In this document: positions 1-64,000 of the stretch, piece after piece
How positions within the stretch are numbered: the first letter of the stretch is position 1
Layout: the number at the start of each line of letters is the position of its first letter
From: an uncultured Chthonomonas sp.
Lineage (GTDB): Bacteria; Armatimonadota; Chthonomonadetes; Chthonomonadales; Chthonomonadaceae
Assembly: GCA_903919615.1 (NCBI GenBank)
Contig: CAIXIX010000588.1
Span: 22,324-86,323, forward strand
Direction of reading: 5' to 3'
Length of the DNA stretch: 64,000 nucleotides
Notes under the pieces: generated by a model
What the model was told of the DNA's origin: nothing
Database searches by the model: none
Seen by the model: only the letters and a program-made list of their open reading frames with translations
Program-made: the position numbers and the translations under genes

Positions 1-1259
1 GGTGGCCCGCAAGCTCCCCGGTCGGCGCCGAACGCGTGTGAACGAGTTTTGTCATGGTATCGTCTGTGTTCAAGCCCGGCAACAGCGGCGTCGGTCTAAC
101 TGCCAGCATGCCGCCCTTCGCAGCGACATCGTGATGACACCATCCTGTACCGCAGTTCGCTTTGAACAGCTCTCGGCCTTTGTTTATCAGCACCTGGTCT
201 TTCTCATCGGGCTGACCAAAAACTTCTGCCCATACCGGCGCTTTAAGGTCTTCGATGTATTCGTCGAGTTGCCCAAGCCCCTTTGGATTGATGCTGCCCT
301 TGTACTTCAAGGCGCCTGGTTTAACGTCTACCCGTGCGAACACTCCAATAACTTCGCCGGTGTTTCTGCCGAACCGACTGACCCAATCCTGATTTGGCAC
401 TTCACCATGCCATTGAATGTGATCCTGACGACCGCTGTACCAGAGGAAGGGGAAGCTTACTGGCGCATCCGGAGGGGAGAATGGCTCAACAACGCCAGGA
501 TTGTCGTAGTCGCAAGCCCGGTTGAAGATCACCCCGAATGCGTCAACACGTCCGGAACCCCAGGGATTCGTGGGTGTCGCTAGCTCTACGATCTTCGACA
601 GCTCCGTCGAAAAAGACTTGAATCGTGCCGATATCTCTTCAACTGACTTACCATCGTGCTTCTCAAGCACGCGTTTCGCCAGAGCCTCGAGTTTTGCCGG
701 ATCATTGGCGGTCGCCTGAACAGCCTTGCCGAGATCCTGAAAGAATGTGCCAAGATCGGAGCTTGATGGCGCGCCATCAATAATATAGGTGGTCAACAGC
801 GCGCCAGGCTTGTCCGGTTTGTACGTGAAAGCGCCGGTATGGCAAGCAGCGCAAGTAAGCCCCAGCCAGTGCGGTTCGCTTACGCCATTGATCGTCGCCT
901 TTTCATCCTGGCGGGCGAATCCGATGGGCAGGTTGTCCGGATTGAGATCAGCGTCCGGCAGGGTGGGGTCGTACAACATTCCGTATTTGACAAGATCATC
1001 CTTGAAGAGCTTCTTACCGTCCGGCTCAAGCAGATTGAGAAACCAGTAGTATGGGATCAGCTCCGAACCCTGAGATTCGTAGTGAAAGCGCTTTCGAACC
1101 TTATCTGTCCAGCCCTGATCCAGATATTTGACCGTTAGTACCTGTGCCGAAGTATGAGACTGTGGCGTAGTTTCCTGCTGACGCGGACATCCCAGAATAG
1201 CTAACCCCAGCATTGCTGAGGACAATAAAAGCGCTTTCCCTCCAATTGTTCTGCCCATT
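1..1259 (-). CDS. Haem c-binding lipoprotein, di-haem cytochrome c peroxidase-like; 3' end runs off the window
   Basis: Uninterrupted minus-strand frame from ATG 1259 to base 1. It is missing from the ORF track because it has no stop in the window. GGGAGG lies 5 nt upstream of the ATG. N-terminus MGRTIGGKALLLSSAMLGLAILGC is a lipoprotein signal with lipobox. Haem motif CAACH plus a CGTGWCH variant. Confidence 0.75.
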
Positions 1260-1525
1260 CCGACCTCCCTGGCTGAATGAATCGCATCCGATGCGAAACT
1301 GTGACATTAGAATAATACAGCAAGCGGGGATACAAAAAGCGTTACAAAAAGTGCGAATTGTAGGGAATAGGGATAAGGGATGATGGAACGGTGACGGACG
1401 TGTCACCTGCCGGATAGTGGCGCGGTGCGGATTGTGTTTAGGGGGCGCTGCCCGAAGGGCATTTGTTCCTAGACGCGGCATTCATGCCCTGGTGACAGTC
1501 GTAATCAAATTCCAAACGCTTTTCA

Positions 1526-1558
1526 TCCTCTGGACCGGGCTTTGCCCGGCCCAGAGGA
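1526..1558 (-). terminator. Strong GC-rich hairpin downstream of 1788..3203
   Basis: TCCTCTGGACCGGGC-TTT-GCCCGGCCCAGAGGA with one mismatch. No clear U tract follows. Confidence 0.4.
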
Positions 1559-1702
1559 CGAAAGTTAAGATGGCGCGGCAAGTTACTGGGCTGTGAGCGG
1601 CCCAGCTAAGTACAATTGCCCTGCGGGCGGAATTGGCGTAGGAAACGCGCGCTTCTTTGTTCGTAGATTGCAGCGTGCGAAACGAAAGCTCTATAGGACT
1701 GT

Positions 1703-1768
1703 GCCACTACCAATACATCGCATTAACTTCAAAGACTTCAGAGACATCGAGGACTTCATAGAGCTTCC
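1703..1768 (-). repeat. Post-stop 9-nt-periodic repeat cassette, copy A1
   Basis: Minus sense reads GGAAGCTCTATGAAGTCCTCGATGTCTCTGAAGTCTTTGAAGTTAATGCGATGTATTGGTAGTGGC. It begins about 20 nt after stop 1788. Confidence 0.8.
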
Positions 1769-1787
1769 CATACAGAGGCCTTCCCAT

Positions 1788-3203
1788 TCACAGTCCTGAC
1801 CTACTAATTTCCAAAATCGCGCCACTACCTGGCGTCAGGCTAACCGTGAAGGTCCGGCTGCCGTCGGTAAGCACGTGTATGCTCGGGTTAGATCGACCAA
1901 GCACATCCCGCACCTTGCGGATTCTCGTGTGCGCCGTTAGCATCGCCTCCGCGGGCCGATCGAAATCGGGATTTACCACCACTACGAACATCCGACCGGT
2001 TTTCGGATCCTCGAACGAGCCCGTCTGAGTGCCACCCGCAGCAGTGAGCCAATCCGTCTCGATACGCTTAAGGCGCCTCAACAGCTCCCTTTGCCGACCC
2101 AAAGCGACATATAGCGCCGACATCTCGCTGAACTGAGAGGTTGCCAGCCCGTTCTGGTCCAGCAGTGATGCAGGGCCGACCGGTGTTGGCTGGCGCACAA
2201 TAAGGGATTGCAGGGCAGGATCGGTGATGGGAGCAGCTTTCTCGTTGGATTCGCCGGGGCCGAGCAGGCAGAAGAACACTGTGCCTTTCACTCCAAGTCG
2301 AAGCCCCTCCCAGATCTGCCAGCGGATCTCGGCAGGCGTAGGGGTACGCCAATGCACGAACGCACCCGGCAATGCGGTGAGTGACCCATTTCTCTCCTGC
2401 CTGTATGGTCCCCAAATCTCGTTGTAGCACTGCGGCATCAGCAGCCCGGTCCGGCCGTCCTTACCGGCTGCATCCACCATTGCCTGCGCATTGGATGTTA
2501 AGAAGTTACGGGATGAATCGGGCCTGTTGGGTCCATTGGGATTGCCTGCAGAGAAGAAGGGGTAGAGGTCCACACAGAAGGTAGTTAGCCGCGTCTTCGC
2601 GACGAGGTTCGGCGTGTCCACCCACATCGAGACAGCCGTGACGGGGCGTTCGGGATCCGCCTCAACGAAGATCTGGCGCATGGGCTCCATCAGATCTGCG
2701 AAAGGGCCGGATGGTTCGTCGCACAGCACCCAGGCCCGGATGTTGGCCCGTTCCGGACCCAACTCCTGAACGACCTGCGGGATCGTCTTGCGGTAGTACT
2801 CGATCGCCTTCGCATGGAAATCGGCCTGCTTCGGGTCCATGCCCATCGTCCCACCGCAGTTATGCGGCTCGATCTCGCCGATACACGGCAGAAGCTCTAT
2901 ATGTGCCTTGCCCGCGATGGCAGCGAGTCTCTTCGTATCGCTACTGCCGATGTTCACAACCCAGATCGTGTTGACACCGCTTCGCCCAAGCATCTCGCAT
3001 GTCTGCTGCACGAAAGCCCACTTCTCAACACCGACGTTGTTCGCGATGCGATCGGTCCGTTCCCATGGCCAGTAGACGCCGAACACAAAAGACGCAATTG
3101 GAGCCTGCGCTGAATGTAGCGCTGGCCCATCTGCCGAATCGGCCAATACTAGCGATCCGGCGCATAGTATCGCCAGAATCACCAACACGCTCAACACTCG
3201 CAT
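1788..3203 (-). CDS. Secreted glycoside-hydrolase-like TIM-barrel protein (family not assigned)
   Basis: Track ORF 1788..3395 trimmed to ATG 3203, which has GGAGGG 7 nt upstream. The product then opens with signal peptide MRVLSVLVILAILCAGSLVLA. The hydrolase-like call is by eye only. Confidence 0.7.
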   Translation of the reverse strand: MRVLSVLVILAILCAGSLVLADSADGPALHSAQAPIASFVFGVYWPWERTDRIANNVGVEKWAFVQQTCEMLGRSGVNTIWVVNIGSSDTKRLAAIAGKAHIELLPCIGEIEPHNCGGTMGMDPKQADFHAKAIEYYRKTIPQVVQELGPERANIRAWVLCDEPSGPFADLMEPMRQIFVEADPERPVTAVSMWVDTPNLVAKTRLTTFCVDLYPFFSAGNPNGPNRPDSSRNFLTSNAQAMVDAAGKDGRTGLLMPQCYNEIWGPYRQERNGSLTALPGAFVHWRTPTPAEIRWQIWEGLRLGVKGTVFFCLLGPGESNEKAAPITDPALQSLIVRQPTPVGPASLLDQNGLATSQFSEMSALYVALGRQRELLRRLKRIETDWLTAAGGTQTGSFEDPKTGRMFVVVVNPDFDRPAEAMLTAHTRIRKVRDVLGRSNPSIHVLTDGSRTFTVSLTPGSGAILEISRSGL

Positions 3204-3374
3204 CCGAACACCCTCCGATTGCCGGTCGCTTGAAGACCGTTCCCTGCTGGGCAACGATTGTCCTGCGAGGGGACGTAGAAGAGTCTGACGCATAGTCGCA
3301 AAGACGCCAAAATTTGGGTTTGGCGCTGGCCGGAATAGAGCTTCGTGCAACCCAAATGCGGCGCTGCAAGCGGC

Positions 3375-3439
3375 GCCACTACCAATACATCGCACTCAAT
3401 AGCATCAACCTCAAAGACCTCATAGACTTCAAGACTTGA
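3375..3439 (-). repeat. Post-stop 9-nt-periodic repeat cassette, copy A2
   Basis: Minus sense reads TCAAGTCTTGAAGTCTATGAGGTCTTTGAGGTTGATGCTATTGAGTGCGATGTATTGGTAGTGGC. It abuts stop codon 3440-3442. Confidence 0.8.
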
Positions 3440-3922
3440 CTATCCGTTCGCGCTAAACACCACTAGCTCAATCGGCGCATCTGCGGGTGAACCGTCGGTC
3501 AGCCGCTTTAGGACGGCAGGGCTCAGACTGCCAGTGAGGCTCTTCCGATCGGACCGCAGCCGGAATGGAAGGGCGACGGGCATTCCGTTCGGCCCGACTA
3601 CCACAATCCCGAGTCCAACCGGGTGTTGTAACCCGTTAAAGGGAATCGTGATCGTTAGCGGATCGGAAGCAGCGGCCAGGCGTGTGTGGATGCTTTGCGA
3701 AAGCGTAAGGGTGGCGCGCAGATATTTGTTAGAACATGCGCCGCGATGAGCATCCGAAAATTGATTGGAAGAGATCCTTATCCCAATTTCGCTCTCATCC
3801 CAATCGATGCTTACAGGTACATGGAGACGCACATCAAACAGATTGGAGGCGATCCAGAGCTCGCTGGCAATTATGCCAAGCTGATTCATTCGCTGTGTTA
3901 AGTCGCTGACAAAAGCATGCAT
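3440..3922 (-). CDS. Hypothetical protein, no signal peptide
   Basis: Track ORF 3440..3958 begins at TTG. Internal ATG 3922 has GGAGGG 7 nt upstream. No recognisable domain. Confidence 0.55.
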   Translation of the reverse strand: MHAFVSDLTQRMNQLGIIASELWIASNLFDVRLHVPVSIDWDESEIGIRISSNQFSDAHRGACSNKYLRATLTLSQSIHTRLAAASDPLTITIPFNGLQHPVGLGIVVVGPNGMPVALPFRLRSDRKSLTGSLSPAVLKRLTDGSPADAPIELVVFSANG

Positions 3923-4048
3923 CCCAACGCCCTCCAATTCACATCTGTAACGACTCAATCGCAGAAATCGGGCATATTCTTACAACAAGCGATCAGATAA
4001 GCAGATTTAGCCGCAATAAGACGTAGAAGGCACAAAATTCGGGATTGA

Positions 4049-4102
4049 TACCTGCATCTACTTCATCGACATCAAAGACTTCAAAGACGTTTTAGACCTT
4101 CC
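4049..4102 (-). repeat. Post-stop 9-nt-periodic repeat cassette, copy A3
   Basis: Minus sense reads GGAAGGTCTAAAACGTCTTTGAAGTCTTTGATGTCGATGAAGTAGATGCAGGTA. It starts 4 nt after stop 4107-4109. Confidence 0.8.
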
Positions 4103-4106
4103 TAAT

Positions 4107-6854
4107 TCACTTCCCATAATGCACAACCAAATCATTCACCGATACGGCTTTGCCGGCCCCAATCGCAAAAAGCACGAGATTGAAGCGCTTCTTGCCGGTC
4201 CATTTGAGGAGCTGTGCAAGGTTGTAGCTGAACCTGCCCGATTGGCCGGTATCGCCCTGAACGATGAGATCGACTGCGAGCGTTCCATCATTTGCCTTTA
4301 GCGCCCAGGCGCCCTCAATGCTCGGAATACCGATTTCAAGGATGGGGTTCCGATCGAAATCGATCTCGACGCTGTGGTTGGCAGCCGCGTAGTCAGCAGT
4401 GGTCCGCAGCTTTACTATGCCATCCTTCGCGGTTAAGGTCGCGCCGCTGCCTGCGGTCCATCCTTCAGCGCTGCTGAAATCGGCAAGTCGCTTCGTCTCT
4501 GCGTAGACCGTAAGCTTCGCAGAGCGAACTGCGCCCCAGCGCAGATCCTTGCAGGTTATGGTGGCGCTGCCATCGCTTGGCGCTGCACCGACGTTGATGA
4601 CCATCTGTTTGTGCAGCGATGTCCCCTTCCCAATGGGACCATGCTCCCACACCGGCGGCTCTGAACTCCAACCTGCGGGCAGCTGAAGACTCACTCGGCC
4701 GCCCTCTCCCGCGTTTCCATCTGGATTGCAGAGCGTTACATGAGCGTGGATCTGCGTTCCGGGCGATGCGCCTACACTCTCCACCTGAAACTGCAGCTTG
4801 CCCGCCTCTTTCGCCAATGCTGACATCTGATCGACCCCGATTACCTCGAACTTATCGGCAGGCAGGCGGCGCTGTATCTCTGCAACCTGCGCCGGGAAAT
4901 CGGGATTGACGTTGCCGTAACAGAGGATGAAGTAGGGCGCTTCGTGCACAGCTGCGACATCGCGAATGAGGTTGGTCACGATACCAGCCGGGTCTGCCCC
5001 CTTCGGTTCGTAGTAGTAGAGCCGGGAATCGGCGCTGATCACCGGGATACCGTCCTCCAGCCAGGCGTTGCGCGCCGCGCCTACCGTCTGCTGGGTGAAA
5101 CAGCTCGCGTGGACGCGTTGATTGAACGCCGCGTACTTGTCCAACTGTATCGCATTCTCCCAGATATCCACCACCGCGGGCCCGTAATCCTTGAGGCATC
5201 GGCCCGCATGTGCAGCATAGTCCGCCGTGTTCGGCATATGCCACGGGTAGCAGTAGCCGGCCCCGCTGCATCCGGCGAAGAAGCTATCCTGCTCGGTTGC
5301 TGTGCTGGCGTAGTACTCGATAAGCGCGGGCGCGAAGTCGGCAATGTGCGGGTCGATCCCCCACGCGATTGGCGCCTTACCGCGCACTGGATTGATCCAT
5401 GCAGACGCCATCAAGCCGCTCAGGATCTTCGGCGTATCGCCCTCGTTGGTCTGAAACACAACATAATATTTCGGCTTGAGCGCCACAGATGCAGGTGTGC
5501 GAACAGGGATACGCGGCCTTGAAGTGGGGATCTTCGCCCAGAAGCTCATGTTCGGCGCGCCGCAGCACATTACAAAGTTTCCATCGGCGGAGATGCGGCC
5601 GCAGTACTGATCCTCTGGCTCGGCCCAACCGAAGACACCGGAGGGGCGATCGAGTCGGCTCATGATCTCATCGAACAGCTTTGCCTGGTTCACATAGCCG
5701 GGAAGCTGTTTGCCATCGTGCTGCCAGGGCTTGCCGACGGGTGAAAGATTGAAACAGAAGGCCTTCTGCGCGATCGGATAGTCGAGCCCGATGGTGATAC
5801 CAGGATCTCCGCCCAGCCAGGAGTCGTCGTGCGTATGGCCACCGCTAAAGGCAAGTTTGCGCGTGCAGCCAGCCATTAAGTTGTCGATTGCCCAGCGATA
5901 CGCGGTTGGATCGTCGGTCCATCTACCACGCAGATCTTCAACGATGGGCAGTCCGGCGAAGCAGTCTGGCGCCTTCTCCATCGTCGAAGCGAACGGCCTG
6001 CCATCGGCATCGAGCAGCCGCACACGGCTGATCACCACCGCCGAATCTGCGCCAACTGCAAAGAGGCGCAGCGTCACGCGACCGTCCTTTGTCATTACCG
6101 CGCCGCGCAGATCCTGGCGGATCACGCCTGTGCGGTCATTCTCTCGAATCAGTTCGGTATCGACTGAGCCGCCCTCGCCAATCTTTGCGGCCCACAGACC
6201 TTTACAGGATGCGACCGTCACCTCAAGAATGGGAGAACGGTCCCGATGGAGCAGGATAGGGCGATCGATAGCGCCGTAGGGCGGAGTCGGGCCAATGACG
6301 GTGACCTTTAGCCCCTCCGAAGTCTTTTCGGCGCGCGCGCCAGCGCCATGCCATAACGTTGGCTGCTGCATCGAATCGTCGGTCCAGCCGAGCCCCGCTG
6401 ATAGCGCAGGAGTGCGGTATGCCAGGATATCGGGCGTGACGGGCAGCAGATTCTTCTGCGCACAGAGCGTAAGCGCGACGTAGCGGGACGCATCCCGCGC
6501 GGGATCGTACAGCGCCAGGCCTTTAGCGCTGGCCTTAAAATGCTCGATGGTCTCGCGCATTCCGCCCAGCGGATGGAAGTTGAACCCCTTCTTATCGTGA
6601 AGGTAGTTCATCCAGTACTTATCGGAGGTTGGGCACTGCCAGAAGACGGAGTTGGTATCCAGAAAAAGGCGAGGCTCATCGCGATTGACCAGCCCCTGCA
6701 GCGTGTAGATGAGGCACTCCTCGTCGTAGGTCGCGGCCTGCAGTTCCATGGTATAGGCGTCATCCGCGGATGCATTTCGATAAGTAAACAGCAGGAGCGA
6801 TGCGGCGGCGAACAGGGTGACGAGGGCAGAGCGAAGAGACAATCGGGCTGTCAT
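4107..6854 (-). CDS. Secreted GxGYxYP-family putative glycoside hydrolase with C-terminal beta-sandwich domains
   Basis: GxGYxYP motif GAGYCYP in FFAGCSGAGYCYPWHMP. Signal peptide MTARLSLRSALVTLFAAASLLLFTYRNASA from ATG 6854 (track start 6887 is TTG). Confidence 0.8.
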   Translation of the reverse strand: MTARLSLRSALVTLFAAASLLLFTYRNASADDAYTMELQAATYDEECLIYTLQGLVNRDEPRLFLDTNSVFWQCPTSDKYWMNYLHDKKGFNFHPLGGMRETIEHFKASAKGLALYDPARDASRYVALTLCAQKNLLPVTPDILAYRTPALSAGLGWTDDSMQQPTLWHGAGARAEKTSEGLKVTVIGPTPPYGAIDRPILLHRDRSPILEVTVASCKGLWAAKIGEGGSVDTELIRENDRTGVIRQDLRGAVMTKDGRVTLRLFAVGADSAVVISRVRLLDADGRPFASTMEKAPDCFAGLPIVEDLRGRWTDDPTAYRWAIDNLMAGCTRKLAFSGGHTHDDSWLGGDPGITIGLDYPIAQKAFCFNLSPVGKPWQHDGKQLPGYVNQAKLFDEIMSRLDRPSGVFGWAEPEDQYCGRISADGNFVMCCGAPNMSFWAKIPTSRPRIPVRTPASVALKPKYYVVFQTNEGDTPKILSGLMASAWINPVRGKAPIAWGIDPHIADFAPALIEYYASTATEQDSFFAGCSGAGYCYPWHMPNTADYAAHAGRCLKDYGPAVVDIWENAIQLDKYAAFNQRVHASCFTQQTVGAARNAWLEDGIPVISADSRLYYYEPKGADPAGIVTNLIRDVAAVHEAPYFILCYGNVNPDFPAQVAEIQRRLPADKFEVIGVDQMSALAKEAGKLQFQVESVGASPGTQIHAHVTLCNPDGNAGEGGRVSLQLPAGWSSEPPVWEHGPIGKGTSLHKQMVINVGAAPSDGSATITCKDLRWGAVRSAKLTVYAETKRLADFSSAEGWTAGSGATLTAKDGIVKLRTTADYAAANHSVEIDFDRNPILEIGIPSIEGAWALKANDGTLAVDLIVQGDTGQSGRFSYNLAQLLKWTGKKRFNLVLFAIGAGKAVSVNDLVVHYGK

Positions 6855-6916
6855 AGCATGAACCTCACAGGTACTGAAACAATGCAACTACTGTGAAGAT
6901 TATACTAGCAGGCGGA

Positions 6917-6949
6917 GGACAGGTGTTGGGTGTTGGGCTTTAGGACGGA
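6917..6949 (+). repeat. G/T-rich short tandem tract, copy B1
   Basis: GGACAGGTGTTGGGTGTTGGGCTTTAGGACGGA, lying 32 nt beyond stop 6981 of a minus-strand gene. Confidence 0.7.
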
Positions 6950-6980
6950 CATTGCGCCTGCCGGATGGCGAGGCGATTCC

Positions 6981-7895
6981 CTACTCCGCGCTCTCACTAC
7001 CGCTCCCTGCACGAAGCAGCTGTTCTGGAGGTGTGGTGGGGTTGTAGCTTGTGGGTCTCAATAGCTGTTGCGGGGCGGTGCCACCGGAGGATGCACGCAG
7101 CAGAACCTGCGGGCTCTCCTGCCGCTGCTTTGCAGCCTGTAGCAGTGGCAGCGCTTCGTTTGCTGCCTGGCTAACGGCGCGTCCGTTCTCAGTGGAAGCA
7201 CGGCGCAATGCGAGCTGCTCTATGATATTGAGGGAGCTGGTGTCTTCGATGGCGGCCAACGCAGGAATTAGCGTGAGCATGAGGCTCGTTTCGGTATTTG
7301 GGTCGCTGCCTGCGAGCAAAGCCTGCAATGCGCGTCGCTGAGATGCGGTCACAAACTCGATATCTTCGCTCGTGAGCAATGGCAGCAGCCGCATGAGGGC
7401 GCGCACGATTGCGGTGCGAGAGTTGATATCGCGCGCTCCAAGGGCATCTGCGAGCGGCCCTACCGCGCGCTTATCATCCAGTTGTGATAGTGCTGTGATT
7501 ACGGAAGCGTATTCTGTGGGGGGAGCCAGCAGCCCTATGAGGCCGAGACAACCAGAAAGGCCACTGAGTCCGCTGAGTGCAACGTAGTGGTGCGTCAGAA
7601 CAAGGGCGGTCGCAATGGCAGCGCCAACAGCGCCAATGCCACCCATGAAGATCCAGAAAAAGCGCACACTGCGCTTGCGAACGGCTGATATGCAGATGAG
7701 AGAATCGAGCAGAAGCTGCGCACCTTCGGGACCCATCTCCCTTAAACGCTCCTCCATCGCAATGCGTACGCCAACTTTCGGGCTGATGAGCCCGTTGAGG
7801 ATCTCTTGCTGCTGCTGCGTATAGATTTTGCTGTTAACTTTACGGATCATCTTCATAACCGCATCGCCACTCCCTGTGCCAAATCTTCTACTCAT
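6981..7895 (-). CDS. Membrane protein with HEAT-like repeats and triple C-terminal LLRA motif (paralog 1)
   Basis: 304-aa ORF with central hydrophobic segments (FFWIFMGGIGAVGAAIATALVL, LSGLSGCLGLIGLL) and HEAT/PBS-lyase-like helices (AVGPLADALGARDINSRTAIVRALMRLLP). Tail reads VLLRAS..QQLLRP..EQLLRAG. The ATG overlaps the upstream paralog stop by 8 nt. Confidence 0.75.
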   Translation of the reverse strand: MSRRFGTGSGDAVMKMIRKVNSKIYTQQQQEILNGLISPKVGVRIAMEERLREMGPEGAQLLLDSLICISAVRKRSVRFFWIFMGGIGAVGAAIATALVLTHHYVALSGLSGLSGCLGLIGLLAPPTEYASVITALSQLDDKRAVGPLADALGARDINSRTAIVRALMRLLPLLTSEDIEFVTASQRRALQALLAGSDPNTETSLMLTLIPALAAIEDTSSLNIIEQLALRRASTENGRAVSQAANEALPLLQAAKQRQESPQVLLRASSGGTAPQQLLRPTSYNPTTPPEQLLRAGSGSESAE

Positions 7896-8754
7896 CCTCT
7901 GTCGGCCCTGTGCCGGCCCTCAAAAGTTGCTCCGGCTGTTCGGCGCGCACTCCCGCTGTTGCGCGCAGCAGCTGTTCCGGAGGAGCGGCATTTGCGGATG
8001 CTCGCAGCAGCCACTGTGGATCATCCTGCCGAAGTTTCGCTGCCTGCAGAAGCCGTGAGGTTTCATTCGCTGCATCCACCACCCGCTGTTCATTATCGGT
8101 TTGTGGGTGGCGTGCTGCGATCCTCCCGATCAGGCTTAGAGAGGCAACATCCTCCGCCTTCGAAAGGGTCTTCATAAGATCCACCATCAGGTCCGCCTCG
8201 AGATCCGGTACGGATCCTGTCAGCAGTCCGCGCAAGGCAGTCCGCTGAGTGATAGTGAGCGCTGCCGCATCTTCTGCGGTGACCTGCGGCATCAGCTGCA
8301 TCAAAGCGCGGACGACTGCTGCCCGCGAATTAATCTCGCGGATGCTCAAGGCATCGGCCAGAGCGCCTACTGCTCGACAATCATTGAGTTGAGAAAGGGC
8401 GTTGATCACCTGATAGTATCCCGGGCGTGGGCCCATAAACGCGCCCAGCCCAAGGAAACCAAATATCCCGAACAGGCCTGTGAGGCTCATGGCGTTGCCG
8501 GAGAGGGCGCTTATCGCGACAAAAGTAACCATGGCTACCCCGATGCCAGCGATCATAACCCACGTCAGGCGTGCAGCATGACCGCGCTGCTGCCCCATCC
8601 GCCTCAGAATATCCAGTAGGATCTCGGCGCCGCGTGGGCCCATCTCCTGCAGGCGGCGTTCGGTGGTGATTCTGTATCCCACATGTTTACTTGTGAGTCC
8701 GGCCAGGATCTCCTGATGTTCCACGGTGAGATCGAGCGATTCGGTTTTGCGCAT
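7888..8754 (-). CDS. Membrane protein with HEAT-like repeats and triple C-terminal LLRA motif (paralog 2)
   Basis: 288-aa ORF that aligns by eye with 6981..7895 along its whole length (AVGALADALSIREINSRAAVVRALMQLMP). Tail reads WLLRAS..EQLLRAT..EQLLRAG. Confidence 0.75.
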   Translation of the reverse strand: MRKTESLDLTVEHQEILAGLTSKHVGYRITTERRLQEMGPRGAEILLDILRRMGQQRGHAARLTWVMIAGIGVAMVTFVAISALSGNAMSLTGLFGIFGFLGLGAFMGPRPGYYQVINALSQLNDCRAVGALADALSIREINSRAAVVRALMQLMPQVTAEDAAALTITQRTALRGLLTGSVPDLEADLMVDLMKTLSKAEDVASLSLIGRIAARHPQTDNEQRVVDAANETSRLLQAAKLRQDDPQWLLRASANAAPPEQLLRATAGVRAEQPEQLLRAGTGPTEDE

Positions 8755-8830
8755 GAGACCGCCTTCTTCCGGAAATCAAACCGGTTCACCCACAATACGG
8801 TGAGGGTTCAGGGTTGGTTTTATGGAATTC

Positions 8831-8890
8831 ACCTCTTCTACTTCTTCTTCATCATCCTCAACGACCTCAAAGACTTCATAGACCTTCTGA
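8831..8890 (-). repeat. Post-stop 9-nt-periodic repeat cassette, copy A4
   Basis: Minus sense reads TCAGAAGGTCTATGAAGTCTTTGAGGTCGTTGAGGATGATGAAGAAGAAGTAGAAGAGGT. It starts 6 nt after stop 8897-8899. Confidence 0.8.
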
Positions 8891-8896
8891 CCCGAC

Positions 8897-11023
8897 CTAC
8901 TTCGCGTAGATCTCCACTTCGCGGAGCATGATCTGATGCGCACCCGTCTGACCGCCGGCCATCACCACATCCTGTGTTGCGCCACCACCCCAGGTAGTAT
9001 CGTGCACAAGCAGTCGGATTTTGCTGGTTACTACCGGCTTGAAGGAATGCTGGAAGATCCACCGGTCGGTGGCGAAGCTGTCGACCGTGGTGCGCGTTAC
9101 TGAGGTGTAGACCTTGATGGTTCTGGCTGGCTCGCTTACACGATCCACTGTAACCCACTTACCGCTCTGATCTACCTGAAGCTCATAATCGAGCAGGGAT
9201 GCCATCCACTGCCACGGATTGCCGGAGAAGACTAGAACGCGGGAGACCTTTTGAGGCGAAGGAAGGTCGATCTCGACCCAGGCTGGGAAGCCCTTCGTAT
9301 CATCCATCCAGGGCTGCGTGTCTCGCTGCTGATTCCAGTACCAGTTCTCGTAGACACCATTTATTATCTTCTTGATGTTATTATCGATCCGCTTGTCCAG
9401 CGGGTGCTGTCCCGTTCCGGACGCGGAAGCGGTAACTCCAGCCTGAAGTGCGAGGTTCGGGCCGAAATCGATAGGAATCGGCGTGATCTGCTGGTCTTTT
9501 GTTGGCTCAACGTAAACTGGCAGTTGAGGAACTGGCAGATCAACCTTACCGGCGCGCACGGGCAGATCGCTCTCCACGCCGAATGCGGAAACGATGTGCA
9601 GCTTCGAGCCTGAGCTGACTTTGATCTCAATGTGTCCGTCGGTGCTGCCGGCGCTCTGGAATGCTGCAACACGCTTGCCGGGACCAGTAAAGATGCTGCC
9701 CAGGTAGAGCGTGTTGCCATTGGCGCCCAAATCGTAGCTATGGGCGAAACGGGTTCCGTAAAGCTCTTCAGACCAGACGCGCATGAGCGGCGCAGCAGGG
9801 TTCAGGCTCCCATCCTCGTTCTCCCACCACGTGGGGAATTCCCAGAAACCATGGCTCCGATCATACCAGAGATGGTTGTGCTCCTTCGGAATGCCGTACT
9901 GCTCATAGACCATCATCTCCAACGTGGTCCACCGCGCCTGATGACCAGGCTGATACGAGCCATACATCGCAGCGAAAAAGCCCTGTTCGGTTTGCCACTT
10001 CTCAATCTTCTCAAGGCCATATTTCGCTAAGAGCGCTTTGAGGCTATCCATACCTTTACGTGCCAGCCACAGGTCGCCGTTTACCGTGTTGTAAGCATGG
10101 AAAGAGAAGGCATCGATATACTTCCCGCCATCCGCCTTCAGGAAATCCTCTATCCAATTTAATCCAGAGCCAAATGGTCCGATAGAAACGGTGCCAGGAC
10201 CGAGCACTTTCAGCTTTGGATCGACGCTCTTGACCGTTTCGTAGAACGGTTTCATCTCATTGACTACAAAGTTGGCGCCTGTACTGCCGCCATTGGGTTC
10301 ATTGCGCGGCTCCCAGTACTCCACATCGTTCTTAAAGTGTTCGACGATTTTGCGAACGCCATCCAGGTTCTTCGTGCCATTCGGAAAGGCGACCATAAGC
10401 GCCCGCTTCCGTAGCGGATCGTAGGGCAGATAGTATGTCTTATCGAGCTCGATATCTGCTTCCAGCTTACGGATTGATTCGTCTGGCTTGTTGGCGTCCA
10501 CCGCATGGCGCTGTGGTCCCATGCCGGTAACACCTCGCATCGGCTCATCCATAGCGGGATAGGAGCCGTAAGGCGTGCCCTTAGGAGGCAGGTCTGGAAA
10601 GCCAGACTTCTTGCGAAAGACGACAAAGGTGGTGCCTCCAACCTCTGTACCGAAGGGAGGATGCGCCTCAGAACCGTAAACATACAGCTTGTACCAGCCG
10701 GGCGGCTGCGGCTTGATACTGATCTGCGTGCCGTCGCCAGTGGTGCCACGATCGAGGATGTCTCCCTCGAATCCACGGACCTCCCAGTTGATCGCTCCGT
10801 TGCCTTTAATGCTGAACTGGATTGGTTCGCCGACCATAAACACTGGATTCCGTTTACCAGAATCGAGAGTCACCAGGCCGGGCCGCTTCGTTTTAACCCA
10901 ACCCTGACCACGCATAGGCGCGGCGCCGAGAATGAGGACAGTTGTAACTACGGGAAGAATGCAAACGAGATATTTCAAGCTAAACCTGATCCTATACGCA
11001 AAAAAGTCAATGGCCCGGCTCAT
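8897..11023 (-). CDS. Secreted clan GH-A glycoside hydrolase with C-terminal F5/8 type C (discoidin) domain
   Basis: 708-aa ORF with an N-terminal hydrophobic signal. YWEPRNEPNG resembles the NEP acid/base motif of clan GH-A. The C-terminal ~150 aa (PAWVEIDLPSPQKVSRVLVFSG...YELQVDQSGKWVTV) is discoidin-like. Confidence 0.75.
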   Translation of the reverse strand: MSRAIDFFAYRIRFSLKYLVCILPVVTTVLILGAAPMRGQGWVKTKRPGLVTLDSGKRNPVFMVGEPIQFSIKGNGAINWEVRGFEGDILDRGTTGDGTQISIKPQPPGWYKLYVYGSEAHPPFGTEVGGTTFVVFRKKSGFPDLPPKGTPYGSYPAMDEPMRGVTGMGPQRHAVDANKPDESIRKLEADIELDKTYYLPYDPLRKRALMVAFPNGTKNLDGVRKIVEHFKNDVEYWEPRNEPNGGSTGANFVVNEMKPFYETVKSVDPKLKVLGPGTVSIGPFGSGLNWIEDFLKADGGKYIDAFSFHAYNTVNGDLWLARKGMDSLKALLAKYGLEKIEKWQTEQGFFAAMYGSYQPGHQARWTTLEMMVYEQYGIPKEHNHLWYDRSHGFWEFPTWWENEDGSLNPAAPLMRVWSEELYGTRFAHSYDLGANGNTLYLGSIFTGPGKRVAAFQSAGSTDGHIEIKVSSGSKLHIVSAFGVESDLPVRAGKVDLPVPQLPVYVEPTKDQQITPIPIDFGPNLALQAGVTASASGTGQHPLDKRIDNNIKKIINGVYENWYWNQQRDTQPWMDDTKGFPAWVEIDLPSPQKVSRVLVFSGNPWQWMASLLDYELQVDQSGKWVTVDRVSEPARTIKVYTSVTRTTVDSFATDRWIFQHSFKPVVTSKIRLLVHDTTWGGGATQDVVMAGGQTGAHQIMLREVEIYAK

Positions 11024-11072
11024 CCGTGAGCCAGGCCATTGAAACCAGTTATGTTAATCGTATGAGAAGCGA

Positions 11073-11678
11073 TTAGGCGCGAACGCTTTTTCGGCGCAGC
11101 CTTCGCTTTGCAACCATGAGCCCCGTTACGCCCATGCCTGCAAGCATTGCATTTACGCCTGGCTCTGGCACCATAGCGAACTGTGCCGTAAAGTGGGACG
11201 TAGGCGTAAGACCTGTTATAACCAGGTGACCATTCGCAGTCTGGAGGTTGTTACCGTTGCCAGGGCCAAGCACGGCAGGGCCGGTGAGATTGATTGGCGT
11301 CGACAGTGTGTAGGTTGAAAGGCTCGGATTACTTGTTGCGATAAAGGCACCCGTCGTAAGGTCATAAAGACCAACCGACGTATTCGGCTGAGTATTGTAG
11401 AACAGGATAGAATCTAGCATCTTGTCAGTAAGGTTACCAACGGTTACACCCGTAAAAGGCTGCGGTATCGAAGCCGAATAAAAGCCGCCGCCGTTGTTCA
11501 CCACCTGGCTCAACGCTGTAAATCCCTGGAAGGATATCGTCTGATTGGTAAACGCTACGCCGTCAAGAGACCCGGAACCAACGAAGCTCTCAGTAAACAG
11601 AATTACCTGGGCATGAGCACTGGCACAAGCTACAAATAACCCTGCAGTAAGGACTAGTTTATTAATACATCGGAGCAC
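11073..11678 (-). CDS. PEP-CTERM sorting-domain secreted protein
   Basis: GTG start and signal peptide ending AHA. C-terminus VPEPGVNAMLAGMGVTGLMVAKRRLRRK has the PEP motif, a TM helix and a basic tail. Confidence 0.8.
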   Translation of the reverse strand: MLRCINKLVLTAGLFVACASAHAQVILFTESFVGSGSLDGVAFTNQTISFQGFTALSQVVNNGGGFYSASIPQPFTGVTVGNLTDKMLDSILFYNTQPNTSVGLYDLTTGAFIATSNPSLSTYTLSTPINLTGPAVLGPGNGNNLQTANGHLVITGLTPTSHFTAQFAMVPEPGVNAMLAGMGVTGLMVAKRRLRRKSVRA

Positions 11679-12078
11679 GGCTTGTTCACCTTTCGTGGCG
11701 AGACATCCTAACTTCGGATATTGCGGATGCGAAATGTTGCTTCACAGAATTTCAGATGCAACTCTGGAATCTGGAATACCTGCATATAGGATACCAGATG
11801 AACAGAAACAGCACAATAGATTCTTGTAGATAGTTGACGAAAGAGCTAAAATTGTTTACTTTCAAGCTAGATTGAGCTCGCATCAAGAAGTCTAAGGGCA
11901 TGGGTGACGCCTCAAAAAGCCCAGCCTTTATCATAAACCAGTGAAATATTGACTCTGTGATCGGTAATAGCGAGCGGATAATATAATAACGTAACGTCAA
12001 TCTTAAGTGCCAGGAACCGCCCATGCAGGGTACTATTGCCACTTCTCGTGTGTTGACCGCGTGCCCCGGAGATGCCCT

Positions 12079-13401
12079 ATGAAACTGACCCAAATGGACC
12101 GACGCAACTTTCTTAACCACGCAGGCAAGGGGCTTGGCGTTGCCGCACTCTCGTGCGCGGCAGTTGGTTCCCTCCTCGATGACACGCTTGCAGCAGTGAA
12201 CACTGTCGCACATTTATCTGTTGAAGAGGCGGCCATGCAGGAGGACTTCTGGTTCGAGATTCAGAGATCCTTCACCGTCACGCGTGGAATTGTTAACCTG
12301 AACAACGGGGGTGTTTCACCCAGCCCACGCCTTGTTACGGAAGCTCTGGTTCGGTACATCTGGCAGCAAGAGGATGCGACGGCCTACACGATGTGGCAGC
12401 TTCTCGAGCCACAATCCGAAACGATTCGAACGGGGCTGGCACAACTCTTCGGCTGTGACCGTGAGGAGATCGCAATTACACGAAATGCATCGGACTCGCT
12501 TGAAACTCTGCTGCTCGGGTTCGATTTGAAGCCGGGCGACGAAATCCTGACAACAACTCAGGACTATGGCCGCATGCTCAACACGATGCGTCAGCGGGAG
12601 TTGCGAGATGGAATTAAGCTTAAGCTGATTAAGATACCGGTGCCGCCTAAGCACGTTGAAGAGATCACCGATGCGTACGAGAGAGCCATCACTCCACGCA
12701 CGCGACTGATCCAGATTGCCCACCAGATTAATCTTACGGGCCAGATTATGCCGGTAAAAGCGGTTTGTGATATGGCGAGAGCGAAGGGTGTTGAGACCAT
12801 TGTTGATGGTGCGCACACCTTTGCGCAGTTTCACTTTAAGCAGGCCGATCTTAATTGCGATTACTATGGCACCAGCCTGCATAAATGGCTCTACGCTCCA
12901 AAGGGTACGGGCATGCTCTATGTGAAGCACGATAAGATCTCGAAAATCTGGCCGCTGCTCGCCTCCGACAAAAAGCAGGCGAGTGATATCCGCAAGTTTG
13001 AAGAGATAGGCACACACTCGGCTGCGCCGAAGCTGGCAATTGGCGAAGCGCTCCTTTTTCATCATGGAATTGGAGGCGAACGGAAGGAAGCGCGACTGCG
13101 ATATCTATCTCGATATTGGATGGATCGGCTGAAAGATGTGCCGAAGATTCGGTTCAATACCTCCTTCGATCCAGCTCAGATGTGCGCGATCGCCAATGTG
13201 CAGATTGAGGGCCAGGATATCGGCAAAGTCACTGGCTACCTGTTTGATAAGCATCGAATTCTGGTAACGCCAATAGTTCACGACGAGTTCCAGGGATTGC
13301 GTGTGACGCCGAACGTATACACGACGCTTCCGGAACTTGACCGATTCTGTGAAGTGATCGAGACCATCGCACGCAAAGGACTGCCAACGGTAACCGGGTA
13401 A
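12079..13401 (+). CDS. Class V aminotransferase-fold PLP enzyme (cysteine desulfurase / isopenicillin-N epimerase-like) with twin-arginine signal
   Basis: Start moved to ATG 12079, giving MKLTQMDRRNFLNHAGKGLGVAALSCAA (Tat motif RRNFL). SLHKWLYAPKGTG is a PLP-lysine region typical of class V enzymes. Confidence 0.8.
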   Translation: MKLTQMDRRNFLNHAGKGLGVAALSCAAVGSLLDDTLAAVNTVAHLSVEEAAMQEDFWFEIQRSFTVTRGIVNLNNGGVSPSPRLVTEALVRYIWQQEDATAYTMWQLLEPQSETIRTGLAQLFGCDREEIAITRNASDSLETLLLGFDLKPGDEILTTTQDYGRMLNTMRQRELRDGIKLKLIKIPVPPKHVEEITDAYERAITPRTRLIQIAHQINLTGQIMPVKAVCDMARAKGVETIVDGAHTFAQFHFKQADLNCDYYGTSLHKWLYAPKGTGMLYVKHDKISKIWPLLASDKKQASDIRKFEEIGTHSAAPKLAIGEALLFHHGIGGERKEARLRYLSRYWMDRLKDVPKIRFNTSFDPAQMCAIANVQIEGQDIGKVTGYLFDKHRILVTPIVHDEFQGLRVTPNVYTTLPELDRFCEVIETIARKGLPTVTG

Positions 13402-13423
13402 TGCGGTAATGCGGTAGTTGGTT
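13397..13423 (+). repeat. G/T-rich short tandem tract, copy B2
   Basis: GGTAATGCGGTAATGCGGTAGTTGGTT. The first unit contains stop codon TAA 13399-13401. Confidence 0.7.
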
Positions 13424-13550
13424 CGCCTGCCGGACGAATGCTGCGAAGGCGCCCGGTTCAACCGCATGCCTAAATCGTTTTGCCACCATGATGCATAGTC
13501 CTCGGCTCCATAGAGATACACAGCCTGATCCACGCCTCCATGATATTGGG

Positions 13551-13973
13551 TTACGATTTAGCAGCTAGCGTCTTTTTGAGCAGATTAGCTACTGCGGTCG
13601 CATTGTGAGCCTCTGTCTCCTGTAGGGGAGTATTCCCATTGGCATTTAGAGCATCAAGTTGTGCGCCACGTTCTATTAGAATTTGGGCGACTGCACGCTG
13701 ATTGCCATGAGCAGCGGCATGCAACGGCGTATCTCCCCAGTGCGTATTCTCATTCTTAGCCTGAATGTCGGCTCCTGCATCTAGTAGCAGCGCGACCATT
13801 TCGGGATGTCCCTTCCAGGAAGCGCAGTGCAGCGGAGTTGAACCATCCGTGTCCCGAGCGTCAATTACCGCTGGACAGGCTTGAAGAATTGCCCTTGCCG
13901 AGTCGATATCGCCCGCTTTGGCGGCTTTGATCATTTGTTTAGCGGTTGCCGCGCTGAACAGCTCATCTGCCAT
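13551..13973 (-). CDS. Ankyrin-repeat protein
   Basis: Repeats DGSTPLHCASWKGHPEMVALLLDAGADIQAKN, GDTPLHAAAHGNQRAVAQILIERGAQLDALN and NGNTPLQ. GAAGGGG Shine-Dalgarno upstream of the ATG. Confidence 0.85.
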   Translation of the reverse strand: MADELFSAATAKQMIKAAKAGDIDSARAILQACPAVIDARDTDGSTPLHCASWKGHPEMVALLLDAGADIQAKNENTHWGDTPLHAAAHGNQRAVAQILIERGAQLDALNANGNTPLQETEAHNATAVANLLKKTLAAKS

Positions 13974-14124
13974 TGATCGCCCCCTTCATAATGATGCGCA
14001 ACTATTGCACGGTGCAAATGCAAATTCCTTTGCAACGAAGAAGGAACATCCTCAGGCGTGCCACTGTCTTCCAAGCGGCGACTCGACGACACTGCTATTC
14101 GACGCCGAAAGGAAGAAAGAAGCT

Positions 14125-14271
14125 ATGAGGACTATCGTTGCAATCCTGATCATCATGTGGCTTTTAGGATTTTCATTCCATGTAGGCGGCGGATTAATCC
14201 ACCTGATACTTGTCGTCGCCGTGATCATGTTTGTCTATGACATGTTAGTGGGCCGCAGAACCGTTCTGTAA
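14125..14271 (+). CDS. Small two-TM membrane protein (lmo0937-like family)
   Basis: 48-aa product MRTIVAILIIMWLLGFSFHVGGGLIHLILVVAVIMFVYDMLVGRRTVL, taken from the 3' part of track ORF 13918..14271. A purine-rich RBS precedes ATG 14125. Confidence 0.6.
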   Translation: MRTIVAILIIMWLLGFSFHVGGGLIHLILVVAVIMFVYDMLVGRRTVL

Positions 14272-14423
14272 CGTTGGCCATTTAACCTGATCATAAGGCT
14301 TGGTTATCCATTCCGGAAGTCATCTGGCCTGCACTGTTCTCCACTCTGTGCAAGGCGACTTTCAGTGAAATGATTATACACCAATACCAGCACGCATGTG
14401 GACTGCTCAGAGAGGGAACTTGC

Positions 14424-14717
14424 ATGAAGAGATTTTATTACGGTTTGATACTAACTTCGTTGATTGGCTTTGTCGGGTGTACTCAGGTTAACCCGCCCAC
14501 CGATACCACCAAAACAGTTATCGTCGATCGACCCGCGCGTGATCGGACGACCGTCGTCGTTCCTACGAACACGCCTGGGCAGGACGGAAAACCAGGGGCT
14601 GCCGGTGCGACCGGCGCAACTGGGACCTCTGGTGCGGACGGCGCACCTGGTGCGGCGGGCGCCCCCGGAGCAGCAGGCGCGCCAGGCACTCCAGGATCTA
14701 CTGGTCCGGACAAGTAA
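14424..14717 (+). CDS. Lipoprotein with collagen-like G-X-Y repeat tail
   Basis: MKRFYYGLILTSLIGFVGC lipobox from ATG 14424. The C-terminal half is 15 uninterrupted G-X-Y triplets (GQDGKPGAAGATGATG...GTPGSTGPD). Confidence 0.7.
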   Translation: MKRFYYGLILTSLIGFVGCTQVNPPTDTTKTVIVDRPARDRTTVVVPTNTPGQDGKPGAAGATGATGTSGADGAPGAAGAPGAAGAPGTPGSTGPDK

Positions 14718-14727
14718 CGAGAAAATG

Positions 14728-14760
14728 TAGGGCTTAGGTGTTAGGTAATGGGGCGGACAC
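14728..14760 (+). repeat. G/T-rich short tandem tract, copy B3
   Basis: TAGGGCTTAGGTGTTAGGTAATGGGGCGGACAC, starting 11 nt after stop 14717. It also forms the left arm of a hairpin. Confidence 0.7.
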
Positions 14761-14768
14761 CAAGCCCT
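14730..14768. terminator. Hairpin between convergent genes
   Basis: GGGCTTAGGTGT ... ACACCAAGCCC with a 1-nt bulge. Lies between stops 14717(+) and 14776(-). Confidence 0.45.
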
Positions 14769-14775
14769 AACGAAG

Positions 14776-15894
14776 CTACCGCGGCAAGACTATTCGCTTA
14801 CCAGACTGCGCGGACTTGCGCGCGGTATCGAGAATCTCCGTAACAATCATATTGTTCTCAAGAGATGATAGTCCCGACGGTTTGGTTTCGCCGCGAACCA
14901 CTGCGATAAGATACGAAAGAGCGTCTTTCCACTTCGGCTGCGCTGGCGACAGGGTTTCCTCACGCTTGCCAGGCAGCCGCACGCGGAGATTGCCGCCGCC
15001 AGTTGCAATCGCATAGCCGCTCTCACCATAAACCTCTAGGTCCTTGCGCCCTGTTGGCCAGTTCCAGGACGCCTGGATTATGCCCAGCGCCTTAGGATAC
15101 TCCACCAAAATCGTTGCCTCATCGTCCACCTGAGCGTAGATCTGCGGTTTGAACTGCTGTGTGACAGCGGTAACTGCGATCGGACGCTGATTTTCCATCA
15201 GCCAGGTCATCAGGTTGGCGCCATAGCAGCCGAAATCGAATAGCGCTCCTGCTCCATTCAGCTTTGGATCGATAAGAAAGCTGAGAAAATCCGGTCCAAC
15301 GCCGATCTCTTTCGGCCCCTGATGCCCATCCATCGCGACCATCTTACGAATGTCGCCAATTGCTGACTGCTGTTTTAGCTCCCAGATAGCACCGTGGCTG
15401 GCATACCAGGTCGTTTCGTAGTTGACAACAACCGGGATGCCGGCTCGAGCAGCTGAATTTTGAATTCTGCGCGCGTGCTCCATGCTCACCGCCAGGGGCT
15501 TTTCCATCATGACTGGAACATGGTGTGACGCGCACGCCTCCACCACCATCGCATGATCGAATGTGTTTGTAAACGTCGCGACAGCGTCTGGCTTGGAAGT
15601 CGCCAGCATCTTGTTGAGGTCAGTAAAGAACAGCGCGTCAGGAAGTCCATAACGCTGTGCATACTGGCGTGCTAACTCGGCTTTGGGCTCATAGATCGCA
15701 ACGACCTCGACATCTTTCCGCTCCAGAGCTGGCCGTAACATGCCATCCACATGCCCATGAACGAGCCCTGCGATGGCAAGGCGGACTGGCTTTTGCGCCA
15801 GGGCGCACTGCCCCTGGACAATACCGGTGAGCATGAGAGTAACTGCAAGAAAAGCAGTAGCTTTAGCAATTGAGCGAAACAGTGCTGGCTGCAT
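14776..15894 (-). CDS. Gfo/Idh/MocA-family NAD(P)-dependent oxidoreductase with signal peptide
   Basis: N-terminal signal, then the Rossmann start VRLAIAGLVHGHV and the EKP motif (MMEKPLAVS) typical of the family. Confidence 0.85.
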   Translation of the reverse strand: MQPALFRSIAKATAFLAVTLMLTGIVQGQCALAQKPVRLAIAGLVHGHVDGMLRPALERKDVEVVAIYEPKAELARQYAQRYGLPDALFFTDLNKMLATSKPDAVATFTNTFDHAMVVEACASHHVPVMMEKPLAVSMEHARRIQNSAARAGIPVVVNYETTWYASHGAIWELKQQSAIGDIRKMVAMDGHQGPKEIGVGPDFLSFLIDPKLNGAGALFDFGCYGANLMTWLMENQRPIAVTAVTQQFKPQIYAQVDDEATILVEYPKALGIIQASWNWPTGRKDLEVYGESGYAIATGGGNLRVRLPGKREETLSPAQPKWKDALSYLIAVVRGETKPSGLSSLENNMIVTEILDTARKSAQSGKRIVLPR

Positions 15895-16002
15895 TGAAAT
15901 GCCCTCAGATCACACGACCTTAAATCGGTAAATTGATTGTATATTAAACCACTAATAACCAGATGCACGAGGCAGAATAGCAACATCCAAATAGGAATGA
16001 TC

Positions 16003-16094
16003 TTATCCCCCTCCCCTACCTAGCACTTTCCGTTCGGATCTTGCGCAAACACATGCGCGGAGCACGCGGGAGAGGACCAATGCGCGCCTCCGGA
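16003..16094 (+). repeat. Palindromic C-rich/G-rich intergenic element, copy C1
   Basis: Left arm TTATCCCCCTCCCCTACCTAGC. Right arm CGCGGGAGAGGACCAATGCGCGCCTCCGGA. Confidence 0.7.
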
Positions 16095-16154
16095 AGCTAA
16101 CGCATCGCGATCAACACGTGTGTATTTCATTCAATCGTGATAGCGAGGTCCAGG

Positions 16155-16655
16155 ATGGAAATTGAAATTCGATCCGCCACTGCGGATGATGCAGAAACCA
16201 TTGTCGCGATCTATCGCTCTTCAAAGCTGGCATCGCTCCCGGAACTCGTGGAGAGCTACGACCACGATGTCACCTTCCTTACAAACCGCTGGCGCAGCTA
16301 CATCGCTGACGGAAGCCGCGCTCAAATGTCGAAGGGAGATGGGTTCGTTTTTATTGCCTATGCCGAACAGACGCCAGTTGGTTATGCGGCGTATCATCAC
16401 ACCGCGCGGCACAGTGTAGATGCGGAGCTGCAATCTCTCTATGTGCTCCCCGATGCGCAGGGAACAGGAGTAGGCACAGCGCTGGTGCATTTGATTGTTG
16501 CGCGCCTTGTAGATGAGGGATCTAAATCGATGTGTGTGGGATATGATCCTCGAAACCCGTATCGCAGGTTCTATTGGAAGCATGGGGCCGTTGAGATCAA
16601 TCCGCATTGGGCCATATGGGGAGATGTTCGGAGCTGCCTGCCGCCAAAAGAATAG
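16155..16655 (+). CDS. GNAT-family N-acetyltransferase
   Basis: MEIEIRSATADDAETIVAIY start plus the acetyl-CoA loop QGTGVGTALV. The track start, GTG 16137, is an alternative. Confidence 0.8.
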   Translation: MEIEIRSATADDAETIVAIYRSSKLASLPELVESYDHDVTFLTNRWRSYIADGSRAQMSKGDGFVFIAYAEQTPVGYAAYHHTARHSVDAELQSLYVLPDAQGTGVGTALVHLIVARLVDEGSKSMCVGYDPRNPYRRFYWKHGAVEINPHWAIWGDVRSCLPPKE

Positions 16656-16717
16656 CAGGAACCACTCGCTTAGAAAGCCAACCTCTACGCTAACGCTTTA
16701 CACCGTAAGAGATTATT

Positions 16718-18001
16718 TTGAAACCGATTGTTTTATCTACGCTCGGACTTGCTGCTGCGTTTGTGTGTTGTCTCCAGTGTCGTGCACAAGGTGAAGATAC
16801 CACGACGCCCCCACTGCAAAACAAGCGGTCCTCGTTTGAGGATATGCACCTCGGGCTTTTTGCACACTATATGTTTGTTGGCAAACCCTATAAATGGGGC
16901 TCAACGGAATGGGCAAATGGCAAGCTCGTTCAAAGCCTGGACGAACTTGCGGATAACCTGAACGTTCAGGATTTTGCGGATACCGCGGAGACCATGGGAG
17001 CCCAGTATGTGATGTTCACTGCCTGGCATGCCAACATGAACGCGCTCTTCCCGAGCAAGACGATGCGGAGACAGCTTCCCGGTCACTGCTCCCGTCGCGA
17101 CGCGATCGCCGATCTTATCCACGCTCTTAAAGCGAAACATATACGTACGGTGCTCTATATCCATCCAAGCGATGGGCACGACCTGACGATAGAGGATCAG
17201 GATCGTGTGGGCTGGAATGATGGCGCGCCGTGGAAGAGATGGAACGACTTTATTAACGAGCTTGTTGCTGAGGTAGTAGCCCGGTACGGCAAGAACCTTT
17301 CCGGTTTCTATATCGACGGTGGCCTGCCGCCCCAGGTTGATCCCCCGCGCCTGCGCCGCACGGTGCTTGCCGGCATGCCGCATGCCTGGATGATTCAGAA
17401 CTCAGGATTGAACCGCGACCTGGTCGATTTTGGAGCCACTGAGAACAGGATGGTTCCGCCCTACCCACCAACTACCTGGCTGCGCTGCCAGGTGATTACG
17501 GAGGAGTGGTGGGCAATGCAAGCGACATGCCAATGGAGCCCGGAGCTTGCCTATCGATACACGGTACTGCAGGCGGCAGTTACGGGAAGAATGGGCGGAG
17601 GGGTCGCGTGGTCGTTCGGCCCGCAGCCTGGAGGAACGTGGGAGGTTGGAGTTCGAGGCTTCTGTCAGGGGCTTGGCGAGCTGGTGCGGCGCGCCGGACC
17701 TTCGCTGTTTGGCACCCGACCATCGAAAGCCTGGGTCACCACCGATCAGCCGTTAGAAGGCAGGCAGTTTGTGGCAACCGAGTCGGCAGATGGGAAGCGC
17801 AGCTACATTCACCTGTTTATTCCGCCGAAAGGCAGAGAAATTGTTGTATCTGCGCCCGCAAACGGGAAGCGGTTCACGAGCGCATATGTGCTTGGCAGCG
17901 GTCACAAGATTGCCTTATCGGAGACCGATAAAGGTTTACATCTAACACTTGGCGAGAAAGATAAATGGGACGCTGTAGATACGATCATTGAGCTTGAATA
18001 A
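16718..18001 (+). CDS. Secreted GH29-like (alpha-L-fucosidase family) protein
   Basis: TTG start with signal peptide MKPIVLSTLGLAAAFVCCLQCRA. LGLFAHYMF and AQYVMFTAWHANMNALF resemble the GH29 N-terminal barrel motifs. Family call is tentative. Confidence 0.6.
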   Translation: MKPIVLSTLGLAAAFVCCLQCRAQGEDTTTPPLQNKRSSFEDMHLGLFAHYMFVGKPYKWGSTEWANGKLVQSLDELADNLNVQDFADTAETMGAQYVMFTAWHANMNALFPSKTMRRQLPGHCSRRDAIADLIHALKAKHIRTVLYIHPSDGHDLTIEDQDRVGWNDGAPWKRWNDFINELVAEVVARYGKNLSGFYIDGGLPPQVDPPRLRRTVLAGMPHAWMIQNSGLNRDLVDFGATENRMVPPYPPTTWLRCQVITEEWWAMQATCQWSPELAYRYTVLQAAVTGRMGGGVAWSFGPQPGGTWEVGVRGFCQGLGELVRRAGPSLFGTRPSKAWVTTDQPLEGRQFVATESADGKRSYIHLFIPPKGREIVVSAPANGKRFTSAYVLGSGHKIALSETDKGLHLTLGEKDKWDAVDTIIELE

Positions 18002-18028
18002 AGCCTCACCTACAATCGTCCCGCTTAA

Positions 18029-19945
18029 TTAATGTCGCTTGGGCTTATTGTGAGATTTGAACTTCGGCTTGGTTTTGGCTTTGGCTTTAGCAAGCTCTTT
18101 TCGCATATCCTCAATAAAGGACGATTCGGGATCGACCTCCTCGAGCTGTTCCAGCCAATTCGACGCGGCTTCTACGTTGCCCTCTTGCAGGCTGAGCATA
18201 ATGGATGCCTCGCAAAACGCAGCAAACGTCTCATCATCGCAATCGTCCAGCATCTCCTCTTCCACCCGGTTGAGAACGACTCTGGCTTCGCGTGATTTGC
18301 CTACTACAACATGGACATGAGCCATGCTGATGGCCACTCCTGGTTCATCTGGATAATCTGAATACAGCGCCGACATTAGCTGATGGCCAGACTCCACATT
18401 TCCTGTAACCAGTTCTAACTGCGCGAGCATGATGCGCGCCTGACAGTTTTCACCGTCAATCTCAATTACTTCATTGATGAGCACTCGAGCTGTTTCAAAC
18501 TCTCCGCTGTCGATCTGCTCCGATGCCTGCTGCAGCAGAATGTCCTCCGCCGTTTCGATCTCGTCGTCATCTTCTTCATCGAACACATCGCTGAAATCGG
18601 CACTGGATACGAGCTCACCATTCACCCATATAGGGTGCGGACCAGTGGCGATCTGTTCTGTTTTAACCAGAAACCGGTATGCCTCGATTCGAAGTTCATC
18701 GCCGCCATGTAGGCCAGCAGCAAATTGAAGAAGCGCATCCTTCACTTCGACCGGAGGCAGGGAGAGCGCAGTTCCGAGGCCGATGCGCACCATCTGCTCA
18801 TCGCCTTCCATCAACATCCAGGGAAAACATCGTTTCAGCCACGATTGCTCTTCCAAAAGTTGGGGCATTGGATCTTCGCAATCGCTGTCATCATCAAGCA
18901 GGTCCATCAGCGTCTCAGTAACCGCTCTCGGCATCTCAACAACCGAACCACTAACCCAGGCGCCATTTCTGAATTCTGCAGGTCGATTTTGGTCTGCCAG
19001 ACAGTCGGCAGCAAATGGCATATCTGGAGATGCTTCAGTCGATTTACGCCAAAACTTCTCTGCGTCGGCCCGTTTTCCAGTTCGCTGATGCGCTACTGCT
19101 ACGATGTGGTAGATCGTAGCTCTAGCGATATCGGAAAGGTGGTCGATTTTCGCCTTCGCATACACATCCAAAACAGCCGAAAAATCGCCGCAGAGACCAA
19201 GTGTCTGCAAACAGGTTGCGAGATCAATATCGAGATAGTTTGCGCGAATGCGTTGCGCCACTGCGTGCGCCGCCTCCGTGTTGCCGTTAAAAATGTGGGC
19301 TCGAACCAGTGAGGCCAGCGGCAGAAGGGCATCTGGCGAGATCTTGAGCGCCGCTTCGTACTGCTCAATGGCTTCAGCCATCAAACCATTTTGCAGAAGC
19401 GTCCGACCATGCGCACAGCGGACAGTTACGCAGTTCGGATATTCCTTCACGGCATCCTGGCTGAAGCTCAATGCGACACTCAGCTCAGCGGAGTTTAATG
19501 CTTCACGAACTAATTCGGATTCAGCGAGCGCTTCGAAATCCTGAAGATCCTCTTTCGCCAGCATAGGCTGGTGTTCTAGCAGGGCGCGGACCTCTCTCGA
19601 CAACGCTAAATACGACGGGCTAATGCAGAGTGGATGGCTCAAGTAAACGAGTGCGGTAGCAAACATGCCGTTATCGAGAAAATAGGGGACAGCCTTGTCG
19701 ATCAAGGGCAAGGGATTGTCGGACATCTGTACAAGCGTTTCGTATTCACAGGCAACTATATACGAATCGCCTACCGCCATCCCGGCGTCGGCAACTTTAA
19801 GATGAACCCGATAGTCTTGCGGATAGTCGTCCTGAAGCTGGATTGCTGCATCTAGAGCGTCGAGAGCCTTGTCCTGTTTCAGCAGCCTATCTATCTTGCG
19901 GAGCCCGCTCTCCAGCGCTTCATCGCGTATCGGTTTTCTTACCAT
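18029..19945 (-). CDS. TPR-repeat protein with lysine-rich C-terminal tail
   Basis: 638-aa ORF with no signal peptide. Repeated 34-aa helical TPR-like units throughout. Tail KAKAKTKPKFKSHNKPKRH. Confidence 0.7.
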   Translation of the reverse strand: MVRKPIRDEALESGLRKIDRLLKQDKALDALDAAIQLQDDYPQDYRVHLKVADAGMAVGDSYIVACEYETLVQMSDNPLPLIDKAVPYFLDNGMFATALVYLSHPLCISPSYLALSREVRALLEHQPMLAKEDLQDFEALAESELVREALNSAELSVALSFSQDAVKEYPNCVTVRCAHGRTLLQNGLMAEAIEQYEAALKISPDALLPLASLVRAHIFNGNTEAAHAVAQRIRANYLDIDLATCLQTLGLCGDFSAVLDVYAKAKIDHLSDIARATIYHIVAVAHQRTGKRADAEKFWRKSTEASPDMPFAADCLADQNRPAEFRNGAWVSGSVVEMPRAVTETLMDLLDDDSDCEDPMPQLLEEQSWLKRCFPWMLMEGDEQMVRIGLGTALSLPPVEVKDALLQFAAGLHGGDELRIEAYRFLVKTEQIATGPHPIWVNGELVSSADFSDVFDEEDDDEIETAEDILLQQASEQIDSGEFETARVLINEVIEIDGENCQARIMLAQLELVTGNVESGHQLMSALYSDYPDEPGVAISMAHVHVVVGKSREARVVLNRVEEEMLDDCDDETFAAFCEASIMLSLQEGNVEAASNWLEQLEEVDPESSFIEDMRKELAKAKAKTKPKFKSHNKPKRH

Positions 19946-20071
19946 CGTGTTCTCAGTATCTTTCCCTAACCCGTCTTATTCGTTCACAATCATCATAATG
20001 CAAAAGCGCAGCATCGGGCGCCAGTACTGTTTATGAGGAAGGCGGGTTATCAGCAAATCGTAATACTATCA

Positions 20072-21634
20072 TTATGACAGGATCTGTTTCATGACGCGAC
20101 CTTCGTCGGTTGGGCCAATGAGCCGGTTGTTCAGTCCCAAGTATCGGTACGAGAACCGGAATGGATCGAGGCCAAGCTGATGTAGAATCGTCGCTTGAAG
20201 GTCGCGTACCGTCATCTTATCCTTCGCGATGTAGTAGGCAAGCTCATCGGTTTCGCCAAATGCGAGCCCTGGCTTAATACCACCGCCCGCCATCCACATC
20301 GAGAAACCGTAGGGGTGATGGTCGCGTCCAATGAAGCCCTTTACACGCTCGGTTCGCACATTGTTCTGCTGCATTGGGGTTCGGCCGAACTCGCCGCCCC
20401 ACACGATCAAGGTACTGTCAAGAAGTCCCCGCTGTTTCAGATCTGTCAGCAATCCGCCTATCGCTTTATCGATCTGCTTGCACTTAATTGGCAGCCCTTC
20501 GTCAATCGATTCGCCGGGCGAACTGCCGTGATGGTCCCATCCCCAATCATACAGTTGCACGAACCGAACTCCGCGCTCAACGAGACGCCTTGCCAGCAAG
20601 CAGTTGTTTGCGAAGGTCGCGTCGTCGCCACGATAGTTGGCGCGTGGATCGTCCTGACCGACAATGTTCGAGACGTAGCCGGGTTTTGCGCCGTATAGAT
20701 CGAGGATGTTCTTGGGCTCTTTCGAGATGTCCATCACTTCCGGCACAGAGATCTGCATGCGATAGGCAAGCTCATACTGCGCAATGCGGGTCAGCGTCTC
20801 GTCGTCGCCAACATGCTGATGCTGAAAATGGTTCAAATCGTTCAGCGCATCCAGCGTTTTCCTGCGCAGTTCGCGATCCATTCCACCAGGATTGCTCAGG
20901 TAAAGAACGGGGTCGCCGCCATCGGTTCTGCACTGTACTCCCTGATAAATGCTAGGCAGGAAGCCGCTGCCCCAGACACTTGTGCCGGCATCGGGAGCTT
21001 TGCCACCACTGGTTAGCACAACAAATCCTGGCAGATCCTGATTGACGGAGCCCAGACCATAGGTGGTCCAGGCGCCCATGCTGGGGTAACCGAAACGGCT
21101 TTGACCTGTATGAATAAAGAGCTGGGCCGGCGCATGATTGAACTGTTCCGTGAACATCGACCGGATCACGCATATATCGTCGGCTTTCGCCGCTAGATTT
21201 GGCAAAAGTTCACTGATGTACTGACCGCTCTGCCCGTGCCGCTCGAACTTAAACTGATGCCCGAGCATCTTGGGCACACCCCTAATAAACGCGAAGCGCT
21301 TGCCTTTCAGGAACTCAGCCGGGCAGTCTTTACCATCGTACTTGTTCAGTTCTGGCTTGTACTCAAATAGCTCCAACTGCGAGGGCGAACCGGCCATGTG
21401 CAGGTAGATGACCGCCTTCGCCTTTTGCGGAATCATTGGCGCTTTTGGTGCGAGTGGGCCAGGCGCTGCAACATATGGCTTTGTCTGCGCGTGCCCATCC
21501 TGCTGCAGCAGCGTTTCGAGCGCGATCGATCCCAACCCGACTCCAACCCCGCCAAAGAACTGCCTACGCGTTGAGGCAAGGGCGCGCTGAAGCGGCAGAT
21601 CGTGTTCTATATCGATTTCAGGATCTCTACTCAT
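20072..21634 (-). CDS. DUF1501 (sulfatase/alkaline-phosphatase-fold) protein with Tat signal
   Basis: STRRQFFGGVGVGLGSIAL twin-arginine signal. Conserved DUF1501 blocks GGEFGRTP and GRDHHP. Starts 9 nt after the stop of the upstream DUF1553 gene. Confidence 0.85.
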   Translation of the reverse strand: MSRDPEIDIEHDLPLQRALASTRRQFFGGVGVGLGSIALETLLQQDGHAQTKPYVAAPGPLAPKAPMIPQKAKAVIYLHMAGSPSQLELFEYKPELNKYDGKDCPAEFLKGKRFAFIRGVPKMLGHQFKFERHGQSGQYISELLPNLAAKADDICVIRSMFTEQFNHAPAQLFIHTGQSRFGYPSMGAWTTYGLGSVNQDLPGFVVLTSGGKAPDAGTSVWGSGFLPSIYQGVQCRTDGGDPVLYLSNPGGMDRELRRKTLDALNDLNHFQHQHVGDDETLTRIAQYELAYRMQISVPEVMDISKEPKNILDLYGAKPGYVSNIVGQDDPRANYRGDDATFANNCLLARRLVERGVRFVQLYDWGWDHHGSSPGESIDEGLPIKCKQIDKAIGGLLTDLKQRGLLDSTLIVWGGEFGRTPMQQNNVRTERVKGFIGRDHHPYGFSMWMAGGGIKPGLAFGETDELAYYIAKDKMTVRDLQATILHQLGLDPFRFSYRYLGLNNRLIGPTDEGRVMKQILS

Positions 21635-21643
21635 GGCTCTCTT

Positions 21644-24600
21644 TCACGGTTTGCTCACCGTCTCATCCAGGTTGAGCAGAACATTGGCGACCGTTATGCA
21701 GGCAGCCAGCTCGGCGCCACGGTCCTCAGAGGCGGACAGATTTGCAGCGGCCAAAAGGCTCTTCGCCGCCTCAGGCTTTGCTTTGAACCCGGCTAGCGTC
21801 AGCCTATAGAGCGCAACGAGCCGCGATGCCTCTGCGGGGTAGGGTACGCGAACCAGAGTGCGGCGAAATCCGGTTACGATTCTCTGCTGCACATCTGTCG
21901 GGCTCGCTGCGAGCATCGCCTTACCAAGCGCGCCTGCAGCCTCAATATATGCCGGGTCGTTGAGCGTAACGAGCGCCTGCAGCGGTGTGTTCGTGCGAAT
22001 TCGGCGGACCACACAGAACTCGCCGCTGCCGGCATCGAAGGTTGTCATCGCCGGATAGGGGCTTGAACGGCGCCAGAAGGTATACAATCCGCGCCGGTAT
22101 CGATCTTCCCCTTTGCTGGTCTCCCACTTCATGCCGCTATAAACGGTCCGCCAGATGCCGGATGGCTGAGGCGGCATCATGGACGGGCCATACATTTTCG
22201 AAGAAAGCAGCCCGGAAACGGCAAGCGCCTGGTCGCGTATCATCTCCGCCGTCATGCGGAAGCGCGGACCTCGGCTCAATAGCAGATTGCGAGGATCGAT
22301 CTTCTTCTTGAGTGGCGTCGCAACCGATGCCTGTCGATAGGTAGAAGACATAACGATTGTCTTGCACAGCTTCTTGAACGACCAGCCCATGTCATCTCGG
22401 AAACTTGCCGCCAGATAGTTGAGAAGATCAGGATTCGATGGTGGCACGCCCTGGGTGCCAAAGTCCTCTTCGGTCTCAACAATGCCAACGCCGAACATGC
22501 GTGCCCAGATTCGATTAACGGCGACACGCGGTGTGAGAGGGTTGGATTTGGAAACAAGCCACTGCGCCGCTCCGAGGCGATTGGGCGGCGCTCCCGCTGG
22601 AAGCGCGCCAAACGCTGCCGGAACTGCAGGCGTAACGGTATCACCCGGATCCATAAAATTACCGCGACGGTGGATGCGAGTGACCCGTTGCTTATCCGTC
22701 GTAAGCTCTTTCATGATCGGAATTCGCGGTATCGAAGCCTCAAGCGTTTTCTGCTCGGCTTCCGCTGCGGCAATCTGCTTCCAGATGGCATCCGTCGGGG
22801 CATGTGTCTGTCGGAACGCCTCTTTCAGACGCTGTCGATCGGCGTCCGATCGCTTTGCAGCGGCTCTCGCGGCGATCTCAGAAATATCATCTGCCGTGGG
22901 CTGAAGCAGCTTGGGATCGGAAGATGAGAACGAAATTCGGAAACATCCGTGCTGCAGGCGTGCGTAGTTTTGCCGGATCGTCAAGCGCACCTGCTGGTTT
23001 GCATCGACCGCAGGCAGAGGAGATTTGAGATCAAATATTGCCACGTGCGCCTGAGCGTTCTGTGGTGAAAAGGCCCAGCCTGTATCTGGGTTGCCGTCAA
23101 TCGCCGCGCTAACCGGCCAGCCACCTTGCTCAAAATCGGCTCGCGCATTGGTAAGTGCCAACTTCGAGCCAGCTGCGGCATTCGGAGCGATCGACTCTAT
23201 CGTTATCTCAGACGTGACGACGTTCTGATCGGCAGCATCCCGTCCAGGGCCGCCGTTGGGCAAGGATGGATCTTTCAGCGCCTCGAGCCTCATCGCAGTT
23301 ATTCCGCCAGCCGGAACCGCACAGGTCAGTGTATAGACATCTTTGTCCTTGTGCGTGCCGGAAACCAGCAGAGCGCCATCGGCACGAGCATGGATTGTTG
23401 CGCCGCTCTCAGCCTTCGCTTCGATGTGTGATGCGTTGCTCCATGTTCTTGATGCTGCGAGCTGTTTCTCCCAGGCTGGCTGCTGCGCATCCAGATTGGG
23501 ACTGTCCCGATTGAACGACTCACGGAGCGATATGACACGGCCCTGGACCTCCGCAAGCTTCTTGCGCTGATCCTCGGACGGCATTTGCGCCGTAGGTGTT
23601 TCATCGCCATAATTCGCATCGGCCGTCTGATTGAACAGCGCGTAGAACCGATAGTACTCCTGATTGGTGACGGGATCGTACTTGTGCGAATGGCACTTTG
23701 CGCAGCCAATCGTAAGCCCCATCCACACCTGCCCGGTGGTGTCTACGCGATCCTTGATGGCAGCAACCCGGAACTCTTCAGGATCAACTCCCCCTTCGGT
23801 ATTTGTCATCGTGTTGCGATGACAGGCCGTTGCGAGCAACTGAGAATCGGTTGGGTTCGGCAGCAGGTCGCCGGCAAGCTGTTCTACGGTGAAGCGATCG
23901 TAGGGCATATCGGTATTAAACGCATCGATCACCCAATCCCGGTAACGCCAGATGGTTCGCGGGTTGTCCTTCTCGTACCCCTGCGTATCCGCATACCGCA
24001 TCAGATCCAGCCACATTCGCGCCCAGTACTCGCCATAACGCGGCGAGTTGAGCAGGCGATCGACCGCATGCTCGTATGCCTGCTTGCTCCCATCACTCAT
24101 AAAAGCGGCAACATCGGATTGCGCTGGAGCAAGCCCCGTCAAGTCGAGCGACAGCCGGCGTATCAGCGTGTAGCGATCTGCCTCAGGCGCAGGAATCAGA
24201 CCGGCCTTTTGCAGCCCATGCATCACGAAGCTATCGATGGGATTCCGTATCCATGCGGACTGAGTCCCTTTGATCTTCGGCTGCGCCGGCCGAGTAATAG
24301 GAGAGAATGCCCAGTGATCGGCGTAGGGCGCACCCTGCTGTACCCAGAGCGACAGCAGCCGCTTCTGTTCGGCACTTAGCTTGTGCTGAGAAGCGACCGG
24401 AGGCATAATCAGGTCGGACGACGAGGTATTGATCCTCGCAATAATATCGCTCTTTTCCGGTTTGCCCGGATCGATCGCCCTGCCAGACGGGCGAGATGCT
24501 ATCGCCGTATCGCGCGTATCCAGCCGCAGCCCACCCTGGCGCGTAAGCGGATCCTGACCGTGACACGTGAAACAATTGATCGCAAGAATAGGCCGGATGT

Positions 24601-24745
24601 CTTTGCTGTAATCGACCGGGGCACGGAGGCGCAGATTGTCCGGCGGACTTGATTTGTGCGGCGATGCGCAGACAGAGGACGCCGCAAAGGCCAACAGCGG
24701 AGCCATCAGACGAGACGCTCGGTTAAGTGCGAAAATCAAATTCAT
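21644..24745 (-). CDS. PSCyt / DUF1549 / DUF1553 protein (planctomycete-type cytochrome c domain protein)
   Basis: Signal peptide, haem motif CFTCHG, then the DUF1549 block (RRLSLDLTGLAP) and the DUF1553 block (CAKCHSHKYDP). ATG 24745 chosen. GTG 24763, the track start, would overlap the upstream stop as GTGA. Confidence 0.85.
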   Translation of the reverse strand: MNLIFALNRASRLMAPLLAFAASSVCASPHKSSPPDNLRLRAPVDYSKDIRPILAINCFTCHGQDPLTRQGGLRLDTRDTAIASRPSGRAIDPGKPEKSDIIARINTSSSDLIMPPVASQHKLSAEQKRLLSLWVQQGAPYADHWAFSPITRPAQPKIKGTQSAWIRNPIDSFVMHGLQKAGLIPAPEADRYTLIRRLSLDLTGLAPAQSDVAAFMSDGSKQAYEHAVDRLLNSPRYGEYWARMWLDLMRYADTQGYEKDNPRTIWRYRDWVIDAFNTDMPYDRFTVEQLAGDLLPNPTDSQLLATACHRNTMTNTEGGVDPEEFRVAAIKDRVDTTGQVWMGLTIGCAKCHSHKYDPVTNQEYYRFYALFNQTADANYGDETPTAQMPSEDQRKKLAEVQGRVISLRESFNRDSPNLDAQQPAWEKQLAASRTWSNASHIEAKAESGATIHARADGALLVSGTHKDKDVYTLTCAVPAGGITAMRLEALKDPSLPNGGPGRDAADQNVVTSEITIESIAPNAAAGSKLALTNARADFEQGGWPVSAAIDGNPDTGWAFSPQNAQAHVAIFDLKSPLPAVDANQQVRLTIRQNYARLQHGCFRISFSSSDPKLLQPTADDISEIAARAAAKRSDADRQRLKEAFRQTHAPTDAIWKQIAAAEAEQKTLEASIPRIPIMKELTTDKQRVTRIHRRGNFMDPGDTVTPAVPAAFGALPAGAPPNRLGAAQWLVSKSNPLTPRVAVNRIWARMFGVGIVETEEDFGTQGVPPSNPDLLNYLAASFRDDMGWSFKKLCKTIVMSSTYRQASVATPLKKKIDPRNLLLSRGPRFRMTAEMIRDQALAVSGLLSSKMYGPSMMPPQPSGIWRTVYSGMKWETSKGEDRYRRGLYTFWRRSSPYPAMTTFDAGSGEFCVVRRIRTNTPLQALVTLNDPAYIEAAGALGKAMLAASPTDVQQRIVTGFRRTLVRVPYPAEASRLVALYRLTLAGFKAKPEAAKSLLAAANLSASEDRGAELAACITVANVLLNLDETVSKP

Positions 24746-24759
24746 AGGATGTCTCAAGA

Positions 24760-26229
24760 TCACGAGATGATGCCGGGTACGAGCGCCCCGTGAACATCGG
24801 TCAGTCGGAAGTCGCGGCCCTGATAGCGGTAGGTGAGTTTTGTATGCTCAATTCCGAGCTGATGCAGTATCGTCGCCTGCAGATCGTAGGGATGAACCCC
24901 ATCTGCCTCAACGTTGTAGCAGTATTCATCTGGCTTGCCATAGACGGTGCCGCCCTTAAAACCTCCGCCTGCAACCCACATGCTGTAGCAGGTGCCGAGA
25001 TGATCCCTGCCATGCGCGTTGGGCTTAGTGATGTCTCCCTGGACAAAGGTGGTTCGGCCAAACTCGCCGCCCCAGAGGACGATCGTGTCGTCTAGCAAGC
25101 CCCGCTGCTTTAGATCCATCACCAGTGCTGCCGAGGGTTGATCGGTATCTTTACACTGTAACGCAAGCTGCGTATCCAGGTTGCCGTGCTGATCCCAGCC
25201 AGCGTGCATAAGCTGGACAAACCGAACCCCGCGCTCAAGAAGCCGCCGTGCAAGCAGGCAGTTACGAGCAAAAGACCCCTTGCGCTGCACATCCGGCCCG
25301 TACATATCCAGAATGCTTTTCGGCTCCTTTGAGATATCCAGCAGGTCCGGCACGCTGGTCTGCATCTTGTAGGCCATCTCGTACTGGGTAATTCGGGTTT
25401 CGATTTCGGGATCGCCGAATTCCGTGAGCCGCCGATGATTCAGTTCTGAAATGTCATCAAGCTGGCCACGCCGTAGGCTGCGGCTGGTGCCTGAAGGATC
25501 TGCCAGATAGAGAACGGGGTCGCCCTCCCCACGGAAGCGCACTCCCTGATAGCGAGACGGCAGAAAGCCGCTGCCCCAGTAGTAGTCGTAGAAGAGCTGG
25601 CCGCAGGTCTTGCCGGTATCCATTGAGGTCATCACGCAGAAGGCAGGCAGTTCGCTCGTAACGCATCCCAACCCGTAGGTGGCCCAGGCGCCCATGCTGG
25701 GCCGACCGGGTATCTGGCTGCCCGTCATGAAGAGCGTGACGCCAGGAGCGTGATTCACCGCCTCGGTATGCATCGAGTTGATCAAGCAGATCTCGTCCGA
25801 AATTCCGCCGGTGTATGGCAGCATCTCGGAGAGCCACATCCCGTTCTTTCCATACTGCTTAAAGGGCTTGATCGGAGGCAGAACCGGGTAGTTTTTCTGC
25901 CCGGCCGTCATGGTCGAAAGGCGTCCTTTGGATCGGATCGAATCAGGCACCTGTTGCATTCGGCGCTGCTCGAGCAGTGGCTGATGCTGAAAAAGATCCA
26001 CATGCGAGGGAGCGCCGCCCTGCCAGAGTACCACCACGCGCTTTGCCTTAGGCGCGAAATGCGGCAACCCCTGCAGGCCGGGAATCGCAAGCTTCTCTTT
26101 GCCAGGAGGCGCCGCCATACCCTCCTGCTCCAACAGACTAGCGATTGCTGCTATTCCAATGCCGCTGGCCGTTTTTCCAAACAGCTCCCGCCGCGAAGCG
26201 CGAAGATCATTCTCAAAAAGTGGGTTCAT
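24760..26229 (-). CDS. DUF1501 (sulfatase-fold) protein with Tat-like signal
   Basis: ASRRELFGKTASGIGIAAIASL signal plus GGEFGRTT and GRDHL blocks. Paralog of 20072..21634. Confidence 0.85.
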   Translation of the reverse strand: MNPLFENDLRASRRELFGKTASGIGIAAIASLLEQEGMAAPPGKEKLAIPGLQGLPHFAPKAKRVVVLWQGGAPSHVDLFQHQPLLEQRRMQQVPDSIRSKGRLSTMTAGQKNYPVLPPIKPFKQYGKNGMWLSEMLPYTGGISDEICLINSMHTEAVNHAPGVTLFMTGSQIPGRPSMGAWATYGLGCVTSELPAFCVMTSMDTGKTCGQLFYDYYWGSGFLPSRYQGVRFRGEGDPVLYLADPSGTSRSLRRGQLDDISELNHRRLTEFGDPEIETRITQYEMAYKMQTSVPDLLDISKEPKSILDMYGPDVQRKGSFARNCLLARRLLERGVRFVQLMHAGWDQHGNLDTQLALQCKDTDQPSAALVMDLKQRGLLDDTIVLWGGEFGRTTFVQGDITKPNAHGRDHLGTCYSMWVAGGGFKGGTVYGKPDEYCYNVEADGVHPYDLQATILHQLGIEHTKLTYRYQGRDFRLTDVHGALVPGIIS

Positions 26230-26252
26230 ATCAGGCCTCGAACCATAAAGAC

Positions 26253-26328
26253 AGGTAAGTCGGTAGTTGTGTAAGTTGGTAAATGGATTATGCGGATTCA
26301 GGCGTTAGGTTTCAGGTGTTAGGACGGA
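26253..26328 (+). repeat. G/T-rich short tandem tract, copy B4 (longest)
   Basis: GGTAAGTCGGTAGTTGTGTAAGTTGGTAAATGGATTATGCGGATTCAGGCGTTAGGTTTCAGGTGTTAGGACGGAT. It fills the 109-nt spacer between the DUF1553 stop (26339) and the DUF1501 start (26229). Confidence 0.75.
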
Positions 26329-26338
26329 TATGGCCAGC

Positions 26339-29300
26339 CTACTCTCGGGTTAGTGCTTCGTCCAAATTCAGAATTTCGAGACACACGGCGCTGTAGGCTG
26401 CGAGAGCGCATGGATCAAGCTTTGTATCCAATGGGGCCTCGCCGCTCTTCAAGCTCGCAGCTGCTGTTGAAGGATCAGCGCGATATATCCGCATTGCGCG
26501 ATCCAGACCACGATGCAGCACCTTTACTTCCGATGCCGATGGCGTTCGAGAGCAGACTCTTCGGAAAGCCACTGCGAGCTTTAGATCGGGGTCGCTGCCC
26601 GGAATAGCCATCACATTCTGCGCCAACACGCGTGCAGCCTCGATCCACGTTACGTCGTTAAGCGTGGTGAGAGCGTGCAGCGGAGTGCTCGTTACCACGA
26701 GGCGCACCTTGCATGTTTGCCGCACGGAGGCATCGAACATGTTTGCTGGCGCGACGGTGCGCCTCCAGAAAGTATACAGACTGCGCCGATATAGGTCTGC
26801 GCCTTTCGATTGTGGGTACGAGAAGTCTCGCTCGTTGGTGATGGCGAGCCCATCCCAGATTCCCTTCGGCTGATAGGGATAAACAGGTTTACCTCCGATC
26901 TTCGGATTGAGCAAACCTGAAGCAGAAAGGGCGATATCTCGCAGAATGAGCGATGGCATCCGGAACCTTGATCCTCGAGCAACGAGGCGATTTTCCGGGT
27001 CCTTTACACGCAGAGCAGCGCTGCATTTTGAGCTCTGCCGATAGGTGGCGCTCGTCACGATGAGCCGCTGCATCTTCTTTACGTTCCAACCACTATCTCG
27101 GAATTCACTCGCGAGCCAATCGAGAAGTTCCGGATGGCTTGGCGCTTCACACTGCGTTCCAAAGTTCTCAGAGGTCTTTACCAGCCCCTGACCGAAGAAG
27201 AGCTGCCAGTACCGGTTCACCTGCACACGGGCCGTTAGGGAGTTCTCCGGGCTGACCAGCCACTGTGCGAGCCCCAGACGGTTGCGTGGAGCACTAGCGG
27301 GCATCGGCGACCACGCAGCCGGGGTGATTGCTTGAACCTCCTCTGCTGGCGACTCGTAGTTTCCGCGGAGCAAGAGATGCGTCTTGCGCGGCTGCGCATC
27401 GGACATTACCATGACCTTGGGAAAAGAGGCCTTTGCGTCTGCCAGCTCCTTCTCGATCATCGCGGTAGCAGCACGGGCCTGCTTTACTTCGGCCGGCGCC
27501 AGATTTGCGAGATAGTAATCTCTAACCTTAGCGCTATCCGCAGCCGACCGACCTAGGCCGAGGTGGAGGAGCTTGACGATATCCGCTGGAATTCCAGCTT
27601 CGAGCTGTTTGAAGTAGAACCCCCCAATTCCACCACCATTTACGATTTTAATCAGCAGGTCATTTTCGCCTGCTTTCAAGTTAACCGTCACCAGCTCTTG
27701 ATCTGCGGAGGCCGCTCTCGACGCTTTGTCGGCAACAACCTGAGCCCCGTTTAACCACACTTTGATCGCGTCGTCACTTCCAAAGGAGAGGCGCTGGGAG
27801 ACACTGCGGTTCGAGCGGATCTTTCTAAATAAGTAGAATGCGCTGTTTTCGCCGCTCAGCGCGTTGACCGCAGCGTCCTTGAATTCTGGATGGGGCGTCC
27901 ACTTAATCGGATGGTCCGACGATGATAGGGCATATGGTTTTTCCGGCTTTAGACCAACTTCCGGATCGAACTGTCGATCGTAAGCGACATCAAAACTATC
28001 GGCGGGATAGGGACCCGACATCTGCCAAGGATCGAGACTTACCTCATTTGCTCCAGCGCCGATAGCCTGGATCTCCCACGCCGCCTGTGCTTCGCGTAAA
28101 GTCGGAGTCGATTCTGAAGCGTCCTGGATCTTTTTAGCAGCGTTCAGACGGCTCTCGATCGCCTGGATTTTGAGATTATCCTCATCGGTTGGTACCACAA
28201 TATAGGGGTCAGCAATGCGATACTGGCCACCAAACGGCGGCACACCAGACTCCGGCACATTGTTGAAGAACGCCATGAAGCTGTAGTAGTCTTTCCGCGT
28301 CAGCGGATCGTACTTGTGATCGTGGCACTGAGCGCATGCCATCGTTGCCCCGAGCCAGGTGGTCGCCGTGACATCTACTCTATCGAAGAGTAGGACGTTG
28401 CGCTGTTCCTCAGGGATTGCACCGCCCTCGCCGTTAAGCAGGCAGCAGCGATTGAACCCTGTGGCAACCTTCTGATCGACCGTAGCATTGGGCAGCAGAT
28501 CTCCGGCAAGCTGTTGGATGGTGAACTGATCGAACGGCATATTGCTGTTCATCGCCTTCACAACCCAGTCTCGCCAGACGTACTGATAGGTATCTCCATC
28601 CTGCTGAAATCCATTGCTGTCGGCATACCGTGCAGTATCGAGCCACGGCAGGGCCATCTTTTCGCCGTAGTGCGGTGATGCAAACAGCCTATCCACCGCA
28701 TGTTCGTAGCTATTTGGGGTCTTATCGGCCAGAAATGTATCCAATTCGGCCGGAGTTGGCGGCAGCCCGGTGAGATCCAGAGTAACGCGCCTAAGCAGCG
28801 TTACGCGATCTGCCTCTGGAGAAGGCTTGAGCCCCTCCTTCTCAAGTCGCGACAAGATAAACGTATCGATGGGATTGCGTACCCAGCCCTTATTCTGTAC
28901 CGCTGGCAACTTAGACTTCACAGGCGGTATATAGGCCCAGTGCTTCTTCTCTAATCCAGTCGGCCACACGGCGCCCTGATCGACCCATGCTTTCAACAAA
29001 ACTTGCTGCGCAGCTGTTAGGGGAGTAAAGCCGAGCGGCATTACGGGCTTGCCGCCAGCGCCAAGCACTCTCTGAATCAGGAGGCTCTTGCTGGAGTCGC
29101 CAGGCAAAAGCGCCGGACCGCTTGCACCGCCCTGGAGCATTTCGGCTCTTGTTTCAAGCTGAAGGCCGCCCTGCTTCTGACCATTTCCGTGACATTCCAG
29201 GCACTTCGCCTTCAATATCGGCTGAATATCGCGCGCATAATTTATGCGTGGAGCTGCTACTTCTACCTTCTGACCTAAAGCCAACCAGCCTGCTGTAGGC

Positions 29301-29383
29301 ATAATGATAGTGAGCGCCAGGACGGTAATAGGCCCTCGCAGAACGAACGCTGATTTCAAAGATTTGCGATTATAAGAATGCAT
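26339..29383 (-). CDS. PSCyt / DUF1549 / DUF1553 protein
   Basis: Haem motif CLECHG, the block RRVTLDLTGLPP, and CAQCHDHKYDP. ATG 29383 chosen because the track start 29437 is TTG. Paralog of 21644..24745. Confidence 0.85.
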   Translation of the reverse strand: MHSYNRKSLKSAFVLRGPITVLALTIIMPTAGWLALGQKVEVAAPRINYARDIQPILKAKCLECHGNGQKQGGLQLETRAEMLQGGASGPALLPGDSSKSLLIQRVLGAGGKPVMPLGFTPLTAAQQVLLKAWVDQGAVWPTGLEKKHWAYIPPVKSKLPAVQNKGWVRNPIDTFILSRLEKEGLKPSPEADRVTLLRRVTLDLTGLPPTPAELDTFLADKTPNSYEHAVDRLFASPHYGEKMALPWLDTARYADSNGFQQDGDTYQYVWRDWVVKAMNSNMPFDQFTIQQLAGDLLPNATVDQKVATGFNRCCLLNGEGGAIPEEQRNVLLFDRVDVTATTWLGATMACAQCHDHKYDPLTRKDYYSFMAFFNNVPESGVPPFGGQYRIADPYIVVPTDEDNLKIQAIESRLNAAKKIQDASESTPTLREAQAAWEIQAIGAGANEVSLDPWQMSGPYPADSFDVAYDRQFDPEVGLKPEKPYALSSSDHPIKWTPHPEFKDAAVNALSGENSAFYLFRKIRSNRSVSQRLSFGSDDAIKVWLNGAQVVADKASRAASADQELVTVNLKAGENDLLIKIVNGGGIGGFYFKQLEAGIPADIVKLLHLGLGRSAADSAKVRDYYLANLAPAEVKQARAATAMIEKELADAKASFPKVMVMSDAQPRKTHLLLRGNYESPAEEVQAITPAAWSPMPASAPRNRLGLAQWLVSPENSLTARVQVNRYWQLFFGQGLVKTSENFGTQCEAPSHPELLDWLASEFRDSGWNVKKMQRLIVTSATYRQSSKCSAALRVKDPENRLVARGSRFRMPSLILRDIALSASGLLNPKIGGKPVYPYQPKGIWDGLAITNERDFSYPQSKGADLYRRSLYTFWRRTVAPANMFDASVRQTCKVRLVVTSTPLHALTTLNDVTWIEAARVLAQNVMAIPGSDPDLKLAVAFRRVCSRTPSASEVKVLHRGLDRAMRIYRADPSTAAASLKSGEAPLDTKLDPCALAAYSAVCLEILNLDEALTRE

Positions 29384-29521
29384 CTGGTCGGATACCTGGG
29401 AAAAAGAGTGTGTGCGACTGCACGATAGACGCAGCAATAATTGGTGATGCCCTAAGCTGACTGATCGTTAGCCCTTTAGATCGCTATTCCCTGCTTTTGT
29501 TTCCGCATAGAATAGTAAGTG

Positions 29522-29557
29522 AACAAAGCCCATCCTGAAACCAGGATGGGCTTTGTT
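29522..29557. terminator. 16-bp perfect hairpin
   Basis: AACAAAGCCCATCCTG-AAAC-CAGGATGGGCTTTGTT, 45 nt downstream of stop 29602(-). Confidence 0.6.
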
Positions 29558-29601
29558 GCCATTCGTCAACATTCCGCGTTAGGTCAAAGACTGTGAGCCT
29601 A

Positions 29602-30744
29602 CTAGAACTTGCGTTTCTTTGCCGGTGCATTGCCAACTTGTGTCAGCGTCCAATGTCCGCTGATATCCTGAAGCACATAGCTTACGTAGGTTGTCTGGAT
29701 CTGATTATTCTGATCGCGATACGTCTGCTTACCGGCGACAGAGAAGACACCTGGCGCACGCTGGTGCAGATAGTTCAGTGTAAAGTTGACGGTATGCATC
29801 GAGAGAATTGCATCTCGAGTGAGATCCACATAGTCATTTGAAGTGAGTGAATACTGGTAGTGACCGTTCAAATAGATCGCAATCGAGGTGTTCGGATCGA
29901 TGAGCGATACGAGCCCTTCGATATTGCCACCCTGGAAGGTTTCGGTAATTGCGTCGACTGCGTTAAGCAGACCCGGCTGCTCCTGATCGAGAGTAGGGTC
30001 GTTTAACAGGTTCTGATCGGCGGCATCCGCGAAGCTGGTGAATACGACGCCATTAAAAACAGGCACATCGATGAATACGACTGATGGCGGAAAGATACGA
30101 CACTGGTCGGCAGAAATGAAGGGCACGCATACGCCAAAGTAGAAGCCAAAGGGAGAAATATAGCTGCTGCCCCTGATGAAACTCTGGCGATAACCGTTAA
30201 AGTGGGCCTTGCCCTTCGGGAAATATGGCCTTTGCCACGCCTGTGAAACATTGACGCCATGATGAAGAATAAGACCGTTATCGTAGACGCGGCCCGCGGC
30301 AGTGTGTGTAAAGCTGCGCTGATTGACTATAACTGGTGACGTAGGTGTAACCCTTCGGCGATCTGTCTGATGATTTGGCGTCTGGACTGAGACGGGATCG
30401 GCAGCCTGCCGCGGAGCATCCTCATGTCGTGGCACAAAGTTTGGTGTTCGCACGATGTCGCGCGGCGCATGAACCGGTGGCCCGCTCTCCTGGCGTTGTG
30501 GCGGGGCGCTTCTTGGCTGCGGATTCGTTCGCTGCGGAGGAGGGTTACTCTGTTGGGGCTGTCGTTGCTGCTGAGGCTGTCTCTGCGGAGGAGGAGTACT
30601 CTGTCGCTGCGGTGGCGGTGACTGCCTCTGTTGCGGAGGATGAATAAATTGTCCGCTGTTTTGCGGCACGGCAAATGTTGTCGCTGGCAGCGTAATAACC
30701 AGTCCCGCAAGCAGCGATGCTGATGCTATCTTGTTGAAACGCAT
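29602..30744 (-). CDS. Secreted protein with P/Q-rich PPPQRQ repeat region
   Basis: Signal peptide MRFNKIASASLLAGLVITLPATTFA, followed by QQRQSPPPQRQSTPPPQRQPQQQRQPQQSNPPPQR and a globular C-terminal half of unknown fold. Confidence 0.7.
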   Translation of the reverse strand: MRFNKIASASLLAGLVITLPATTFAVPQNSGQFIHPPQQRQSPPPQRQSTPPPQRQPQQQRQPQQSNPPPQRTNPQPRSAPPQRQESGPPVHAPRDIVRTPNFVPRHEDAPRQAADPVSVQTPNHQTDRRRVTPTSPVIVNQRSFTHTAAGRVYDNGLILHHGVNVSQAWQRPYFPKGKAHFNGYRQSFIRGSSYISPFGFYFGVCVPFISADQCRIFPPSVVFIDVPVFNGVVFTSFADAADQNLLNDPTLDQEQPGLLNAVDAITETFQGGNIEGLVSLIDPNTSIAIYLNGHYQYSLTSNDYVDLTRDAILSMHTVNFTLNYLHQRAPGVFSVAGKQTYRDQNNQIQTTYVSYVLQDISGHWTLTQVGNAPAKKRKF

Positions 30745-30926
30745 GGTGTCCTACCCTTTCTTTTAAGAGGCCAAGCAGGCGCCTCCGTAACGTTTTGAGC
30801 GCTATTTCAATCTGGTGGGCAAATTGGCGGCTCTTGAGATGAGTAATTACCGGTTATCTCTTTCTGTCGCCATTTTGCCGTAGCTAATGCAACCTGTTTG
30901 TTATTTTGATATACGTTTAGGGCCAT

Positions 30927-30941
30927 GATACGTGACGTATC
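30927..30941. promoter_or_regulatory. Perfect 15-bp palindrome, candidate operator
   Basis: GATACGT-G-ACGTATC in the divergent spacer between 30744(-) and 31110(+). A related half-site GATATACGT lies at 30908-30916. Confidence 0.35.
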
Positions 30942-31109
30942 AAACCTCTGCCAGGTTCCTGTAACTTAGCGGCGCAGACCGAATGTTTAATTCCAACAAA
31001 TTTTCTGTAGATTGCGGTTTGCCTGTTGGCGGCGTCGAATATGCTTGTGAACTGTCCGGCCAAAGTGCGTCTTACCGGCGCGCAAACAACAGGACCATTG
31101 GAGATTAGA

Positions 31110-33644
31110 ATGAGATTTGTTTTTGTGGCGCTCGCGATGTCCCTGATTTCAATGATGATCACTAACGCTCGAGCGGCCGGGTTAACACCAGATCAGATGT
31201 GTGGTTGGAAGATCGTTTGTGACAGCAATGCAGCGCCCTCGGAGCGGTACGCAGCAGAACAGTTTCAACTGCTCTTTAAAGGGCTCACTGGCACGGAGCT
31301 TGCGGTTGTTACGTCGCTCACAGTTGGCGAAGGCGCCATATTGATTGGGCCGGATGCAGCAAGTAAAGCGGGATTGCCACCTATTGGCAAGGGAGTGGAC
31401 GAGGAGACACTACGAATTCAGGTAGATCAGCGCTCTGTAGCCATCGATGGCGGCCGACCGCGAGGAACACTCTATGGTGTTTATGAGTTTTTCGAAGAGC
31501 TTTGCGGCGTTCGCTACCTCACTTTTGACGACACATACTATCCGCCAGATGCTCACTCAAAGGTAATTGCGCTCGGCACGAGGCAGTTTACGCCGAAATT
31601 TGCGTTCCGCTGGTCTTATTACGGCGAAACGAACCAGAATCCTGAGTTCGCCGCTCGCTTGCACACGAACACGGTGACGGACAAACCGGAGCTAGGCGGA
31701 ATCACAGGTTATCATCTGGTAAACCACTGCGTGGCGTACCTGGTGCCTCCTGCTGTCTACGGCAAATCCCATCCTGAATACTACGCCGAGGTCAATGGAA
31801 AGCGCATTTGGGATACCACGGATGGTGGCGGACCGCAGCTATGCCTCACCAATCCCAAAGTTCGCGATGTGCTCGCTGCCGCGATAGAAGAAGAGATCCA
31901 GAAGAACCCGGATCAGCGCAACTTCAATATCGCTCAGATGGATAACGCCAACTACTGCACTTGCCCGAACTGCAAAGCGCTGGATGATCGTGAGGGATCG
32001 CATGCTGGCACGATGATCGCATTTGTAAACTCCGTTGCCGAGATCGTCGAGAAGAAACATCCCAATGTCCTGCTGAGCACCTTCGCCTACTGGTACACGC
32101 GAAAACCACCGAAAACGATTCGACCGAGGCACAACGTGATGGTTCAGCTATGCAGCATTGAGTGCTGCACGCTTCATGCTATCGACGACCCCTCCTGTGC
32201 TCTAAATCGCGAGTTCTGCCACGACATGAAGGTTTGGAACAGGCTGTGCGACAAGCTGTTCATCTGGCATTACAACACCAACTTCTCTGCCTACACGCTC
32301 CCCTTTCCAAATTTGCGAAGCATTGGCAAGAGCGTCAGCTATTTCGCTAAGCACAGCGGCCGAGGCGTGTTTATGCAGGCTGCCGGAAATGGTTTTTCAA
32401 CGGAAATGAGCGACCTGCGTAACTACGTGATGTCGAGATGTCTCTGGAAGCCCGGACGTGATAGTTGGGCCGAAGCAATAGAGTTCTGTAAGCTGCATTA
32501 TCGGGAGTCCGCGGATCCGATCATCGCTTACCTAACCGATCTGCACGATCGGGTTCAGGCCGCGGGAGCGCATCCGACGTGCTTTTCAACAGAATCGACG
32601 TTATGCGTCACCCCGGATTCGGCCCGACGCATGATGGCCTACTTCAACGAGGCGATTTCGCTTGCGAAGTCTGATGTCGTGCGAGACCGCGTGGAGAAGG
32701 CCTCTCTGTGCGTCAATCGCGCTGCGTTAAGTGGTTCAAGCATCGATCTTGTGTATGCCGATGATGTCTGCAAGCCGGACCTGACGGGGCTAGACCCAAA
32801 TCTTCTAGACACGTATGTGGCGATGTGCAAGAAGTTTGGCGTTACCATGGAGAGCGAAGGGATCTCCACGGAGAGCTATATTAGCGGAATACGTAACTTC
32901 TACGGTGGCCTTAAAGCGGTGAGGATCGAGAACAAAACCTGGCGCATTGTTCTGCTCCCCGGAAGCAACGGCAAACTCGTAGAGATGACCTATAAACCAA
33001 CCGGACGCAATCTCATAAAACCGCATAGAGCATTCAACAGGTTCCGCTACGAAGAGTGGGTCCGAAGCGGTCATGGACCCAGCGGATCTCAACTCTTGAG
33101 TTACGAGGTTGCAAATCTTCAACCGGACAGCGTCTCCTTATCGTTAACCGCCAGAGATGGAACGAAGTTTGAGCGCAAGATCTCGCTCTCCTCTGATGCG
33201 GTGCATTTTGATACAGAGATCACTGCAGGCGTCGATCGCTCTCTGGATCTGTGGGTTCATCCCGAATACGATGCCGGCACCAGTTCAGCAGACCCACAGA
33301 CGGTACAGATCTATGTGAAGCAGGGCGATAAACTGTTGCACGCCAACAAGGGATGGAAAAATGCGCTTTCAAACCCGGCGCAGGAGGCGAAGGTCCGTGA
33401 ATCTGCACGATTCGGCTACTTTGCGATGTTCAATGACGAGCTGAAATACGGAGTGGAAGAGCGCTTCGCGCCAGATCAGTTCCGGGAGCTTGCCCTGTTC
33501 TGGGGTATATCCCGACAGCAGGTGAATCTCGAGCTCATCCCCCGCGTCATGTCGCTCGCTCGAGGTGAAAAGACACACTATGGTTATGAGGTGCGGTACC
33601 TGGCGGAGAAGCCGGGGGAGCAGGGAATAGGTAAAAGGGACTAG
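31110..33644 (+). CDS. Secreted DUF4838-family (GH20-like) protein
   Basis: ATG 31110 has GGAG 7 nt upstream and gives signal MRFVFVALAMSLISMMITNARA. CLTNPKVRD...NYCTCPNCKALDD is the cysteine signature I associate with DUF4838. Confidence 0.7.
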   Translation: MRFVFVALAMSLISMMITNARAAGLTPDQMCGWKIVCDSNAAPSERYAAEQFQLLFKGLTGTELAVVTSLTVGEGAILIGPDAASKAGLPPIGKGVDEETLRIQVDQRSVAIDGGRPRGTLYGVYEFFEELCGVRYLTFDDTYYPPDAHSKVIALGTRQFTPKFAFRWSYYGETNQNPEFAARLHTNTVTDKPELGGITGYHLVNHCVAYLVPPAVYGKSHPEYYAEVNGKRIWDTTDGGGPQLCLTNPKVRDVLAAAIEEEIQKNPDQRNFNIAQMDNANYCTCPNCKALDDREGSHAGTMIAFVNSVAEIVEKKHPNVLLSTFAYWYTRKPPKTIRPRHNVMVQLCSIECCTLHAIDDPSCALNREFCHDMKVWNRLCDKLFIWHYNTNFSAYTLPFPNLRSIGKSVSYFAKHSGRGVFMQAAGNGFSTEMSDLRNYVMSRCLWKPGRDSWAEAIEFCKLHYRESADPIIAYLTDLHDRVQAAGAHPTCFSTESTLCVTPDSARRMMAYFNEAISLAKSDVVRDRVEKASLCVNRAALSGSSIDLVYADDVCKPDLTGLDPNLLDTYVAMCKKFGVTMESEGISTESYISGIRNFYGGLKAVRIENKTWRIVLLPGSNGKLVEMTYKPTGRNLIKPHRAFNRFRYEEWVRSGHGPSGSQLLSYEVANLQPDSVSLSLTARDGTKFERKISLSSDAVHFDTEITAGVDRSLDLWVHPEYDAGTSSADPQTVQIYVKQGDKLLHANKGWKNALSNPAQEAKVRESARFGYFAMFNDELKYGVEERFAPDQFRELALFWGISRQQVNLELIPRVMSLARGEKTHYGYEVRYLAEKPGEQGIGKRD

Positions 33645-33730
33645 GGAAGAGTGCGCAAACGCGCGGGAACTACGCCGCAAGCGGCGAGGGAAATACAGGC
33701 TGCGCCCTCATTCCGCTAGTGTCTGAGTTG

Positions 33731-33760
33731 ATCGCCCCGGCTACGGAGTGCCGGGGCGAT
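33731..33760. terminator. 11-bp GC-rich hairpin between convergent genes
   Basis: ATCGCCCCGGC-TACGGAGT-GCCGGGGCGAT followed by TGCTT. Lies between stops 33644(+) and 33817(-). Confidence 0.6.
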
Positions 33761-33816
33761 TGCTTAGAATAGGAACTAGGTTCTGGCTTCGTCAGGTTAG
33801 GTCCGCGTCGTTGACG

Positions 33817-34479
33817 TTATCGCTGTGACGTATTTTTCGCTGCTAGGCGGCGACGCCTAAGAACTGACCAACCGCTGATACCAAGACCCATAACCATTGC
33901 TACGGCGCCTGGTTCTGGTGTTCTGGCCTGGCCATAGATTTGGAACGACTCCGAGTTCGTGCCTGGATATACGACATTTGTAAACATCGAAGAGGTTGGG
34001 CCATTGTTGTTATCCCAGTAGCCTCTTCCTCCACGCGACAATTGCGCCTGGCCAAGTGTAAGCCAGTATGTACCCGGCGCCAGATCGGCATTAATGAGGA
34101 AGCTGTATTCTGAACGATCCCATTGATTTTGATAATTTCCGAACACCAGCGTATCAATAGTCGCTGCAGATGTGCCCATCGCGATGTCGTTGGCTTGAGG
34201 CTGCGTTCCAATTTTCCACGTAACGGAAGTTAGGACATTACCAACGTCTGTCCAAATGCCAGCAGTAACCGAGTGAAGACTCGCGGAGTTGATTAGGCTA
34301 AACGCGTCCGATGCGTCATACGTTGTGTCAATGGCGAACGCACTTGCAGGAAATCCTGGCACCGGTCCGTCCCTGTACATCGGTCCGTTATCAAAAAGGA
34401 GCTGATCCGCTTTTGCCGAGCTGCTAGTCATTACCACAAGCAATAGGCCAATACCGATAAAACTGGATAATCGAAGCAT
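33817..34479 (-). CDS. PEP-CTERM sorting-domain secreted protein
   Basis: Track ORF trimmed to ATG 34479, giving signal MLRLSSFIGIGLLLVVMTSSSAKA. C-terminus TPEPGAVAMVMGLGISGWSVLRRRRL. Confidence 0.75.
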   Translation of the reverse strand: MLRLSSFIGIGLLLVVMTSSSAKADQLLFDNGPMYRDGPVPGFPASAFAIDTTYDASDAFSLINSASLHSVTAGIWTDVGNVLTSVTWKIGTQPQANDIAMGTSAATIDTLVFGNYQNQWDRSEYSFLINADLAPGTYWLTLGQAQLSRGGRGYWDNNNGPTSSMFTNVVYPGTNSESFQIYGQARTPEPGAVAMVMGLGISGWSVLRRRRLAAKNTSQR

Positions 34480-34596
34480 CTGTTGACACCTTTCCGTATC
34501 AAGAATTCGAGTTCGTGCAGCATGTTGAAACATTGTTAGTGTTCTAGAACCTGGACCGAACGATGGCAGATCACGATTTGTGACAGCAATGCGTAC

Positions 34597-34627
34597 AGTA
34601 TCGATACAAAGCGTGGCAAAAAGCGTT
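34597..34627 (-). promoter_or_regulatory. CACGCTT-type direct-repeat box plus GATACT upstream of PEP-CTERM gene 33817..34479
   Basis: Minus strand reads AACGCTT (34627..34621), 5 nt, CACGCTT (34615..34609), 6 nt, GATACT (34602..34597). Confidence 0.55.
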
Positions 34628-34760
34628 GCAAATTTCCGATGATTTGCGGACCGACCCACCATTAAGCAGCTTTTTTGTGGATCACCTTTACTATATTCAG
34701 CGGCGGTAGTTACGCATTTTGGTAATTTTGATCGCCTGATCGCAATTGACCCGAATATGC

Positions 34761-34791
34761 CACGCTTTTTGCCACGGTTGACCGTGATAAT
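34761..34791 (+). promoter_or_regulatory. CACGCTT-type direct-repeat box plus GATAAT upstream of frameshifted PEP-CTERM gene
   Basis: CACGCTT (34761-34767), 5 nt, CACGGTT (34773-34779), 6 nt, GATAAT (34786-34791). Confidence 0.55.
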
Positions 34792-34872
34792 GTGTACATG
34801 CCTGGCTCTGCTGCCCACGAGCGCAGGTTTACAGATTCAACAGCTTGCTCAGTGGTTGAAAGGAGATTTTCT

Positions 34873-35849
34873 ATGAGGGGGGATTTTCCCAAACATCTCG
34901 TTTTTGGGCTAATGCATCGCACGACCATGGTTGCAGCGGCAGCCTTTGCTTGCAGCACCTCTGCAAGAGCGCAATTCATAACTCTGAACGACCCGCTGGC
35001 AACGAACGGGACGTATGCAACTGGAATATCGGATCAACGATAGTTGGCAGCTACTACATCGCTTTCGGTATTCCTTATCCTTTCGAGTACGTGAACGGCG
35101 TCTACAGTTCCATTCCGGACGCTGTTGGAGCACGACAATCGGAAATGGTCTCCATATCAGGAAACACCGGACTCGGATGGTATGAGGACCATTCGACGCT
35201 GCAGCACTACTGGTATACAAGATCAGGCGGCGTGAACTCAATTGTTACCGATTTTTCACCACCGTACGGTCTTGACGCTAGCCTCACGGGAATATCCGGG
35301 AACAACCTGATTGGCTACACGAATGGAGGGGGCAGCAACTACTACGGGCTGTTTTACGACGGCAGCACAACAGTTGACCTAATTGAACATGCCGGCACCG
35401 ACACGTATGCGTTAGGCGTTGACGGAACGAACGTCGTTGGCGAGATCTTAGTGGCAGGCCCAGCTACTCAGAGCTTCCTTTACAATGCTCGCACGTTTAC
35501 GCCACTAATCGACCCACTTGCCTACGGGGAGACCATCGCTCGCGGGATATCCGGCGCAAACATCGTTGGCGATTATACGGATATGACAACTGAACACGGG
35601 TTTATTATTAACGCTACGAGATGGACTACGTACGACGTTCCGGTGGCTGAAGCCGTACAAACAGAGATTCAGGGCATATCTGGAAATACGATCTATGGGC
35701 AATACTTCACACACAACAGCCAGCTATACGGATTCGTGGATACTCTCAACCTATCCCCTTCATCCACTCCCGAGCCAGGAAATGTCGCAACTCTGATCGG
35801 GATAACTATTACCGCGGGCCTGGCGATTCAGCGCAGGCGCATTCGGTAA
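34873..35849 (+). pseudogene. HAF-like repeat PEP-CTERM protein, frameshifted near 35031
   Basis: ATG 34873 (GAAAGGAG upstream) gives signal ...AAAAFACSTSARA, then QFITLNDPLATNGTYATGIS. That frame stops at 35041-35043. The protein continues in the next frame as STIVGSYY... to TPEPGNVATLIGITITAGLAIQRRRIR. One extra G in TCGGA (35029-35033) would restore GISGSTIVG, matching the internal GISGxxIVG repeats. Confidence 0.65.
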
Positions 35850-35876
35850 CATCTTCCGCCTATGCGGATGTTCCCA

Positions 35877-35913
35877 CGTCTCCTTCCATCGGCCGGAACC
35901 GATAGAAGGAGAC
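35877..35913 (+). terminator. Hairpin after PEP-CTERM gene 34873..35849
   Basis: CGTCTCCTTCCATCGG-CCGGAA-CCGATAGAAGGAGACG with one internal mismatch. Confidence 0.5.
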
Positions 35914-35969
35914 GATGTGATTGGTATTTCTTGAAAAGACTCCGGTGTTACTGAATCGCAACAGTTTCT

Positions 35970-35988
35970 GTTACGCTCATGTTACGAT
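35970..35988 (+). promoter_or_regulatory. GTTACG direct repeats upstream of SBBP protein gene
   Basis: GTTACGCT, 3 nt, GTTACGAT, with 11-nt phasing. Lies 99-117 nt before ATG 36087. Confidence 0.3.
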
Positions 35989-36086
35989 GCGGCTGTAGCA
36001 TACTCCTGACAAGCGCACTCCACCCTTTGACAATCGCGTCGAAACTCACTCGACGGCTGAACTCGGGAGCCTTGTCGGGAGGGATC

Positions 36087-39000
36087 ATGCACCCCATATT
36101 CAAGACACTGGCAAGACTTCTGCTCTGCACAGCATTGTGCGCCACCAGCATCTGTTCAATGGCCGAAAGTCCTGCAGCGCACGTCAACAACAGCAGCAAG
36201 CCATCCATCCATGCGACGGTCTCAGGCCCAAAGGGCCGCCATCGTATCGTGAACGGCGGAGCCGCAAGCCGGCTTCGGCACATCCCGCTGGTTTTTGAAA
36301 CAAACCGCGGTCAGACAGATCCACGTGTAGCATTTTTGTCCCACAACGCAGGTTCGGGCCTGTTTCTCTCAGCTACCGAAGCCACCTTTTCTGCGCCTGC
36401 AACCGAGCCTAACAAGAAGGTTTCAACGATTCGTATGAACCTGTTGAAGGGTAATAGCCGTGCAGTTATGCACGGCGATGGAGTGGCGAGCAGTAAAGTT
36501 AACTACATCATCGGCAACGACCCAAAGCGATGGAAAACCGGTATCGAAGGCTACGGCCGTGTGCGCGCCGACAATGTCTATCCTGGAATTGACCTCGCAT
36601 ACTATGGCAACGAACAGCAGCTTGAATATGATTTCATTGTTGCACCCCACGCAGATCCAGACGCGATAAAGTTCGCATTTGATGGAGCCAGATCCGTTAA
36701 GCTGAACCATAAAGGCGACCTGATTATCAGTACACGGGGCAGCTTGATGAGCTGGCATCGCCCCGTAACGTATCAGCAGATTAATGGGAAGCGGGTTCCC
36801 ATAGATTCTCGATACACGCTTTCTCGAACAGCGACGATCCGAGCATCCGGTCGGCGAATTTCCGCCCACTCCTCGGTTCAGGTGGCGTTTGAGCTGGGCA
36901 GATACGATAGAACCAGACCTCTTATCATCGATCCGACGCTCGCCTACTGCTCCTATCTCGGCGGAAATGGTTCAGACCTCGTTACTGGCGCAGCCATGGA
37001 TGGTTCCAACCATTTCTATATTACTGGCCACACTTACTCTAACAATTTCCCAACGGTCAACGCCTATCAACCAACAAACCTGACCTATACGTCCAGCCCA
37101 TATTCCGGTGGTTTTACAGGCTTTATCGCCAAAATGGATCTATCGCGAGCCGGCGCGTCGTCAATGATCTACTGCACCTATATTGGGGGCACCCAGGGAG
37201 CCTGGCCATACGGCATCGCGGTTGATCCCACCGGCAACGCCTACATAACAGGAGGCACTGCGTCACCCGACTTCCCGCTTGTGAGAGCCTATCTTACATC
37301 CAACCCGGGAAGCCAGGGGTTTATCTTTAAGCTGAGTCCGGACGGCTCAACGCCCTTGTACTCGACGTTTTTTGGCGGCGCAACCGGCGGTGCTCCCCCT
37401 ACTGCAATTGCCGCAGATGGGTATGGGCAAGTTTACGTAGCCGGCACCACCTATGCGAGCGATCTGCCTACAAGCGTGACCTCTTTTAAAGCGCATACCG
37501 TAGGTTCATCCGCTTTTCTCGCCAAACTCAACACCCTCCTGTATGGCCCGGCATCCCTCATCTACTGCACATACATTGGTGATCCGACGATCCTTCTTGG
37601 CCGCGAAACCGCGACCGGGGTCGCTGTAGACAGCCTTGGCCACGCCTACATAACTGGAGTCACTCTTACCTCTACTTTTCCGATTCTCGGCGGATTTCAA
37701 TCGGGGTATGGCGGCAATACTCTGCGCGGCGCTGGCGACGGTTATCTTGTAAAACTCAACATCGGTGGGACGGGTCTGCTCTACTCCACCTTTATCGGCG
37801 GCACAGGGACTGATCAACCCAATGCGGTTACGGTGGATGCAACGGGAAACGCATTGGTCGTTGGGCAGACGGATTCGACCGACTTCCCGATTTACAATGC
37901 TTTCCAGCCAACAAACACATCCCTACTTTCGGCCTTCGTTACGAAAATCAATACGAATGCGGTCGGCAGCGCTTCTCTCATGTGGTCCACGTATCTTAGT
38001 GGTGGATACTACAACTACGCCTATTCGGCTGTCTACGATACTTCTGGAAATGTGTATGTTGGCGGTTCAACAACGTCTCTGGATTTTCCCGTTACACAGT
38101 TGTTTCCGCCAAATGTACCAGGACAGGGAGGAGCATTCGTCACAGAGATCGCCGCTGATGGGTCACATATAATGTACTCCACCGCTATCAGCGGGTGGAC
38201 CGGAGACTGCTTCGGCGGCTATATAGCGATTGATACGAGCGGGTCGATCTACCTGACTGGCTTCACGAGAGACGATTCGGGGCTGCCCATAACCTCTGCA
38301 AATGCGTTCCAGCCTGCCCATGCGAATGACGAATCTGCGCCCGGATATCTTGAGGACTGTTTCGTGGCTAAGATTGTGCCGGACTCACTAGACCTGGCTC
38401 TAACCGAAGTAAGCAGCGCTCCCGGAATTGCCCGCGGAAGCAGTGTTAAGTACACGCTTGCGGTCAAGAATAATGGGCCGGTTACGGCGACCAACGTGGT
38501 ACTGAGGGATGCGCTGACGAGCAACTTCGATCCCGATAGTCCGTTCAGTTTCGGCGTACTGAGCACGACAACTCCTCAGGGCTCCGTGACGGTATCAGGC
38601 GGAAATGTTACGTTCAATATAGGAACGATCAACTCAGGACAGACGATTGTGGTGACCGTCACGGTCGGCACATCGGGAGTTGGCTTCGGATCCATCACCA
38701 GCGCAGCGACAGTAACCTGTGATGAAAGAGATTCAAATCTAACAAACAACTCCGCATCCATAGGCACAAGCGTCTTAAGGCCCACTCCAACACTGCTGTT
38801 ACTAAACCCATCTACGGTATCGGCCGGAGGCGGTTCCTTTACACTAAACGTGACTGGAACAGATATCCCGAGTGGTGCGCAGGTAGCGTTCAACGGATCG
38901 ATACTGCCCGGAAGCGTTGTTCTCTCAAGCACCCAGATATCGGCGACGGTGCCTGGATCGCTGGTTACAACAGCGGGAACTGCACACATTACGATCGTAG

Positions 39001-39356
39001 GTCCATCCGGCGCTGTATCCAATGCCGGTGTGCTGCTCATTGGCACGCCTGCGCTGCGTGCTGCCGTAAGCGTTTCGCACATTCCGTTAGGCGGTTTCAA
39101 GGCAACCATCACCTTCACTAATTCGGGCTCGGGACCAGCAAACAGCATTCAGATTACTGGATGCACGCTGCATTCGATTGGCACCACAAGCTCTCTGCCA
39201 TATACCGTTGGGACACTGTCTGCGGGGAGTTCAGCAACCGCATACCTGAACTTCCCCAGTTCGGCTGGCTCCAGCGGACTGACGACAACGATGACAATCA
39301 CTGCTGCCTATGCCGGCGGAACCTTCTCCAGCACGGTGCGGGTTACGCTGCCGTAG
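36087..39356 (+). CDS. Large secreted SBBP beta-propeller-repeat protein with DUF11 and IPT/TIG-like domains
   Basis: ATG 36087 (GGGAGGG upstream) gives signal MHPIFKTLARLLLCTALCATSICSMA. Many units of the type GIAVDPTGNAYITGGTASPDFP. DUF11-like LAVKNNGPVTATNVVLRDAL. Ig-like C-terminal domains. Confidence 0.8.
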   Translation: MHPIFKTLARLLLCTALCATSICSMAESPAAHVNNSSKPSIHATVSGPKGRHRIVNGGAASRLRHIPLVFETNRGQTDPRVAFLSHNAGSGLFLSATEATFSAPATEPNKKVSTIRMNLLKGNSRAVMHGDGVASSKVNYIIGNDPKRWKTGIEGYGRVRADNVYPGIDLAYYGNEQQLEYDFIVAPHADPDAIKFAFDGARSVKLNHKGDLIISTRGSLMSWHRPVTYQQINGKRVPIDSRYTLSRTATIRASGRRISAHSSVQVAFELGRYDRTRPLIIDPTLAYCSYLGGNGSDLVTGAAMDGSNHFYITGHTYSNNFPTVNAYQPTNLTYTSSPYSGGFTGFIAKMDLSRAGASSMIYCTYIGGTQGAWPYGIAVDPTGNAYITGGTASPDFPLVRAYLTSNPGSQGFIFKLSPDGSTPLYSTFFGGATGGAPPTAIAADGYGQVYVAGTTYASDLPTSVTSFKAHTVGSSAFLAKLNTLLYGPASLIYCTYIGDPTILLGRETATGVAVDSLGHAYITGVTLTSTFPILGGFQSGYGGNTLRGAGDGYLVKLNIGGTGLLYSTFIGGTGTDQPNAVTVDATGNALVVGQTDSTDFPIYNAFQPTNTSLLSAFVTKINTNAVGSASLMWSTYLSGGYYNYAYSAVYDTSGNVYVGGSTTSLDFPVTQLFPPNVPGQGGAFVTEIAADGSHIMYSTAISGWTGDCFGGYIAIDTSGSIYLTGFTRDDSGLPITSANAFQPAHANDESAPGYLEDCFVAKIVPDSLDLALTEVSSAPGIARGSSVKYTLAVKNNGPVTATNVVLRDALTSNFDPDSPFSFGVLSTTTPQGSVTVSGGNVTFNIGTINSGQTIVVTVTVGTSGVGFGSITSAATVTCDERDSNLTNNSASIGTSVLRPTPTLLLLNPSTVSAGGGSFTLNVTGTDIPSGAQVAFNGSILPGSVVLSSTQISATVPGSLVTTAGTAHITIVGPSGAVSNAGVLLIGTPALRAAVSVSHIPLGGFKATITFTNSGSGPANSIQITGCTLHSIGTTSSLPYTVGTLSAGSSATAYLNFPSSAGSSGLTTTMTITAAYAGGTFSSTVRVTLP

Positions 39357-39415
39357 ATAGGTGATTAGGTAAGTTGGTAAATTGGTAATTGGGCGGTTTG
39401 ACGGATTGTTTATTG
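39357..39415 (+). repeat. G/T-rich short tandem tract, copy B5
   Basis: ATAGGTGATTAGGTAAGTTGGTAAATTGGTAATTGGGCGGTTTGACGGATTG, starting immediately after stop 39354-39356. Confidence 0.7.
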
Positions 39416-39433
39416 CAATTTGGTACTTGGACG

Positions 39434-39463
39434 GAAGCGGCGTCTATCGGTAGGCGCCGCTTC
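39434..39463. terminator. 9-bp hairpin between convergent genes
   Basis: GAAGCGGCG-12 nt-CGCCGCTTC, between stops 39356(+) and 39488(-). Confidence 0.5.
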
Positions 39464-39487
39464 TGAACCAAATCAAGACCAAAAACC

Positions 39488-42400
39488 CTACTCACTCAGC
39501 GCGATTTGTGCCGCGCTATTCAGATCCATACTGCCTCCTTGAAGAACTAATGCTCTAAAACGCGCTTCTCCTATCCCCTCAGCAATAGCTGCTGAGGTCC
39601 GGGTAAATCCGGATCCTGGAGGCGCAAGACGCAGCCGCATTCTCTCTGCAGCGCACCAGCCACAAAGCAGCGCAGCCTCCTCATTGAATCCAAGCAAGTT
39701 TCTGAGGTTCGCGCTTTCCTCAATACACTTGAGTATGCCGACTCGAAAGTCGATCTCAAGTGCGAGGTTGAGCGACTCATGGAGTGATGCCCGTGCCCTC
39801 TCGTACTGTCCAATTTTCATCGCTACAAGAGCGATCCCGGTATGCGCTTCGGATATTCCCCCCTTGCTGCCCGTCGACTGATGATGCTTGAGGGTAGCCG
39901 CAAAACAGGAGAGAGCCTCGCTATACTCTCCTCGCGCCAGGTGAACTTGACCCAATCCATATCTAGCCTCAAACTCCACCCGCGGTTGGCCGGTTTCAAT
40001 CGAGAGCTCTATTGCCTTAAGGCTGTTGGAATAAGCTGCGTCCAGATCGCCCATTTCTCGGTAGATATACTCTAGCCTCGATCGCACGTTGGCTTCGCTG
40101 TATTTGTTGCCAAGTCGCGTCACTAGTTCAACGGCTCTGAGGCATACAACCAGCGCGGCCTCCAAATCACCTTTGAGAATGTATACATATGCAAGAGCCG
40201 AGAGTGCGCGAGCAATCTGGCTGTAATTCTTCAGCTGTTCGAGCAGGTCCAAAACAATATTGAACAGCTTCTCAGCTTCATCAAGCTCATTAACCAATCT
40301 CGACATGTTGGCGAGGCAGAGCACTGTTCTGGCGTGCAACTCCGTGTTTTGTTGAATCCCCTTATGCTCGTAAGCCCTTCGAAGATAGTGCATTCCATGT
40401 ATGAAGTAGGATCGAACATGCCAGAACCGCTCAAGCCCACATGCTAAGCTTGCAGCGAGTTCGCCTCCATCTGGATCCAGTAACGTTATCTCAAGGGCGG
40501 AGCGTATATTGGCGTATTCTGCAGCGACCCAGGCAACGCCCTGTTCAATTGGCGCCGTCCACGAGTTCCAAAGGCGGTGGTTCAGGTAAGTTGCGAAGTT
40601 TCGAACGAGCCCACGATGCTCCGGCAATGCTCTCAGCTTTTCGCCGGCATATTCGCGGATTGTATCGAGCATTCTGTAGCGAACTGAATCTCCGACTCGT
40701 TCCATTACGATCAACGAGCGGTCTACCAGTGCGCTCACCAGATCCATAATGGCTTCACGTTTGAGGGATGGGTACAATTCGTTCCGCGTGAATTCGCCGA
40801 TAGAAGGTGAGTGAGAGGAGTCAAAATCTGGAGGCTGCGAACTGCAGACCTGCTCAGCAGCCTCGAGCGTCCATCCGCCTGTAAATTCTGCGAGATAGGC
40901 GAGCAGCTTTTTCTCATCCTCTGTGAGCAGGACATAGGACCAATCGACCAGAGCTCTTAAAGTCTGCTGCCGTGGCATTGCGACCCTGCTGCCCGTGGTT
41001 AAAAGGCTAAACCGATCATTCAGCCGAGACTCGATCTGCTCCGGCGACAGGCTGCGTGTTCGAACCGCAGCAAGCTCAATCGCGAGCGCAATGCCATCCA
41101 ATCGCCGGCAGATGTTTGCGATTGAAGCAAGGTTCACCTGCGTAACACGAAACGTGGAGTTTGCTTCACGTGCACGCTGAACAAATAGCTGCACGGAAGA
41201 GTAGTCCAGCACGGTATCAACGGTCGGCTTTGAAACGGCCCCGGCATCTCCCACACCAATAGCCGGAGGAATCTCCAGTGTGGGCACCTGAAATACGCGC
41301 TCCCCGGAAATGTTGAGAGGCTGGCGACTGGTAGCAATTACCTTGAGAAAAGGAACTGCCTGGATCAGTTTATGAACCTGTAGTGCGCATGCGTCGATCA
41401 GGTGTTCGCAATTGTCAAGAATAACCAGGGATCTGCACTCCGCAAGGTTTTTCACTATGGCTTCAGAGAGTTCTACACCAACCTGCTCCGAAATCCCGGC
41501 CGCCTCTGCCATTACAATCGGCAGCATCGTTGGCTCCGAAACTGAAGCGAGATCGACAAAGAGAATCCCGTCCGTGTAAATTGCGTTTTGATGCTGGGCG
41601 ACATCCAGAGCCAGTCGCGTCTTCCCGATACCACCAGGACCGGTGAGCGTAACCAGCTTCGTCGAATTCAACAGGGAGACCACTTCGAGACGGGCATCTT
41701 CACGGCCGAAAAGAGTGGTCAGTGGCCTTGGAAGCGGCTTGAATTGTGTTGGCGTATGTTGAGGATTCGCAAACGTGGAACAACCACTGTCAACTGCGCG
41801 TGCTTTGCTCCGTATTGGCTCTGAATGCTGCGGTAGTGTGTGTCGTTCTCGAAGGATTTCGAACAGGGCCTGAGTTTCGGCATCAGGCTGCGTATTGAGC
41901 TCACCATGAAGGAGGAGGCGCAAATCACGATATGCCTTTATCGCCTCCGGGACATTGCCTGAGTTTGAGAGCGCGTGCATCAGAGTACGGTACGCCGACT
42001 CGTTGAACGCATCGGACGCGATCAGCTGCCGGGCGAAACCTGCTGCCTGTAGCCATGCGCCGGATTCTAGTGCGCTTGCGGCGAGCGCATCGAGTGCTAA
42101 TGCGTATTGCTGTTCGCGCAGCACACGGGCAGGTATGGCCCACTCTTCCGGGCATTCGACCAGCAGTGGGCCGCGGTACAGCGAAACGGCCTGCTTGAGC
42201 GAAGCAATATCACCATTATACAGTAACTGATCGAACTCAGTCAGGTCACAGACGACGCCTTCTCGTTCCAGACAAATGGTGCGATAGGATTCGGATTGAA
42301 TAAGTCTGCGGTAATCGCCCAGGTCGTTGTTTAGGTCGCTCAAAGCTCGGCGAAGATAGTAACGCGCCATTCCGGTCTCGGCATCTGGCCATAGGGCAGT

Positions 42401-42595
42401 GGAGAGCCACGCCCTATCAACCGGTTTGCCAAGGTTGAGCGCAAGAAGGCCGAGAAGCCACTGCTCCTTCCGGGTCTTGAGGACCATTGGGCCAGCGCCA
42501 GACAGCTCCAGAATGCCAAATAGGTTGATTGTTAGTTGTGCGGGGTATGATGCGTTGGTGGCGCCAGGCATTAGCTTCTCCGGTCGGCTCGCCAT
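39488..42595 (-). CDS. AfsR-like regulator: SARP winged-helix + BTAD + NB-ARC (STAND) NTPase + TPR array
   Basis: N-terminal LTINLFGILELSG...LWPDAETGMARYYLRRALSDL (OmpR-type wHTH). BTAD helices AYRTLMHALSNSGNVPEAIKAYRDLRLLL. Walker A GPGGIGKTRLAL. Long TPR C-terminus. Alternative start ATG 42571 has a better GGAG. Confidence 0.85.
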   Translation of the reverse strand: MASRPEKLMPGATNASYPAQLTINLFGILELSGAGPMVLKTRKEQWLLGLLALNLGKPVDRAWLSTALWPDAETGMARYYLRRALSDLNNDLGDYRRLIQSESYRTICLEREGVVCDLTEFDQLLYNGDIASLKQAVSLYRGPLLVECPEEWAIPARVLREQQYALALDALAASALESGAWLQAAGFARQLIASDAFNESAYRTLMHALSNSGNVPEAIKAYRDLRLLLHGELNTQPDAETQALFEILRERHTLPQHSEPIRSKARAVDSGCSTFANPQHTPTQFKPLPRPLTTLFGREDARLEVVSLLNSTKLVTLTGPGGIGKTRLALDVAQHQNAIYTDGILFVDLASVSEPTMLPIVMAEAAGISEQVGVELSEAIVKNLAECRSLVILDNCEHLIDACALQVHKLIQAVPFLKVIATSRQPLNISGERVFQVPTLEIPPAIGVGDAGAVSKPTVDTVLDYSSVQLFVQRAREANSTFRVTQVNLASIANICRRLDGIALAIELAAVRTRSLSPEQIESRLNDRFSLLTTGSRVAMPRQQTLRALVDWSYVLLTEDEKKLLAYLAEFTGGWTLEAAEQVCSSQPPDFDSSHSPSIGEFTRNELYPSLKREAIMDLVSALVDRSLIVMERVGDSVRYRMLDTIREYAGEKLRALPEHRGLVRNFATYLNHRLWNSWTAPIEQGVAWVAAEYANIRSALEITLLDPDGGELAASLACGLERFWHVRSYFIHGMHYLRRAYEHKGIQQNTELHARTVLCLANMSRLVNELDEAEKLFNIVLDLLEQLKNYSQIARALSALAYVYILKGDLEAALVVCLRAVELVTRLGNKYSEANVRSRLEYIYREMGDLDAAYSNSLKAIELSIETGQPRVEFEARYGLGQVHLARGEYSEALSCFAATLKHHQSTGSKGGISEAHTGIALVAMKIGQYERARASLHESLNLALEIDFRVGILKCIEESANLRNLLGFNEEAALLCGWCAAERMRLRLAPPGSGFTRTSAAIAEGIGEARFRALVLQGGSMDLNSAAQIALSE

Positions 42596-42671
42596 GTGGC
42601 GCCCGGGGCGATGCAGTTCATCACCAGATCAGACATTTTACCCTCTTGTAATGCAATTGGCTTAGAATATG

Positions 42672-42703
42672 CCACGCTTTGTGACACGCTTGCCTGCGAA
42701 AAT
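42672..42703 (+). promoter_or_regulatory. CACGCTT direct-repeat box plus -10-like hexamer upstream of NHL PEP-CTERM gene
   Basis: CCACGCTTTGTGACACGCTTGCC. Heptamers at 42673-42679 and 42685-42691. After a 6-nt gap comes GAAAAT at 42698-42703. Confidence 0.55.
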
Positions 42704-42813
42704 ACAGTTGGTGCCGCCAAATGTGTGCTTCTCTGGAGCCATTGGCAAAGCATCCCAATCTCTGAGGCATCGTGCCGTACGATCTTGCGATTGACGGCAA
42801 CAGGAGGCAGGCA

Positions 42814-43752
42814 ATGCTTGTGCTTTCTAAGGCTTCGACAACATGTCGACGCGTTACATTCTCTCGATTCCAGTCTTTCTGCAGCTTAGCTGCGGTTGCT
42901 CTGCTTATTCTGTGCGCCGCCGAAGCGAATGCGCAATTTCTGTATGAATCTGATGCCGGCACCGGAACCATTAACAGGTTCACATCATCCGGCAGCAAGA
43001 GCGTCTTTGCGACGGGATTCTCCTCTCCGAGAGGCATTGTATTCGACAGCAGCGGAAATGCTTACATATCTGAATACGGAGCCGGAGACATTGTCAAGAT
43101 TGCACCAGGCGGAGGGAGAAGCATCTTTGTAAATGACATAACTCTTCCAGAAGGTCTGGCATGCGATAGCAGCGGAAATATCTACGTTGCGGATTATTGG
43201 ACCGGCAACGTCATAAAAATCACGTCTGGGGGTTCAGAATCAATCTTCGCTTCTGGGTTCAATTCACCGAAAGGTATTGCCCTCAATAGCAGTGGCGATC
43301 TCTTTGTGGCATCTGAAGGGGACAACGGCATCTATGAGGTTACTCCGGGAGGATCCGTATCATTATTCGCCTCAGAATCAGCGCCACAGCATGTCGCAGT
43401 CGATAGCCATGGAAACCTGTACGGTACCGTTCAGGACCCAGGTTCGGTTGTAGAGATCAGTCAGGGCGGAGCAAATACGACGATTGGCACCGGATTTACC
43501 TATCCGTGGGGAATCGCGATCGATCCCAGCAGCAATATCTTTGCTTCGGATCTGTACGGAGGCACAATCAAAGAGTACTTCGCCGGTGGAGGAAGCACGA
43601 CGTTCGCTTCAGGGCTCAGCTTACCTGCCGACCTTACATATGTCCCCGGGCCAGCCACGAGTTCTACTCCGGAGCCAGGGACCTTCGCGATGCTGATTTG
43701 TCTGGGAGTAACTGGCACGGCGGTGCTGCGCAAAAGACGCAGATCTGTTTGA
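42814..43752 (+). CDS. NHL-repeat beta-propeller PEP-CTERM protein
   Basis: ATG 42814 follows AGGAGG. Signal ends AEANA. Six units like SPRGIVFDSSGNAYISEYGAGDIVKIAPGG. C-terminus TPEPGTFAMLICLGVTGTAVLRKRRR. Confidence 0.85.
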   Translation: MLVLSKASTTCRRVTFSRFQSFCSLAAVALLILCAAEANAQFLYESDAGTGTINRFTSSGSKSVFATGFSSPRGIVFDSSGNAYISEYGAGDIVKIAPGGGRSIFVNDITLPEGLACDSSGNIYVADYWTGNVIKITSGGSESIFASGFNSPKGIALNSSGDLFVASEGDNGIYEVTPGGSVSLFASESAPQHVAVDSHGNLYGTVQDPGSVVEISQGGANTTIGTGFTYPWGIAIDPSSNIFASDLYGGTIKEYFAGGGSTTFASGLSLPADLTYVPGPATSSTPEPGTFAMLICLGVTGTAVLRKRRRSV

Positions 43753-43761
43753 GACAGCTAA

Positions 43762-43790
43762 TCCTGGGCTTACGCGCTGTGAGCCCAGGA
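43762..43790 (+). terminator. Hairpin after NHL PEP-CTERM gene
   Basis: TCCTGGGCT-11 nt-AGCCCAGGA, 10 nt after stop 43752. Confidence 0.5.
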
Positions 43791-43998
43791 GCATGACAGA
43801 TAGCGCCCACCCTATGATAGTTTGTTCCACCTTATTGCCACAGGTTCGCACATCGCTCACATCCGGCAGGGAACGCATTTACTGTTCCCCCTTCCTTGAT
43901 CCCTTTTCCCTAAACGCGGTTTCCGCCAAACACGATGTATAATCTTTTTTGCTTTTGCAGCATCCATTTAGCAACTCAGACCACGCCCGGGAGTATCT

Positions 43999-44826
43999 AT
44001 GAATACTATCGCTCACCTTAACCCTGCCCTTGTGTCTCTGATTACGCAGATCGGTTCTCAGGTATTTGGAGCGATCCTGCTATGGATCGTTGGCCGATGG
44101 TTAATCGGATTTACAGTCCGCCTTGCAAACGCCGCATTAAATCGCCAGAAGGTCGATCCAACCCTGGCCAGTTATGTAATCTCGTCGCTCACTGGCCTGC
44201 TAAATGTGGTTCTGATCATCTCGATCCTTGGCGCGTTCGGCGTACAGACAACGACCTTTGCAGCAATCTTCGCTGCTTTCGGTCTGGCGATAGGCACCGC
44301 CTGGGGAGGGCTGCTCTCGAACTTCGCGGCAGGCGTGTTTATGGTGGTGCTGCGGCCGTTCAAGGTAGGTGAATTTATTGAAGCTGGAGGCGTCGTTGGC
44401 ACGGTCGTAGAGATCGGCCCTTTTGTCACCAAGATCAACGCGCCGGATAACGTTCTGAATATTGTAGGCAACAGCAAGATCTTCGCAGACAATATCAAGA
44501 ACTACTCCTTTAATGCCTATCGGCGAGTCGAGCTTGTGATGCAGCTCAATCACAATGCGAATGTTGGTGAAGTGATGACGCTATTAAAGTCGCGCCTCTC
44601 CGAGATCCATAACGTGATGACAGACCCGTCGCCCGATGTGGAGATCCTGGAGTTCAACCTCAGTGGACCCAAGCTTGCAGTGCGGCCCTACTGCCACAAT
44701 AAAGACTACTGGCAGGTCTACTTCGATACAAACCGATCCATCAACGACCTCGCTGCTGAGCAAGGTTACAGCACTCCGGAACAGCACCTGGTTATCCGAA
44801 GTGTGAGCGAAGTGAAAGCTGGCTAA
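43999..44826 (+). CDS. Small-conductance mechanosensitive channel (MscS family)
   Basis: Three N-terminal TM helices, then the MscS core GGLLSNFAAGVFMVVLRPFKVGEFIEAGGVVGTVVEIGPFVTKI. Confidence 0.85.
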   Translation: MNTIAHLNPALVSLITQIGSQVFGAILLWIVGRWLIGFTVRLANAALNRQKVDPTLASYVISSLTGLLNVVLIISILGAFGVQTTTFAAIFAAFGLAIGTAWGGLLSNFAAGVFMVVLRPFKVGEFIEAGGVVGTVVEIGPFVTKINAPDNVLNIVGNSKIFADNIKNYSFNAYRRVELVMQLNHNANVGEVMTLLKSRLSEIHNVMTDPSPDVEILEFNLSGPKLAVRPYCHNKDYWQVYFDTNRSINDLAAEQGYSTPEQHLVIRSVSEVKAG

Positions 44827-44998
44827 GAAGAGGGATGAGGTACGAGGGAAATGGGAACTGCGCACAATACAAGCAGCCGTTACCTCTGTTAGTGATCGGG
44901 ACCAGGGCATTGTTGGAGGGGAGGCGCATCGTGATTGATGTTCCGCCCCTTTTTTGTTGGTCCGCACTATCTCGATTAGACAAGTCATCCTCTGTTTA

Positions 44999-45030
44999 CC
45001 ACGCTTTGTGACACGCTTGCCCTTTATACG
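44999..45030 (+). promoter_or_regulatory. CACGCTT direct-repeat box plus -10-like hexamer upstream of HAF PEP-CTERM gene
   Basis: The same 23-mer as at 42672-42694. Heptamers at 45000-45006 and 45012-45018. After a 6-nt gap comes TATACG at 45025-45030. Confidence 0.55.
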
Positions 45031-45153
45031 GCCTCTGTTAGCTGCTTTTCGTCCCTTTTCACACATACTAGCCGGATTATCCATGATATCCAGATTTCGC
45101 GGCCGCAGCAAGCGGCGACCCTGCCAGGGATAATCGAGCAAGGAGGCCGTTCC

Positions 45154-45537
45154 ATGTTTTCTTTCACCACAACGCGCTCGCGAAGAAACTGTTTCAGGCT
45201 GTATTCAGCATTGGCTACAGTTTCTCTTCTTATGTGCGTAAGTCAAGCTCACGCTCAGTTCAAGATTCTGGACGATCCACTTGGAACCATCTACACGAGC
45301 CCAAACGGGATATCAGGTTGCATCGTCGTTGGCGACTATTATAGCCTGGCCGGGCAGCACGGTTATCTGTACAACATCTACGACGGGCAGTACACCACGT
45401 ACGATGTGCCAGTATTGGGCGCGCAACAGACGCAGATCAAGGCTGTAGACGGAAACGAATTCGTTGGTACGTTTTACGATAGCAGCAACCATATGCACGG
45501 TTTCGAAGACAGCTTTGGTGGAATACAGGGTGGCTAA
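45154..45537 (+). CDS. Short HAF-like repeat secreted protein, truncated by TAA just before its PEP-CTERM signal
   Basis: AAGGAGG RBS and a signal ending AHA. QFKILDDPLGT...GISGCIVVGDYY is paralogous to 34873..35849. The ORF ends at TAA 45535-45537. Confidence 0.7.
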   Translation: MFSFTTTRSRRNCFRLYSALATVSLLMCVSQAHAQFKILDDPLGTIYTSPNGISGCIVVGDYYSLAGQHGYLYNIYDGQYTTYDVPVLGAQQTQIKAVDGNEFVGTFYDSSNHMHGFEDSFGGIQGG

Positions 45538-45636
45538 CCCACACCTACCACTCCGGAGCCAGATGCTCTTGCCACCGTGCTTGGCCTCGGCATCACTGCT
45601 ATTGCTGCCATTCGGAAGCGGAGAAATATGCGCTGA
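45538..45636 (+). other. Orphan in-frame PEP-CTERM coding tail
   Basis: Directly after TAA 45535-45537, in the same frame: PTPTTPEPDALATVLGLGITAIAAIRKRRNMR, then TGA. This is a complete PEP motif with TM helix and basic tail. Confidence 0.7.
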
Positions 45637-45971
45637 GCGGCATTCGAAGCTATCCTCTTTACGAGACAGCAAGATAATTCAGGGGTTATGCCCGACTGAA
45701 GGAAGTTGACATGCGCAAAGGTGGCAACCTGGAATTCGTTCGCCCGGCAGGGCTCAGGCATGGCGCTCCCACACCACGCGCATTACCTTCGGCTGAGCGC
45801 GCCCAATTCCGACACCAATTAACGAATCTTGATTCGCCATGCTGGGCACGGGCGGATTAGAGTGCTCCCGACCACGCCTACTGCGCAAGATTATCCCATA
45901 GGGTAAAATTCCGAGTTACCACGACGTCGGCTCAACCTAATCTGAAGGACCTGGGTAGGAGATATATCAGC

Positions 45972-46502
45972 ATGGCGAAGTTGATCTTTGAAATGAACCA
46001 GTCGTTGGATGGCTACGTCGACCATTTAAAATTCAGGCCAGATCCTGCGCTCTTTCATCACTTCATCGAGCATTTACGCGACCTGACGGGTTGTGTGTAC
46101 GGTCGCCGCATTTACGAGATAATGCGTTACTGGGAAGAAGACCAGCCAGGCTGGGACGACGGCGATCGCGAATTTGCAGCGGTATGGCGAAACCAAACTA
46201 AGTGGATCGTGTCACGCACGTTGAAGTCGGTCGGGCCTAACGCCACACTTATCCAGGATGATCTCGAGTCGGTAATGCGTGGGCTGAAGGCAACGCTCGA
46301 TGGAGAGATTGCAGTAGCGGGGACAGAACTGGCAGGAAGCCTAACCGACCTTGGACTTATTGATGAGTATCGACTCTACATCCACCCCATAGTTCTCGGC
46401 AGCGGCACGCCCTTCTTCGCCGGTCCCCGGCCGCCGCTGCGCCTGGTATCCAGCGATCGGTTTGGCGAGAACGTGATCAGGTTAATTTACGTTCCTGCTT
46501 AA
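45972..46502 (+). CDS. Dihydrofolate reductase-family (RibD C-terminal domain) protein
   Basis: MAKLIFEMNQSLDGYV start, then GRRIYE, IAVAGTELAGSL and LIDEYRLYIHPIVLGSGTPFF, typical of the family. Confidence 0.8.
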   Translation: MAKLIFEMNQSLDGYVDHLKFRPDPALFHHFIEHLRDLTGCVYGRRIYEIMRYWEEDQPGWDDGDREFAAVWRNQTKWIVSRTLKSVGPNATLIQDDLESVMRGLKATLDGEIAVAGTELAGSLTDLGLIDEYRLYIHPIVLGSGTPFFAGPRPPLRLVSSDRFGENVIRLIYVPA

Positions 46503-46529
46503 TCTCGGACTGAGGCGCATATTATCACT

Positions 46530-46883
46530 ATGGACTCAAACGAAACCCCCGAAATAGACCCGCTTGCTGCATTCGGAGTACTCGATCTGCGCGTGGGAAG
46601 AATCATTCGCGCTGAATTTAACGCGAAGGCCAGGAAACCCGCGTACAAGCTTTGGATCGACTTTGGCCCACTTGGCGAGCGCACGTCCTGCGCCCAGATC
46701 ACGGAGCTTTACACACCGGACGATCTCGTGGGCAGACTGATTGTTGCCGCCGTTAATCTAGGCTCTCGCTTAATCGCCGGCTTCAGGTCTGAGGCGCTTG
46801 TGATGGGCGCAGCAGATAGCGAAGGACGCGTGGTGCTGCTTGCAGTAGAACGCGATTTAGGACCCGGTGGGAAGGTTTATTGA
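46530..46883 (+). CDS. csaA: tRNA-binding domain protein (CsaA-like)
   Basis: FGVLDLRVGRIIRAEFNAKARKPAYKLWIDFG...VAAVNLGSRLIAGFRSEALVMG matches the CsaA / EMAP-type OB fold. Confidence 0.75.
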   Translation: MDSNETPEIDPLAAFGVLDLRVGRIIRAEFNAKARKPAYKLWIDFGPLGERTSCAQITELYTPDDLVGRLIVAAVNLGSRLIAGFRSEALVMGAADSEGRVVLLAVERDLGPGGKVY

Positions 46884-46932
46884 TGGTGACCGGTACCCAA
46901 GTAAGGTTCGCCCAGTAAGTGTGATCTTAACA

Positions 46933-46962
46933 GGACCGGGATGGAATAAACCATCCCGGTCC
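46933..46962 (+). terminator. 12-bp perfect hairpin after the csaA-like gene
   Basis: GGACCGGGATGG-AATAAA-CCATCCCGGTCC followed by AGATTGTTG. Confidence 0.6.
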
Positions 46963-47230
46963 AGATTGTTGCAGGCGATCGGCTACATTGCTGGACAGCA
47001 GCTCTTCTTTGTTGACGCGCACTTCTTTACAGGCGCCTTGTCGATGAATTTCTCAAGCGGTTTGTGGTCCATCGGGCAAATGTACAGGATCGGTCGGCAG
47101 CGTTAGGGACATTGAGGTCATTGATGTCTCGTATTCAGCACTCATGGGCCGGTCTTGCCCGTTGGAATACTTTGCGTGACTTTTTTTGGTTGAGGCTGCG
47201 CTGCCTTATGTCCTTGCAGTTGCGCTCTGA

Positions 47231-50200
47231 TTAATGATCAGTTTCCAACAACGTGCCTACTTCGGCAAGGCAGTCGGCCCACGGATGCTCTTCTGATTGG
47301 CTCTCGTTGCTGCTTGACGACGTCAGGCGCTCCGGGCCGACTTTCTCCCAATACTCATCTACTATCCTAATTTCGTAAGGCATTAGCTCATATCCTAACT
47401 CAGCGTGGAGCGCAGTTGCCGATCCAAGCAGACGAAGTGCCGATTGGTTTTGGCCCTGTTCGATCGCGACACCGCATGCAATGATAAAGCCACACCATAT
47501 TGCACGACGCTGATCCGTGCGTATAGCCCTATCCCATACTGACTGACACAACGAACACGCGGCCTGGCTATCCTGTCTCATCATCGCGACAAGAGCCCTC
47601 ACGAGTACATTAGAAATCGCAATTTCAGATCTGGATGTGAGCTTCCCTATCTCCACGCTGTAATGGTCAACTTCCGCTCGATCTTCGCAACACAGCGCTA
47701 GTTTCAATCCCTGAATGAGCAGCTCTTTGCGGAGCCCCTTCCATTCTGGGGGACACATTGCGAGGGTCTCCTCCAGGCTGGCTTTTGCCTGGGAATAGTC
47801 TCTTTCAAATAACGCCAGCGTTACGTACTCCTGCCGAACATTGATCTGATTAATGACAGACGACTGAATGGAAGCTGCATATGTCATCGCCTCATCTAAC
47901 AGCTGCCTGCCTGCCTGATGCTCGCCGGTTTCGATGTGAATGCGTGCCAGACATGTGGCGGCCGCGCAGATATGCTCCTTATCACCTATCTCGCGATACG
48001 TCTCAAGGCTCATCGTTGCTTGATGCCGGGCAGATTTGACTAGTCCCTGCCAGTGCCGAATATCAGCGAGCGCCAATCGAAGTTTCGCTGTGCCCCAAGG
48101 ATCGTTTTTCTTGCGAGCGATACAGGTTTCAAGAAGTGCTCCAGAACGATCAAGATCCCCCTGTTCCGTATGGTGACCCGCCAGGTAAGCCATCGCGAGC
48201 AATACACCGTATTCATTGCCCTGTTGTGTGTATGCCACCAGCAACTCTTCGAGAATTTCTAAGCGTGTCTCCGGAAATTCCTCCAGCCCGCTAAGAGCCA
48301 GCAACGCCTCGGTGAATAGGGGATCGTTCTGTCTGTCTCGCAGCTCCCTGACAAGACTTCGAAGAATTTCGCGCCGTAACCCTGCCGTATCAGCATTGTG
48401 CGAATTCACCGTAATCGAAAGGCGCATTCCATGTGGAAGGGCTAGCTCCTGGCTTCGTACAAATGCCCGTTCCGCCCATTCTGTTCGCTCCTGCGGAAAT
48501 CCACGAACTTTCCAAAACCAGTCCATGTCGATAGCGAGCCTTAGCCCCGTCATTATGTCGCCGGCGGAAAAAGTGTGGCGCAATGCGGCTCGCAGATTTT
48601 CGCGCTCGCGTTCCAGCATATCGAGGTTTTTCGCTATTTCGTGTGCCTCACGTGGCTGAGAGGGCTCACAAAGAATGCGGAGGCGATTTAGGTGCACCTG
48701 ATAATAGGTAGCGTGAAGGTCCTGAAGGGTGCATCTCGAGTTGTAGTCTATCTGCTCCCAGGCGAATTCGCGCAGCGTTTCAAGCAGTCTAAAGCGCGGT
48801 TCGCCATCGATATCATCGCAACATGGCAGCGATTGTTCCTGTAACTCGATCAGAAGCGATCCTGCCGCGGCTGTCAATTCCTGAGAATTATCACCATCGC
48901 GCAGACAGATTGCGGCTGCGGCCTCGACAGTCCAACCGCCATGAAAGACTGAGAGAGCAGTAAAGAACGCCTGTTGTGGTGGTGTGAGCAGATTGTAGCT
49001 CCACTCCATTGTGGCTCGAAGGCATCGGTGACGAGGCGCCAGGTCCTGGTGTCGACCGCTAAGCCCCGCGAGATGTTGCTCCAACTGTGCTCGCATACGC
49101 GCCGGAGGAACGGTTCGTGCCCACGCTGCAGCCATCTCGATTGCGAGCGGCAAGCCTTCCAGCCGTCGGCACAGCGCAGCAACATGTTCAGCGTTGCCTG
49201 CAGTGAGCTCAAAATCCGGCTTTACTGCCTGTGCCCTGTCTACGTAAAGTGCTACGCAATCGAGTGCCTGAAGATTATTAATATTTTGGTGCTGCGACGG
49301 CACGGAAAGTGGTGAGATAGCGAATTCGCGTTCGCCATTCAAGCAAAGCGAGCGGCGAGAAGTAATCAGGCAAGTGAGAGCTGGCGCGCACTCCAATAGA
49401 GCACGTACAAATGCTGCGCCGTTAACGGGTCGACCATCACTCTCAATGGCGTCGCTTACGTCCTGCTTTAGAAGTTGCTCGTAGTTATCCAGTACCAGTA
49501 ATGTTGGCGCAGAACCAAGTGCACGAGCGATTAAGTCCATCACATTGATGCCAGGTTCCACTGTTAAATTTAGTGCCCCGGCCAGCGCAAAGGGAAGCAA
49601 GCGTGGATGCGAAATATCCGCCAGGCCAACATATCGGACGCCTCCTGGGAAGACACCGGCAAGTCGTTCAGCGACTTCTATCGACATCCGCGTCTTACCA
49701 ACACCTCCGGGCCCAGTTAAAGTGAGAAGCCGCAGCGCAGGCTTTGCAATTGGAGACAGGAGCACCGTGATTCGCTCAATCTCGATCTTTCGCCCAAAGA
49801 ACTGAGTTAGGCAGAGAGGCAATGCTGATCGAGGTGAACTAGTGGCAGTAGTGCTGCGCTGTTCAACCGCAGCATCACGCTGGACTTCTGCACCACGGGG
49901 CAGGTCGATTGGCGTGGATACCTGATGTTGAAAGGAGCCCGGATCCTGGCGAATGCGCTGCACCAGGTCCGAAACGATAGGTCTAGGAGCGAGGTTCAGA
50001 TCCGCTAGAAGTCGTCTGGATAGAACTTGCATTGACTCCAATGCTTCTGCAGTCCGACCCATACCGGCGAGTATTCGCATCTTTGCCGCACATGCAGCTT
50101 CGTCGTAACAATCGACTGCGATGGCGCAGTTAGCCGCATGCAGCGCAGATGGCAGATCCCCCAGTTGCTCGCAAGAATCAACCAGCATGGATAGGGCGGC

Positions 50201-50683
50201 GGAATACGTCAACGCTAGCTGTGCGCGCGCTTCGACTGCCCAATCGGCATATATTCCAGGCAGCAGCTCAGCCGTGTAGAGCTCCCTCGCCTGATCCAGT
50301 AGAGTTCGGCGATGCGCGTGCGCCTGTGTCTGGCCGGCCAGGCGGATCCGTTTTTCGAACTCACTGACATCTGTTGTAAAGGCACCTGTGTTGAGCGATA
50401 TTGTATGACGGTCCGCCATTACAATGTTTGTACCAACCTCACCTAGCGAGTTGAATAGACGACGCAAGCTGGCAAGGGTGGTACTAAGGTTATCTCGACC
50501 AGCGCCTTCATCCAGATGCGACCAGAAGATTTCAACCAGTTGTTCGCGCGGATGAGCACGCGGATACAAAGCCAGATAAGCCACCAGTGCACCCGCCTTG
50601 TTGGCGGGGATCTGAATTGCTTCTCCGTCTGCACCTGCCATGCGTGGTCCGCCCAACAGCTCAATATGTATGCAGCCAGTCAT
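47231..50683 (-). CDS. AfsR-like regulator: SARP winged-helix + BTAD + NB-ARC (STAND) NTPase + TPR array (second copy)
   Basis: IHIELLGGPRMAG...QLVEIFWSHLDEGAGRDNLSTTLASLRRLF (wHTH). BTAD helices ACAAKMRILAGMGRTAEALESMQVLSRRL. Walker A GPGGVGKTRMSI. Long helical-repeat C-terminus. Confidence 0.85.
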   Translation of the reverse strand: MTGCIHIELLGGPRMAGADGEAIQIPANKAGALVAYLALYPRAHPREQLVEIFWSHLDEGAGRDNLSTTLASLRRLFNSLGEVGTNIVMADRHTISLNTGAFTTDVSEFEKRIRLAGQTQAHAHRRTLLDQARELYTAELLPGIYADWAVEARAQLALTYSAALSMLVDSCEQLGDLPSALHAANCAIAVDCYDEAACAAKMRILAGMGRTAEALESMQVLSRRLLADLNLAPRPIVSDLVQRIRQDPGSFQHQVSTPIDLPRGAEVQRDAAVEQRSTTATSSPRSALPLCLTQFFGRKIEIERITVLLSPIAKPALRLLTLTGPGGVGKTRMSIEVAERLAGVFPGGVRYVGLADISHPRLLPFALAGALNLTVEPGINVMDLIARALGSAPTLLVLDNYEQLLKQDVSDAIESDGRPVNGAAFVRALLECAPALTCLITSRRSLCLNGEREFAISPLSVPSQHQNINNLQALDCVALYVDRAQAVKPDFELTAGNAEHVAALCRRLEGLPLAIEMAAAWARTVPPARMRAQLEQHLAGLSGRHQDLAPRHRCLRATMEWSYNLLTPPQQAFFTALSVFHGGWTVEAAAAICLRDGDNSQELTAAAGSLLIELQEQSLPCCDDIDGEPRFRLLETLREFAWEQIDYNSRCTLQDLHATYYQVHLNRLRILCEPSQPREAHEIAKNLDMLERERENLRAALRHTFSAGDIMTGLRLAIDMDWFWKVRGFPQERTEWAERAFVRSQELALPHGMRLSITVNSHNADTAGLRREILRSLVRELRDRQNDPLFTEALLALSGLEEFPETRLEILEELLVAYTQQGNEYGVLLAMAYLAGHHTEQGDLDRSGALLETCIARKKNDPWGTAKLRLALADIRHWQGLVKSARHQATMSLETYREIGDKEHICAAATCLARIHIETGEHQAGRQLLDEAMTYAASIQSSVINQINVRQEYVTLALFERDYSQAKASLEETLAMCPPEWKGLRKELLIQGLKLALCCEDRAEVDHYSVEIGKLTSRSEIAISNVLVRALVAMMRQDSQAACSLCQSVWDRAIRTDQRRAIWCGFIIACGVAIEQGQNQSALRLLGSATALHAELGYELMPYEIRIVDEYWEKVGPERLTSSSSNESQSEEHPWADCLAEVGTLLETDH

Positions 50684-50809
50684 CTATTCAACCTTCACAC
50701 ATCCCATTCTGCTCAAAGGCTGGTTCCAAGCCGATCATGGAGCGAGCAATCTCATGCGGTAAGGACCAAAATGGTTCATTGCTTGTTGCCCGGCATGCGT
50801 AAATAACCT

Positions 50810-50849
50810 CTTCGGAAATGCTTCGGAGTTATTTCAGAGTTCTTACGGA
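50810..50849 (+). promoter_or_regulatory. CTTCGGA heptamer direct repeats upstream of CBM PEP-CTERM gene
   Basis: CTTCGGA (50810-50816), 4 nt, CTTCGGA (50821-50827), then a degenerate CTTACGGA at 50842-50849. Phasing is 11 and about 21 nt. Confidence 0.4.
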
Positions 50850-50940
50850 GATGCCAATTATACTGGTGGAAGTGGCAAGTGCGGCGTATCCGCAGCTGCC
50901 TGGAAACACCTCTATACTTTGCAATGGAAGGATATTGCTA

Positions 50941-51504
50941 ATGCATCTCAGAAAGCTATGCCTTGCTGCACTGTTCGTTGGCGCAACATCTATGGCCCAT
51001 GGCCAAAACCTCGTTCAAAATCCCGGTTTCGAAACTGGAGATCTAACTGGTTGGGCGACAGTCGGCCCTGTCACAGTAGGTACTCCAGGAATTACGGGTT
51101 CATCTGCAGCCTATTTCGCTCAGGGCAATGCGTTCACTGACACGCTGACGCAGACATTGGCCACAACGACAGCAGCGGACTACGACGTCAGTTTCAATCT
51201 TCAAGGCACCAGCCAATTTGTAGACCTTCGAGTATACCTTGGGACCGGAGGTTTTCCAATCTACGAAGGGTTCGGCGCGCAAGATGGAGTGCACAACTTT
51301 ACCTATACTGCCACTACAAACAGCGACAATCTAGAGTTCTGGGCCGACTTCACTGGTGACACGTTTCTGCTTGACAATGTGAGTGTAACGCCACACACCA
51401 CTCCCTCCAGCACTCCTGAACCTGGCTCAGTTGCTCTTCTCATCGGGTTGAGCGCTACAGGAGCTGGTTTCCTCGGCCGCACTCGCCTACGAAAAACCCG
51501 TTAG
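50941..51504 (+). CDS. PEP-CTERM protein with CBM4/9-like carbohydrate-binding beta-sandwich
   Basis: ATG 50941 gives signal MHLRKLCLAALFVGATSMAHG. NLVQNPGFETGDLTGWATVG is a CBM-like opening. C-terminus TPEPGSVALLIGLSATGAGFLGRTRLRK. Confidence 0.8.
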   Translation: MHLRKLCLAALFVGATSMAHGQNLVQNPGFETGDLTGWATVGPVTVGTPGITGSSAAYFAQGNAFTDTLTQTLATTTAADYDVSFNLQGTSQFVDLRVYLGTGGFPIYEGFGAQDGVHNFTYTATTNSDNLEFWADFTGDTFLLDNVSVTPHTTPSSTPEPGSVALLIGLSATGAGFLGRTRLRKTR

Positions 51505-51546
51505 GCAACTAGCGTCGCCCAATCTGGCGTTTCTACGATGCGGACA

Positions 51547-51582
51547 CCTAATCCAACAACTATCTCAGGTTGTTGGATTAGG
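51547..51582 (+). terminator. 14-bp perfect hairpin after PEP-CTERM gene 50941..51504
   Basis: CCTAATCCAACAAC-TATCTCAG-GTTGTTGGATTAGG. Confidence 0.55.
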
Positions 51583-51624
51583 AAACCTTGCCGGTGCCTC
51601 TGATGCCCGCATGGCAGGCAAAGT

Positions 51625-51650
51625 GTCCTGTCACCTAACGCCTGAAAGCC
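51625..51650 (-). repeat. G/T-rich short tandem tract, copy B6
   Basis: Minus sense reads GGCTTTCAGGCGTTAGGTGACAGGAC, 18 nt after stop 51669. It shares the exact 13-mer TTCAGGCGTTAGG with 26297-26309. Confidence 0.7.
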
Positions 51651-51668
51651 AACATCTTTTCGTGCTCC

Positions 51669-52100
51669 TTACCCCTTCACCTCAACATCACCCCACTGCA
51701 CTTCCTGCGGGCTTAAGCTAAACCCGCTCGAGGTCGGATCCCGGCGTCGTCGATACTTTGCTGCCTTGCGTATAGCAGTTGTCTTGTCAACGATCAGGCG
51801 CGCATCCAACAATTGCTTTAACTCCTCATGCCTAGCTCTGTCTTCGGCCAAGGCTGGATGTGTCTGCTGCGATGTTCGCCTCTGGGGAAAAGCAGTTTGC
51901 CATCGCCGCCAGATCCCCCAGTCTACAAGCGCCAGTTGGAAGGTTTCCGCATCCACTGGCGATAGCAGAAACGTATCGTCTTTTTGACCGTAGTAGTCGA
52001 CCGACTCCGACACAAACAGATGTTGCACGCCCTCGTAGTCTGCAATGCCACAGCGTGGAGCATCCCACCATTCTGTACAGGTATGAACTATTTCGAACAT
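51669..52100 (-). CDS. Hypothetical cytoplasmic protein
   Basis: 143-aa product from ATG 52100 (MFEIVHTCTEWWDAPRCGIADYEG...). No recognised domain. Longest sensible frame in this spacer. Confidence 0.5.
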   Translation of the reverse strand: MFEIVHTCTEWWDAPRCGIADYEGVQHLFVSESVDYYGQKDDTFLLSPVDAETFQLALVDWGIWRRWQTAFPQRRTSQQTHPALAEDRARHEELKQLLDARLIVDKTTAIRKAAKYRRRRDPTSSGFSLSPQEVQWGDVEVKG

Positions 52101-52355
52101 GATTGGACTTTTCGCTAATCCGCCCAACTGTCGTCGCACTCGCCCGGACGGGCGATTTGCCGACTACATGACTCAATGTGATTACTCCAATTGTGCAACA
52201 GTCTGTTGCACAAATACGTCGTCTGGCCGAGCTTTTTGTGGAATCCGATATGCAAACTGGCTGATGGGCGGGACGTATGGGACCGGTGGGACCCTTGAAC
52301 AAGCGAATAGGGCTCCACTCGCCGGAAGCTTCACCGAACTGATTTCTCTTTTTCC

Positions 52356-52460
52356 CGTGGAGAGGGGCCATGCGCGCCTACCGGTCGTAGACTCTATCTG
52401 CCTGCGCGCTGTTAACCAAGATAAGTCCGCGGAGGGGAGGGATTGATGCGCGCCTCCGGA
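52356..52460 (+). repeat. Palindromic-element right-arm modules, two copies (C5a, C5b)
   Basis: CGTGGAGAGGGGCCATGCGCGCCTACCGG (52356-52384) and CGCGGAGGGGAGGGATTGATGCGCGCCTCCGGA (52428-52460). Both match the C1 right arm. Confidence 0.65.
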
Positions 52461-52610
52461 TGTAGGCGAGACTTCCAGGAGAGTAATGAGAAAGTAGCAA
52501 CTGTGTCACACATTGGCTGTGCGCGAGACGCCGACGTTAGGAGGAAATGCGCGCGCTAATGCGCTATTAGTCCGCAACATGATCTAAATTGTTGGGGGAT
52601 GGTGTAGAGA

Positions 52611-55600
52611 ATGGCGCATACACAAAGCGGCGCAAGTTTCAGGGACCTTGCATTTCTTGCCTTATCGCTCGTAGCCGCTGCGGCCGCGCAGGGTCAGCAA
52701 CACCCGGCTTCTGCGAAGCTGGAGTTCAACCGCGATATTCGCCCAATCCTATCGGATAACTGCTTCGCCTGCCATGGCCCGAACAAGGCCGCACGGCAGG
52801 GCGGACTGAGACTGGACGATAAATCGTCAGCGCTAACCACCGGCGCGGTCGTGCCCGGTCACCCGGAGAAGAGTGCGCTTGTCGCGCGTATCAACGGCTC
52901 CGGCGGTCCCATTATGCCGCCTGTAACCACGCACAAGACTCTTAATGCCACTCAGAAAAAACTGCTAACCGATTGGGTTAAACAGGGCGCCCCGTTTCAG
53001 CCCTACTGGGCCTATGGCCCGCTTCGCCGCCCTGCTGTTCCGAAGATCACCTCGACAAGCCTCTTCACGGTCCGCAGCCCGATCGATAGTTATATCCTCG
53101 AGAAGTTGAACAGCAAGAAGATAACGCCCTCCAAAGAGGCCGATCGCCGGACCCTTATTCGTCGCCTTTCTCTCGACCTTATTGGCCTGCCGCCAACTCC
53201 TCGCGAAGTTTCTGCGTTTCTTGCAGACAAGTCTCCCGATGCCTACAACCATCTCGTTGATCGCCTTATGATGTCGCCGCATTACGGAGAGAGAATGGCG
53301 GTTCCCTGGCTCGACATGGCACGCTATGCCGATACCGTTGGGTTTCATGGCGATCAGAATATGAACTCCTGGCCCTATCGCGACTATGTGATCGATTCGT
53401 TCAACAAGAACAAGCCCTTCGATAAGTTCACCATCGAACAGCTTGCCGGCGATCTGCTCCCCAACCCAACCCCAGAACAGCTCACGGCCACATGTTTTAA
53501 CCGCCTGAACATGGTCACCCGGGAAGGCGGGGCGCAGGATAAAGAGTATCTGGCTAAGTCTGCCGCAGATCGTGTGCGCACCGTCGGCATGACGTTCTTT
53601 GGTTCAACCTTCGCCTGCGCCGAGTGCCACGATCATAAGTTCGACCCCATCACCACACGCGATTTCTACAGTTTGGGCAGCTTCTTTGCAGACCTGAAAC
53701 AGTGGGGCATCTATGCCGATTATGGCTACACTCCCAACCCCGATCTGCGCGGATACAACAACGACTATCCGTTCCCGCCCGAGATTAAAGTAAACAGCGC
53801 TTACCTGCAGCAGAGGATCGCGAAGCAGAGGGCTGCTATTGGAGAGATCGCAGCACATGCTCTACTAACTGCTGCCCAGCAGGATCGAGACAGGTTTAAT
53901 GCCTGGATCGGCGCCTGCGGCACGTTTGTGAAGCAGCACCCGGATAGCTGGGAGACGCCTATTCCGAAAGTTGCTGCGAACGGGCGCAACTCAAAAGGCG
54001 AATTCGATGAGAAGGCGGCCCGACCCGGATTCGCCATTCAGCCCAATGGCAGCATTCTGCTCACCGACAGCTCACCCGGCGACATCACGCTCACGCTCAA
54101 GCCCGAATCGCCCTATCTCGCATCCGTTAGAGTAGAGATCCTGCCTCGCACAGAGAATGGCGATACGGTATACCGCAAAGGCCTCATGTCGGCTCGAGTT
54201 GGTATCGCGGCAGCCGTCGTCCACGCTGGCGATCAGATGGTTCCCGTAGCCTTCCGCTTCGCCACCGCCAATTTCTCCGAGCCGGAATATAACTCTGGCC
54301 ACGAGGTAGCCAATTTGAAGGGTGGATGGCGAGCATCTAAAGAAAACAGCAAGAGCACACAAGTTGCCGTCTGGTATCCCGATACGCCCATCGCACTGGG
54401 CGAGACTGATACAGTCGAGATCTCGCTCCCTCGCATTCAGGCGGGCTGCGTGCGGGTATCTTTATCACCCTTCGTCCCAGAACGTCCTGGTGTGCCTGCG
54501 ATTACAGATGTTTTGAAAACGGCGCTCATAGTTATGCAAAGCGGCGGACTGAAAACTGCCAGTCTCAGCAGCATTGTGCCAAGCTTGTCTGCCCCGATTA
54601 CCCAATTTCTTGAGGGCACTGCCTGGAGCCCAAACGCTTTTGCGCGCTACAAAGCGATTGAGGCGGATATTTTCGAATGCCGCGAGGGCCGCACGCCCGT
54701 CATGGTTGCAGAGGCGCGTAAGGAGCCACTTGTAACTCGCATTCTGGCACGCGGCAACTGGCAGGATGAGAGCGGCGCAATTGTTGAGCCAACCCTTCCC
54801 AGCTATCTACCGCATGAAACTGCGCCCAAGGGCCGAAGGCTCACGAGGCTCGATCTGGCAAAGTGGATCGTGTCCGACGAGAACCCGATTACCGCGCGTG
54901 CCATGGTCAACCGGTACTGGCGGCTCTTTTTCGGCACTGCGATTAGCGCCCAGGTGGAGGATCTGGGCGCGCAGGGCGAATGGCCGACGCATCCGGAACT
55001 TCTGGACTGGCTAGCCACCGAGTTCCGCTCCTCCGGGTGGGACATGAAGCACATGGTTCGCCTTATCGTCACGTCATCCACCTACCGGCAGGAATCGAAA
55101 CTGCGGCCAGAGCTAAAGGATATCGATCCTGCCAATCGGCTCCTCTCCAGCCAGAATCCCAGACGCCTGGAGGCAGAGCTCGTGCGAGACAATGCGCTCA
55201 CTATCGCAGGCATGCTGAATTCGGATCTTGGGGGTCCACCCTGCTTCCCGTATCAGCCTGCGGGCTACTACGCGAATATTCAGTTCCCGGATCGAGACTG
55301 GATTGCGAGCGGTGACGACCGCCAGTATCGGCGCGGCCTGTACATGCACTGGCAGCGGACCTTCCTGCACCCGATGCTCGCTAACTTTGATGCGCCTTCT
55401 CGCGAAGACTGCACTGCCACGCGCACCAATGCCAACACACCTCAGCAGGCGCTCACGCTGCTGAACGACCCCGAGTTTACCGAGGCGGCGCGCGTTCTTG
55501 GCACGGAGCTAGCAACGAAAAACATCTCCGATGCCGTGCGGGTTGAGACGCTCTTCCAGCGCGCACTGTGCCGGTCGCCGCGCGCAAACGAGCAGGCGTC

Positions 55601-55784
55601 ACTGTTAACCTTCCTGAAGCAGATGCGCACTGCGTACCATGAGCGGCCAGCCGATGCGGCCGCTTTCCTGCACATCGGCAACGCGCCAGCGCCTTCAACG
55701 TCCGTTTCTAACGAAGAGCTCGCTGCCTGGGCGAATGTGTGCAGAGTTGTGCTGAACCTGCATGAGACGATCGTTAGATACTAG
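52611..55784 (+). CDS. PSCyt / DUF1549 / DUF1553 protein (third paralog)
   Basis: Signal peptide, haem motif CFACHG, the block RRLSLDLIGLPP, and CAECHDHKFDP. Confidence 0.85.
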   Translation: MAHTQSGASFRDLAFLALSLVAAAAAQGQQHPASAKLEFNRDIRPILSDNCFACHGPNKAARQGGLRLDDKSSALTTGAVVPGHPEKSALVARINGSGGPIMPPVTTHKTLNATQKKLLTDWVKQGAPFQPYWAYGPLRRPAVPKITSTSLFTVRSPIDSYILEKLNSKKITPSKEADRRTLIRRLSLDLIGLPPTPREVSAFLADKSPDAYNHLVDRLMMSPHYGERMAVPWLDMARYADTVGFHGDQNMNSWPYRDYVIDSFNKNKPFDKFTIEQLAGDLLPNPTPEQLTATCFNRLNMVTREGGAQDKEYLAKSAADRVRTVGMTFFGSTFACAECHDHKFDPITTRDFYSLGSFFADLKQWGIYADYGYTPNPDLRGYNNDYPFPPEIKVNSAYLQQRIAKQRAAIGEIAAHALLTAAQQDRDRFNAWIGACGTFVKQHPDSWETPIPKVAANGRNSKGEFDEKAARPGFAIQPNGSILLTDSSPGDITLTLKPESPYLASVRVEILPRTENGDTVYRKGLMSARVGIAAAVVHAGDQMVPVAFRFATANFSEPEYNSGHEVANLKGGWRASKENSKSTQVAVWYPDTPIALGETDTVEISLPRIQAGCVRVSLSPFVPERPGVPAITDVLKTALIVMQSGGLKTASLSSIVPSLSAPITQFLEGTAWSPNAFARYKAIEADIFECREGRTPVMVAEARKEPLVTRILARGNWQDESGAIVEPTLPSYLPHETAPKGRRLTRLDLAKWIVSDENPITARAMVNRYWRLFFGTAISAQVEDLGAQGEWPTHPELLDWLATEFRSSGWDMKHMVRLIVTSSTYRQESKLRPELKDIDPANRLLSSQNPRRLEAELVRDNALTIAGMLNSDLGGPPCFPYQPAGYYANIQFPDRDWIASGDDRQYRRGLYMHWQRTFLHPMLANFDAPSREDCTATRTNANTPQQALTLLNDPEFTEAARVLGTELATKNISDAVRVETLFQRALCRSPRANEQASLLTFLKQMRTAYHERPADAAAFLHIGNAPAPSTSVSNEELAAWANVCRVVLNLHETIVRY

Positions 55785-55806
55785 GTTTTCGGTGTTAGGT
55801 TTTAGC
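55782..55806 (+). repeat. G/T-rich short tandem tract, copy B7
   Basis: TAGGTTTTCGGTGTTAGGTTTTAGC. The first TAG is the stop codon of 52611..55784. Confidence 0.7.
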
Positions 55807-56086
55807 CCGACGCACTCGGTCCTCGCTTCGCTCGGCGTGCGCAGTGAACCCGGTTTTTTGACTGACATGTCGCCTGCCGGATTGATGGTGAAGCAGACGC
55901 TAATGTTGCTGCAAACCACATTGCGGTGGCGTGAAGGGGCGCTGCTTGCCGCGCCCTCTATGGATAACATTGCCGTCAACAAAAGCTAGACGTGACAACT
56001 GGATGACTATTGTTGATGTTTAGATTCGGCATGCGAACTGCTAATGGGCGCAGTGACGATCCGGATCTAGAGGGGCTGTGCAAACC

Positions 56087-56142
56087 AGCCCTCACCCCGA
56101 CCCTCTTCCACGCAAGCGGGGAGAGGGAGAAAATTCACGCGC
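56087..56142 (+). repeat. Palindromic C-rich/G-rich intergenic element, copy C3
   Basis: AGCCCTCACCCCGACCCTCTTCCACGCAAGCGGGGAGAGGGAGAAAATTCACGCG. The arms CCCTCTTCC and GGAGAGGG can pair. Confidence 0.7.
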
Positions 56143-56214
56143 TCCAAGCAGCGCAACCACCGGTCAATGCAATGCCTGGAATTGGGAGTGGAGAGCATGA
56201 GTAGAGGGAATACG

Positions 56215-57654
56215 ATGCTGGAATCTGAAGGGGAGTTTGCGCGCAGAATAAGCAGACGCTCGTTTCTTGAGCAGTCTGCCTATGGGCTGGGGGGCATCGC
56301 GCTTGGCGCAATGAGCGGGAGCGCAGCACGGGCCGATGTTCATCAGGCGAAGTGGGACTCTAAAGGCGTAATCCTCAAGCCGCAGTATCCCGTCCGTGCC
56401 AAACGTATCATTCACCTCTCGATGGCTGGTGGGCCCAGCGCCTACGAAACGCTAGATTACAAACCCAAACTCAACGAACTTCACGGCAAGCCCTTCCCTG
56501 TCTCACTTACAAAAGGCCAGCAGTTAGCACAGCTCCAAGGATCTCAGCTGCTCTGCTTCGGCTCGAAGGCGACCTTTAAGAAGTGGGGCAAATCCGGCCA
56601 GGAGATCTCGAACTACTTCCCGCATATCGGCGGAATCGCTGACGATATCTGCATCGTACGCTCGATGGTTACAGAGCAGATCAATCACGACCCGGCGCAG
56701 GCGTTTATGAACTCTGGCTCGATCCTCAAGGGCCGACCCAGCATGGGCTCGTGGCTGCTCTACGGCCTTGGCTCCGCTTCGGAGAACCTGCCCGGCTATG
56801 TTGTCATGATCTCGGTAGGGCGAGGCGGTGCACAGCCGGTCTCCGCGAAGCAGTGGTCGAGCGGATTTCTGCCGGGTAAGTTTCAGGGCGTGCAGTTCCA
56901 GACTAAGGGCGATGCGGTCCACTTTGTTGGCAACCCGGAGGGGGTGTGCCAGAGCACGCAGAGAATTGTGGTCGACGAGATCAAGCGGCTGAACGGAATG
57001 CTCGCTTCAGAGCGGGTCGATCCCGAGCTTCAAACCCGAATCGCACAGTACGAGCTGGCATTCCGGATGCAGAGCAGCATTCCCGATCTCACCGATATGT
57101 CTAAAGAGCCGCAATCGGTGCTGGATATGTACGGTGTGAAAAAGGCGGGCGACGGAACGTTCGCGTCTAACTGCCTGCTGGCAAGGCGGCTTGTTGAGCG
57201 CGGCGCACGATTTGTTCAGCTCTATCATCGCGGTTGGGATCACCATGGGGATATCGAGCACGCGATGCCAGTGGCGGCGGAGGAGACCGACCGCGCCAGC
57301 GCCGCGCTGGTAACGGACCTAAAGCAGCGAGGCATGCTGGACGACACGCTTGTGATCTGGGGCGGTGAGTTTGGCCGCACTCCAATGGGGCAGGGAACGG
57401 GGCGAGATCATCACATCCGATCCTTCTCCCTCTGGATGGCCGGAGGAGGCATCAAGCCCGGCCTCACTTATGGCTCAACCGACGAGCTAGGCTATAACTC
57501 GGTGGAGAATGTCGTCTCAATGCATGATCTTCATGCGACGCTGCTCTACCTCTGCGGTATCAATCACGAGACGTTCACGGTCAAGTTTCTTGGTCTCGAT
57601 GCCCGGCTTAGCGGCGTGGAGCCATCGATGATCCTCAAGGACATCGTCGCATAA
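56215..57654 (+). CDS. DUF1501 (sulfatase-fold) protein with Tat signal (third paralog)
   Basis: ISRRSFLEQSAYGLGGIALGAM Tat signal plus GGEFGRTP and GRDHH blocks. ATG 56215 has GAGGGA 5 nt upstream. In-frame alternatives are ATG 56197 and 56167. Confidence 0.85.
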   Translation: MLESEGEFARRISRRSFLEQSAYGLGGIALGAMSGSAARADVHQAKWDSKGVILKPQYPVRAKRIIHLSMAGGPSAYETLDYKPKLNELHGKPFPVSLTKGQQLAQLQGSQLLCFGSKATFKKWGKSGQEISNYFPHIGGIADDICIVRSMVTEQINHDPAQAFMNSGSILKGRPSMGSWLLYGLGSASENLPGYVVMISVGRGGAQPVSAKQWSSGFLPGKFQGVQFQTKGDAVHFVGNPEGVCQSTQRIVVDEIKRLNGMLASERVDPELQTRIAQYELAFRMQSSIPDLTDMSKEPQSVLDMYGVKKAGDGTFASNCLLARRLVERGARFVQLYHRGWDHHGDIEHAMPVAAEETDRASAALVTDLKQRGMLDDTLVIWGGEFGRTPMGQGTGRDHHIRSFSLWMAGGGIKPGLTYGSTDELGYNSVENVVSMHDLHATLLYLCGINHETFTVKFLGLDARLSGVEPSMILKDIVA

Positions 57655-57676
57655 GCGGAAGAGTGGCACGCAAAGA

Positions 57677-57708
57677 CGCCTGCAGAGGACTGTTTCCATC
57701 TGCAGGCG
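57677..57708 (+). terminator. Hairpin after DUF1501 gene
   Basis: CGCCTGCAG-14 nt-CTGCAGGCG followed by CCATTTAATT. Confidence 0.5.
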
Positions 57709-57738
57709 CCATTTAATTACCATTCAAACAATTCGAAT

Positions 57739-57942
57739 CTAGGCGGCGGATTCGCACATATCTTGCGTATGTCCGCTAACCCTTCTAAACCGTCTGGTGT
57801 ACTGGATCACTTTGCGACCGACGGGAAGCTCATCACGCTCACGAACGTGAATGCGCGCGCCAGTTTCGATGTCGATATATTCACCGGGTTCAACGACGTC
57901 CCCGGAACCAAACTCACTGTTGATAGTATTGCTCGAACTCAT
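57739..57942 (-). CDS. Small hypothetical protein (67 aa)
   Basis: ATG 57942 preceded by GGAGACAGGAA. Isolated ORF in a spacer that is otherwise free of ORFs. No recognised domain. Confidence 0.4.
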   Translation of the reverse strand: MSSSNTINSEFGSGDVVEPGEYIDIETGARIHVRERDELPVGRKVIQYTRRFRRVSGHTQDMCESAA

Positions 57943-58129
57943 TTCCTGTCTCCACTGATTTCCAACTGCTATGCGTTTTGTGCTTCGCAGGTGAGGTTGT
58001 TGCGCTCTTAACGCCTGTAAAACCGACTCTCACGTGTAAATACGGCCAGAGTCACCATATGGTTGCACAAATATTACAATCTTGCAAACTGTGTCATACA
58101 TAGCGACGTGTGGCGGATATATAAGAATT

Positions 58130-58151
58130 CTAAGCGGTGGAGATCGCTTAG
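58130..58151 (-). terminator. Hairpin plus A/U-rich tail after lipoprotein gene
   Basis: Minus sense reads CTAAGCG-ATCTCCAC-CGCTTAG followed by AATTCTTATATAT. Starts 5 nt after stop 58156. Confidence 0.55.
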
Positions 58152-58155
58152 CCTT

Positions 58156-58491
58156 TCACTTCTTGCGAGCAAGGGTCATCGCTTTGCCGTCGTCGCCGGT
58201 CATTACCATCTCGTCTTCTGTACTCCATTTGATCGTCGCCGTGCGCTGCTGATTGGTGCGCAGCGTTAACTGGTCGCCTTCGTACTTATACTGGCCCGTG
58301 ACAGTTGAGCTGCTTCCGGGCATGCTGGCTTCCGTCTTGAAATTACCATCGGCCGAAAGCGTCATGGTTGCCTGGCCGGGCCCGCCTTTGATATCCCACG
58401 TTCCGACGATGCTGTGACTGGCTGTCTTAGCGCAACCTGCAAGCGCCAGTGTGGAGACGATGATTGTTGCGAATCGGGCAAGTTTGTTCAT
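58156..58491 (-). CDS. Lipocalin-like small lipoprotein
   Basis: ATG 58491 (GGAG upstream) gives MNKLARFATIIVSTLALAGC lipobox. IVGTWDIKG...GQYKYEGDQLTL is a lipocalin-like beta pattern. Confidence 0.7.
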   Translation of the reverse strand: MNKLARFATIIVSTLALAGCAKTASHSIVGTWDIKGGPGQATMTLSADGNFKTEASMPGSSSTVTGQYKYEGDQLTLRTNQQRTATIKWSTEDEMVMTGDDGKAMTLARKK

Positions 58492-58680
58492 GATAATTCT
58501 CCGTTGGATTGGGTTAGGTGAGGTTCGACGAGTACAATTTCTGCCTCCCACGCAGAATCGCCCCGTGTCACGCATCATGTCGGCTTGCGGTTTACAGGCC
58601 GTCTTCGCTCCTTTCGAAATAACGGTCGCCGCTCGTTCGTAACCTGTCAGGTTTGTGCTGTTGTGAGCGTGGAAATACCG

Positions 58681-58762
58681 GCCTCACCCTCGGTCCCTCT
58701 CCACGGGATTAATGGTTGAATGCTCCGAAGCGTGGTATTCGGCGTGGAGAGGGAATTCACGT
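58681..58762 (+). repeat. Palindromic C-rich/G-rich intergenic element, copy C4
   Basis: GCCTCACCCTCGGTCCCTCTCCACG...CGTGGAGAGGGAATTCACG, with 11-bp arms CCCTCTCCACG / CGTGGAGAGGG. Stop codon 58757-58759 of the phosphodiesterase gene lies inside the terminal AATTCACG. Confidence 0.7.
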
Positions 58763-59557
58763 CCGCAGCGCTTCGTGAATCACTCGCCCATCCCAGTAGC
58801 GGTCGGCAGTGATGCCGAGGAGATGGGCGAGCGTGGTGCAGGCATCGTAGAGCACGGGTTGCGTGGTGATCGGCCCGGGTTTGATCTCTGGACCGTGCAT
58901 CACCCAGGGGATGTTCATGTCCTCGTCGCACTCGGTGCCATGTGATCGGCCGTGGCCGCCATGATCGCTTAACAGCAGCACATTGCGCTCGCGTCCCGTC
59001 TTGCTGCAGGCCTCTAGAACATGCCCCACACAGGCATCCGCATTGGCGATCGCATCCAGATATTGCGGTGACATCCATCCATGCTCATGGCCGCACTCAT
59101 CGGTGTATCCGAGATAGACAAAGAGCAGATCGAAATCCTCTTCAAGCAGATGTTCCGCAGCCGAACGCGCTACTTTCCAGTCGCCCTCGGGCCGATACGC
59201 ATCGTTGTAACAGTAGGAGACATCGAGACGGTTTGGAGCGCAGAGATCCCGCAACTGCCCCCAGTTAAAGAAGAAGCCGGTTCGAAGCCCTGCTAGATGC
59301 GCGCTATCGATCACACTGGGTACCGGCCGCGCTAGTGGCTGGAAGTCGTTCGAGGTGATTCCATGTCGTGTAACATCTACCCCGCGCAGCATCGATGTGT
59401 GGCACGGCAGGGTAACCGAAGGCATCACGGACTGAGCCGTTAACGTGTACGCGCCTTCCGCCATCAGGCGATCTATCACAGGCGTGTGCGCCTGCATCAT
59501 GCCATCCGGCCGCATACCATCGATCGAGAACAATACGACCCCGTCACGAAGCTTCAT
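58757..59557 (-). CDS. Alkaline-phosphatase-superfamily phosphodiesterase / nucleotide pyrophosphatase
   Basis: VVLFSIDGMRPDG metal site, SVTLPCHTSMLRG nucleophile region, and LLSDHGGHG distal metal site. Confidence 0.8.
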   Translation of the reverse strand: MKLRDGVVLFSIDGMRPDGMMQAHTPVIDRLMAEGAYTLTAQSVMPSVTLPCHTSMLRGVDVTRHGITSNDFQPLARPVPSVIDSAHLAGLRTGFFFNWGQLRDLCAPNRLDVSYCYNDAYRPEGDWKVARSAAEHLLEEDFDLLFVYLGYTDECGHEHGWMSPQYLDAIANADACVGHVLEACSKTGRERNVLLLSDHGGHGRSHGTECDEDMNIPWVMHGPEIKPGPITTQPVLYDACTTLAHLLGITADRYWDGRVIHEALRT

Positions 59558-59568
59558 TTGAGACCCTT

Positions 59569-62070
59569 CTACTGCATCGCCAGCAATCGCTCTGCATCGA
59601 CCACTTCTGTTTTGATCTTATCATCCGTGGGGCGTCCTCGCTGTCGATATTCGGCAGCGTAATGCGGCCAGGTGGCGCGGCGCGAGTCCATTGCAAATAC
59701 TCGGCCATACTTGCTGGCGGAAGCAACCAGACTGCTTTTCGGGTAGTGGTTGACGAGCCGGTTCATAAGCGCCGCCGGCTCTCCAGCGGGCTTATACCGA
59801 AACCCGGCAGTGTTGCGCTGAAACCACCACGAAAGCGCCCCTACCCGATAGGATGCGCACGCCGCCCGGTAGATAGCGTTCGGGGCAATCTTTGAGTTCG
59901 GGAAATGTGCCGCGATATCGAGACAAAGCTCACGGCTACGCAGAAAGACATCGTGCTCTTTCATGTAGTTTCGAATTGCAAAGGTGTCCGCGTCCGACTG
60001 AGCACGTGTATTCCAGAAGATCTCGAAATTCACAACGCGCTCGCCTTTCCAGAGCATCACATTGTACAGAAGCAGATCGCTGTTGTTGTGATAATAGGAG
60101 GCATAACGATAGGCCGCCGCTGCTCTCGCTTCGTATCCATGAGATCGGCCAATTGCGCCTTTGAGACGGGCAAGTTCCCTCACCGCCTTCACAACTCCCG
60201 GGCAGGGATCGTCGGTATGTTCGCGCCTCTCAACATCAAAGGCGTTTAGCAAATCTGCTGGCAGGCTGGCGAAACATCGCTCGGCATCGCGCCATCTCTC
60301 GAGCCTCATATAACGAATACCAAGCGCATACGTCAACATCTGCCTGCGAGTGTACGAAATCTTAATGGATTTGTTGGGTGGATAGTCGAAACCCAACGTT
60401 GCATCCACCCTATCATCCCGGAAAGCGCGCAGACAGGCTTCAATCTGATGCGGGCTCATTCGTACATCGAGCAGATAGGCGATGTCGATAGAATAACCAA
60501 GCGCATTATACTGGTCAAGCGCTTCCGCAAGATGTCCCAGCTCTTCGCAGACAAGAGCGAGCAATTGCCTCGCGCTCTGGCGAATCGCATTATCCGTACT
60601 GACGTTCATCGCCTTTACAAGGTCTGCATGCGCGGCAGAAGCATGGTGCGATTTTGCTTCAGCGGATGCGCGCATGAACAGCGCTCTGTCATAGTCGGAT
60701 TTGGTTTTCAGCGCTCGCGATGTCCATTCTATGCACTGCGCGTAGTGACGCTGCTGATACTCCGCTTCCGCAAGCCGAACTTCAACCATTGGGCTCATGG
60801 CAGTGTACGGGCTCCGTTTCAGCGCCGATCGCGCCATATCTGAGAGATTAGCCAGATCTTGAAAGCGTGTATTTGTGTAGTAGAGCCTGTAGTAAATGTA
60901 CGCGACAAGGAGCGACGGAGAGCTCTTTAGGTCCTCACTAAATCTATGAATGAGGCTGAGAGACAACCGGCTGCGAAGCTTATTTATCTGCCGAACATTT
61001 CGAGCATCGGCATCTGGATCCGCTGGAGCGTCGTCACGGATGCGACGCAGGTACGCTTCCATAAGGATTACTGCTCCGTCGCCGGTTAGTCCGTTGGGTA
61101 GTGTCTTGTCGACCTCGAGCACAGACTCGAGGTCTCCTAGCTGGTAGTAGCACCACAGCGCGTCACTGTACCGTTTCTGCAGAAAATGTACTCTGGCTCT
61201 TAGGCCCAATGTGGATAGATAAAACCGCGTATGCGGATAGGAACTGAGAAGCTGCCGAATCGCCGCCTGGCCCATCTCCAGCATCTTCTGGCTCGGCCAG
61301 TCCTGCAGAATGCTCTCTCTGGCGATCATGATGAAAGCCGATTCGCGCATAGGCGAGTGTGGATAGCCGTTCGCACATTTCTGAAACAGCCCAATGGCCT
61401 CGGCTGAGTTGTTTGCCTCGTATGCATTGCAGGCTTGCCTGTAGCAAATGCGATCCTTCAAGAATGTGGCGCCAGCAGCTCCGCTCAAACCGCTCAATAT
61501 CTTATTGGAAAGCTTCCAGTTACCTGTTAGTCCCTGATCAATTGCGCCGTTATACTGCTTAACAGCGGTGATTTGGGAGGGTGTAACATGCCGCATCGCC
61601 AGCACGGAGGTCAGTAAGTCGACGCGGTCGCGTAGCTCACCTGTCCATCTGCCCTTCTTCGCCTGTATAGTCAGGTATATCTGGCGAGCCCGTCTCCAAT
61701 GAGCGGTCTGAACCTGCACCTTGGCGTTGTTATAGAGGACCGAGAACCTCTTCTTGAGCTCAGAGTCGCCGTCTTCATAACGGTAGTTGGAGTCTATGCG
61801 CGCGGATTCGATTGCGGCATAGCAGCGATCGGGATACCGATCGCGCTTCCGATCGAAAGCGTATCTATCACTTCTGTTCCAGAGGCCGCTATCCCAAAAG
61901 CCCGTTGGCGTTCGCCTTATCGGGGTTCCGAAGTCTGGCTCGTAGGAGTGAAAGTGCACAGAGGCAAGGTTTTCACCGTAGCAAGCCATTGCGGTTCGCA
62001 CCGGCAAACAGGCGAGCACGAATGCAATCGAGAATGCTGCTAAACTTCGTGTGGATGAAGTCAATGCCAT
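59569..62070 (-). CDS. Large secreted helical-repeat (TPR-like) protein, function unknown
   Basis: 833-aa ORF with signal MALTSSTRSLAAFSIAFVLACLPVRTAMA. Helical-repeat character throughout. Its stop lies 11 nt before the phosphodiesterase start, so probably one operon. Confidence 0.7.
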   Translation of the reverse strand: MALTSSTRSLAAFSIAFVLACLPVRTAMACYGENLASVHFHSYEPDFGTPIRRTPTGFWDSGLWNRSDRYAFDRKRDRYPDRCYAAIESARIDSNYRYEDGDSELKKRFSVLYNNAKVQVQTAHWRRARQIYLTIQAKKGRWTGELRDRVDLLTSVLAMRHVTPSQITAVKQYNGAIDQGLTGNWKLSNKILSGLSGAAGATFLKDRICYRQACNAYEANNSAEAIGLFQKCANGYPHSPMRESAFIMIARESILQDWPSQKMLEMGQAAIRQLLSSYPHTRFYLSTLGLRARVHFLQKRYSDALWCYYQLGDLESVLEVDKTLPNGLTGDGAVILMEAYLRRIRDDAPADPDADARNVRQINKLRSRLSLSLIHRFSEDLKSSPSLLVAYIYYRLYYTNTRFQDLANLSDMARSALKRSPYTAMSPMVEVRLAEAEYQQRHYAQCIEWTSRALKTKSDYDRALFMRASAEAKSHHASAAHADLVKAMNVSTDNAIRQSARQLLALVCEELGHLAEALDQYNALGYSIDIAYLLDVRMSPHQIEACLRAFRDDRVDATLGFDYPPNKSIKISYTRRQMLTYALGIRYMRLERWRDAERCFASLPADLLNAFDVERREHTDDPCPGVVKAVRELARLKGAIGRSHGYEARAAAAYRYASYYHNNSDLLLYNVMLWKGERVVNFEIFWNTRAQSDADTFAIRNYMKEHDVFLRSRELCLDIAAHFPNSKIAPNAIYRAACASYRVGALSWWFQRNTAGFRYKPAGEPAALMNRLVNHYPKSSLVASASKYGRVFAMDSRRATWPHYAAEYRQRGRPTDDKIKTEVVDAERLLAMQ

Positions 62071-62288
62071 CCTGCGCTTTCAGTGGGTTAGGAGGTGACG
62101 AAACGGAGTTCTGCGAATAATGTGTAGAGTCCTTTAAGGGTGTGGAGAACCCGTGTTGTTCAGAAGCATCACTAAGCCAGTCGCAGGAAGAGTCTAGCCG
62201 TGATTCATTAGTCAATCCACCACGAATAGCTTCTGGTTATGGCCCTGTACAGAAATTTCACTCCAGGCGATCGAAGAATGAACATATT

Positions 62289-62392
62289 TTATCCCCCTCC
62301 CCAACCTAGCTCTATCACTCGGACCCTCATTCTTCGGGCGCGACAGAGAACACCCCGTCATTTGCTCGCAAGCTCGCGGGGAGGGGACTATT
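62289..62392 (+). repeat. Palindromic C-rich/G-rich intergenic element, copy C2
   Basis: Left arm TTATCCCCCTCCCCAACCTAGC matches C1 at 21 of 22 positions. Right arm CGCGGGGAGGGGAC. Confidence 0.7.
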
Positions 62393-62466
62393 TGCTCCTT
62401 CGGTTGTCGTCGAGCTTCGGCTGCGAATGCTGATTCATGTTTAAAACAAGCGTGCAGAGGGAAAAA

Positions 62467-64000
62467 ATGGACACCCGGCCTATCGTAACGGCTGTAACAC
62501 TTGTCCTCATATTGGCGCTGGCTTGGACTGGTATCCTCTGGCGCAAGGCTCATCTGCCTTTGAAGCCGTTAGAGGTGTCGATGTGGTACTGGCATACTCC
62601 CTACCATATTGACGCGGCCGAGGCTGCGCAGCTTCAGTCGATCGGCGTAAAACAGCTTTTCGTACTTGCGGGCACCTTTCGATCTCAGCATGGTTCCGTG
62701 CATATGATCATGCCACAGCAGTGGGAGGCAGCGCCATCCACGCTTGGCGTCCACCTCGTATTTCACTTCGATGCGACACTAATCAAAGAGTTCGAAAAGC
62801 TACCGATTGAGACCGTTGCCTCGTCCGTTGCCTCAGGCATTTCTAAGGTGAGTGCAGAAGCCGAACAACATAGTGTCAGCATCATCGGTGTACAGTTGGA
62901 TTTTGACTGTCCCACCCGGCTGCTGGGGCGTTATGGCGAGTTGATGCGGCGTCTCCGACCGGCACTGAAGCCTGGAGTCGCGCTTTCTGCGACGGCCCTG
63001 CCTACGTGGTACACCAGTAAAAATATAGAATTACTGATGAAACAGGTCGGTTTTCTTGCCCCCCAGTACTATGAGTCGGAGATTCCAAAGACGCTGGATT
63101 CTGGGGCGACAATTTCACGGCTTAGCCTGCTCGAACACGGATTGCGAGCAGCCGGATCCCACGACTATCCCTTTTACGCAGGCATACCGGCGTACGGGCA
63201 TGCCCTTCTCTACAATGAGCGAGGCAGCCTGCTGGGCATGTATCACGATATCGGAATTCTTAGCGCGATGCATCAAAATGCGCTAACTCTTGTGAGATCA
63301 TTCGGCGTCGATCGGAGTGGTGAGCCGGCCTTGCCAGCTTCCTACATAGGCGAAGATATCTTCGACTTCAAGGCAATCCGAGCGGACGAAGAGGGCCACG
63401 GGCTCGGATATCATCTGTTGTACGACCTGCCTACTGCAGAGCTATTGCGCAGCCACCTCGCTGCCTTAGCCGCAAACCGACCTCGTAACTGCAGGGGCAT
63501 TATCCTGTTTCGCTATCCCGAGTTCGGAGAACCTTCGACGCTGCCTTTCCAGACCATCGCAGCAGCCCTGGCTGGCCGCAAAGCACGGCCAAACTTAAAG
63601 GTGACCATTTCGAGTACTGCCGCTCCCTGGGAGGTTGTAGAATCTAACAGGAAGGTGAAGCGCGTCCCACATGACGTAACGATTACCGTATCGAATGTCG
63701 GAGATGCTGGAACGTACATTGCAAAGGATGCCGTGATGGTCAGCCTTAATTTCGACTCAGTGGGAATAGATACGGTAGAACCCGGCGGATTTGATTCCGT
63801 TCAAACACTCTATAGTGATGCTGGCCGGCAGCAAATTAAGGCGTCTGCGCAAAGATCAAATTGTGTTCAATGCTTTAAGTCTTACCTGGCACCGGGTGAA
63901 ACTGCACGCATCGGCCCATTCGAAACGCAGGCGGGGCATTTGCGGGGGAACTGGACGGTGCGTGGTGCAGGAAACTTGATGAAGTATCGGGGAGACATAG
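62467..64000 (+). CDS. Membrane-anchored hypothetical protein (possibly glycosidase-like barrel); 3' end runs off the window
   Basis: ATG 62467 follows GAGGGA. The open frame runs to the window end and is absent from the ORF track. N-terminal TM anchor IVTAVTLVLILALAWTGILW. Family not recognised with confidence. Confidence 0.7.
   Translation, partial: MDTRPIVTAVTLVLILALAWTGILWRKAHLPLKPLEVSMWYWHTPYHIDAAEAAQLQSIGVKQLFVLAGTFRSQHGSVHMIMPQQWEAAPSTLGVHLVFHFDATLIKEFEKLPIETVASSVASGISKVSAEAEQHSVSIIGVQLDFDCPTRLLGRYGELMRRLRPALKPGVALSATALPTWYTSKNIELLMKQVGFLAPQYYESEIPKTLDSGATISRLSLLEHGLRAAGSHDYPFYAGIPAYGHALLYNERGSLLGMYHDIGILSAMHQNALTLVRSFGVDRSGEPALPASYIGEDIFDFKAIRADEEGHGLGYHLLYDLPTAELLRSHLAALAANRPRNCRGIILFRYPEFGEPSTLPFQTIAAALAGRKARPNLKVTISSTAAPWEVVESNRKVKRVPHDVTITVSNVGDAGTYIAKDAVMVSLNFDSVGIDTVEPGGFDSVQTLYSDAGRQQIKASAQRSNCVQCFKSYLAPGETARIGPFETQAGHLRGNWTVRGAGNLMKYRGDI

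Follow-up and report, generated by a model that had tools for sequence, protein, structure and literature searches.

Four cassettes follow stop codons in a sugar-degrading operon

The window, by which we mean the whole 64,000-nucleotide stretch of DNA analyzed here, carries four cassettes with a 9-base period, all on the minus strand and located within an operon for sugar degradation in an uncultured lake bacterium (c1–c4, Table 1). The initial annotation had placed four minus-sense copies at 1703–1768, 3375–3439, 4049–4102 and 8831–8890, each starting right after the stop codon of a gene unrelated to the other three, and our analysis bears this out. Tandem Repeats Finder (TRF) reports a period of 9 at every one of them, a profile HMM recovers all four, and the exact 20-mer GTCTNTGARGTCTTTGADGT is common to all (1726–1745, 3408–3427, 4069–4088 and 8864–8883), with 0.06 matches expected by chance from dinucleotide-preserving shuffles. 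The four upstream proteins show no similarity to one another by BLASTP, consistent with an element that is independent of them. The stop codons agree with gene calls on identical metagenome contigs, and the cassettes begin 2–15 nt past a co-oriented stop.

The nhmmer profile built from the copies detects six in total, with E = 1e-8 to 1e-17 and all within 17 kb, the two additional ones (c5 and c6) lying just left of the window on contigs of the same strain. No cassette was found by the profile HMM at 12–64 kb of the window, and a fifth candidate at 47108–47127 on the plus strand was rejected (nhmmer E = 9). Five of the six copies follow a stop codon, which has a probability of ∼3.5e-6 under uniform placement. 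The copy c6 is antisense to its neighboring genes, which is compatible with a passive repeat but not with all copies having the same role in 3′ untranslated regions.

Table 1. Positions of the cassettes and associated features in the window.
Feature	Coordinates	Strand	Description	Evidence
c1	1703..1787	-	after TGA stop 1788-1790 of 471-aa gene	TRF period 9; nhmmer 1773-1707, E = 2e-15
c2	3335..3439	-	after TAG stop 3440-3442 of 160-aa gene	nhmmer 3436-3379, E = 3e-8
c3	4039..4106	-	after TGA stop 4107-4109 of 915-aa GxGYxYP glycoside hydrolase gene	nhmmer 4104-4039, E = 2e-17
c4	8824..8896	-	after TAG stop 8897-8899 of 708-aa F5/8-type-C / glycosyl hydrolase gene	nhmmer 8895-8824, E = 6e-16
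D1	1444..1630	-	structured element of ~190 nt, 76 nt downstream of c1	alignments, RNAalifold, covariance model
E	6922..6968	-	CCATCCGGCAGGCGCAAT followed by (CCCAACA)n array, 7 nt past stop of 291-aa gene	exact pattern match 6951-6968; TRF 6922-6937
Window-only segment	1385..3401	-	distal c2, 471-aa gene, c1 and D1; absent from 89%-identical relative	

Each cassette is an ordered series of differentiated 9-nt units

The copies are homologous elements of ∼50–70 nt, each composed of a purine-rich 5′ motif (G)GGAAG(G/T), three to six ordered 9-nt units and the 3′ end GARGTWGATGC. The unit has a core, T-R-A-R-G-T, followed by three looser bases, and across 40 units conservation is highest at A2, G4, T5 and T9. 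Unit variation had been assigned mainly to positions 3 and 6. Position 3 stands and position 6 does vary, but it ranks after position 7, which had been missed.

In c1 the 5′ motifs ATGGGAAGG / TATGGGAAG precede units GAAGTCCTC GATGTCTCT GAAGTCTTT GAAGTTAAT in nearly the same order as in c6, and the 20-mer TGCGATGTATTGGTAGTGGC follows. The same 20-mer comes after units GAAGTCTAT GAGGTCTTT GAGGTTGAT in c2 and is present only at these two places (1703 and 3375), as the initial annotation had it; the c2 tail beyond, with a small GC hairpin (3379–3358) and ATTTGGGTTGCA, is homologous to the c6 tail. The cassette c3 reads AGGAAGGTCTAA AACGTCTTT GAAGTCTTT GATGTCGAT GAAGTAGAT GCAGG and c4 reads AGAAGGTCTAT GAAGTCTTT GAGGTCGTT GAGGATGAT GAAGAAGAA onward. 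Three sub-types can be distinguished (c1 with c6, c2 with c5, and c3 with c4). The common unit order argues against independent slippage as the origin of the copies, and since the three sub-types also exchange tails, the cassettes would have spread by local recombination or duplication between intergenic copies.

RNA-fold z-scores of the four cassettes against shuffled controls were +0.8, −0.85, +1.1 and +0.2; no fold exceeding the controls was thus observed, in agreement with the earlier claim that the cassette is not an intrinsic terminator. It was also said not to be a REP hairpin because it is not palindromic, and a search near the window copies indeed located no inverted partner arm. The element had not been recognized as a described one and matches no Rfam family.

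The cassette is non-coding

One claim of the initial annotation was not supported, namely that unit variation follows a codon-like (E/D)-V-x signature. The pattern is instead that of the nucleotide motif T-R-A-R-G-T: position 9, a third codon position if the unit is read as E-V-x, belongs to the best conserved ones and position 7 varies, where codons would show the reverse. A coding or recently coding segment could take the form of a readthrough (E/D)-V-x C-terminal extension, a decayed ORF tail, or K-S-L-frame mini-ORFs (e.g. MKSLRSLRMMKKK) behind the GGAAGG Shine-Dalgarno-like motif. Consistent with such a segment, c1–c3 are in the frame of the upstream gene (as had been correctly noted), the E-V frame is open over 26–82 codons, only one TGA stands between the 915-aa ORF and an E-V frame open for 42 codons in a relative of 89% nucleotide identity, and an ATG lies 3 nt past GGAAGG in c1, c4, the relative's c4 and c5. 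However, three in-frame copies of four are expected by chance at P = 0.11 and only 5 of 9 copies have the ATG. Furthermore, c4 is shifted by +1, c3 has an internal TAA (both also correctly noted), and a 5-nt deletion shifts the frame of the relative's c2. Compared with the same relative, synonymous excess is absent in all six frames, with changed codons amounting to 3 synonymous and 11 non-synonymous in the E-V frame and to 3 and 12 in the K-S-L frame; the flanking genes have 93% protein identity. Among 1.84 billion proteins, phmmer with the E-V peptide had no hit at E ≤ 0.001. We consequently give a coding or recently coding segment very little credence.

The cassette belongs to a larger mosaic

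Cassettes c2, c3 and c4 occur alone while c1, c5 and c6 form the 5′ part of a ∼400-nt composite that includes a structured module, D, present as D1 in the window and also downstream of c5 and c6. D1 is closed by a long-range helix (GCCCGCAGGGC with GCCCTTCGGGC) and contains a 17–23-bp GC hairpin (1563–1521) and a near-invariant 42-nt block, GGCATGAATGCCGCGTCTAGGAACAAATGCCCTTCGGGCAGC. RNAalifold of the three D copies yields 64 pairs, 8 of them with compensatory changes, and the covariance model scores 191.7 bits at D1 and recovers just these three copies in the ∼349 kb searched. The module E also closes the c-D composites, lying at the 3′ end in each of D1, D5 and D6.

The window genome contains the short-array families GARGTCTTT, GGTAAnnn / TTACCnnn and CCCAACA. 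Other modules in the window are likewise stop-adjacent, namely E at 6951–6968 and GGTAAnnn arrays at 13388–13416 and 39368–39392.

The arrays are young and change rapidly between close relatives

Three copies are retained at identical junctions in the relative that is 89% identical at the nucleotide level. The core TGAGGTCTTTGAGGTTGATGC of c2 is the sole alignable part of its spacer, c4 is kept at ∼78% identity with a 6-nt indel, and 7 of the 14 spacer substitutions at c3 fall inside the 47-nt array. Identity to this relative is 78–85% in the arrays, 69% at 4-fold sites and 87–95% in the rest of the same spacers, which is conserved more strongly than coding DNA. The ∼24 array differences observed in 130 nt, against ∼40 expected from 4-fold sites, hint at some function or at gene conversion. 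Relatives at 46%, 51%, 58% and 62% amino-acid identity have no copy, and the first of these (L125) keeps the 708-to-288 gene junction of c4 without an array. Because copies are kept at 89% nucleotide identity and absent at 46–62% amino-acid identity, the cassette is, as judged from this sequence comparison, evolutionarily young and lineage-restricted.

Array conservation above that of 4-fold sites could reflect a cis-acting binding array, in which a T-R-A-R-G-T core every 9 nt serves as a platform for an oligomeric protein that tunes the next cistron or the downstream structured module. Binding might involve single-stranded RNA, like the triplet arrays of TRAP or HutP, with Shine-Dalgarno-like GGAAGG/GAGGU holding 30S subunits after termination as a variant, or DNA, like the tandem operators of MetJ or omega repressor. 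Like TRAP (G/U)AG, HutP UAG, the MetJ metbox and the omega-repressor heptads, the cassette indeed consists of short repeats placed end to end, in which the core is conserved and the spacer is loose, although this is an analogy only: period and motif differ, the arrays decay fast between close relatives, and a binding protein is known only in those systems. The conserved hexamer with its looser 3-nt spacer, the unstructured context, the sense orientation of 5 of the 6 copies and the position of all six, with a gene start or D module 76–199 nt farther downstream, also fit a binding array. Nevertheless, we regard it as unlikely. Substitutions in the close relative strike the core and break the periodicity (c3 reads GACTTTCAAGTTTTTGAAG), unit number and spacing vary to the point that a 5-nt deletion is tolerated in the relative's c2, and slightly more distant relatives have the same operon junction without the array. 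In addition, c6 runs antisense, sites repeated every 9 bp would not lie on one face of the DNA duplex, and no candidate binding protein was identified.

Another difference from the 89% relative concerns the 471-aa gene, which is absent there and flanked in the window by c1 and c2. When L123/L124 were compared with the window by blastn, homology ended at window position 3402 and started again at 1375; one border of the window-only segment is the end of the c2 array. The arrays might be gene-capture recombination junctions comparable to integron attC, with gene modules entering with or beside an array, arrays marking the limits of the modules, and the growing point next to D. The co-orientation of arrays directly past stops of unrelated genes, the identical 20-mers of c1 and c2 bracketing the missing gene, and the restriction of D to the distal end of the operon's array series are all in line with this proposal. 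Elements of attC type (59-base elements) similarly lie past the stops of unrelated co-oriented genes and bound units of presence or absence. They are, however, imperfect inverted repeats with R″/L″-L′/R′ boxes that IntI recombines as folded single-stranded DNA, and at the cassette neither inverted-repeat architecture nor such boxes were found, nor was an integrase or transposase domain in any tested ORF of the window and the adjoining 10 kb. The 708-to-288 junction is older than its array, given that L125 keeps it without one, and the single event observed is a replacement rather than a clean insertion, with 2017 nt in the window where the relative has 72 nt that are unrelated or decayed. We therefore find gene capture improbable.

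Comparison with known repeat families

The same 9-nt unit occurs, intergenic and near gene ends, in Acidobacteriota assemblies (RPQK01, CAYGWQ01, CAVRJA01), for whose (CTCAAGGAC)n / (GTCYTTGAG)n hairpin arrays we found no published description. In one Acidobacteria assembly at least 26 loci have inverted (CTCAAGGAC)n-loop-(GTCYTTGAG)n hairpins, mostly 7–50 nt from ORF ends, which raises the question of whether the cassettes are half-elements, each a single decayed arm, of this REP-like family of hairpins. Two sub-threshold, full-length matches to Acido-Lenti-1 RNA adjoin c5 and D6, a hint that the host may resemble Acidobacteria or Lentisphaerae, and GTAAnTCG-type short arrays are present in both genomes. 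The Acidobacteriota arrays, though, are always inverted pairs that form long hairpins, dozens per genome, and no window copy has a partner arm or remnant nearby. Only the bare 9-mer, which the scan chose by design, is in common: the 5′ motif, unit order, 3′ end, tails and D are absent from RPQK01, and the loci compared have no protein similarity to the window. Moreover, (GAAGTCTTT)n arrays are also found in unrelated phage, giant-virus, actinomycete and Firmicute contigs. Descent from hairpin arms is in our estimation quite improbable, a little more so than gene capture.

The BIMEs of Escherichia coli and relatives, mosaics that include REP (PU) units, offer a closer parallel. Like the cassette, they consist of short non-coding modules located between operon genes or at gene 3′ ends, often a few bases past the stop, and they are lineage-specific, differing between close relatives. 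Similar mixing is seen here, where array, tail, D, the 42-nt block and E are combined in different ways. In contrast to the cassette, which has neither dyad symmetry nor a fold, the imperfectly palindromic REP units form hairpins, and it is on these that their effects on mRNA stability and ribosome stalling depend; no RAYT-type transposase was seen here. The STRR sequences of heterocystous cyanobacteria are another relevant case, being dispersed intergenic tandem arrays of short units with several unit families per genome and no established function. STRR units are 7-mers numbering about a hundred copies or more, whereas the cassette has differentiated 9-mers in fixed order, few and local copies, defined 5′ and 3′ ends and strict stop-adjacency.

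Discussion

With no fold, no palindrome and no coding signal, the array is neither a terminator or REP hairpin nor a segment that encodes a peptide. We favor, with moderate confidence, the interpretation that the cassette represents the module located next to stops in a mosaic family of non-coding intergenic repeats, young, lineage-restricted and comparable to BIMEs or STRRs, which spread by recombination and was kept where harmless. As ∼86 kb of the genome were examined, we speak of a "dispersed family" on the basis of six copies from a single 17-kb neighborhood, where no transposase, recombinase or target-site duplication was seen. The identical 20-mers of c1 and c2, which bracket a ∼2-kb stretch missing from the relative, may be a trace of such recombination.

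Because the rest of the spacer is strongly conserved and holds the control signals of the next gene, the first bases past the stop are probably the only spacer site where ∼60 extra bases are harmless. A shortage of harmless sites does not fully explain the extreme stop-adjacency in two long spacers (403 and 529 nt). Within the polycistronic transcript the array would be an unstructured, non-translated tract with at most a weak sequence-dependent role, perhaps as a single-stranded spacer or landing pad before the structured module or the next cistron. Taken as a repeat of this kind, the cassette has three aspects that the initial annotation had not seen: it is young, its first two copies flank a difference in gene presence and absence, and it is itself one module of a larger mosaic repeat.

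Tandem-repeat cassettes follow the stop codons of unrelated genes

Four minus-strand cassettes (c1 to c4) were recovered from the sequence at the positions proposed in the initial annotation (see table), with a period of 9 nt returned by Tandem Repeats Finder (TRF) at every one. An exact match to GTCTNTGARGTCTTTGADGT is present in 4/4 window cassettes, compared with 0.06 matches in shuffles. Gene calls on identical metagenome contigs gave the co-directional order 201, 708, c4, 288, 291, 915, c3, 160, c2, 471 and c1 (numbers are protein lengths in aa), followed by a RoxA-like cytochrome c gene that extends past the window start. The stop codons lie where they had been placed, and each cassette starts 2-15 nt past its own stop (4/4). 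As had also been claimed, the proteins encoded upstream of the cassettes are mutually unrelated; a common C-terminal domain behind c3 and c4 was ruled out, the 708-aa and 915-aa proteins being unrelated. The 20-mer common to c1 and c2 is exact and was found at those two sites only, and the arrays are non-palindromic, with no partner arm. The cassette is a real feature that was described correctly at the outset.

Cassettes, associated modules and other features (window positions unless a contig or locus is named)
Feature	Position	Strand	Basis
Cassette c1	1703-1768	minus	sequence read
Cassette c2	3375-3439	minus	sequence read
Cassette c3	4049-4102	minus	sequence read
Cassette c4	8831-8890	minus	sequence read
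Module D, copy D1 (about 190 nt)	1444-1630	minus	alignment
Module D, further copies	L129 5216-5405 and 12626-12817	plus	alignment
Acido-Lenti-1 (RF01687) sub-threshold matches	L129 5146-5191 and 12893-12938	minus	
Stop-abutting short module	6922-6968	minus	
Stop-abutting short module	13388-13440	plus	
Stop-abutting short module	26254-26282		
Stop-abutting short module	39360-39392	plus	
Stop-abutting short module	55867-55884	minus	
291-aa gene	6981-7856	minus	
288-aa gene	7888-8754	minus	
Exact 20-mer TTTGTAACGCTTTTTGTATC	1329-1348; L128 19133-19152	minus	
GC-rich hairpin, then CTTTTTTG	11007-11042	minus	
PSCyt1-PSCyt2-PSD1 and DUF1501 proteins	20072-29437 and 52611-57654		
BTAD-ATPase-TPR regulators	39488-42595 and 47231-50683		
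PEP-CTERM NHL-repeat protein	42772-43752		
Single-arm array, Nonomuraea candida	L008 946-965		

For this strain, the window was read together with overlapping contigs that add about 22 kb, ~86 kb of genome in all. A profile HMM was built from the cassette copies and used to search the window and same-strain contigs reaching 10 kb further left. This search detected two extra copies, c5 and c6, on the contigs left of the window and no further copy in the window itself, including the 12-64 kb portion; a fifth in-window candidate at 47108 was rejected on this basis. Cassette c5 lies 14 nt downstream of the TAA that ends the RoxA-like gene. Cassette c6 is flanked by two opposite-strand genes and has no co-oriented stop before it. 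All six copies are intergenic, and five of the six therefore lie 2-15 nt past a stop, an arrangement with P ~3.5e-6 if a 60-nt element is placed uniformly in those spacers. The proposed preference for post-stop positions is thus upheld across the window and adjoining contigs.

The copies have in common a 5' purine motif, (G)GGAAG(G/T)...TCTATG, and a 3' end, GARGTWGATGC. Between these ends the 9-nt units are ordered and differentiated and do not form plain runs of one 9-mer, and the copies fall into three sub-types with exchanged tails (c1 with c6, c2 with c5, c3 with c4). Common ends, ordered units and tail-exchanging sub-types point to copying of the whole element followed by recombination between copies.

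The arrays are neither coding nor structured

The initial annotation had pointed out a codon-like (E/D)-V-x signature in the unit; a coding segment (C-terminal extension or small ORF) would be expected to have an open frame with a start codon, homologues and purifying selection on its protein. The codon-like reading was not borne out. Per-position information shows that A2, G4, T5 and T9 are the conserved positions and that positions 3 and 7 are the loosest, a profile unlike a third-codon-position pattern. In comparison with a relative that has 89% nucleotide identity, no excess of synonymous change was detected in any of the six frames of the arrays; the flanking genes in this comparison show 93% protein identity and 69% identity at 4-fold sites. 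Start codons are missing, a TAA lies within c3, c4 is out of frame, and c2 of the relative is frameshifted by a 5-nt deletion. Finally, when 1.84 billion proteins were searched with phmmer, the E-V peptide had no match at E <= 0.001. A protein-coding segment was rejected on the six-frame translations, the synonymous versus non-synonymous counts, the per-position information and phmmer, and we consider a coding array very improbable.

No inverted repeats were detected inside or beside the arrays, and RNA folding of the four spacers (z-scores of +0.79, -0.85, +1.06 and +0.22) was no better than that of shuffles. None of the arrays contains a terminator-like site with a GC-rich hairpin and U-tract; the only nearby hairpins lie outside, in the c2 tail (3379-3358) and in a downstream module, D1 (1563-1521). 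Fold scores and lack of such sites together rule out an intrinsic (Rho-independent) terminator. A promoter and terminator scan gave counts not above those of shuffles, its sole array overlap being a plus-strand promoter-like match at c3. Rfam searches at the gathering score and at relaxed E-values (E <= 0.5) gave no window match overlapping an array, which rules out a known Rfam RNA.

Cassettes combine with other intergenic modules

At a distance of 76-107 nt past each of cassettes c1, c5 and c6 lies module D, which is in turn followed by a near-invariant 42-nt block and a composite 3' end made of a short module E (CCATCCGGCAGGCACAAT) and TTACCnnn arrays. RNAalifold predicts for D a closed multi-helix fold of 64 pairs, with compensatory changes in 8 pairs among three copies only. 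In the predicted fold, GCCCGMAGGGC pairs with GCCCTKCGGGC in a long-range closing helix; a GC hairpin of 17-23 bp and two small ones are also present. Module D has no Rfam match, and a covariance model recovered none beyond the three known copies in about 349 kb; it is a candidate new structured RNA. Left of the window, Acido-Lenti-1, a family reported from Acidobacteria and Lentisphaerae (PMC2864571), gave full-length sub-threshold matches of 31.2 and 29.2 bits (gathering score 37), one between c5 and D5 and the other past D6; inside the window there are none.

Module E also stands alone 7 nt past the stop of the 291-aa gene, and at 13.4 and 39.4 kb other stops have GGTAAnnn arrays right next to them. 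The genome thus carries a set of mosaic intergenic modules with a preference for the first bases past a stop, and the cassette itself is found in mosaic combinations with tail, D, 42-nt block and E modules. The stop-abutting short modules include CCATCCGGCAGGCRCAAT (E), a (CCCAACA)n array and GGTAAnnn 8-mer arrays; at one of them the TAA stop (13399-13401) sits within the first GGTAA unit. The neighboring 291-aa and 288-aa proteins are paralogues with 48% identity and no Pfam or NCBIfam match, and the 31-nt spacer between their genes is without a cassette; the 160-aa and 201-aa proteins of the operon are likewise unannotated.

The element is young and its arrays are at most weakly constrained

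Cassettes c4, c3 and c2 are kept at identical junctions in the relative with 89% nucleotide identity, in which the 160-aa protein is 84% identical. The arrays themselves are 78-85% identical, with unit-sized or triplet indels, compared with 95% for the remainder of the c3 spacer, 87% for the remainder of the c4 spacer and 69% at 4-fold degenerate sites. Judged from these identities, constraint on the arrays is weak at most and below that of the adjoining regulatory DNA. The relative has neither the 471-aa gene nor c1 and D1. Its homology to the window breaks off where the c2 array ends and picks up again near the RoxA promoter; 72 nt, unrelated or decayed, stand in place of the missing segment. 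The exact 20-mer TTTGTAACGCTTTTTGTATC, also kept in the relative, occurs ~70 nt before the start codons of the RoxA-like gene and of an unannotated 397-aa gene 9 kb away and is probably a common promoter or operator.

Among more distant relatives, no cassette was found in L119, L125, L130 or L132. In L125 (46% amino-acid identity) the junction between the 708-aa and 288-aa genes is kept, with an unrelated 197-nt spacer that has no cassette. The element is therefore young, and c4 was inserted at an already existing junction.

Between the genes for the 201-aa and 708-aa proteins lies a 16-bp GC-rich hairpin that overlaps the ATG (11023) called as the start of the 708-aa gene. The hairpin may act in termination or attenuation; alternatively, this start may have been called wrongly. 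Elsewhere in the window we note three PSCyt1-PSCyt2-PSD1 proteins of ~1,040 aa, each beside a DUF1501 protein, two BTAD-ATPase-TPR regulators and a PEP-CTERM NHL-repeat protein. The PSCyt/PSD1/DUF1501 pairs and the PEP-CTERM protein, like the Acido-Lenti-1-like RNAs, would suit a member of the PVC superphylum or of the Acidobacteriota.

The 9-mer recurs in unrelated genomes

In a 20-mer scan of species-representative genomes, about a quarter of the matches listed came from the Acidobacteria assembly RPQK01, where arrays of the 9-mer unit are arranged in inverted pairs and make up long hairpins adjoining gene ends. Dozens of intergenic (CTCAAGGAC)n-loop-(GTCYTTGAG)n hairpins are present in the Acidobacteriota assemblies RPQK01 (L003-L109), CAYGWQ01 (L038/L054) and CAVRJA01 (L077). 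Their arm order is constant, most lie 7-50 nt from ORF ends, and some have flanking GTAATTCGT arrays; we found no published description of this family. The window arrays could in principle be decayed arms of such hairpins, a reading that we regard as a poor prospect, as the two elements have nothing beyond the 9-mer in common. The window proteins likewise had no hit among the loci compared. Unrelated contigs from phages, giant viruses, actinomycetes and Firmicutes also carry (GAAGTCTTT)n runs, and tandem repeats of this 9-mer seem to recur across many lineages. Single-arm (GAGGTCYTT)n or (GAAGTCTTT)n arrays were seen in Nonomuraea candida, 22 nt past a stop between convergent ORFs, and at viral loci L136, L144, L149, L151 and L153. 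Since only the 9-mer is common and it recurs in unrelated viral and bacterial contigs, we did not retain homology to the RPQK01 family; the likeness would be one of analogy, with homology possible.

Relation to known repeats and interpretation

REP and BIME units are imperfect palindromes with a stem-loop, whereas the cassette has no inverted repeat and no fold beyond that of shuffles. It does share their extragenic placement at gene 3' ends or between cistrons and their mosaic organization. REP elements have an associated RAYT (IS200/IS605-like) transposase; none of the ORFs tested across the window and adjoining 10 kb was found to encode such a domain. With STRRs, the cassette genome shares short head-to-tail units in intergenic arrays and several unit families per genome; TRF detected arrays of other units, with a period of 7 or 8, at 6922, 13397, 26254 and 39368. 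STRRs occur in many copies dispersed over the genome; the ~86 kb read here contain six cassettes.

Integron attC sites carry imperfect inverted repeats (R''-L'' ... L'-R') with GTTRRRY / RYYYAAC cores. The cassette has no dyad symmetry, and none of these cores was seen in the sequences read. An integron further has a neighboring intI tyrosine recombinase together with attI and Pc, unlike the cassette locus: no integrase domain was found in any tested ORF of the 64-kb window and the 10 kb to its left. Five of the six cassettes do follow ORFs in a co-oriented manner, as attC sites do, and one difference in gene presence is bounded by c2 and c1. The c4 junction, however, is older than its array, and a role as gene-capture junction appears distinctly unlikely.

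The copies are homologous, non-coding, unstructured, young, stop-adjacent and mosaic with other modules, and one pair flanks a gene presence/absence difference. The most fitting place for the cassette is among the mosaic extragenic repeats, as a new variant that is non-palindromic and built of tandem units. Our main reading, a young, non-coding, stop-adjacent mosaic repeat spread by recombination, has in our estimate about an even chance of being right. Recombination or duplication among intergenic copies would generate new ones, which would persist directly past stops because the remaining spacer is presumably under functional constraint; the RNA tract would have little or no sequence-specific role. 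A protein- or ribosome-binding platform is an unlikely alternative. There is likewise a small chance that the array is a true stop-adjacent cis element, either a single-stranded platform presenting UGARGU every 9 nt to an oligomeric RNA-binding protein or to terminating ribosomes, or an integrase-independent signal for gene capture. The former could set the relative output of neighboring cistrons jointly with the 190-nt module D, and the latter could assemble glycan-degradation operons gene by gene.

If the recombination-spread mosaic repeat is the correct reading, palindromy is not required of mosaic extragenic repeats, and a non-hairpin tandem-unit module can take the same post-stop position. 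Such modules would then also mark gene-content change in operons with which uncultured freshwater bacteria degrade polysaccharides. The cassette profile and module D covariance model are usable in practice as markers of strain-level rearrangements in lake metagenomes.

Follow-up and report, generated by a model that had tools for sequence, protein, structure and literature searches.

Tandem-heptamer boxes upstream of PEP-CTERM genes as a probable promoter-proximal part of an operator for large SARP-type activators

At the Pho box and other class II promoters of the OmpR/PhoB type, winged-helix domains sit head-to-tail on tandem direct repeats that replace the -35 element, about 10 bp upstream of the -10 element. 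SARPs bind direct repeats that are 11 or 22 bp apart, and 8 bp separate the last of these, on the 3' side, from the -10 element (PMC10936776). The afs box recognized by AfsR extends from -19 to -40 and stands in for a poor -35 element (PMC10936776), and PimR recognizes both triplets and doublets of heptamers (PMC5930380). PEP-CTERM genes are abundant in environmental bacteria, and their regulation has been described for Proteobacteria only, where it involves sigma-54 and PrsR. Other PEP-CTERM motifs and their regulators were explicitly left to be found by Haft et al. (PMC1569441).

In the 64-kb window, meaning the whole stretch of DNA analysed here, the pattern CACGNTT-N5-CACGNTT has exactly four matches at up to one mismatch, at 34609 (- strand), 34761, 42673 and 45000 (all + strand). 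The number expected from dinucleotide shuffles is 0.32, and none of 100 shuffles reached four. All four boxes are intergenic and have a -10-like hexamer 6 nt downstream, and each is oriented toward a PEP-CTERM gene whose start codon is 81-123 nt away, as the earlier note had claimed for four good boxes with a single spacing. The heptamers are direct, not inverted, tandem repeats 12 bp apart, and the 5-nt "spacer" between them is also conserved, giving a core common to all four boxes (ACGCTTTKTGMCACGSTT). While the flanks of the boxes are unrelated, the heptamers, the gap and the position of the hexamer are retained. No sigma-70 -35/-10 pair was found in 34400-34950, where CACGCTT fills the -35 position, and no known RNA families were found in the leaders. 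A scan of a genome collection with the 18-nt core ACGCTTTKTGMCACGSTT returned, among the matches listed, only scattered single chance matches in unrelated taxa. The matches within the window support reading the box as an element close to the promoter that is non-random, oriented and of fixed heptamer-5-heptamer-6-hexamer geometry.

Boxes 1 and 2 are in the divergent spacer 34480-34872, which is 393 bp long. Box 1 (34761..34791, + strand) consists of CACGCTT (34761-67), tttgc, CACGGTT (34773-79), gaccgt and the hexamer GATAAT (34786-91). It is the predicted activator-dependent promoter of a HAF-repeat PEP-CTERM gene (34873..35849, + strand, ATG at 34873). This gene carries a -1 frameshift near 35030-35043, and other assemblies show the same split gene calls; the other assemblies of the window region (L001, L205 and L206) are all 100% identical to it. 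Box 2 (34597..34627, - strand) consists of AACGCTT (34627..21), tttgc, CACGCTT (34615..09), tgtatc and GATACT (34602..34597), and is the putative promoter of a second PEP-CTERM gene (33817..34479, - strand, ATG at 34479), which encodes 220 aa with a signal peptide and a TPEPGAVAMV...RRRR tail (NCBIfam TIGR02595, 19.6 bits against a cut-off of 16). The two boxes have ACGCTTTTTGCCACG in common, and both have a structural score of 22. On rechecking, the sequences and coordinates that the earlier note gave for this spacer were all correct. It counted three copies of the box; two of them are boxes 1 and 2, but the third (34572..34590, + strand; CACGATTtgtgaCAGCAAT) is better described as a mirror-image half box than as a third promoter, because it has a degenerate second heptamer and is separated by 6 nt from the hexamer AGTATC, which is complementary to the -10 of box 2. 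The description of this copy as degenerate applies to the second heptamer but not to the first part, which exactly matches CACGNTTTGTGACA of boxes 3 and 4, a sequence with three matches in the window compared with 0.10 expected. The half box and box 2 share the hexamer at 34597-34602, from which each is 6 nt away, on opposite sides and on opposite strands.

Box 3 (42673..42703, + strand; CACGCTT-tgtga-CACGCTT-gcctgc-GAAAAT) is 78 nt from the start of a divergent regulator gene (39488-42595). It faces away from that gene and toward an NHL-repeat, ScyE-like PEP-CTERM gene (42814..43752, + strand), and its structural score is 23 reading away from the regulator compared with 15 toward it. Box 4 (45000..45030, + strand; CACGCTT-tgtga-CACGCTT-gccctt-TATACG; structural score 19) has an identical 23-mer in common with box 3 (CCACGCTTTGTGACACGCTTGCC). 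Downstream of box 4 is a HAF-type gene (45154..45636, + strand) with a 127-aa open reading frame followed by an in-frame TAA (45535-45537), beyond which a PEP-CTERM tail (PTPTTPEPDALATVLGLGITAIAAIRKRRNMR) is encoded. Boxes 1 and 4 precede paralogous genes, yet they differ in subtype, and the genes downstream of boxes 1, 2 and 3 are mutually non-homologous.

The gene divergent from box 3 (39488..42595, - strand) encodes the candidate cognate regulator, a protein of 1035 aa (1027 aa in public gene calls) with an OmpR-type wHTH, a BTAD region (together the SARP domain), a P-loop NTPase of the NB-ARC/AAA kind and TPRs. The Pfam BTAD match is above its cut-off (E=3e-20), whereas Trans_reg_C alone is below its own; TPR_12/TPR_MalT are matched, and the AAA_22, AAA_16 and NB-ARC matches are below the Pfam cut-offs. 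Precomputed domains of homologues of the regulator agree with a SARP, NTPase and TPR architecture. In a profile search, the N-terminal 250 aa matched EmbR and the SARP domain of AfsR, the latter with E=1.2e-14 over about 240 residues. The regulator is nonetheless no AfsR orthologue, given that NCBIfam NF053617 gives a partial match of 83 bits against a cut-off of 1430. Its nearest homologues are 34-45% identical and come from uncultured soil bacteria, the few with names being Chthonomonadales (metagenome-assembled genomes, about 35%). A DUF1501 protein, compared in the same way, is about 70% identical in Planctomycetota, Verrucomicrobiota and Acidobacteriota alike and so singles out no phylum; in three relatives its identity reaches 79-87%. 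A second BTAD and NTPase regulator (47231..50683, - strand) is 27% identical to the first and has a divergent DNA-binding domain.

Evidence for the link between the box and this regulator family came from related regulator loci in metagenomes. Direct 9-mer pairs upstream of 72 related regulators peak at spacings of 12 bp (21 loci, compared with 6.4 in controls) and 23 bp (11 loci, compared with 1.9). Under a tripartite score that was devised after part of the same data had been viewed, and that was also used for the orientation, random-window and held-out controls, a value of at least 22 was reached by 21 of 68 regions reading away from the regulator, by none of 68 reading toward it, and by none of 268 random windows. 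Three held-out loci that had not been used in designing the score gave 24, 22 and 19 away from the regulator, and at most 16 toward it. The design at the 21 loci comprises three direct repeats (R1, R2 and R3) with an ACG core, spaced 23 and then 12 bp apart, followed by 6 nt and a TAnnnT hexamer. Among these best 21 sites, the R1-R2/R2-R3 spacing is 23/12 in 13, 22/12 in four and 22/11 in one. When the -10 term was left out of the score, a -10-like hexamer was still found 6 nt past R3 in 15 of the 21 sites and 7 nt past it in two, so that the 6-nt gap described in the earlier note has been recovered independently at unrelated loci.

The repeat units vary among loci but agree inside a single locus, as in GGGTACG, CGGACACG, TGCACACGG and CGTAACGC. 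Plain 6-mer enrichment upstream of the related regulators detected only A/T-rich words and TTTTCC; it is blind to repeat units that differ among loci, and an analysis of self-similarity was needed. Similarity between DNA-binding domains is weakly related to similarity between repeat units (Mantel r=0.18, 49 of 2000 permutations), a relationship that is confounded by shared ancestry. Most related loci have R1 within 0-100 nt of the start codon of the regulator gene itself, but no -10 at a fixed distance from R1 was found for the regulator's own promoter, the candidates forming a diffuse cluster 6-15 nt away without a sharp peak. About two thirds of the related regulator loci fall below the score threshold, including P0003 in L125. 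The regulator is the only gene common to all related loci; the targets differ, and include peroxiredoxins, hydrolases, and prepilin-like and other secreted proteins, with no PEP-CTERM gene among 29. One locus from the same samples (L124) has a PEP-CTERM gene and, paired with it by way of TACGCTT -23- TACGGTT -12- TACGGCT -6- GATACT, a 41%-identical regulator; a search for an allele of this L124 regulator at 90% identity found nothing.

Traces of the upstream repeat are present in the window. R1-like units are found on the + strand at 34740..34746 (TCGCAAT, 22 bp upstream of the first heptamer of box 1), on the - strand at 34643..34649 (CCGCAAA, 23 bp upstream of that of box 2) and on the + strand at 42651..42657 (ATGCAAT, 23 bp upstream of that of box 3), whereas the structural scan gave no convincing R1 unit for box 4. 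The GCAAT(T) motif in the unit of box 1 also occurs at boxes 2 and 3. The unit of box 1 is weaker than the R1 units of related loci, and the R1 units in the window are in general weak, with a GCAAT core in place of ACG.

The architecture of the box is linked to the regulator family, with an orientation away from the regulator gene and a fixed distance to the -10 element. Given that the box replaces the -35 element, that a SARP-type gene adjoins it, and that relatives have the same design, it can be read as a SARP-type operator like the afs box of AfsR. Large SARP-type activators, i.e., proteins with wHTH and BTAD, a STAND/NB-ARC NTPase and TPRs, thus probably have a direct-repeat operator of which the box is the promoter-proximal part. 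The proposed mechanism is as follows. If the hexamer is taken as -12 to -7, the heptamers would occupy about -37 to -31 and -25 to -19, in place of the missing -35 element. Regulator protomers would bind side by side on the tandem heptamers, and the bound regulator would recruit the housekeeping sigma-70-type holoenzyme, or adapt it, to the TAnnnT -10 located 6 nt downstream, in the mode that is known from structural work on AfsR at the afs box (AfsR structures PDB 8HVR and 8K60). Gating of this activity on a signal may be the role of the NTPase-TPR part. The complete ancestral design would be R1, 23 bp, R2, 12 bp, R3, 6 nt and the -10, with R1 nearest the divergent regulator gene. In the organism from which the window derives, the design would drive single-gene transcription units for PEP-CTERM proteins, which are exosortase substrates. 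Box 3 would be the divergent target of the 39488-42595 regulator itself, and boxes 4, 1 and 2 would most simply be further members of its regulon. Boxes 1, 2 and 4 have no adjacent regulator, and are assigned to this protein solely because their heptamers are identical or nearly identical to those of box 3. Binding by the regulator, activation as opposed to repression, and the pairing of regulator paralogues with boxes are all aspects of the model that we infer from sequence.

There are parallels between this arrangement and the operators of the Streptomyces SARPs AfsR, ActII-ORF4, DnrI and PimR, where direct repeats on the scale of a heptamer occur in doublets or triplets and the regulator has an OmpR-type wHTH and BTAD. 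In both, the 3' repeat abuts the -10 element and a poor -35 element is overlapped or replaced; the afs box covers -19 to -40, compared with about -19 to -37 here plus R1 near -60. Large SARPs likewise join the SARP domain to NOD/NB-ARC and TPR regions, and their genes are often divergent from the target (PMC10936776, PMC5930380). The classical periodicity is not found here, since the repeats are 12/23 bp apart rather than 11/22 bp, and the gap to the -10, measured from the heptamer as drawn, is 6 nt rather than 8 bp. The core conserved at these sites is (A/C/T)ACG(C/G) and R1 is followed by a T-rich tail, in contrast to the TCGAGxx or CGGCAAG cores of Streptomyces SARP sites. The host is also non-actinobacterial and PEP-CTERM-bearing, and, instead of antibiotic clusters, it has surface or secreted proteins and stress enzymes as targets. 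What sets these sites apart from known SARP sites looks to be the 12/23-bp spacing, their occurrence outside Actinobacteria and, here, the PEP-CTERM targets. The Pho box class shares the use of tandem direct repeats in place of the -35 hexamer, but with a period of 11 bp as opposed to 12/23 bp. Moreover, OmpR and PhoB are two-component response regulators, whereas the regulator described here has no receiver domain and instead has BTAD, NTPase and TPR regions.

The Proteobacterial PEP-CTERM box is similar in being a cis element in long intergenic regions before single-gene PEP-CTERM units, with 5' leaders of about 70 nt compared with about 80-125 nt here. It differs in consisting of an enhancer-binding motif and a sigma-54 -24/-12 promoter and in being confined to Proteobacteria; the box described here has a sigma-70-type -10 and a SARP-like STAND regulator. 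Neither PrsR (NtrC-type) nor PrsK or PrsT is encoded within the 64-kb window, and in the box spacers, viewed without a motif model, no copy of Haft motif 1 (the TTTACA-containing activator site 32-92 nt upstream of motif 2) was noticed.

One alternative is that the box belongs to a dedicated PEP-CTERM regulon controlled by some other transcription factor, with the BTAD neighbour being coincidental. All four strict boxes and the L124 box point toward PEP-CTERM genes, and there is a precedent in the PEP-CTERM-specific cis element of Proteobacteria (PMC1569441). This would agree with the PEP-CTERM-specific signal implied by the earlier note, which had found no box in front of a gene without such a signal. 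The absence of such boxes holds for the strict pattern, which has no match before an unrelated gene in the window. The best hit of the structural scan, however, scoring 24 and so the highest in the window, is a candidate variant box with 11-bp spacing (35972..36001, + strand; TACGCTC-atgt-TACGATG-cggctg-TAGCAT) about 85 nt before the ATG at 36087, where a 1089-aa DUF7948/SBBP/DUF11 protein without a PEP-CTERM tail begins. This site is a candidate only, since two false positives in coding regions scored 22. Nor is the implied specificity supported by the six PEP-CTERM genes of the window, two of which, 11073-11678 (- strand) and 50818-51504 (+ strand), have no box; the latter is divergent from the second regulator gene, and the intervening spacer contains no recognizable box. 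HAF-repeat PEP-CTERM homologues in L120-L122 (at most 37% identity) have ordinary TTGACA-17-TAnnnT promoters and no box, indicating that the box does not travel with this protein family. At no fewer than 21 loci the architecture is tied to the regulator gene with targets that are not PEP-CTERM genes, and the cluster yielded no other gene for a DNA-binding protein. The partner that defines the box is the regulator family rather than the sorting signal, and a dedicated PEP-CTERM regulon is unlikely.

It has also to be considered whether the promoters are read by an alternative sigma factor, for example of the ECF type, with one heptamer as the -35, the hexamer as the -10 and the other heptamer incidental. 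The genomes of many soil bacteria contain a large number of ECF sigma factor genes, and a bipartite element with fixed spacing and no TTGACA-like -35 would be consistent with this. The upstream element, however, is a tandem or triple repeat that varies among loci while remaining self-similar within each, which is expected of one protein binding several times and not of a sigma factor. Furthermore, the -10 is of the housekeeping TAnnnT type, and the element tracks a SARP-type gene but no sigma gene. Together, these observations make an alternative sigma factor improbable.

Equally improbable is an operator for repression or autoregulation, at which the regulator or another protein would block the promoter. 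The repeats do overlap the core promoter, R1 is close to the regulator start codon in most related loci (see above), and the mirror-image half box is positioned just downstream of the -10 of box 2, all of which could suit a repressor. Promoters that lack a -35 element would nevertheless be expected to be weak unaided, and the rigid distance upstream of the -10, on one strand only, is as in activator sites. In addition, the characterized SARP-domain proteins are activators (PMC10936776).

A further suggestion, that the boxes are leftover similarity between duplicated promoter regions of paralogues and have no present function, draws on the sequences shared by boxes 3 and 4 and by boxes 1 and 2 (ACGCTTTTTGCCACG) and on the paralogy of the genes after boxes 1 and 4. 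It is very hard to sustain, since the flanks are unrelated while heptamers, gap and hexamer position persist, the genes of boxes 1, 2 and 3 are non-homologous, the one paralogous pair has different box subtypes, and the same geometry recurs in unrelated genomes with 53-71% G+C. A sigma-54/PrsR-type PEP-CTERM box as in Proteobacteria was rejected, and is effectively refuted by the sequence: box 1 (TGCCACGCTTTTTGCC) is two mismatches from TGGCAC-N5-TTGCW, but one of these hits a G of the conserved -24 GG, boxes 2-4 are unmatched at up to two mismatches (boxes 3 and 4 lacking TTGC), the motif is not enriched in the window (39 matches compared with 38.4 expected), no sigma-54 activator was found there, and the motif of Haft et al. 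was found only in Proteobacteria (PMC1569441).

A SARP-type operator has several implications. The regulator 39488-42595 and the boxes are a concrete, testable candidate pair for PEP-CTERM regulation. The Streptomyces SARP design, in which the -35 contact is replaced, seems to be widely used outside Actinobacteria by STAND/NLR-like sensors, and the slightly longer helical repeat of 12/23 bp would be a natural variant in which to study protomer spacing and contacts with RNA polymerase. For annotation, the layout offers a rule, based on sequence, by which direct targets could be predicted for hundreds of otherwise unannotated genes of the "SARP family/predicted ATPase" kind. On a broader reading, for and against which we see the case as evenly balanced, these loci form a large class of one-regulator/one-target switches in uncultured soil bacteria with 53-71% G+C, in which an NLR-like SARP-STAND-TPR sensor controls a divergent gene via a tripartite operator. 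In the lineage of the window, the switch would have been recruited and its sites multiplied, so as to turn single PEP-CTERM proteins on in response to separate signals. If this is true, it would provide a sigma-54-independent answer to a question raised in 2006, namely what regulates PEP-CTERM genes in bacteria other than Proteobacteria.

An earlier note had described two full boxes and a degenerate copy in the divergent spacer at 34572-34791, and its sequences and coordinates proved exact on re-reading. Box 1, on the plus strand, consists of CACGCTT (34761-67), tttgc, CACGGTT (34773-79), gaccgt and GATAAT (34786-91), facing ATG 34873; box 2, on the minus strand, consists of AACGCTT (34627..21), tttgc, CACGCTT (34615..09), tgtatc and GATACT (34602..34597), facing ATG 34479. 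Box 3 (42673, plus strand) and box 4 (45000, plus strand) have the same 6-nt gap, followed by GAAAAT and TATACG, respectively. The note had counted four good boxes with a shared heptamer-5-heptamer-6-hexamer layout, all facing PEP-CTERM genes, and a pattern count agreed: CACGNTT-N5-CACGNTT, with one mismatch allowed, has four matches in 64 kb versus 0.32 expected from dinucleotide shuffles (four matches in 0 of 100 shuffles), each upstream of a PEP-CTERM gene. All four boxes are intergenic, each 81-123 nt from the start codon it points to. A scan for the C-terminal motif identified six PEP-CTERM genes in the window, four of which are faced by boxes 1-4; no box was found upstream of the other two, 11073-11678(-) and 50818-51504(+). 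The 5-nt “spacer” between the heptamers is also conserved, giving a common core of ACGCTTTKTGMCACGSTT, and boxes 3 and 4 share an identical 23-mer, CCACGCTTTGTGACACGCTTGCC.

The copy at 34572, which the note called degenerate, was correctly read, yet it is an exact match to CACGNTTTGTGACA of boxes 3 and 4, a sequence with three matches versus 0.10 expected. It forms a plus-strand half box opposite box 2, symmetric around the −10 hexamer of box 2 with 6 nt on each side (34572-34627: CACGATT-5-CAGCAAT-6-AGTATC-6-AAGCGTG-5-AAGCGTT), and would fall within the first ~25 nt of a box-2 transcript.

A structural scan of the window gave scores of 23 for box 3, 22 for boxes 1 and 2, and 19 for box 4. 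The top score, 24, went to TACGCTC-atgt-TACGATG-cggctg-TAGCAT at 35972-36001, with 11-bp spacing, ~85 nt ahead of the start at 36087 of a 1089-aa DUF7948/SBBP/DUF11 protein that lacks a PEP-CTERM tail. Since two matches scoring 22 lie within genes, this site ranks only as a candidate fifth box. The observation that no box precedes a gene without a PEP-CTERM signal thus holds for strict copies, but not if this variant is counted. Its heptamers resemble those at the locus of a paralogous regulator, L124 (TACGGTT/TACGGCT).

Two of the box-associated genes are interrupted. The HAF-repeat PEP-CTERM gene after box 1 (34873..35849) has a −1 frameshift near 35030-35043 (window 35020-35045): frame 1 stops at TAG 35041-43 (…ATGISDQR), and the protein resumes in a different frame (…GSTIVGSYY). 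Judged against the paralogue at 45154, one base seems to be missing near TCGGAT. Because gene calls from independent assemblies split the gene in the same way, as 56 aa + 234 aa, the frameshift is likely real, with the gene being either a pseudogene or recoded. After box 4, a 127-aa HAF-type ORF ends at an in-frame TAA (45535-37) before the PEP-CTERM tail, as it does in public gene calls; beyond the TAA, a complete tail, PTPTTPEPDALATVLGLGITAIAAIRKRRNMR, continues in the same frame to 45636. This is either a nonsense mutation unhooking the anchor or stop-codon read-through. Elsewhere in the window are three pairs of PSCyt1/PSCyt2/PSD1 (DUF1549/DUF1553, ~1030-1060 aa) and DUF1501 (~490-520 aa) genes, at 20072-29437 and 52611-57654, with two of the pairs arranged in tandem (minus strand); such pairing is typical of Planctomycetota-like genomes. 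A 380-aa secreted protein with long N-terminal Pro/Gln-rich repeats (PPQRQ… units) and no family match is encoded at 29602-30744.

All other assemblies containing the window genes are 100% identical to the window; more distant loci encoding relatives of the regulator at 39488-42595(-) were also compared. A paralogous regulator, P0010, is 41% identical and occurs in two assemblies shared with the window contig (ERZ1426626, ERZ18624032). Its gene, at L124, is divergent from a 274-aa PEP-CTERM gene, and the spacer, GGATACGCTTttacctttattctGGATACGGTTgatgGTACGGCTgcctgaGATACT, repeats the heptamer-5-heptamer-6-hexamer layout with another heptamer and has an additional, third unit 23 bp upstream. At L125, a metagenome locus encoding a pair of related regulators, TTGACACGCTT...TTGACACGATT, at 23-bp spacing, precede a non-PEP-CTERM gene. 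Relatives of the regulator N-terminal domain were collected from 78 metagenome loci. In 72 related regulator loci, direct 9-mer pairs within 400 nt upstream of the regulator start show peaks at spacings of 12 bp (21 loci vs 6.4 in controls), 11 bp (10 vs 2.7), 23 bp (11 vs 1.9) and 22 bp (7 vs 2.5). Alignment on the strand leading away from the regulator gives R1 -23- R2 -12- R3 -6- TAnnnT, with consensus sequences nnGGnAACGCTTTTCCT for R1, the unit nearest the regulator gene, CnGGnnACGCTGT for R2 and CnGnnnACGC for R3. In the window, the R1 position of boxes 1-3, 22-23 bp before the first heptamer, holds a GCAA(T/A) unit, which box 4 lacks.

The tripartite architecture and its linkage to the regulator family are established by a design score, which was devised after part of the data had been seen and was controlled by strand, random windows and held-out loci. 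A score of at least 22 was reached by 21/68 regions pointing away from the regulator, but by 0/68 pointing toward it and by 0/268 random windows drawn from these loci. No more than roughly one in three related loci passes the threshold. Three held-out loci scored 24, 22 and 19 away from the regulator versus at most 16 toward it. When the −10 term was omitted, 21/64 “away” and 2/64 “toward” regions passed; of the 21 sites selected in this way, 15 have a −10-like hexamer (A2, T6 and at least 4/6 of TATAAT) exactly 6 nt downstream of R3 and two have one 7 nt downstream, with almost none at other distances, independently confirming the 6-nt gap. The related loci range from 53 to 71% G+C. Repeat units vary between loci and agree within a locus (GGGTACG, CGGACACG, TGCACACGG, CGTAACGC and others); similarity of DNA-binding domains correlates weakly with that of repeat units (r=0.18). 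At L127-L204, a T-tract is conserved after R1, (A/C)ACG(C/T)TTTTCCT, and is absent from R2 and R3, and −10-like hexamers on the regulator strand cluster loosely 6-15 nt past R1 without a sharp peak, a hint of autoregulation and of a shared promoter arranged back to back.

The start of 39488-42595(-) lies 78 nt from box 3, which points away from this divergent gene. Its 1035-aa product has a BTAD domain (E=3e-20) and TPR repeats; P-loop NTPase matches (AAA_22, AAA_16, NB-ARC) are weak, all below cut-offs. A profile of the N-terminal 250 residues searched against the PDB establishes SARP-domain homology, matching the AfsR SARP domain (E=1.2e-14, ~240 residues aligned) and also EmbR. The product shares the large-SARP architecture of AfsR but is no AfsR orthologue: its match to the NCBIfam AfsR model is partial and scores far short of the orthologue cut-off, and its named relatives, from Chthonomonadales MAGs, are ~35% identical. 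A second BTAD + NTPase regulator (47231-50683), 27% identical to the first and with a divergent N-terminus, is likewise transcribed divergently from a PEP-CTERM gene (50818-51504; NTTRR-F1 / choice-of-anchor-like). No recognisable direct-repeat box was found in the 134-bp spacer; given its much more divergent DNA-binding domain, this regulator may recognise something undetectable here.

The proteobacterial PEP-CTERM box, a sigma-54 promoter with an enhancer site, is tied to PrsR/PrsK/PrsT, is known only from Proteobacteria (PMC1569441) and is distinct from the boxes here: the sigma-54 pattern is not enriched in the window and matches only box 1, with two mismatches, one of them at a G of the −24 GG. 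A search of the whole window against Rfam gave no match. The sequence evidence points to a predicted multi-protomer binding site of the adjacent regulator: repeat units agree within and vary between loci, no gene other than the regulator occurs at every locus, and the element keeps one polarity and a constant distance to a housekeeping-type −10, with a repeat occupying the −35 position. With the hexamer taken as −12..−7, the window heptamers occupy −25..−19 and −37..−31, and no sigma-70 −35/−10 pair was found in the spacer (34400-34950), which fits a repeat element substituting for the −35. SARPs bind direct repeats with a spacing of 11 or 22 bp, the 3′ copy lying 8 bp from the −10; at the afs box (−19 to −40), where the promoter has a poor −35, AfsR binds as two side-by-side protomers that touch both sigma region 4 and core RNA polymerase (PMC10936776). 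PimR uses heptamer triplets and doublets (PMC5930380). The element thus shares most defining features of SARP operators, but its spacing is 12/23 bp (~11.5 bp per unit), compared with 11/22 bp in Streptomyces.

Full-text searches found no literature linking PEP-CTERM to SARP or BTAD, or SARPs to Armatimonadota. Downstream genes in relatives encode 1-Cys peroxiredoxins, alpha/beta hydrolases, prepilin-like and other signal-peptide proteins. The PEP-CTERM link is local to the window organism, in which all three BTAD regulators (in the window and on one further contig) are divergent from PEP-CTERM genes, whereas none of 29 downstream genes in the relatives is PEP-CTERM. In the window organism, the 39488-42595 protein, with its NTPase-TPR part as the probable gate, would bind boxes 3 and 4, and probably also boxes 1 and 2, and binding would switch on sigma-70-type transcription of individual PEP-CTERM genes; the paralogue at L124 would act in the same way through TACGGYT units.

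Follow-up and report, generated by a model that had tools for sequence, protein, structure and literature searches.

The gene reg1, on the minus strand of a 64-kb stretch of DNA (the window) from an uncultured, probably Armatimonadota bacterium, probably encodes an AfsR-type 'large SARP', a transcription factor gated by a signal and of a kind that activates antibiotic genes in Streptomyces; it most likely controls a small local regulon of exosortase cargo. A predicted box in front of four genes for cell-surface (PEP-CTERM) proteins points to an undescribed role for the SARP-STAND class. The predicted regulatory link from reg1 to PEP-CTERM genes has gained comparative support, and its link to the divergently transcribed gene is supported because a direct-repeat operator, together with its -10 element, is conserved in 10 of 14 divergent spacers. 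The first-pass annotation knew of no description of a STAND switch driving PEP-CTERM cargo genes, and our literature search agrees, as no paper linking SARPs to PEP-CTERM genes was found. The gene and its modules are arranged as follows.

39488..42571, minus strand: reg1, gene for an AfsR-like regulator of the 'large SARP' kind, 1027 aa counted from Met9 (ORF list, gene calls)
42269..42538, minus strand: OmpR-type winged-helix DNA-binding domain, residues ~12-101 (alignments with AfsR and EmbR; AF2, Foldseek)
42332-42370, minus strand: recognition-helix region MARYYLRRALSDL of the winged helix
41837..42256, minus strand: BTAD (bacterial transcriptional activator) domain, residues ~106-245 (Pfam, E=3e-20)
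40622..41716, minus strand: STAND/NOD NTPase including a winged-helix subdomain, residues ~286-650
41618-41641, minus strand: Walker A of the NTPase, GPGGIGKT
41402-41428, minus strand: Walker B of the NTPase, LVILDNCEH
41066-41098, minus strand: GxP motif of the NTPase, DGIALAIELAA
40661-40681, minus strand: MHD-equivalent RYRMLDT, Leu in place of His
39491..40618, minus strand: C-terminal TPR array of ~17 helical hairpins (Pfam, AF2, Foldseek)

Profile searches placed BTAD (73.5 bits, cut-off 22.1) and TPR_12 (50.4, cut-off 30.1) above their Pfam thresholds, whereas TPR_MalT (44.9 against 45), Trans_reg_C (16.6 against 26.2), NB-ARC (16.4 against 23.5) and AAA_22 (26.5 against 27) remained below. 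We nevertheless accept the modules under cut-off because phmmer, a family profile and AF2/Foldseek agree: residues 36-434 matched AfsR (8k60) by phmmer with E=2.6e-11, and positions 7-953 of a profile built from 29 sequences aligned to residues 19-977 of the same structure in one stretch (E=3.9e-62). Furthermore, the AlphaFold2 model (mean pLDDT 85), in which helices 652-1025 form the TPR region, retrieved the STAND-TPR protein 6mfv (E=1.3e-13), Apaf-1 and plant NLRs in Foldseek, and its TPR region matched LGN/Pins and 6mfv. Thus, the complete AfsR architecture proposed earlier holds for the winged helix, BTAD, STAND NTPase and TPR modules along the full AfsR length, but not as orthology, which we rejected (the NCBIfam equivalog model gives 83 bits where 1430 are required). 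Since the Pfam NB-ARC score falls short of its threshold, we prefer 'STAND NTPase' as the more cautious name for the nucleotide-binding module, and the TPR array is presumed to be a sensor or autoinhibitory module. Outside actinomycetes this architecture is common in databases (>7,400 matches); only the function of such SARP-STAND-TPR proteins is undescribed, not the architecture.

The alternative start at 42595 would give an ORF of 1035 aa (39488..42595, minus strand). Met9 is the start in public gene calls (8 public contigs) and is preceded at 5 nt by a GGAGAA Shine-Dalgarno sequence, which Met1 lacks, and for these reasons the spacer to the neighbouring gene is more likely 242 bp (42572..42813) than the 218 bp first assigned; the divergent layout itself is real. 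In the plus-strand direction this spacer carries a putative operator and promoter, of which further copies lie before three other genes.

42646..42703, plus strand: putative operator with promoter, directed at the NHL gene (repeat; leave-one-out PWM)
42646, 42669 and 42681, plus strand: weak unit A TTGTAATGCAAT, unit B ATGCCACGCTTT and unit C GTGACACGCTTG, respectively
42698-42703, plus strand: -10-like GAAAAT, 5 nt after unit C of the NHL-gene operator
44996..45030, plus strand: second box copy, TTACCACGCTTT GTGACACGCTTG, 5 nt, TATACG
34757..34791, plus strand: third box copy, ATGCCACGCTTT TTGCCACGGTTG, 5 nt, GATAAT
34597..34631, minus strand: fourth box copy, TTGCAACGCTTT TTGCCACGCTTT, 5 nt, GATACT
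42814..43752, plus strand: target 1, gene for a secreted 312-aa NHL beta-propeller that bears a PEP-CTERM sorting signal
45154-45537, with tail to 45636, plus strand: target 2, signal-peptide protein, 127 aa (three-frame translation)
34873..35849, plus strand: target 3, paralogous to target 2 and coding for a PEP-CTERM protein; a -1 frameshift near 35030 splits it
33817..34479, minus strand: target 4, PEP-CTERM protein, 220 aa

The direct repeat in the reg1 spacer (TGCCACGCTT at 42670, TGACACGCTT at 42682) has a period of 12 nt, and the NHL-gene operator reached a composite score of 18.3 bits (p<=0.0005, leave-one-out PWM). Hence the SARP-like heptamer repeat noted earlier is real as a repeat; as judged from sequence, the predicted operator follows SARP geometry, except that its period is 12/23 nt and not the classical 11/22. 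The two-repeat 20-nt core with its -10 element has four occurrences in the window, where 0.00 would be expected, and all four boxes are intergenic, correctly oriented and each face a PEP-CTERM gene, being followed by the -10 hexamer, a leader of 75-120 nt, a Shine-Dalgarno sequence and the PEP-CTERM ORF. Their consensus, (A/T)TGCCACGCTTT-(G/T)TG(A/C)CACG(C/G)TTG plus a -10 hexamer, is thus present in four copies within 11 kb around reg1, with unit A weak at every one of them. A fair -35 hexamer (GTGACA) lies inside the second repeat, where a plain sigma-70 promoter is predicted, so that these promoters might fire without an activator and reg1 could then repress or fine-tune them.

Target 1 possesses an AGGAGG Shine-Dalgarno sequence and a signal peptide, and its identification as a PEP-CTERM NHL propeller was confirmed by NHL (61 bits), NCBIfam ScyE_fam (97, cut-off 80) and Pfam PEP-CTERM (21.0, cut-off 20.7). 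In target 2 the reading frame meets a TAA at 45535, which was confirmed and is the same in the independent assembly L001; beyond it a complete PEP-CTERM tail, PTPTTPEPDALATVLGLGITAIAAIRKRRNMR, continues to 45636. This gene, 45154..45537, was the second target named in the first-pass annotation, and a box copy lies at its front. Adding one G to target 3 would turn GISD-QR* into GISGSTIVG, while gene callers render it as 56 + 234 aa; for target 4, the mechanical 333-aa ORF overruns its own promoter. Two of the four target genes therefore appear disrupted, one by a frameshift (target 3) and one by a stop before the sorting signal (target 2). The window contains six PEP-CTERM genes, the TAA-stopped target 2 included, a locally high density, and no exosortase gene is visible within its 64 kb.

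To compare related loci, 14 spacers were examined, 12 of them at relatives with 33-41% identity, using PWMs trained on the other loci. One operator was recovered in 10/14 divergent spacers (p<=0.012), a value in which leave-one-out training lowers circularity while shared ancestry stays, as PWM and test spacers come from one locus set; L165 and L166 are orthologous, hence not independent. The leave-one-out PWM recovered no reg1-type box in the spacers of L162, L069, L004 and reg2, the last of which possesses a different box. The shared design comprises direct repeats of ~12 nt (TGGnnACGCTTT) spaced 23 and then 12 nt, with 5 nt between the last unit and a -10-like hexamer directed at the divergent gene, a distance fixed in the aligned operators. 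Consistently, best-match profiles of the repeats in 13 spacers peaked at offsets 12 and 23 (7.77 and 7.46 vs ~6.1 elsewhere). Homologous regulators in relatives thus have the same design in their own divergent spacer, with variable repeat positions that are locus-specific: repeat identity was 0.73 within a locus vs 0.53 between loci (permutation p=2e-4). Throughout 2.33 Mb of fetched loci, composites of >=20 bits were confined to sites next to the start codon of a regulator and on the strand opposite to it, with one weak match as the exception.

Most of the 16 regulators surveyed have an upstream gene that runs divergently and encodes a secreted or surface protein, the kind of which varies. 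PEP-CTERM partners were enriched, at 5/16 regulators vs 4/193 other genes (Fisher p=1.3e-4; p=9.8e-4 without the focal pair). The synteny with PEP-CTERM genes sought in relatives is therefore borne out as an enrichment but is partial, the usual partner being a varied secreted protein. Since the partner is nearly always secreted and carries PEP-CTERM in 5/16 cases, the conserved link is that of a regulator to a secreted protein, with PEP-CTERM enriched.

The box is assigned to the reg1 protein by linkage and by analogy with SARPs, and activation is more likely than repression. By extension from what AfsR, MalT and further STAND proteins do, we envisage that the TPR array would keep the NTPase off until a ligand or partner is sensed, whereupon nucleotide exchange and oligomerisation would place two, perhaps three, SARP winged helices head to tail on the 12-nt repeats. 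As these cover the -35 region and the last unit lies 5 nt from the -10, RNA polymerase could be recruited as in class-II OmpR, PhoB and SARP activation.

Other explanations of the same elements have to be weighed against this model. The boxes could be real cis-elements read by another factor, such as an alternative or ECF-type sigma (with a -35 like TGnCAC or GGAAAC) or else an unlinked response regulator of the OmpR family, with the SARP-STAND link being indirect. Their repeats do resemble -35 elements (GTGACA, TGGAAA); we nonetheless judge this idea rather unlikely, as two to three tandem copies at fixed 12/23 nt with a housekeeping-type -10 (GATAAT, GATACT) misfit a sigma promoter, and the element sits <=~100 nt from a SARP-STAND start codon in ~10 unrelated contigs and nowhere else in 6-10 kb flanks. 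Moreover, the variable repeat positions differ by locus, and the recognition helix may covary with them (YYLRR with xCAC, NNLRR with A(A/T)AC, in a small sample). If reg1 itself binds the boxes, it might act mainly as a repressor or autoregulator occluding the -35 region, given a reasonable -35 in unit C (5/6 matches) with a 16-nt spacer to TACAGT and a box 75-100 nt from the reg1 start codon, so that the divergent promoters may overlap. This is unlikely in our estimation: the BTAD domain is conserved, and most relatives have, at the -35 position, a repeat that fits TTGACA poorly (e.g. CGGTCA, TGGATA), as would be anticipated for activator-dependent promoters; all characterised SARPs of such geometry activate (PMC11301090, PMC10972967).

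Mere coincidence of adjacency, with reg1 regulating something else or nothing nearby, would draw on how frequent PEP-CTERM genes are here and on the minority of related regulators that have such a neighbour. Conservation of the operator in relatives, the enrichment of PEP-CTERM neighbours, and the restriction of the four boxes to PEP-CTERM promoters within the window make it a quite improbable account. Finally, an NLR-like STAND sensor against phage (of the Avs or bNACHT type), with the SARP domain as effector and no dedicated part in gene regulation, is brought to mind by the STAND NTPase and TPR sensor, the Foldseek matches to Apaf-1 and plant resistosomes, and the very large, diverse family; yet PADLOC returned a generic TPR match alone, no phage or defence genes were found nearby, and the whole-length match to a transcription factor and the conserved gene-proximal operator with promoter render this reading highly implausible.

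Regarding known systems, our preferred reading, reg1 as a regulator of exosortase cargo, comes closest to AfsR of Streptomyces coelicolor (SARP-NOD-TPR; PDB 8k60, 8jke, 8hvr), which has the same domain order, aligns end to end and likewise possesses Walker A, Walker B and GxP motifs. At afsS, AfsR binds direct repeats overlapping the -35, 8 nt upstream of the -10 (PMC11301090), and the predicted reg1 operator similarly spans the -35 just upstream of the -10, with the 12/23-nt period replacing the 11/22 of AfsR. AfsR, however, belongs to an actinomycete host, where control extends to a small regulator (AfsS, for example) or a biosynthetic gene cluster, whereas the predicted targets of reg1, in a non-actinomycete, are surface proteins. 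Moreover, the switch His of the F/Y-HD motif, a motif reported to be highly conserved in 3,853 actinomycete AfsR-like proteins (bioRxiv 10.64898/2026.09.02.748808), is Leu in reg1 (RYRMLDT vs RYRFHDL). Small SARPs (ActII-ORF4, DnrI, RedD, PapR2) have the winged helix and BTAD module in common with reg1 and are cluster-situated, binding tandem direct repeats that replace the -35 of neighbouring-gene promoters (PMC7040171, PMC10972967). Unlike reg1, they are devoid of NOD and TPR modules, their boxes consist of heptamers repeated every 11 nt, and they control antibiotic biosynthetic operons in actinomycetes instead of single genes for secreted PEP-CTERM proteins, as predicted here.

The winged helix and BTAD of EmbR from Mycobacterium tuberculosis (PDB 2fez, 2ff4) superpose on the reg1 model at an rmsd of 3.8 A over 252 columns (Foldseek), with E=8.6e-4 for reg1 residues 6-243 against 2fez by phmmer and E=9.4e-21 for the family profile; EmbR differs in its C-terminal FHA domain and control by Ser/Thr kinase phosphorylation, and has neither STAND NTPase nor TPR array. 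GSU1771 of the Gram-negative Geobacter sulfurreducens is, like reg1, a SARP-type DNA-binding regulator outside actinomycetes and affects biofilm and extracellular-matrix genes, but is described with a receiver domain and without NOD-TPR (PMC10599522); in that paper PEP-CTERM appears only in a reference, and no defined PEP-CTERM promoter link is given for GSU1771. MalT and other STAND activators follow a logic like that proposed for reg1, in which sensor repeats gate the NTPase and the oligomer sets DNA-binding domains on repeated boxes, albeit through a C-terminal LuxR-type HTH in MalT and an N-terminal SARP winged helix in reg1. The PrsK/PrsR two-component system was reportedly linked to PEP-CTERM/exosortase loci by comparative genomics (Haft et al. 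2006, BMC Biol 4:29). Comprising a histidine kinase and a sigma-54-dependent response regulator, it is unrelated to reg1 in fold and mechanism and is tied to the EPS/exosortase locus, whereas reg1 would be tied to individual cargo genes.

A second divergent pair of this kind lies at higher coordinates in the window and lends the model independent support, as its box of four heptamers likewise faces a PEP-CTERM gene.

47231..50683, minus strand: reg2, a second and divergent SARP-STAND paralog, 1150 aa, 26% identity to reg1
50810..50864, plus strand: reg2-type box, four heptamers (C/T)TTC(G/A)GA starting at 50810, 50821, 50832 and 50843
50941..51504, plus strand: PEP-CTERM protein, 187 aa, divergent from reg2

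reg2 matched Pfam BTAD with 47 bits and the NCBIfam AfsR model with E=6.9e-13. Its heptamers are exactly 11 nt apart and are followed, after 9 nt, by TATACT (50859-50864); the triple repeat gave p~0.001 in a shuffle test, and this is the sole site of the pattern in the window.

A regulator gene of AfsR-like architecture, an operator conserved beside regulator genes, and four promoters that match this operator, each placed ahead of a PEP-CTERM gene, are the observations on which our reading of this locus rests. The regulator, reg1, encodes a SARP-STAND-TPR protein and can be read in two forms:

39488..42595, minus strand: long ORF form of reg1, 1035 aa, from the ORF list
39488..42571, minus strand: favoured form of reg1, 1027 aa from Met9, from public gene calls on eight contigs

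A Shine-Dalgarno sequence (GGAGAA) lies 5 nt upstream of Met9 and none is found at Met1. As the Met9 start is favoured, the spacer towards the divergent gene is more likely 242 bp long than the 218 bp given in the first-pass annotation.

The same annotation had credited reg1 with the complete AfsR architecture, and our searches bear this out. In Pfam, BTAD (PF03704; cut-off 22.1) reached 73.5 bits over residues 130-247, numbered on the 1035-aa form, TPR_12 scored 50.4 bits, above its curated cut-off, and TPR_MalT lay at its own; Trans_reg_C stayed at 16.6 bits, under its cut-off of 26.2. Despite this sub-threshold score, reg1 has an N-terminal OmpR-type winged helix, as the DNA-binding domains of AfsR and EmbR align to it (phmmer; AfsR, 8k60, E=2.6e-11, residues 36-434; EmbR, E=8.6e-4, residues 6-243) and its model superposes on EmbR. 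Thus, of the proposed wHTH/BTAD module, HMM searches recovered the BTAD part, and the winged helix is supported by alignment and model instead. Furthermore, a 29-member family profile matched AfsR (8k60) in a single stretch that begins at the winged helix and ends with the last TPR (positions 7-953 against AfsR 19-977, E=3.9e-62), and the AlphaFold2 model (mean pLDDT 85) retrieved STAND-TPR 6mfv, Apaf-1, plant NLRs, LGN-type TPRs and EmbR (rmsd 3.8 A) in Foldseek. Family profile and Foldseek together indicate that the tripartite SARP-NOD-TPR order of reg1 is collinear with that of AfsR. With regard to the NTPase, NB-ARC (16.4 bits, cut-off 23.5) and AAA_22 (26.5 bits, cut-off 27) both fell below threshold, and the precomputed domains on reg1 homologs comprise PF25872 (labelled HTH_77) and, in some, nSTAND1 or NB-ARC. 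The domain is clearly a STAND NTPase, marginal with respect to the NB-ARC model; of the earlier NB-ARC/STAND label the first half is not sustained at the curated threshold.

Reg1 would work like AfsR but is not its ortholog, since it scores 83 bits against the 1430-bit cut-off of the NCBIfam AfsR equivalog NF053617. In AfsR and plant NLRs, the off state is maintained by the HD histidine. At this F/Y-HD (MHD-like) switch in the NOD winged-helix subdomain, RYRFHDLVRLYA of AfsR aligns to RYRMLDTIREYA of reg1, the switch histidine of AfsR being replaced by leucine (a weak local alignment, anchored by flanking motifs):

40661-40681, minus strand: MHD/F-HD-equivalent site of reg1, residues 631-637, RYRMLDT

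Leucine occupies the position of the HD histidine throughout the reg1 subfamily, whose consensus is RYRLLET. The latest survey of AfsR-like proteins, covering Actinomycetota alone, reported the F/Y-HD motif as highly conserved in the actinomycete members (bioRxiv 10.64898/2026.09.02.748808). PADLOC returned only a generic TPR match for reg1 (E=4e-9) and no defence-system assignment, and the neighbourhood, made up of surface proteins, an MscS channel and housekeeping genes, contains no defence island.

The window contains six PEP-CTERM genes and three gene pairs combining PSCyt1/PSCyt2/PSD1 (~1040 aa) with DUF1501 (~490-520 aa), which is the functionally uncharacterised 'planctomycete cytochrome' pair:

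20072-24763: PSCyt1/PSCyt2/PSD1 and DUF1501 pair
24760-29437: PSCyt1/PSCyt2/PSD1 and DUF1501 pair
52611-57654: PSCyt1/PSCyt2/PSD1 and DUF1501 pair

Because of this gene content, and because the best named matches of both a conserved DUF1501 protein (73-77% identity) and reg1 come from Armatimonadaceae, Armatimonadetes and Chthonomonadaceae, the host is not an actinomycete, and its phylum is probably Armatimonadota. The reg1 family counts more than 7,400 database matches, routinely labelled by JGI as 'predicted ATPase/DNA-binding SARP family transcriptional activator', so that a SARP-STAND architecture outside actinomycetes is not new in databases. Activation of secondary-metabolite clusters in actinomycetes, a historical and functional rather than structural hallmark of SARPs, does not apply to reg1, and no biosynthetic genes were found near it.

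Is the pairing with a PEP-CTERM gene conserved in relatives? No ortholog of reg1 occurs in the searched collections, where the best non-self matches are 34-41% identical, and synteny was therefore judged at the family level by neighbourhood statistics. What the contig scans of genomes and metagenomes yielded was for the most part distant NOD-TPR relatives (Actinomycetota, Chloroflexota and others) that lack both PEP-CTERM system and box and are thus uninformative on the coupling. The set analysed comprised 16 regulators whose upstream neighbour could be seen, drawn from the two in the window (reg1 and its paralog reg2), the Armatimonadota loci L002-L005, L017 and L069, and L162-L170, contigs encoding the closest metagenomic homologs. 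For the majority of these regulators, the gene upstream is divergent, and its product is a small protein that is secreted or belongs to the cell surface:

PEP-CTERM partners: two in the window, L002, L164, L168
lipoprotein partner: L162
signal-peptide partners: L165, L166, L167, L169, L069
partner with a Tat-like signal: L004
partner with a membrane anchor: L005
prepilin-type N_methyl/SBP_bac_10 partner: L170

When PEP-CTERM proteins were called by motif plus hydrophobic stretch plus basic cluster, they made up 5/16 upstream neighbours versus 4/193 other ORFs of the same loci (Fisher p=1.3e-4, or 9.8e-4 minus the focal pair, with crude ORF calling). A simple PEP-CTERM regex was dropped for its many false matches in high-GC out-of-frame ORFs. 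The PEP-CTERM partners share no homology with each other, so the association concerns secretion and sorting and not one protein family. The expected synteny thus holds as an enrichment, and not as general conservation, since the partners are secreted proteins of several kinds.

Direct-repeat profiles of 13 divergent spacers gave sharp peaks at offsets 12 and 23, and the aligned spacers share a single layout, read on the same strand as the divergent gene. Unit A, with the consensus TGGnnACGCTTT, is followed by an 11-nt T/C-rich spacer, unit B and an adjoining unit C (start-to-start spacings of 23 and 12 nt), and 5 nt past unit C stands a -10-like hexamer (GATAAT, GATACT, TAGAAT); the 12-nt unit ends 5 nt, and its ACGC core 8 nt, before the hexamer. 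Leave-one-out PWMs recovered this operator in 10/14 spacers (p<=0.012, mostly <=0.0005), and across the 2.33 Mb of DNA fetched, sites with a composite score of >=20 bits were confined to the vicinity of regulator start codons, with one weak exception. The variable 5' positions of the repeats are more alike within a locus than between loci (0.73 vs 0.53; permutation p=2e-4). Among the fetched loci the operator is absent from the distant actinobacterial and Chloroflexota relatives; its absence from the distant relatives of the contig scans shows that it is specific to one clade. In known SARP promoters, direct repeats overlie the -35 region ~8 nt upstream of the -10 element (PMC11301090). The predicted operator has the same placement over -35 but a period of 12/23 nt instead of 11/22, so that the SARP-like geometry proposed earlier for the heptamer repeat stands as to position and not as to spacing. 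Being conserved and suitable for SARP binding, the boxes are candidate reg1 sites. Concerning the recognition helix (window 42332-42370, minus strand, and homologs), YYLRR in reg1 and P0014 goes with GCCAC/GTCAC (xCAC) boxes, and NNLRR, ANLRR or RNLRR helices pair with GGAAAC, GGATAC or GGCAAC boxes (of the A(A/T)AC type for NNLRR and ANLRR), a hint, from a small sample, that helix and box may co-vary.

Within the window, the B+C core CACGCTTTKTGMCACGSTTK occurs in four copies at <=2 mismatches, with none expected in 100 shuffles:

core 42673-42692, plus strand: box of the NHL PEP-CTERM gene 42814-43752, -10 GAAAAT
core 45000-45019, plus strand: box of gene 45154-45537, -10 TATACG
core 34761-34780, plus strand: box of gene 34873-35849, -10 GATAAT
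core 34608-34627, minus strand: box of gene 33817-34479, -10 GATACT

All four are followed by the same layout of 5 nt, -10 hexamer, a leader of 75-120 nt, a Shine-Dalgarno sequence and a signal-peptide ORF, and all four ORFs are PEP-CTERM genes. At the first box, the hexamer GAAAAT (42698-42703) replaced TACAGT (42703-42708), proposed by a promoter scanner, as it keeps the fixed distance of GATAAT or GATACT at all other boxes. An Rfam scan of the window returned no match and hence no known RNA element in the leaders. The divergent partner of reg1, 42814..43752 (plus strand), is indeed the PEP-CTERM NHL propeller gene it was taken for: a Shine-Dalgarno sequence precedes it, its product starts with a signal peptide, and NHL repeats, ScyD/ScyE family and PEP-CTERM tail all exceed their cut-offs (for the tail, Pfam PF07589 21.0 vs 20.7 and TIGR02595 19.4 vs 16). 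Its homologs give no guide to function or taxonomy, the best being only 36-39% identical and taxonomically scattered. The 33817 gene scores 18.9 with TIGR02595, and the C-terminal tails, consisting of PEP motif, hydrophobic helix and basic cluster, can be read directly in all six PEP-CTERM genes of the window. The true start of 33817-34479 (minus strand) is ATG 34479, preceded by the Shine-Dalgarno sequence GAAAGG and yielding 220 aa; the mechanical 333-aa ORF 33817-34818 (minus strand) is over-extended, and the promoter box (34597-34631) falls inside its spurious N-terminal extension. No exosortase (EpsH/Xrt) was found in the 64-kb window. Between the box-bearing genes and reg1 lies a gene for a very large secreted protein (35979-39356, plus strand; DUF7948, SBBP beta-propeller repeats, DUF11, choice-of-anchor Z repeat), which has no reg1-type box.

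Two of the four predicted target genes look interrupted. In 45154-45636 (plus strand), an in-frame TAA (45535-45537) stands right before a complete PEP-CTERM signal, PTPTTPEPDALATVLGLGITAIAAIRKRRNMR. An independent assembly (L001) is identical to the window over 37730-45866, this TAA included, so a single-assembly error does not account for it; the anchor could have been pseudogenised, the protein could be a variant meant for release, or the codon could be read through. Its paralog 34873-35849 (plus strand) is broken in two by a -1 frameshift that lies within a short run of G at ~35025-35035, where one extra G turns GISD-QR* into GISGSTIVGSYY; the assembly may be wrong here, the gene may be a pseudogene, or it may undergo phase variation of the slippage type.

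The conserved operator and the four window boxes before PEP-CTERM genes lend comparative support to the proposed coupling of reg1 to PEP-CTERM genes. By analogy with AfsR, SARP and STAND biology, the NTPase of reg1, gated by the TPRs, would switch and oligomerise, two or three winged helices, arranged head to tail, would occupy the -35 region and bring in RNA polymerase, and the four surface-protein genes would become activated. The reg1 system would be a known mechanism extended to a new setting and not a new mechanism. A STAND switch driving PEP-CTERM cargo had been thought undescribed, and our literature searches agree, finding no link between SARPs and PEP-CTERM and nothing for Armatimonadetes. 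To our knowledge, SARPs, and AfsR especially, have been studied almost exclusively as actinomycete antibiotic switches, and hardly anything has been described on how single PEP-CTERM cargo genes are controlled. PrsK/PrsR, to which reg1 is unrelated, were reportedly tied to PEP-CTERM systems by Haft in 2006.

We tentatively consider it possible, though somewhat doubtful, that in Armatimonadota-type bacteria the AfsR-like STAND family has expanded into many 'private' sensor-operator-surface-protein cassettes, in which each paralog senses its own cue through the TPRs, uses its own variant of the 12/23-nt operator (helix and box perhaps co-evolving) and switches on one or few secreted proteins, often PEP-CTERM-anchored. 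If so, individual exosortase cargo would be deployed on demand, amounting to ligand-gated remodelling of the cell surface, and the missing NLR 'HD' histidine would suggest that the off state is held by different means. The reg1 locus offers a concrete, testable regulon outside Actinomycetota: its operator is defined, it includes four promoters, and exosortase-sorted surface proteins are its predicted output. Moreover, the operator rule (~12-nt units, 23/12 spacings, -10 hexamer 5 nt on, locus-specific positions) can be used for target prediction for hundreds of uncharacterised 'predicted ATPase/SARP' genes of metagenomes, and may aid in reading the specificity code of SARP recognition helices. 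As the host phylum is poorly cultivated, regulons derived from sequence offer one of the few ways to approach its physiology.

The second SARP-STAND paralog, reg2, is 26% identical to reg1 and likewise divergent from a PEP-CTERM gene:

47231-50683, minus strand: reg2
50941-51504, plus strand: PEP-CTERM gene facing reg2, true start 50941
50810-50849: reg2 heptamer array, four (C/T)TTC(G/A)GA at exact 11-nt spacing, shuffle p~0.001

The reg1-type PWM found no match in the reg2 spacer (50684-50940), and 11-mers common to this spacer and the rest of the window were at chance level only. The heptamer array, found once the true target start was used, is followed 9 nt on by TATACT (array and hexamer spanning 50810-50864) and is the sole one of its type in the window; it has the classical SARP layout, distinct from the reg1-type 12/23-nt operator. 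A third paralog, P0010 (locus L164), apparently from the same population as the window, faces another PEP-CTERM gene and has GGATAC-type boxes.

Two of the metagenomic contigs, L162 (1-2924, 6001-9144) and L167 (1-1681, 8001-11234), carry two SARP-STAND genes each, within 6-8 kb of one another, which suggests local family expansion. The regulator in L162 is followed by genes for a TPR protein (9170-10723) and for a 462-aa protein (10720-12108) that lacks annotation but has a P-loop-like motif.
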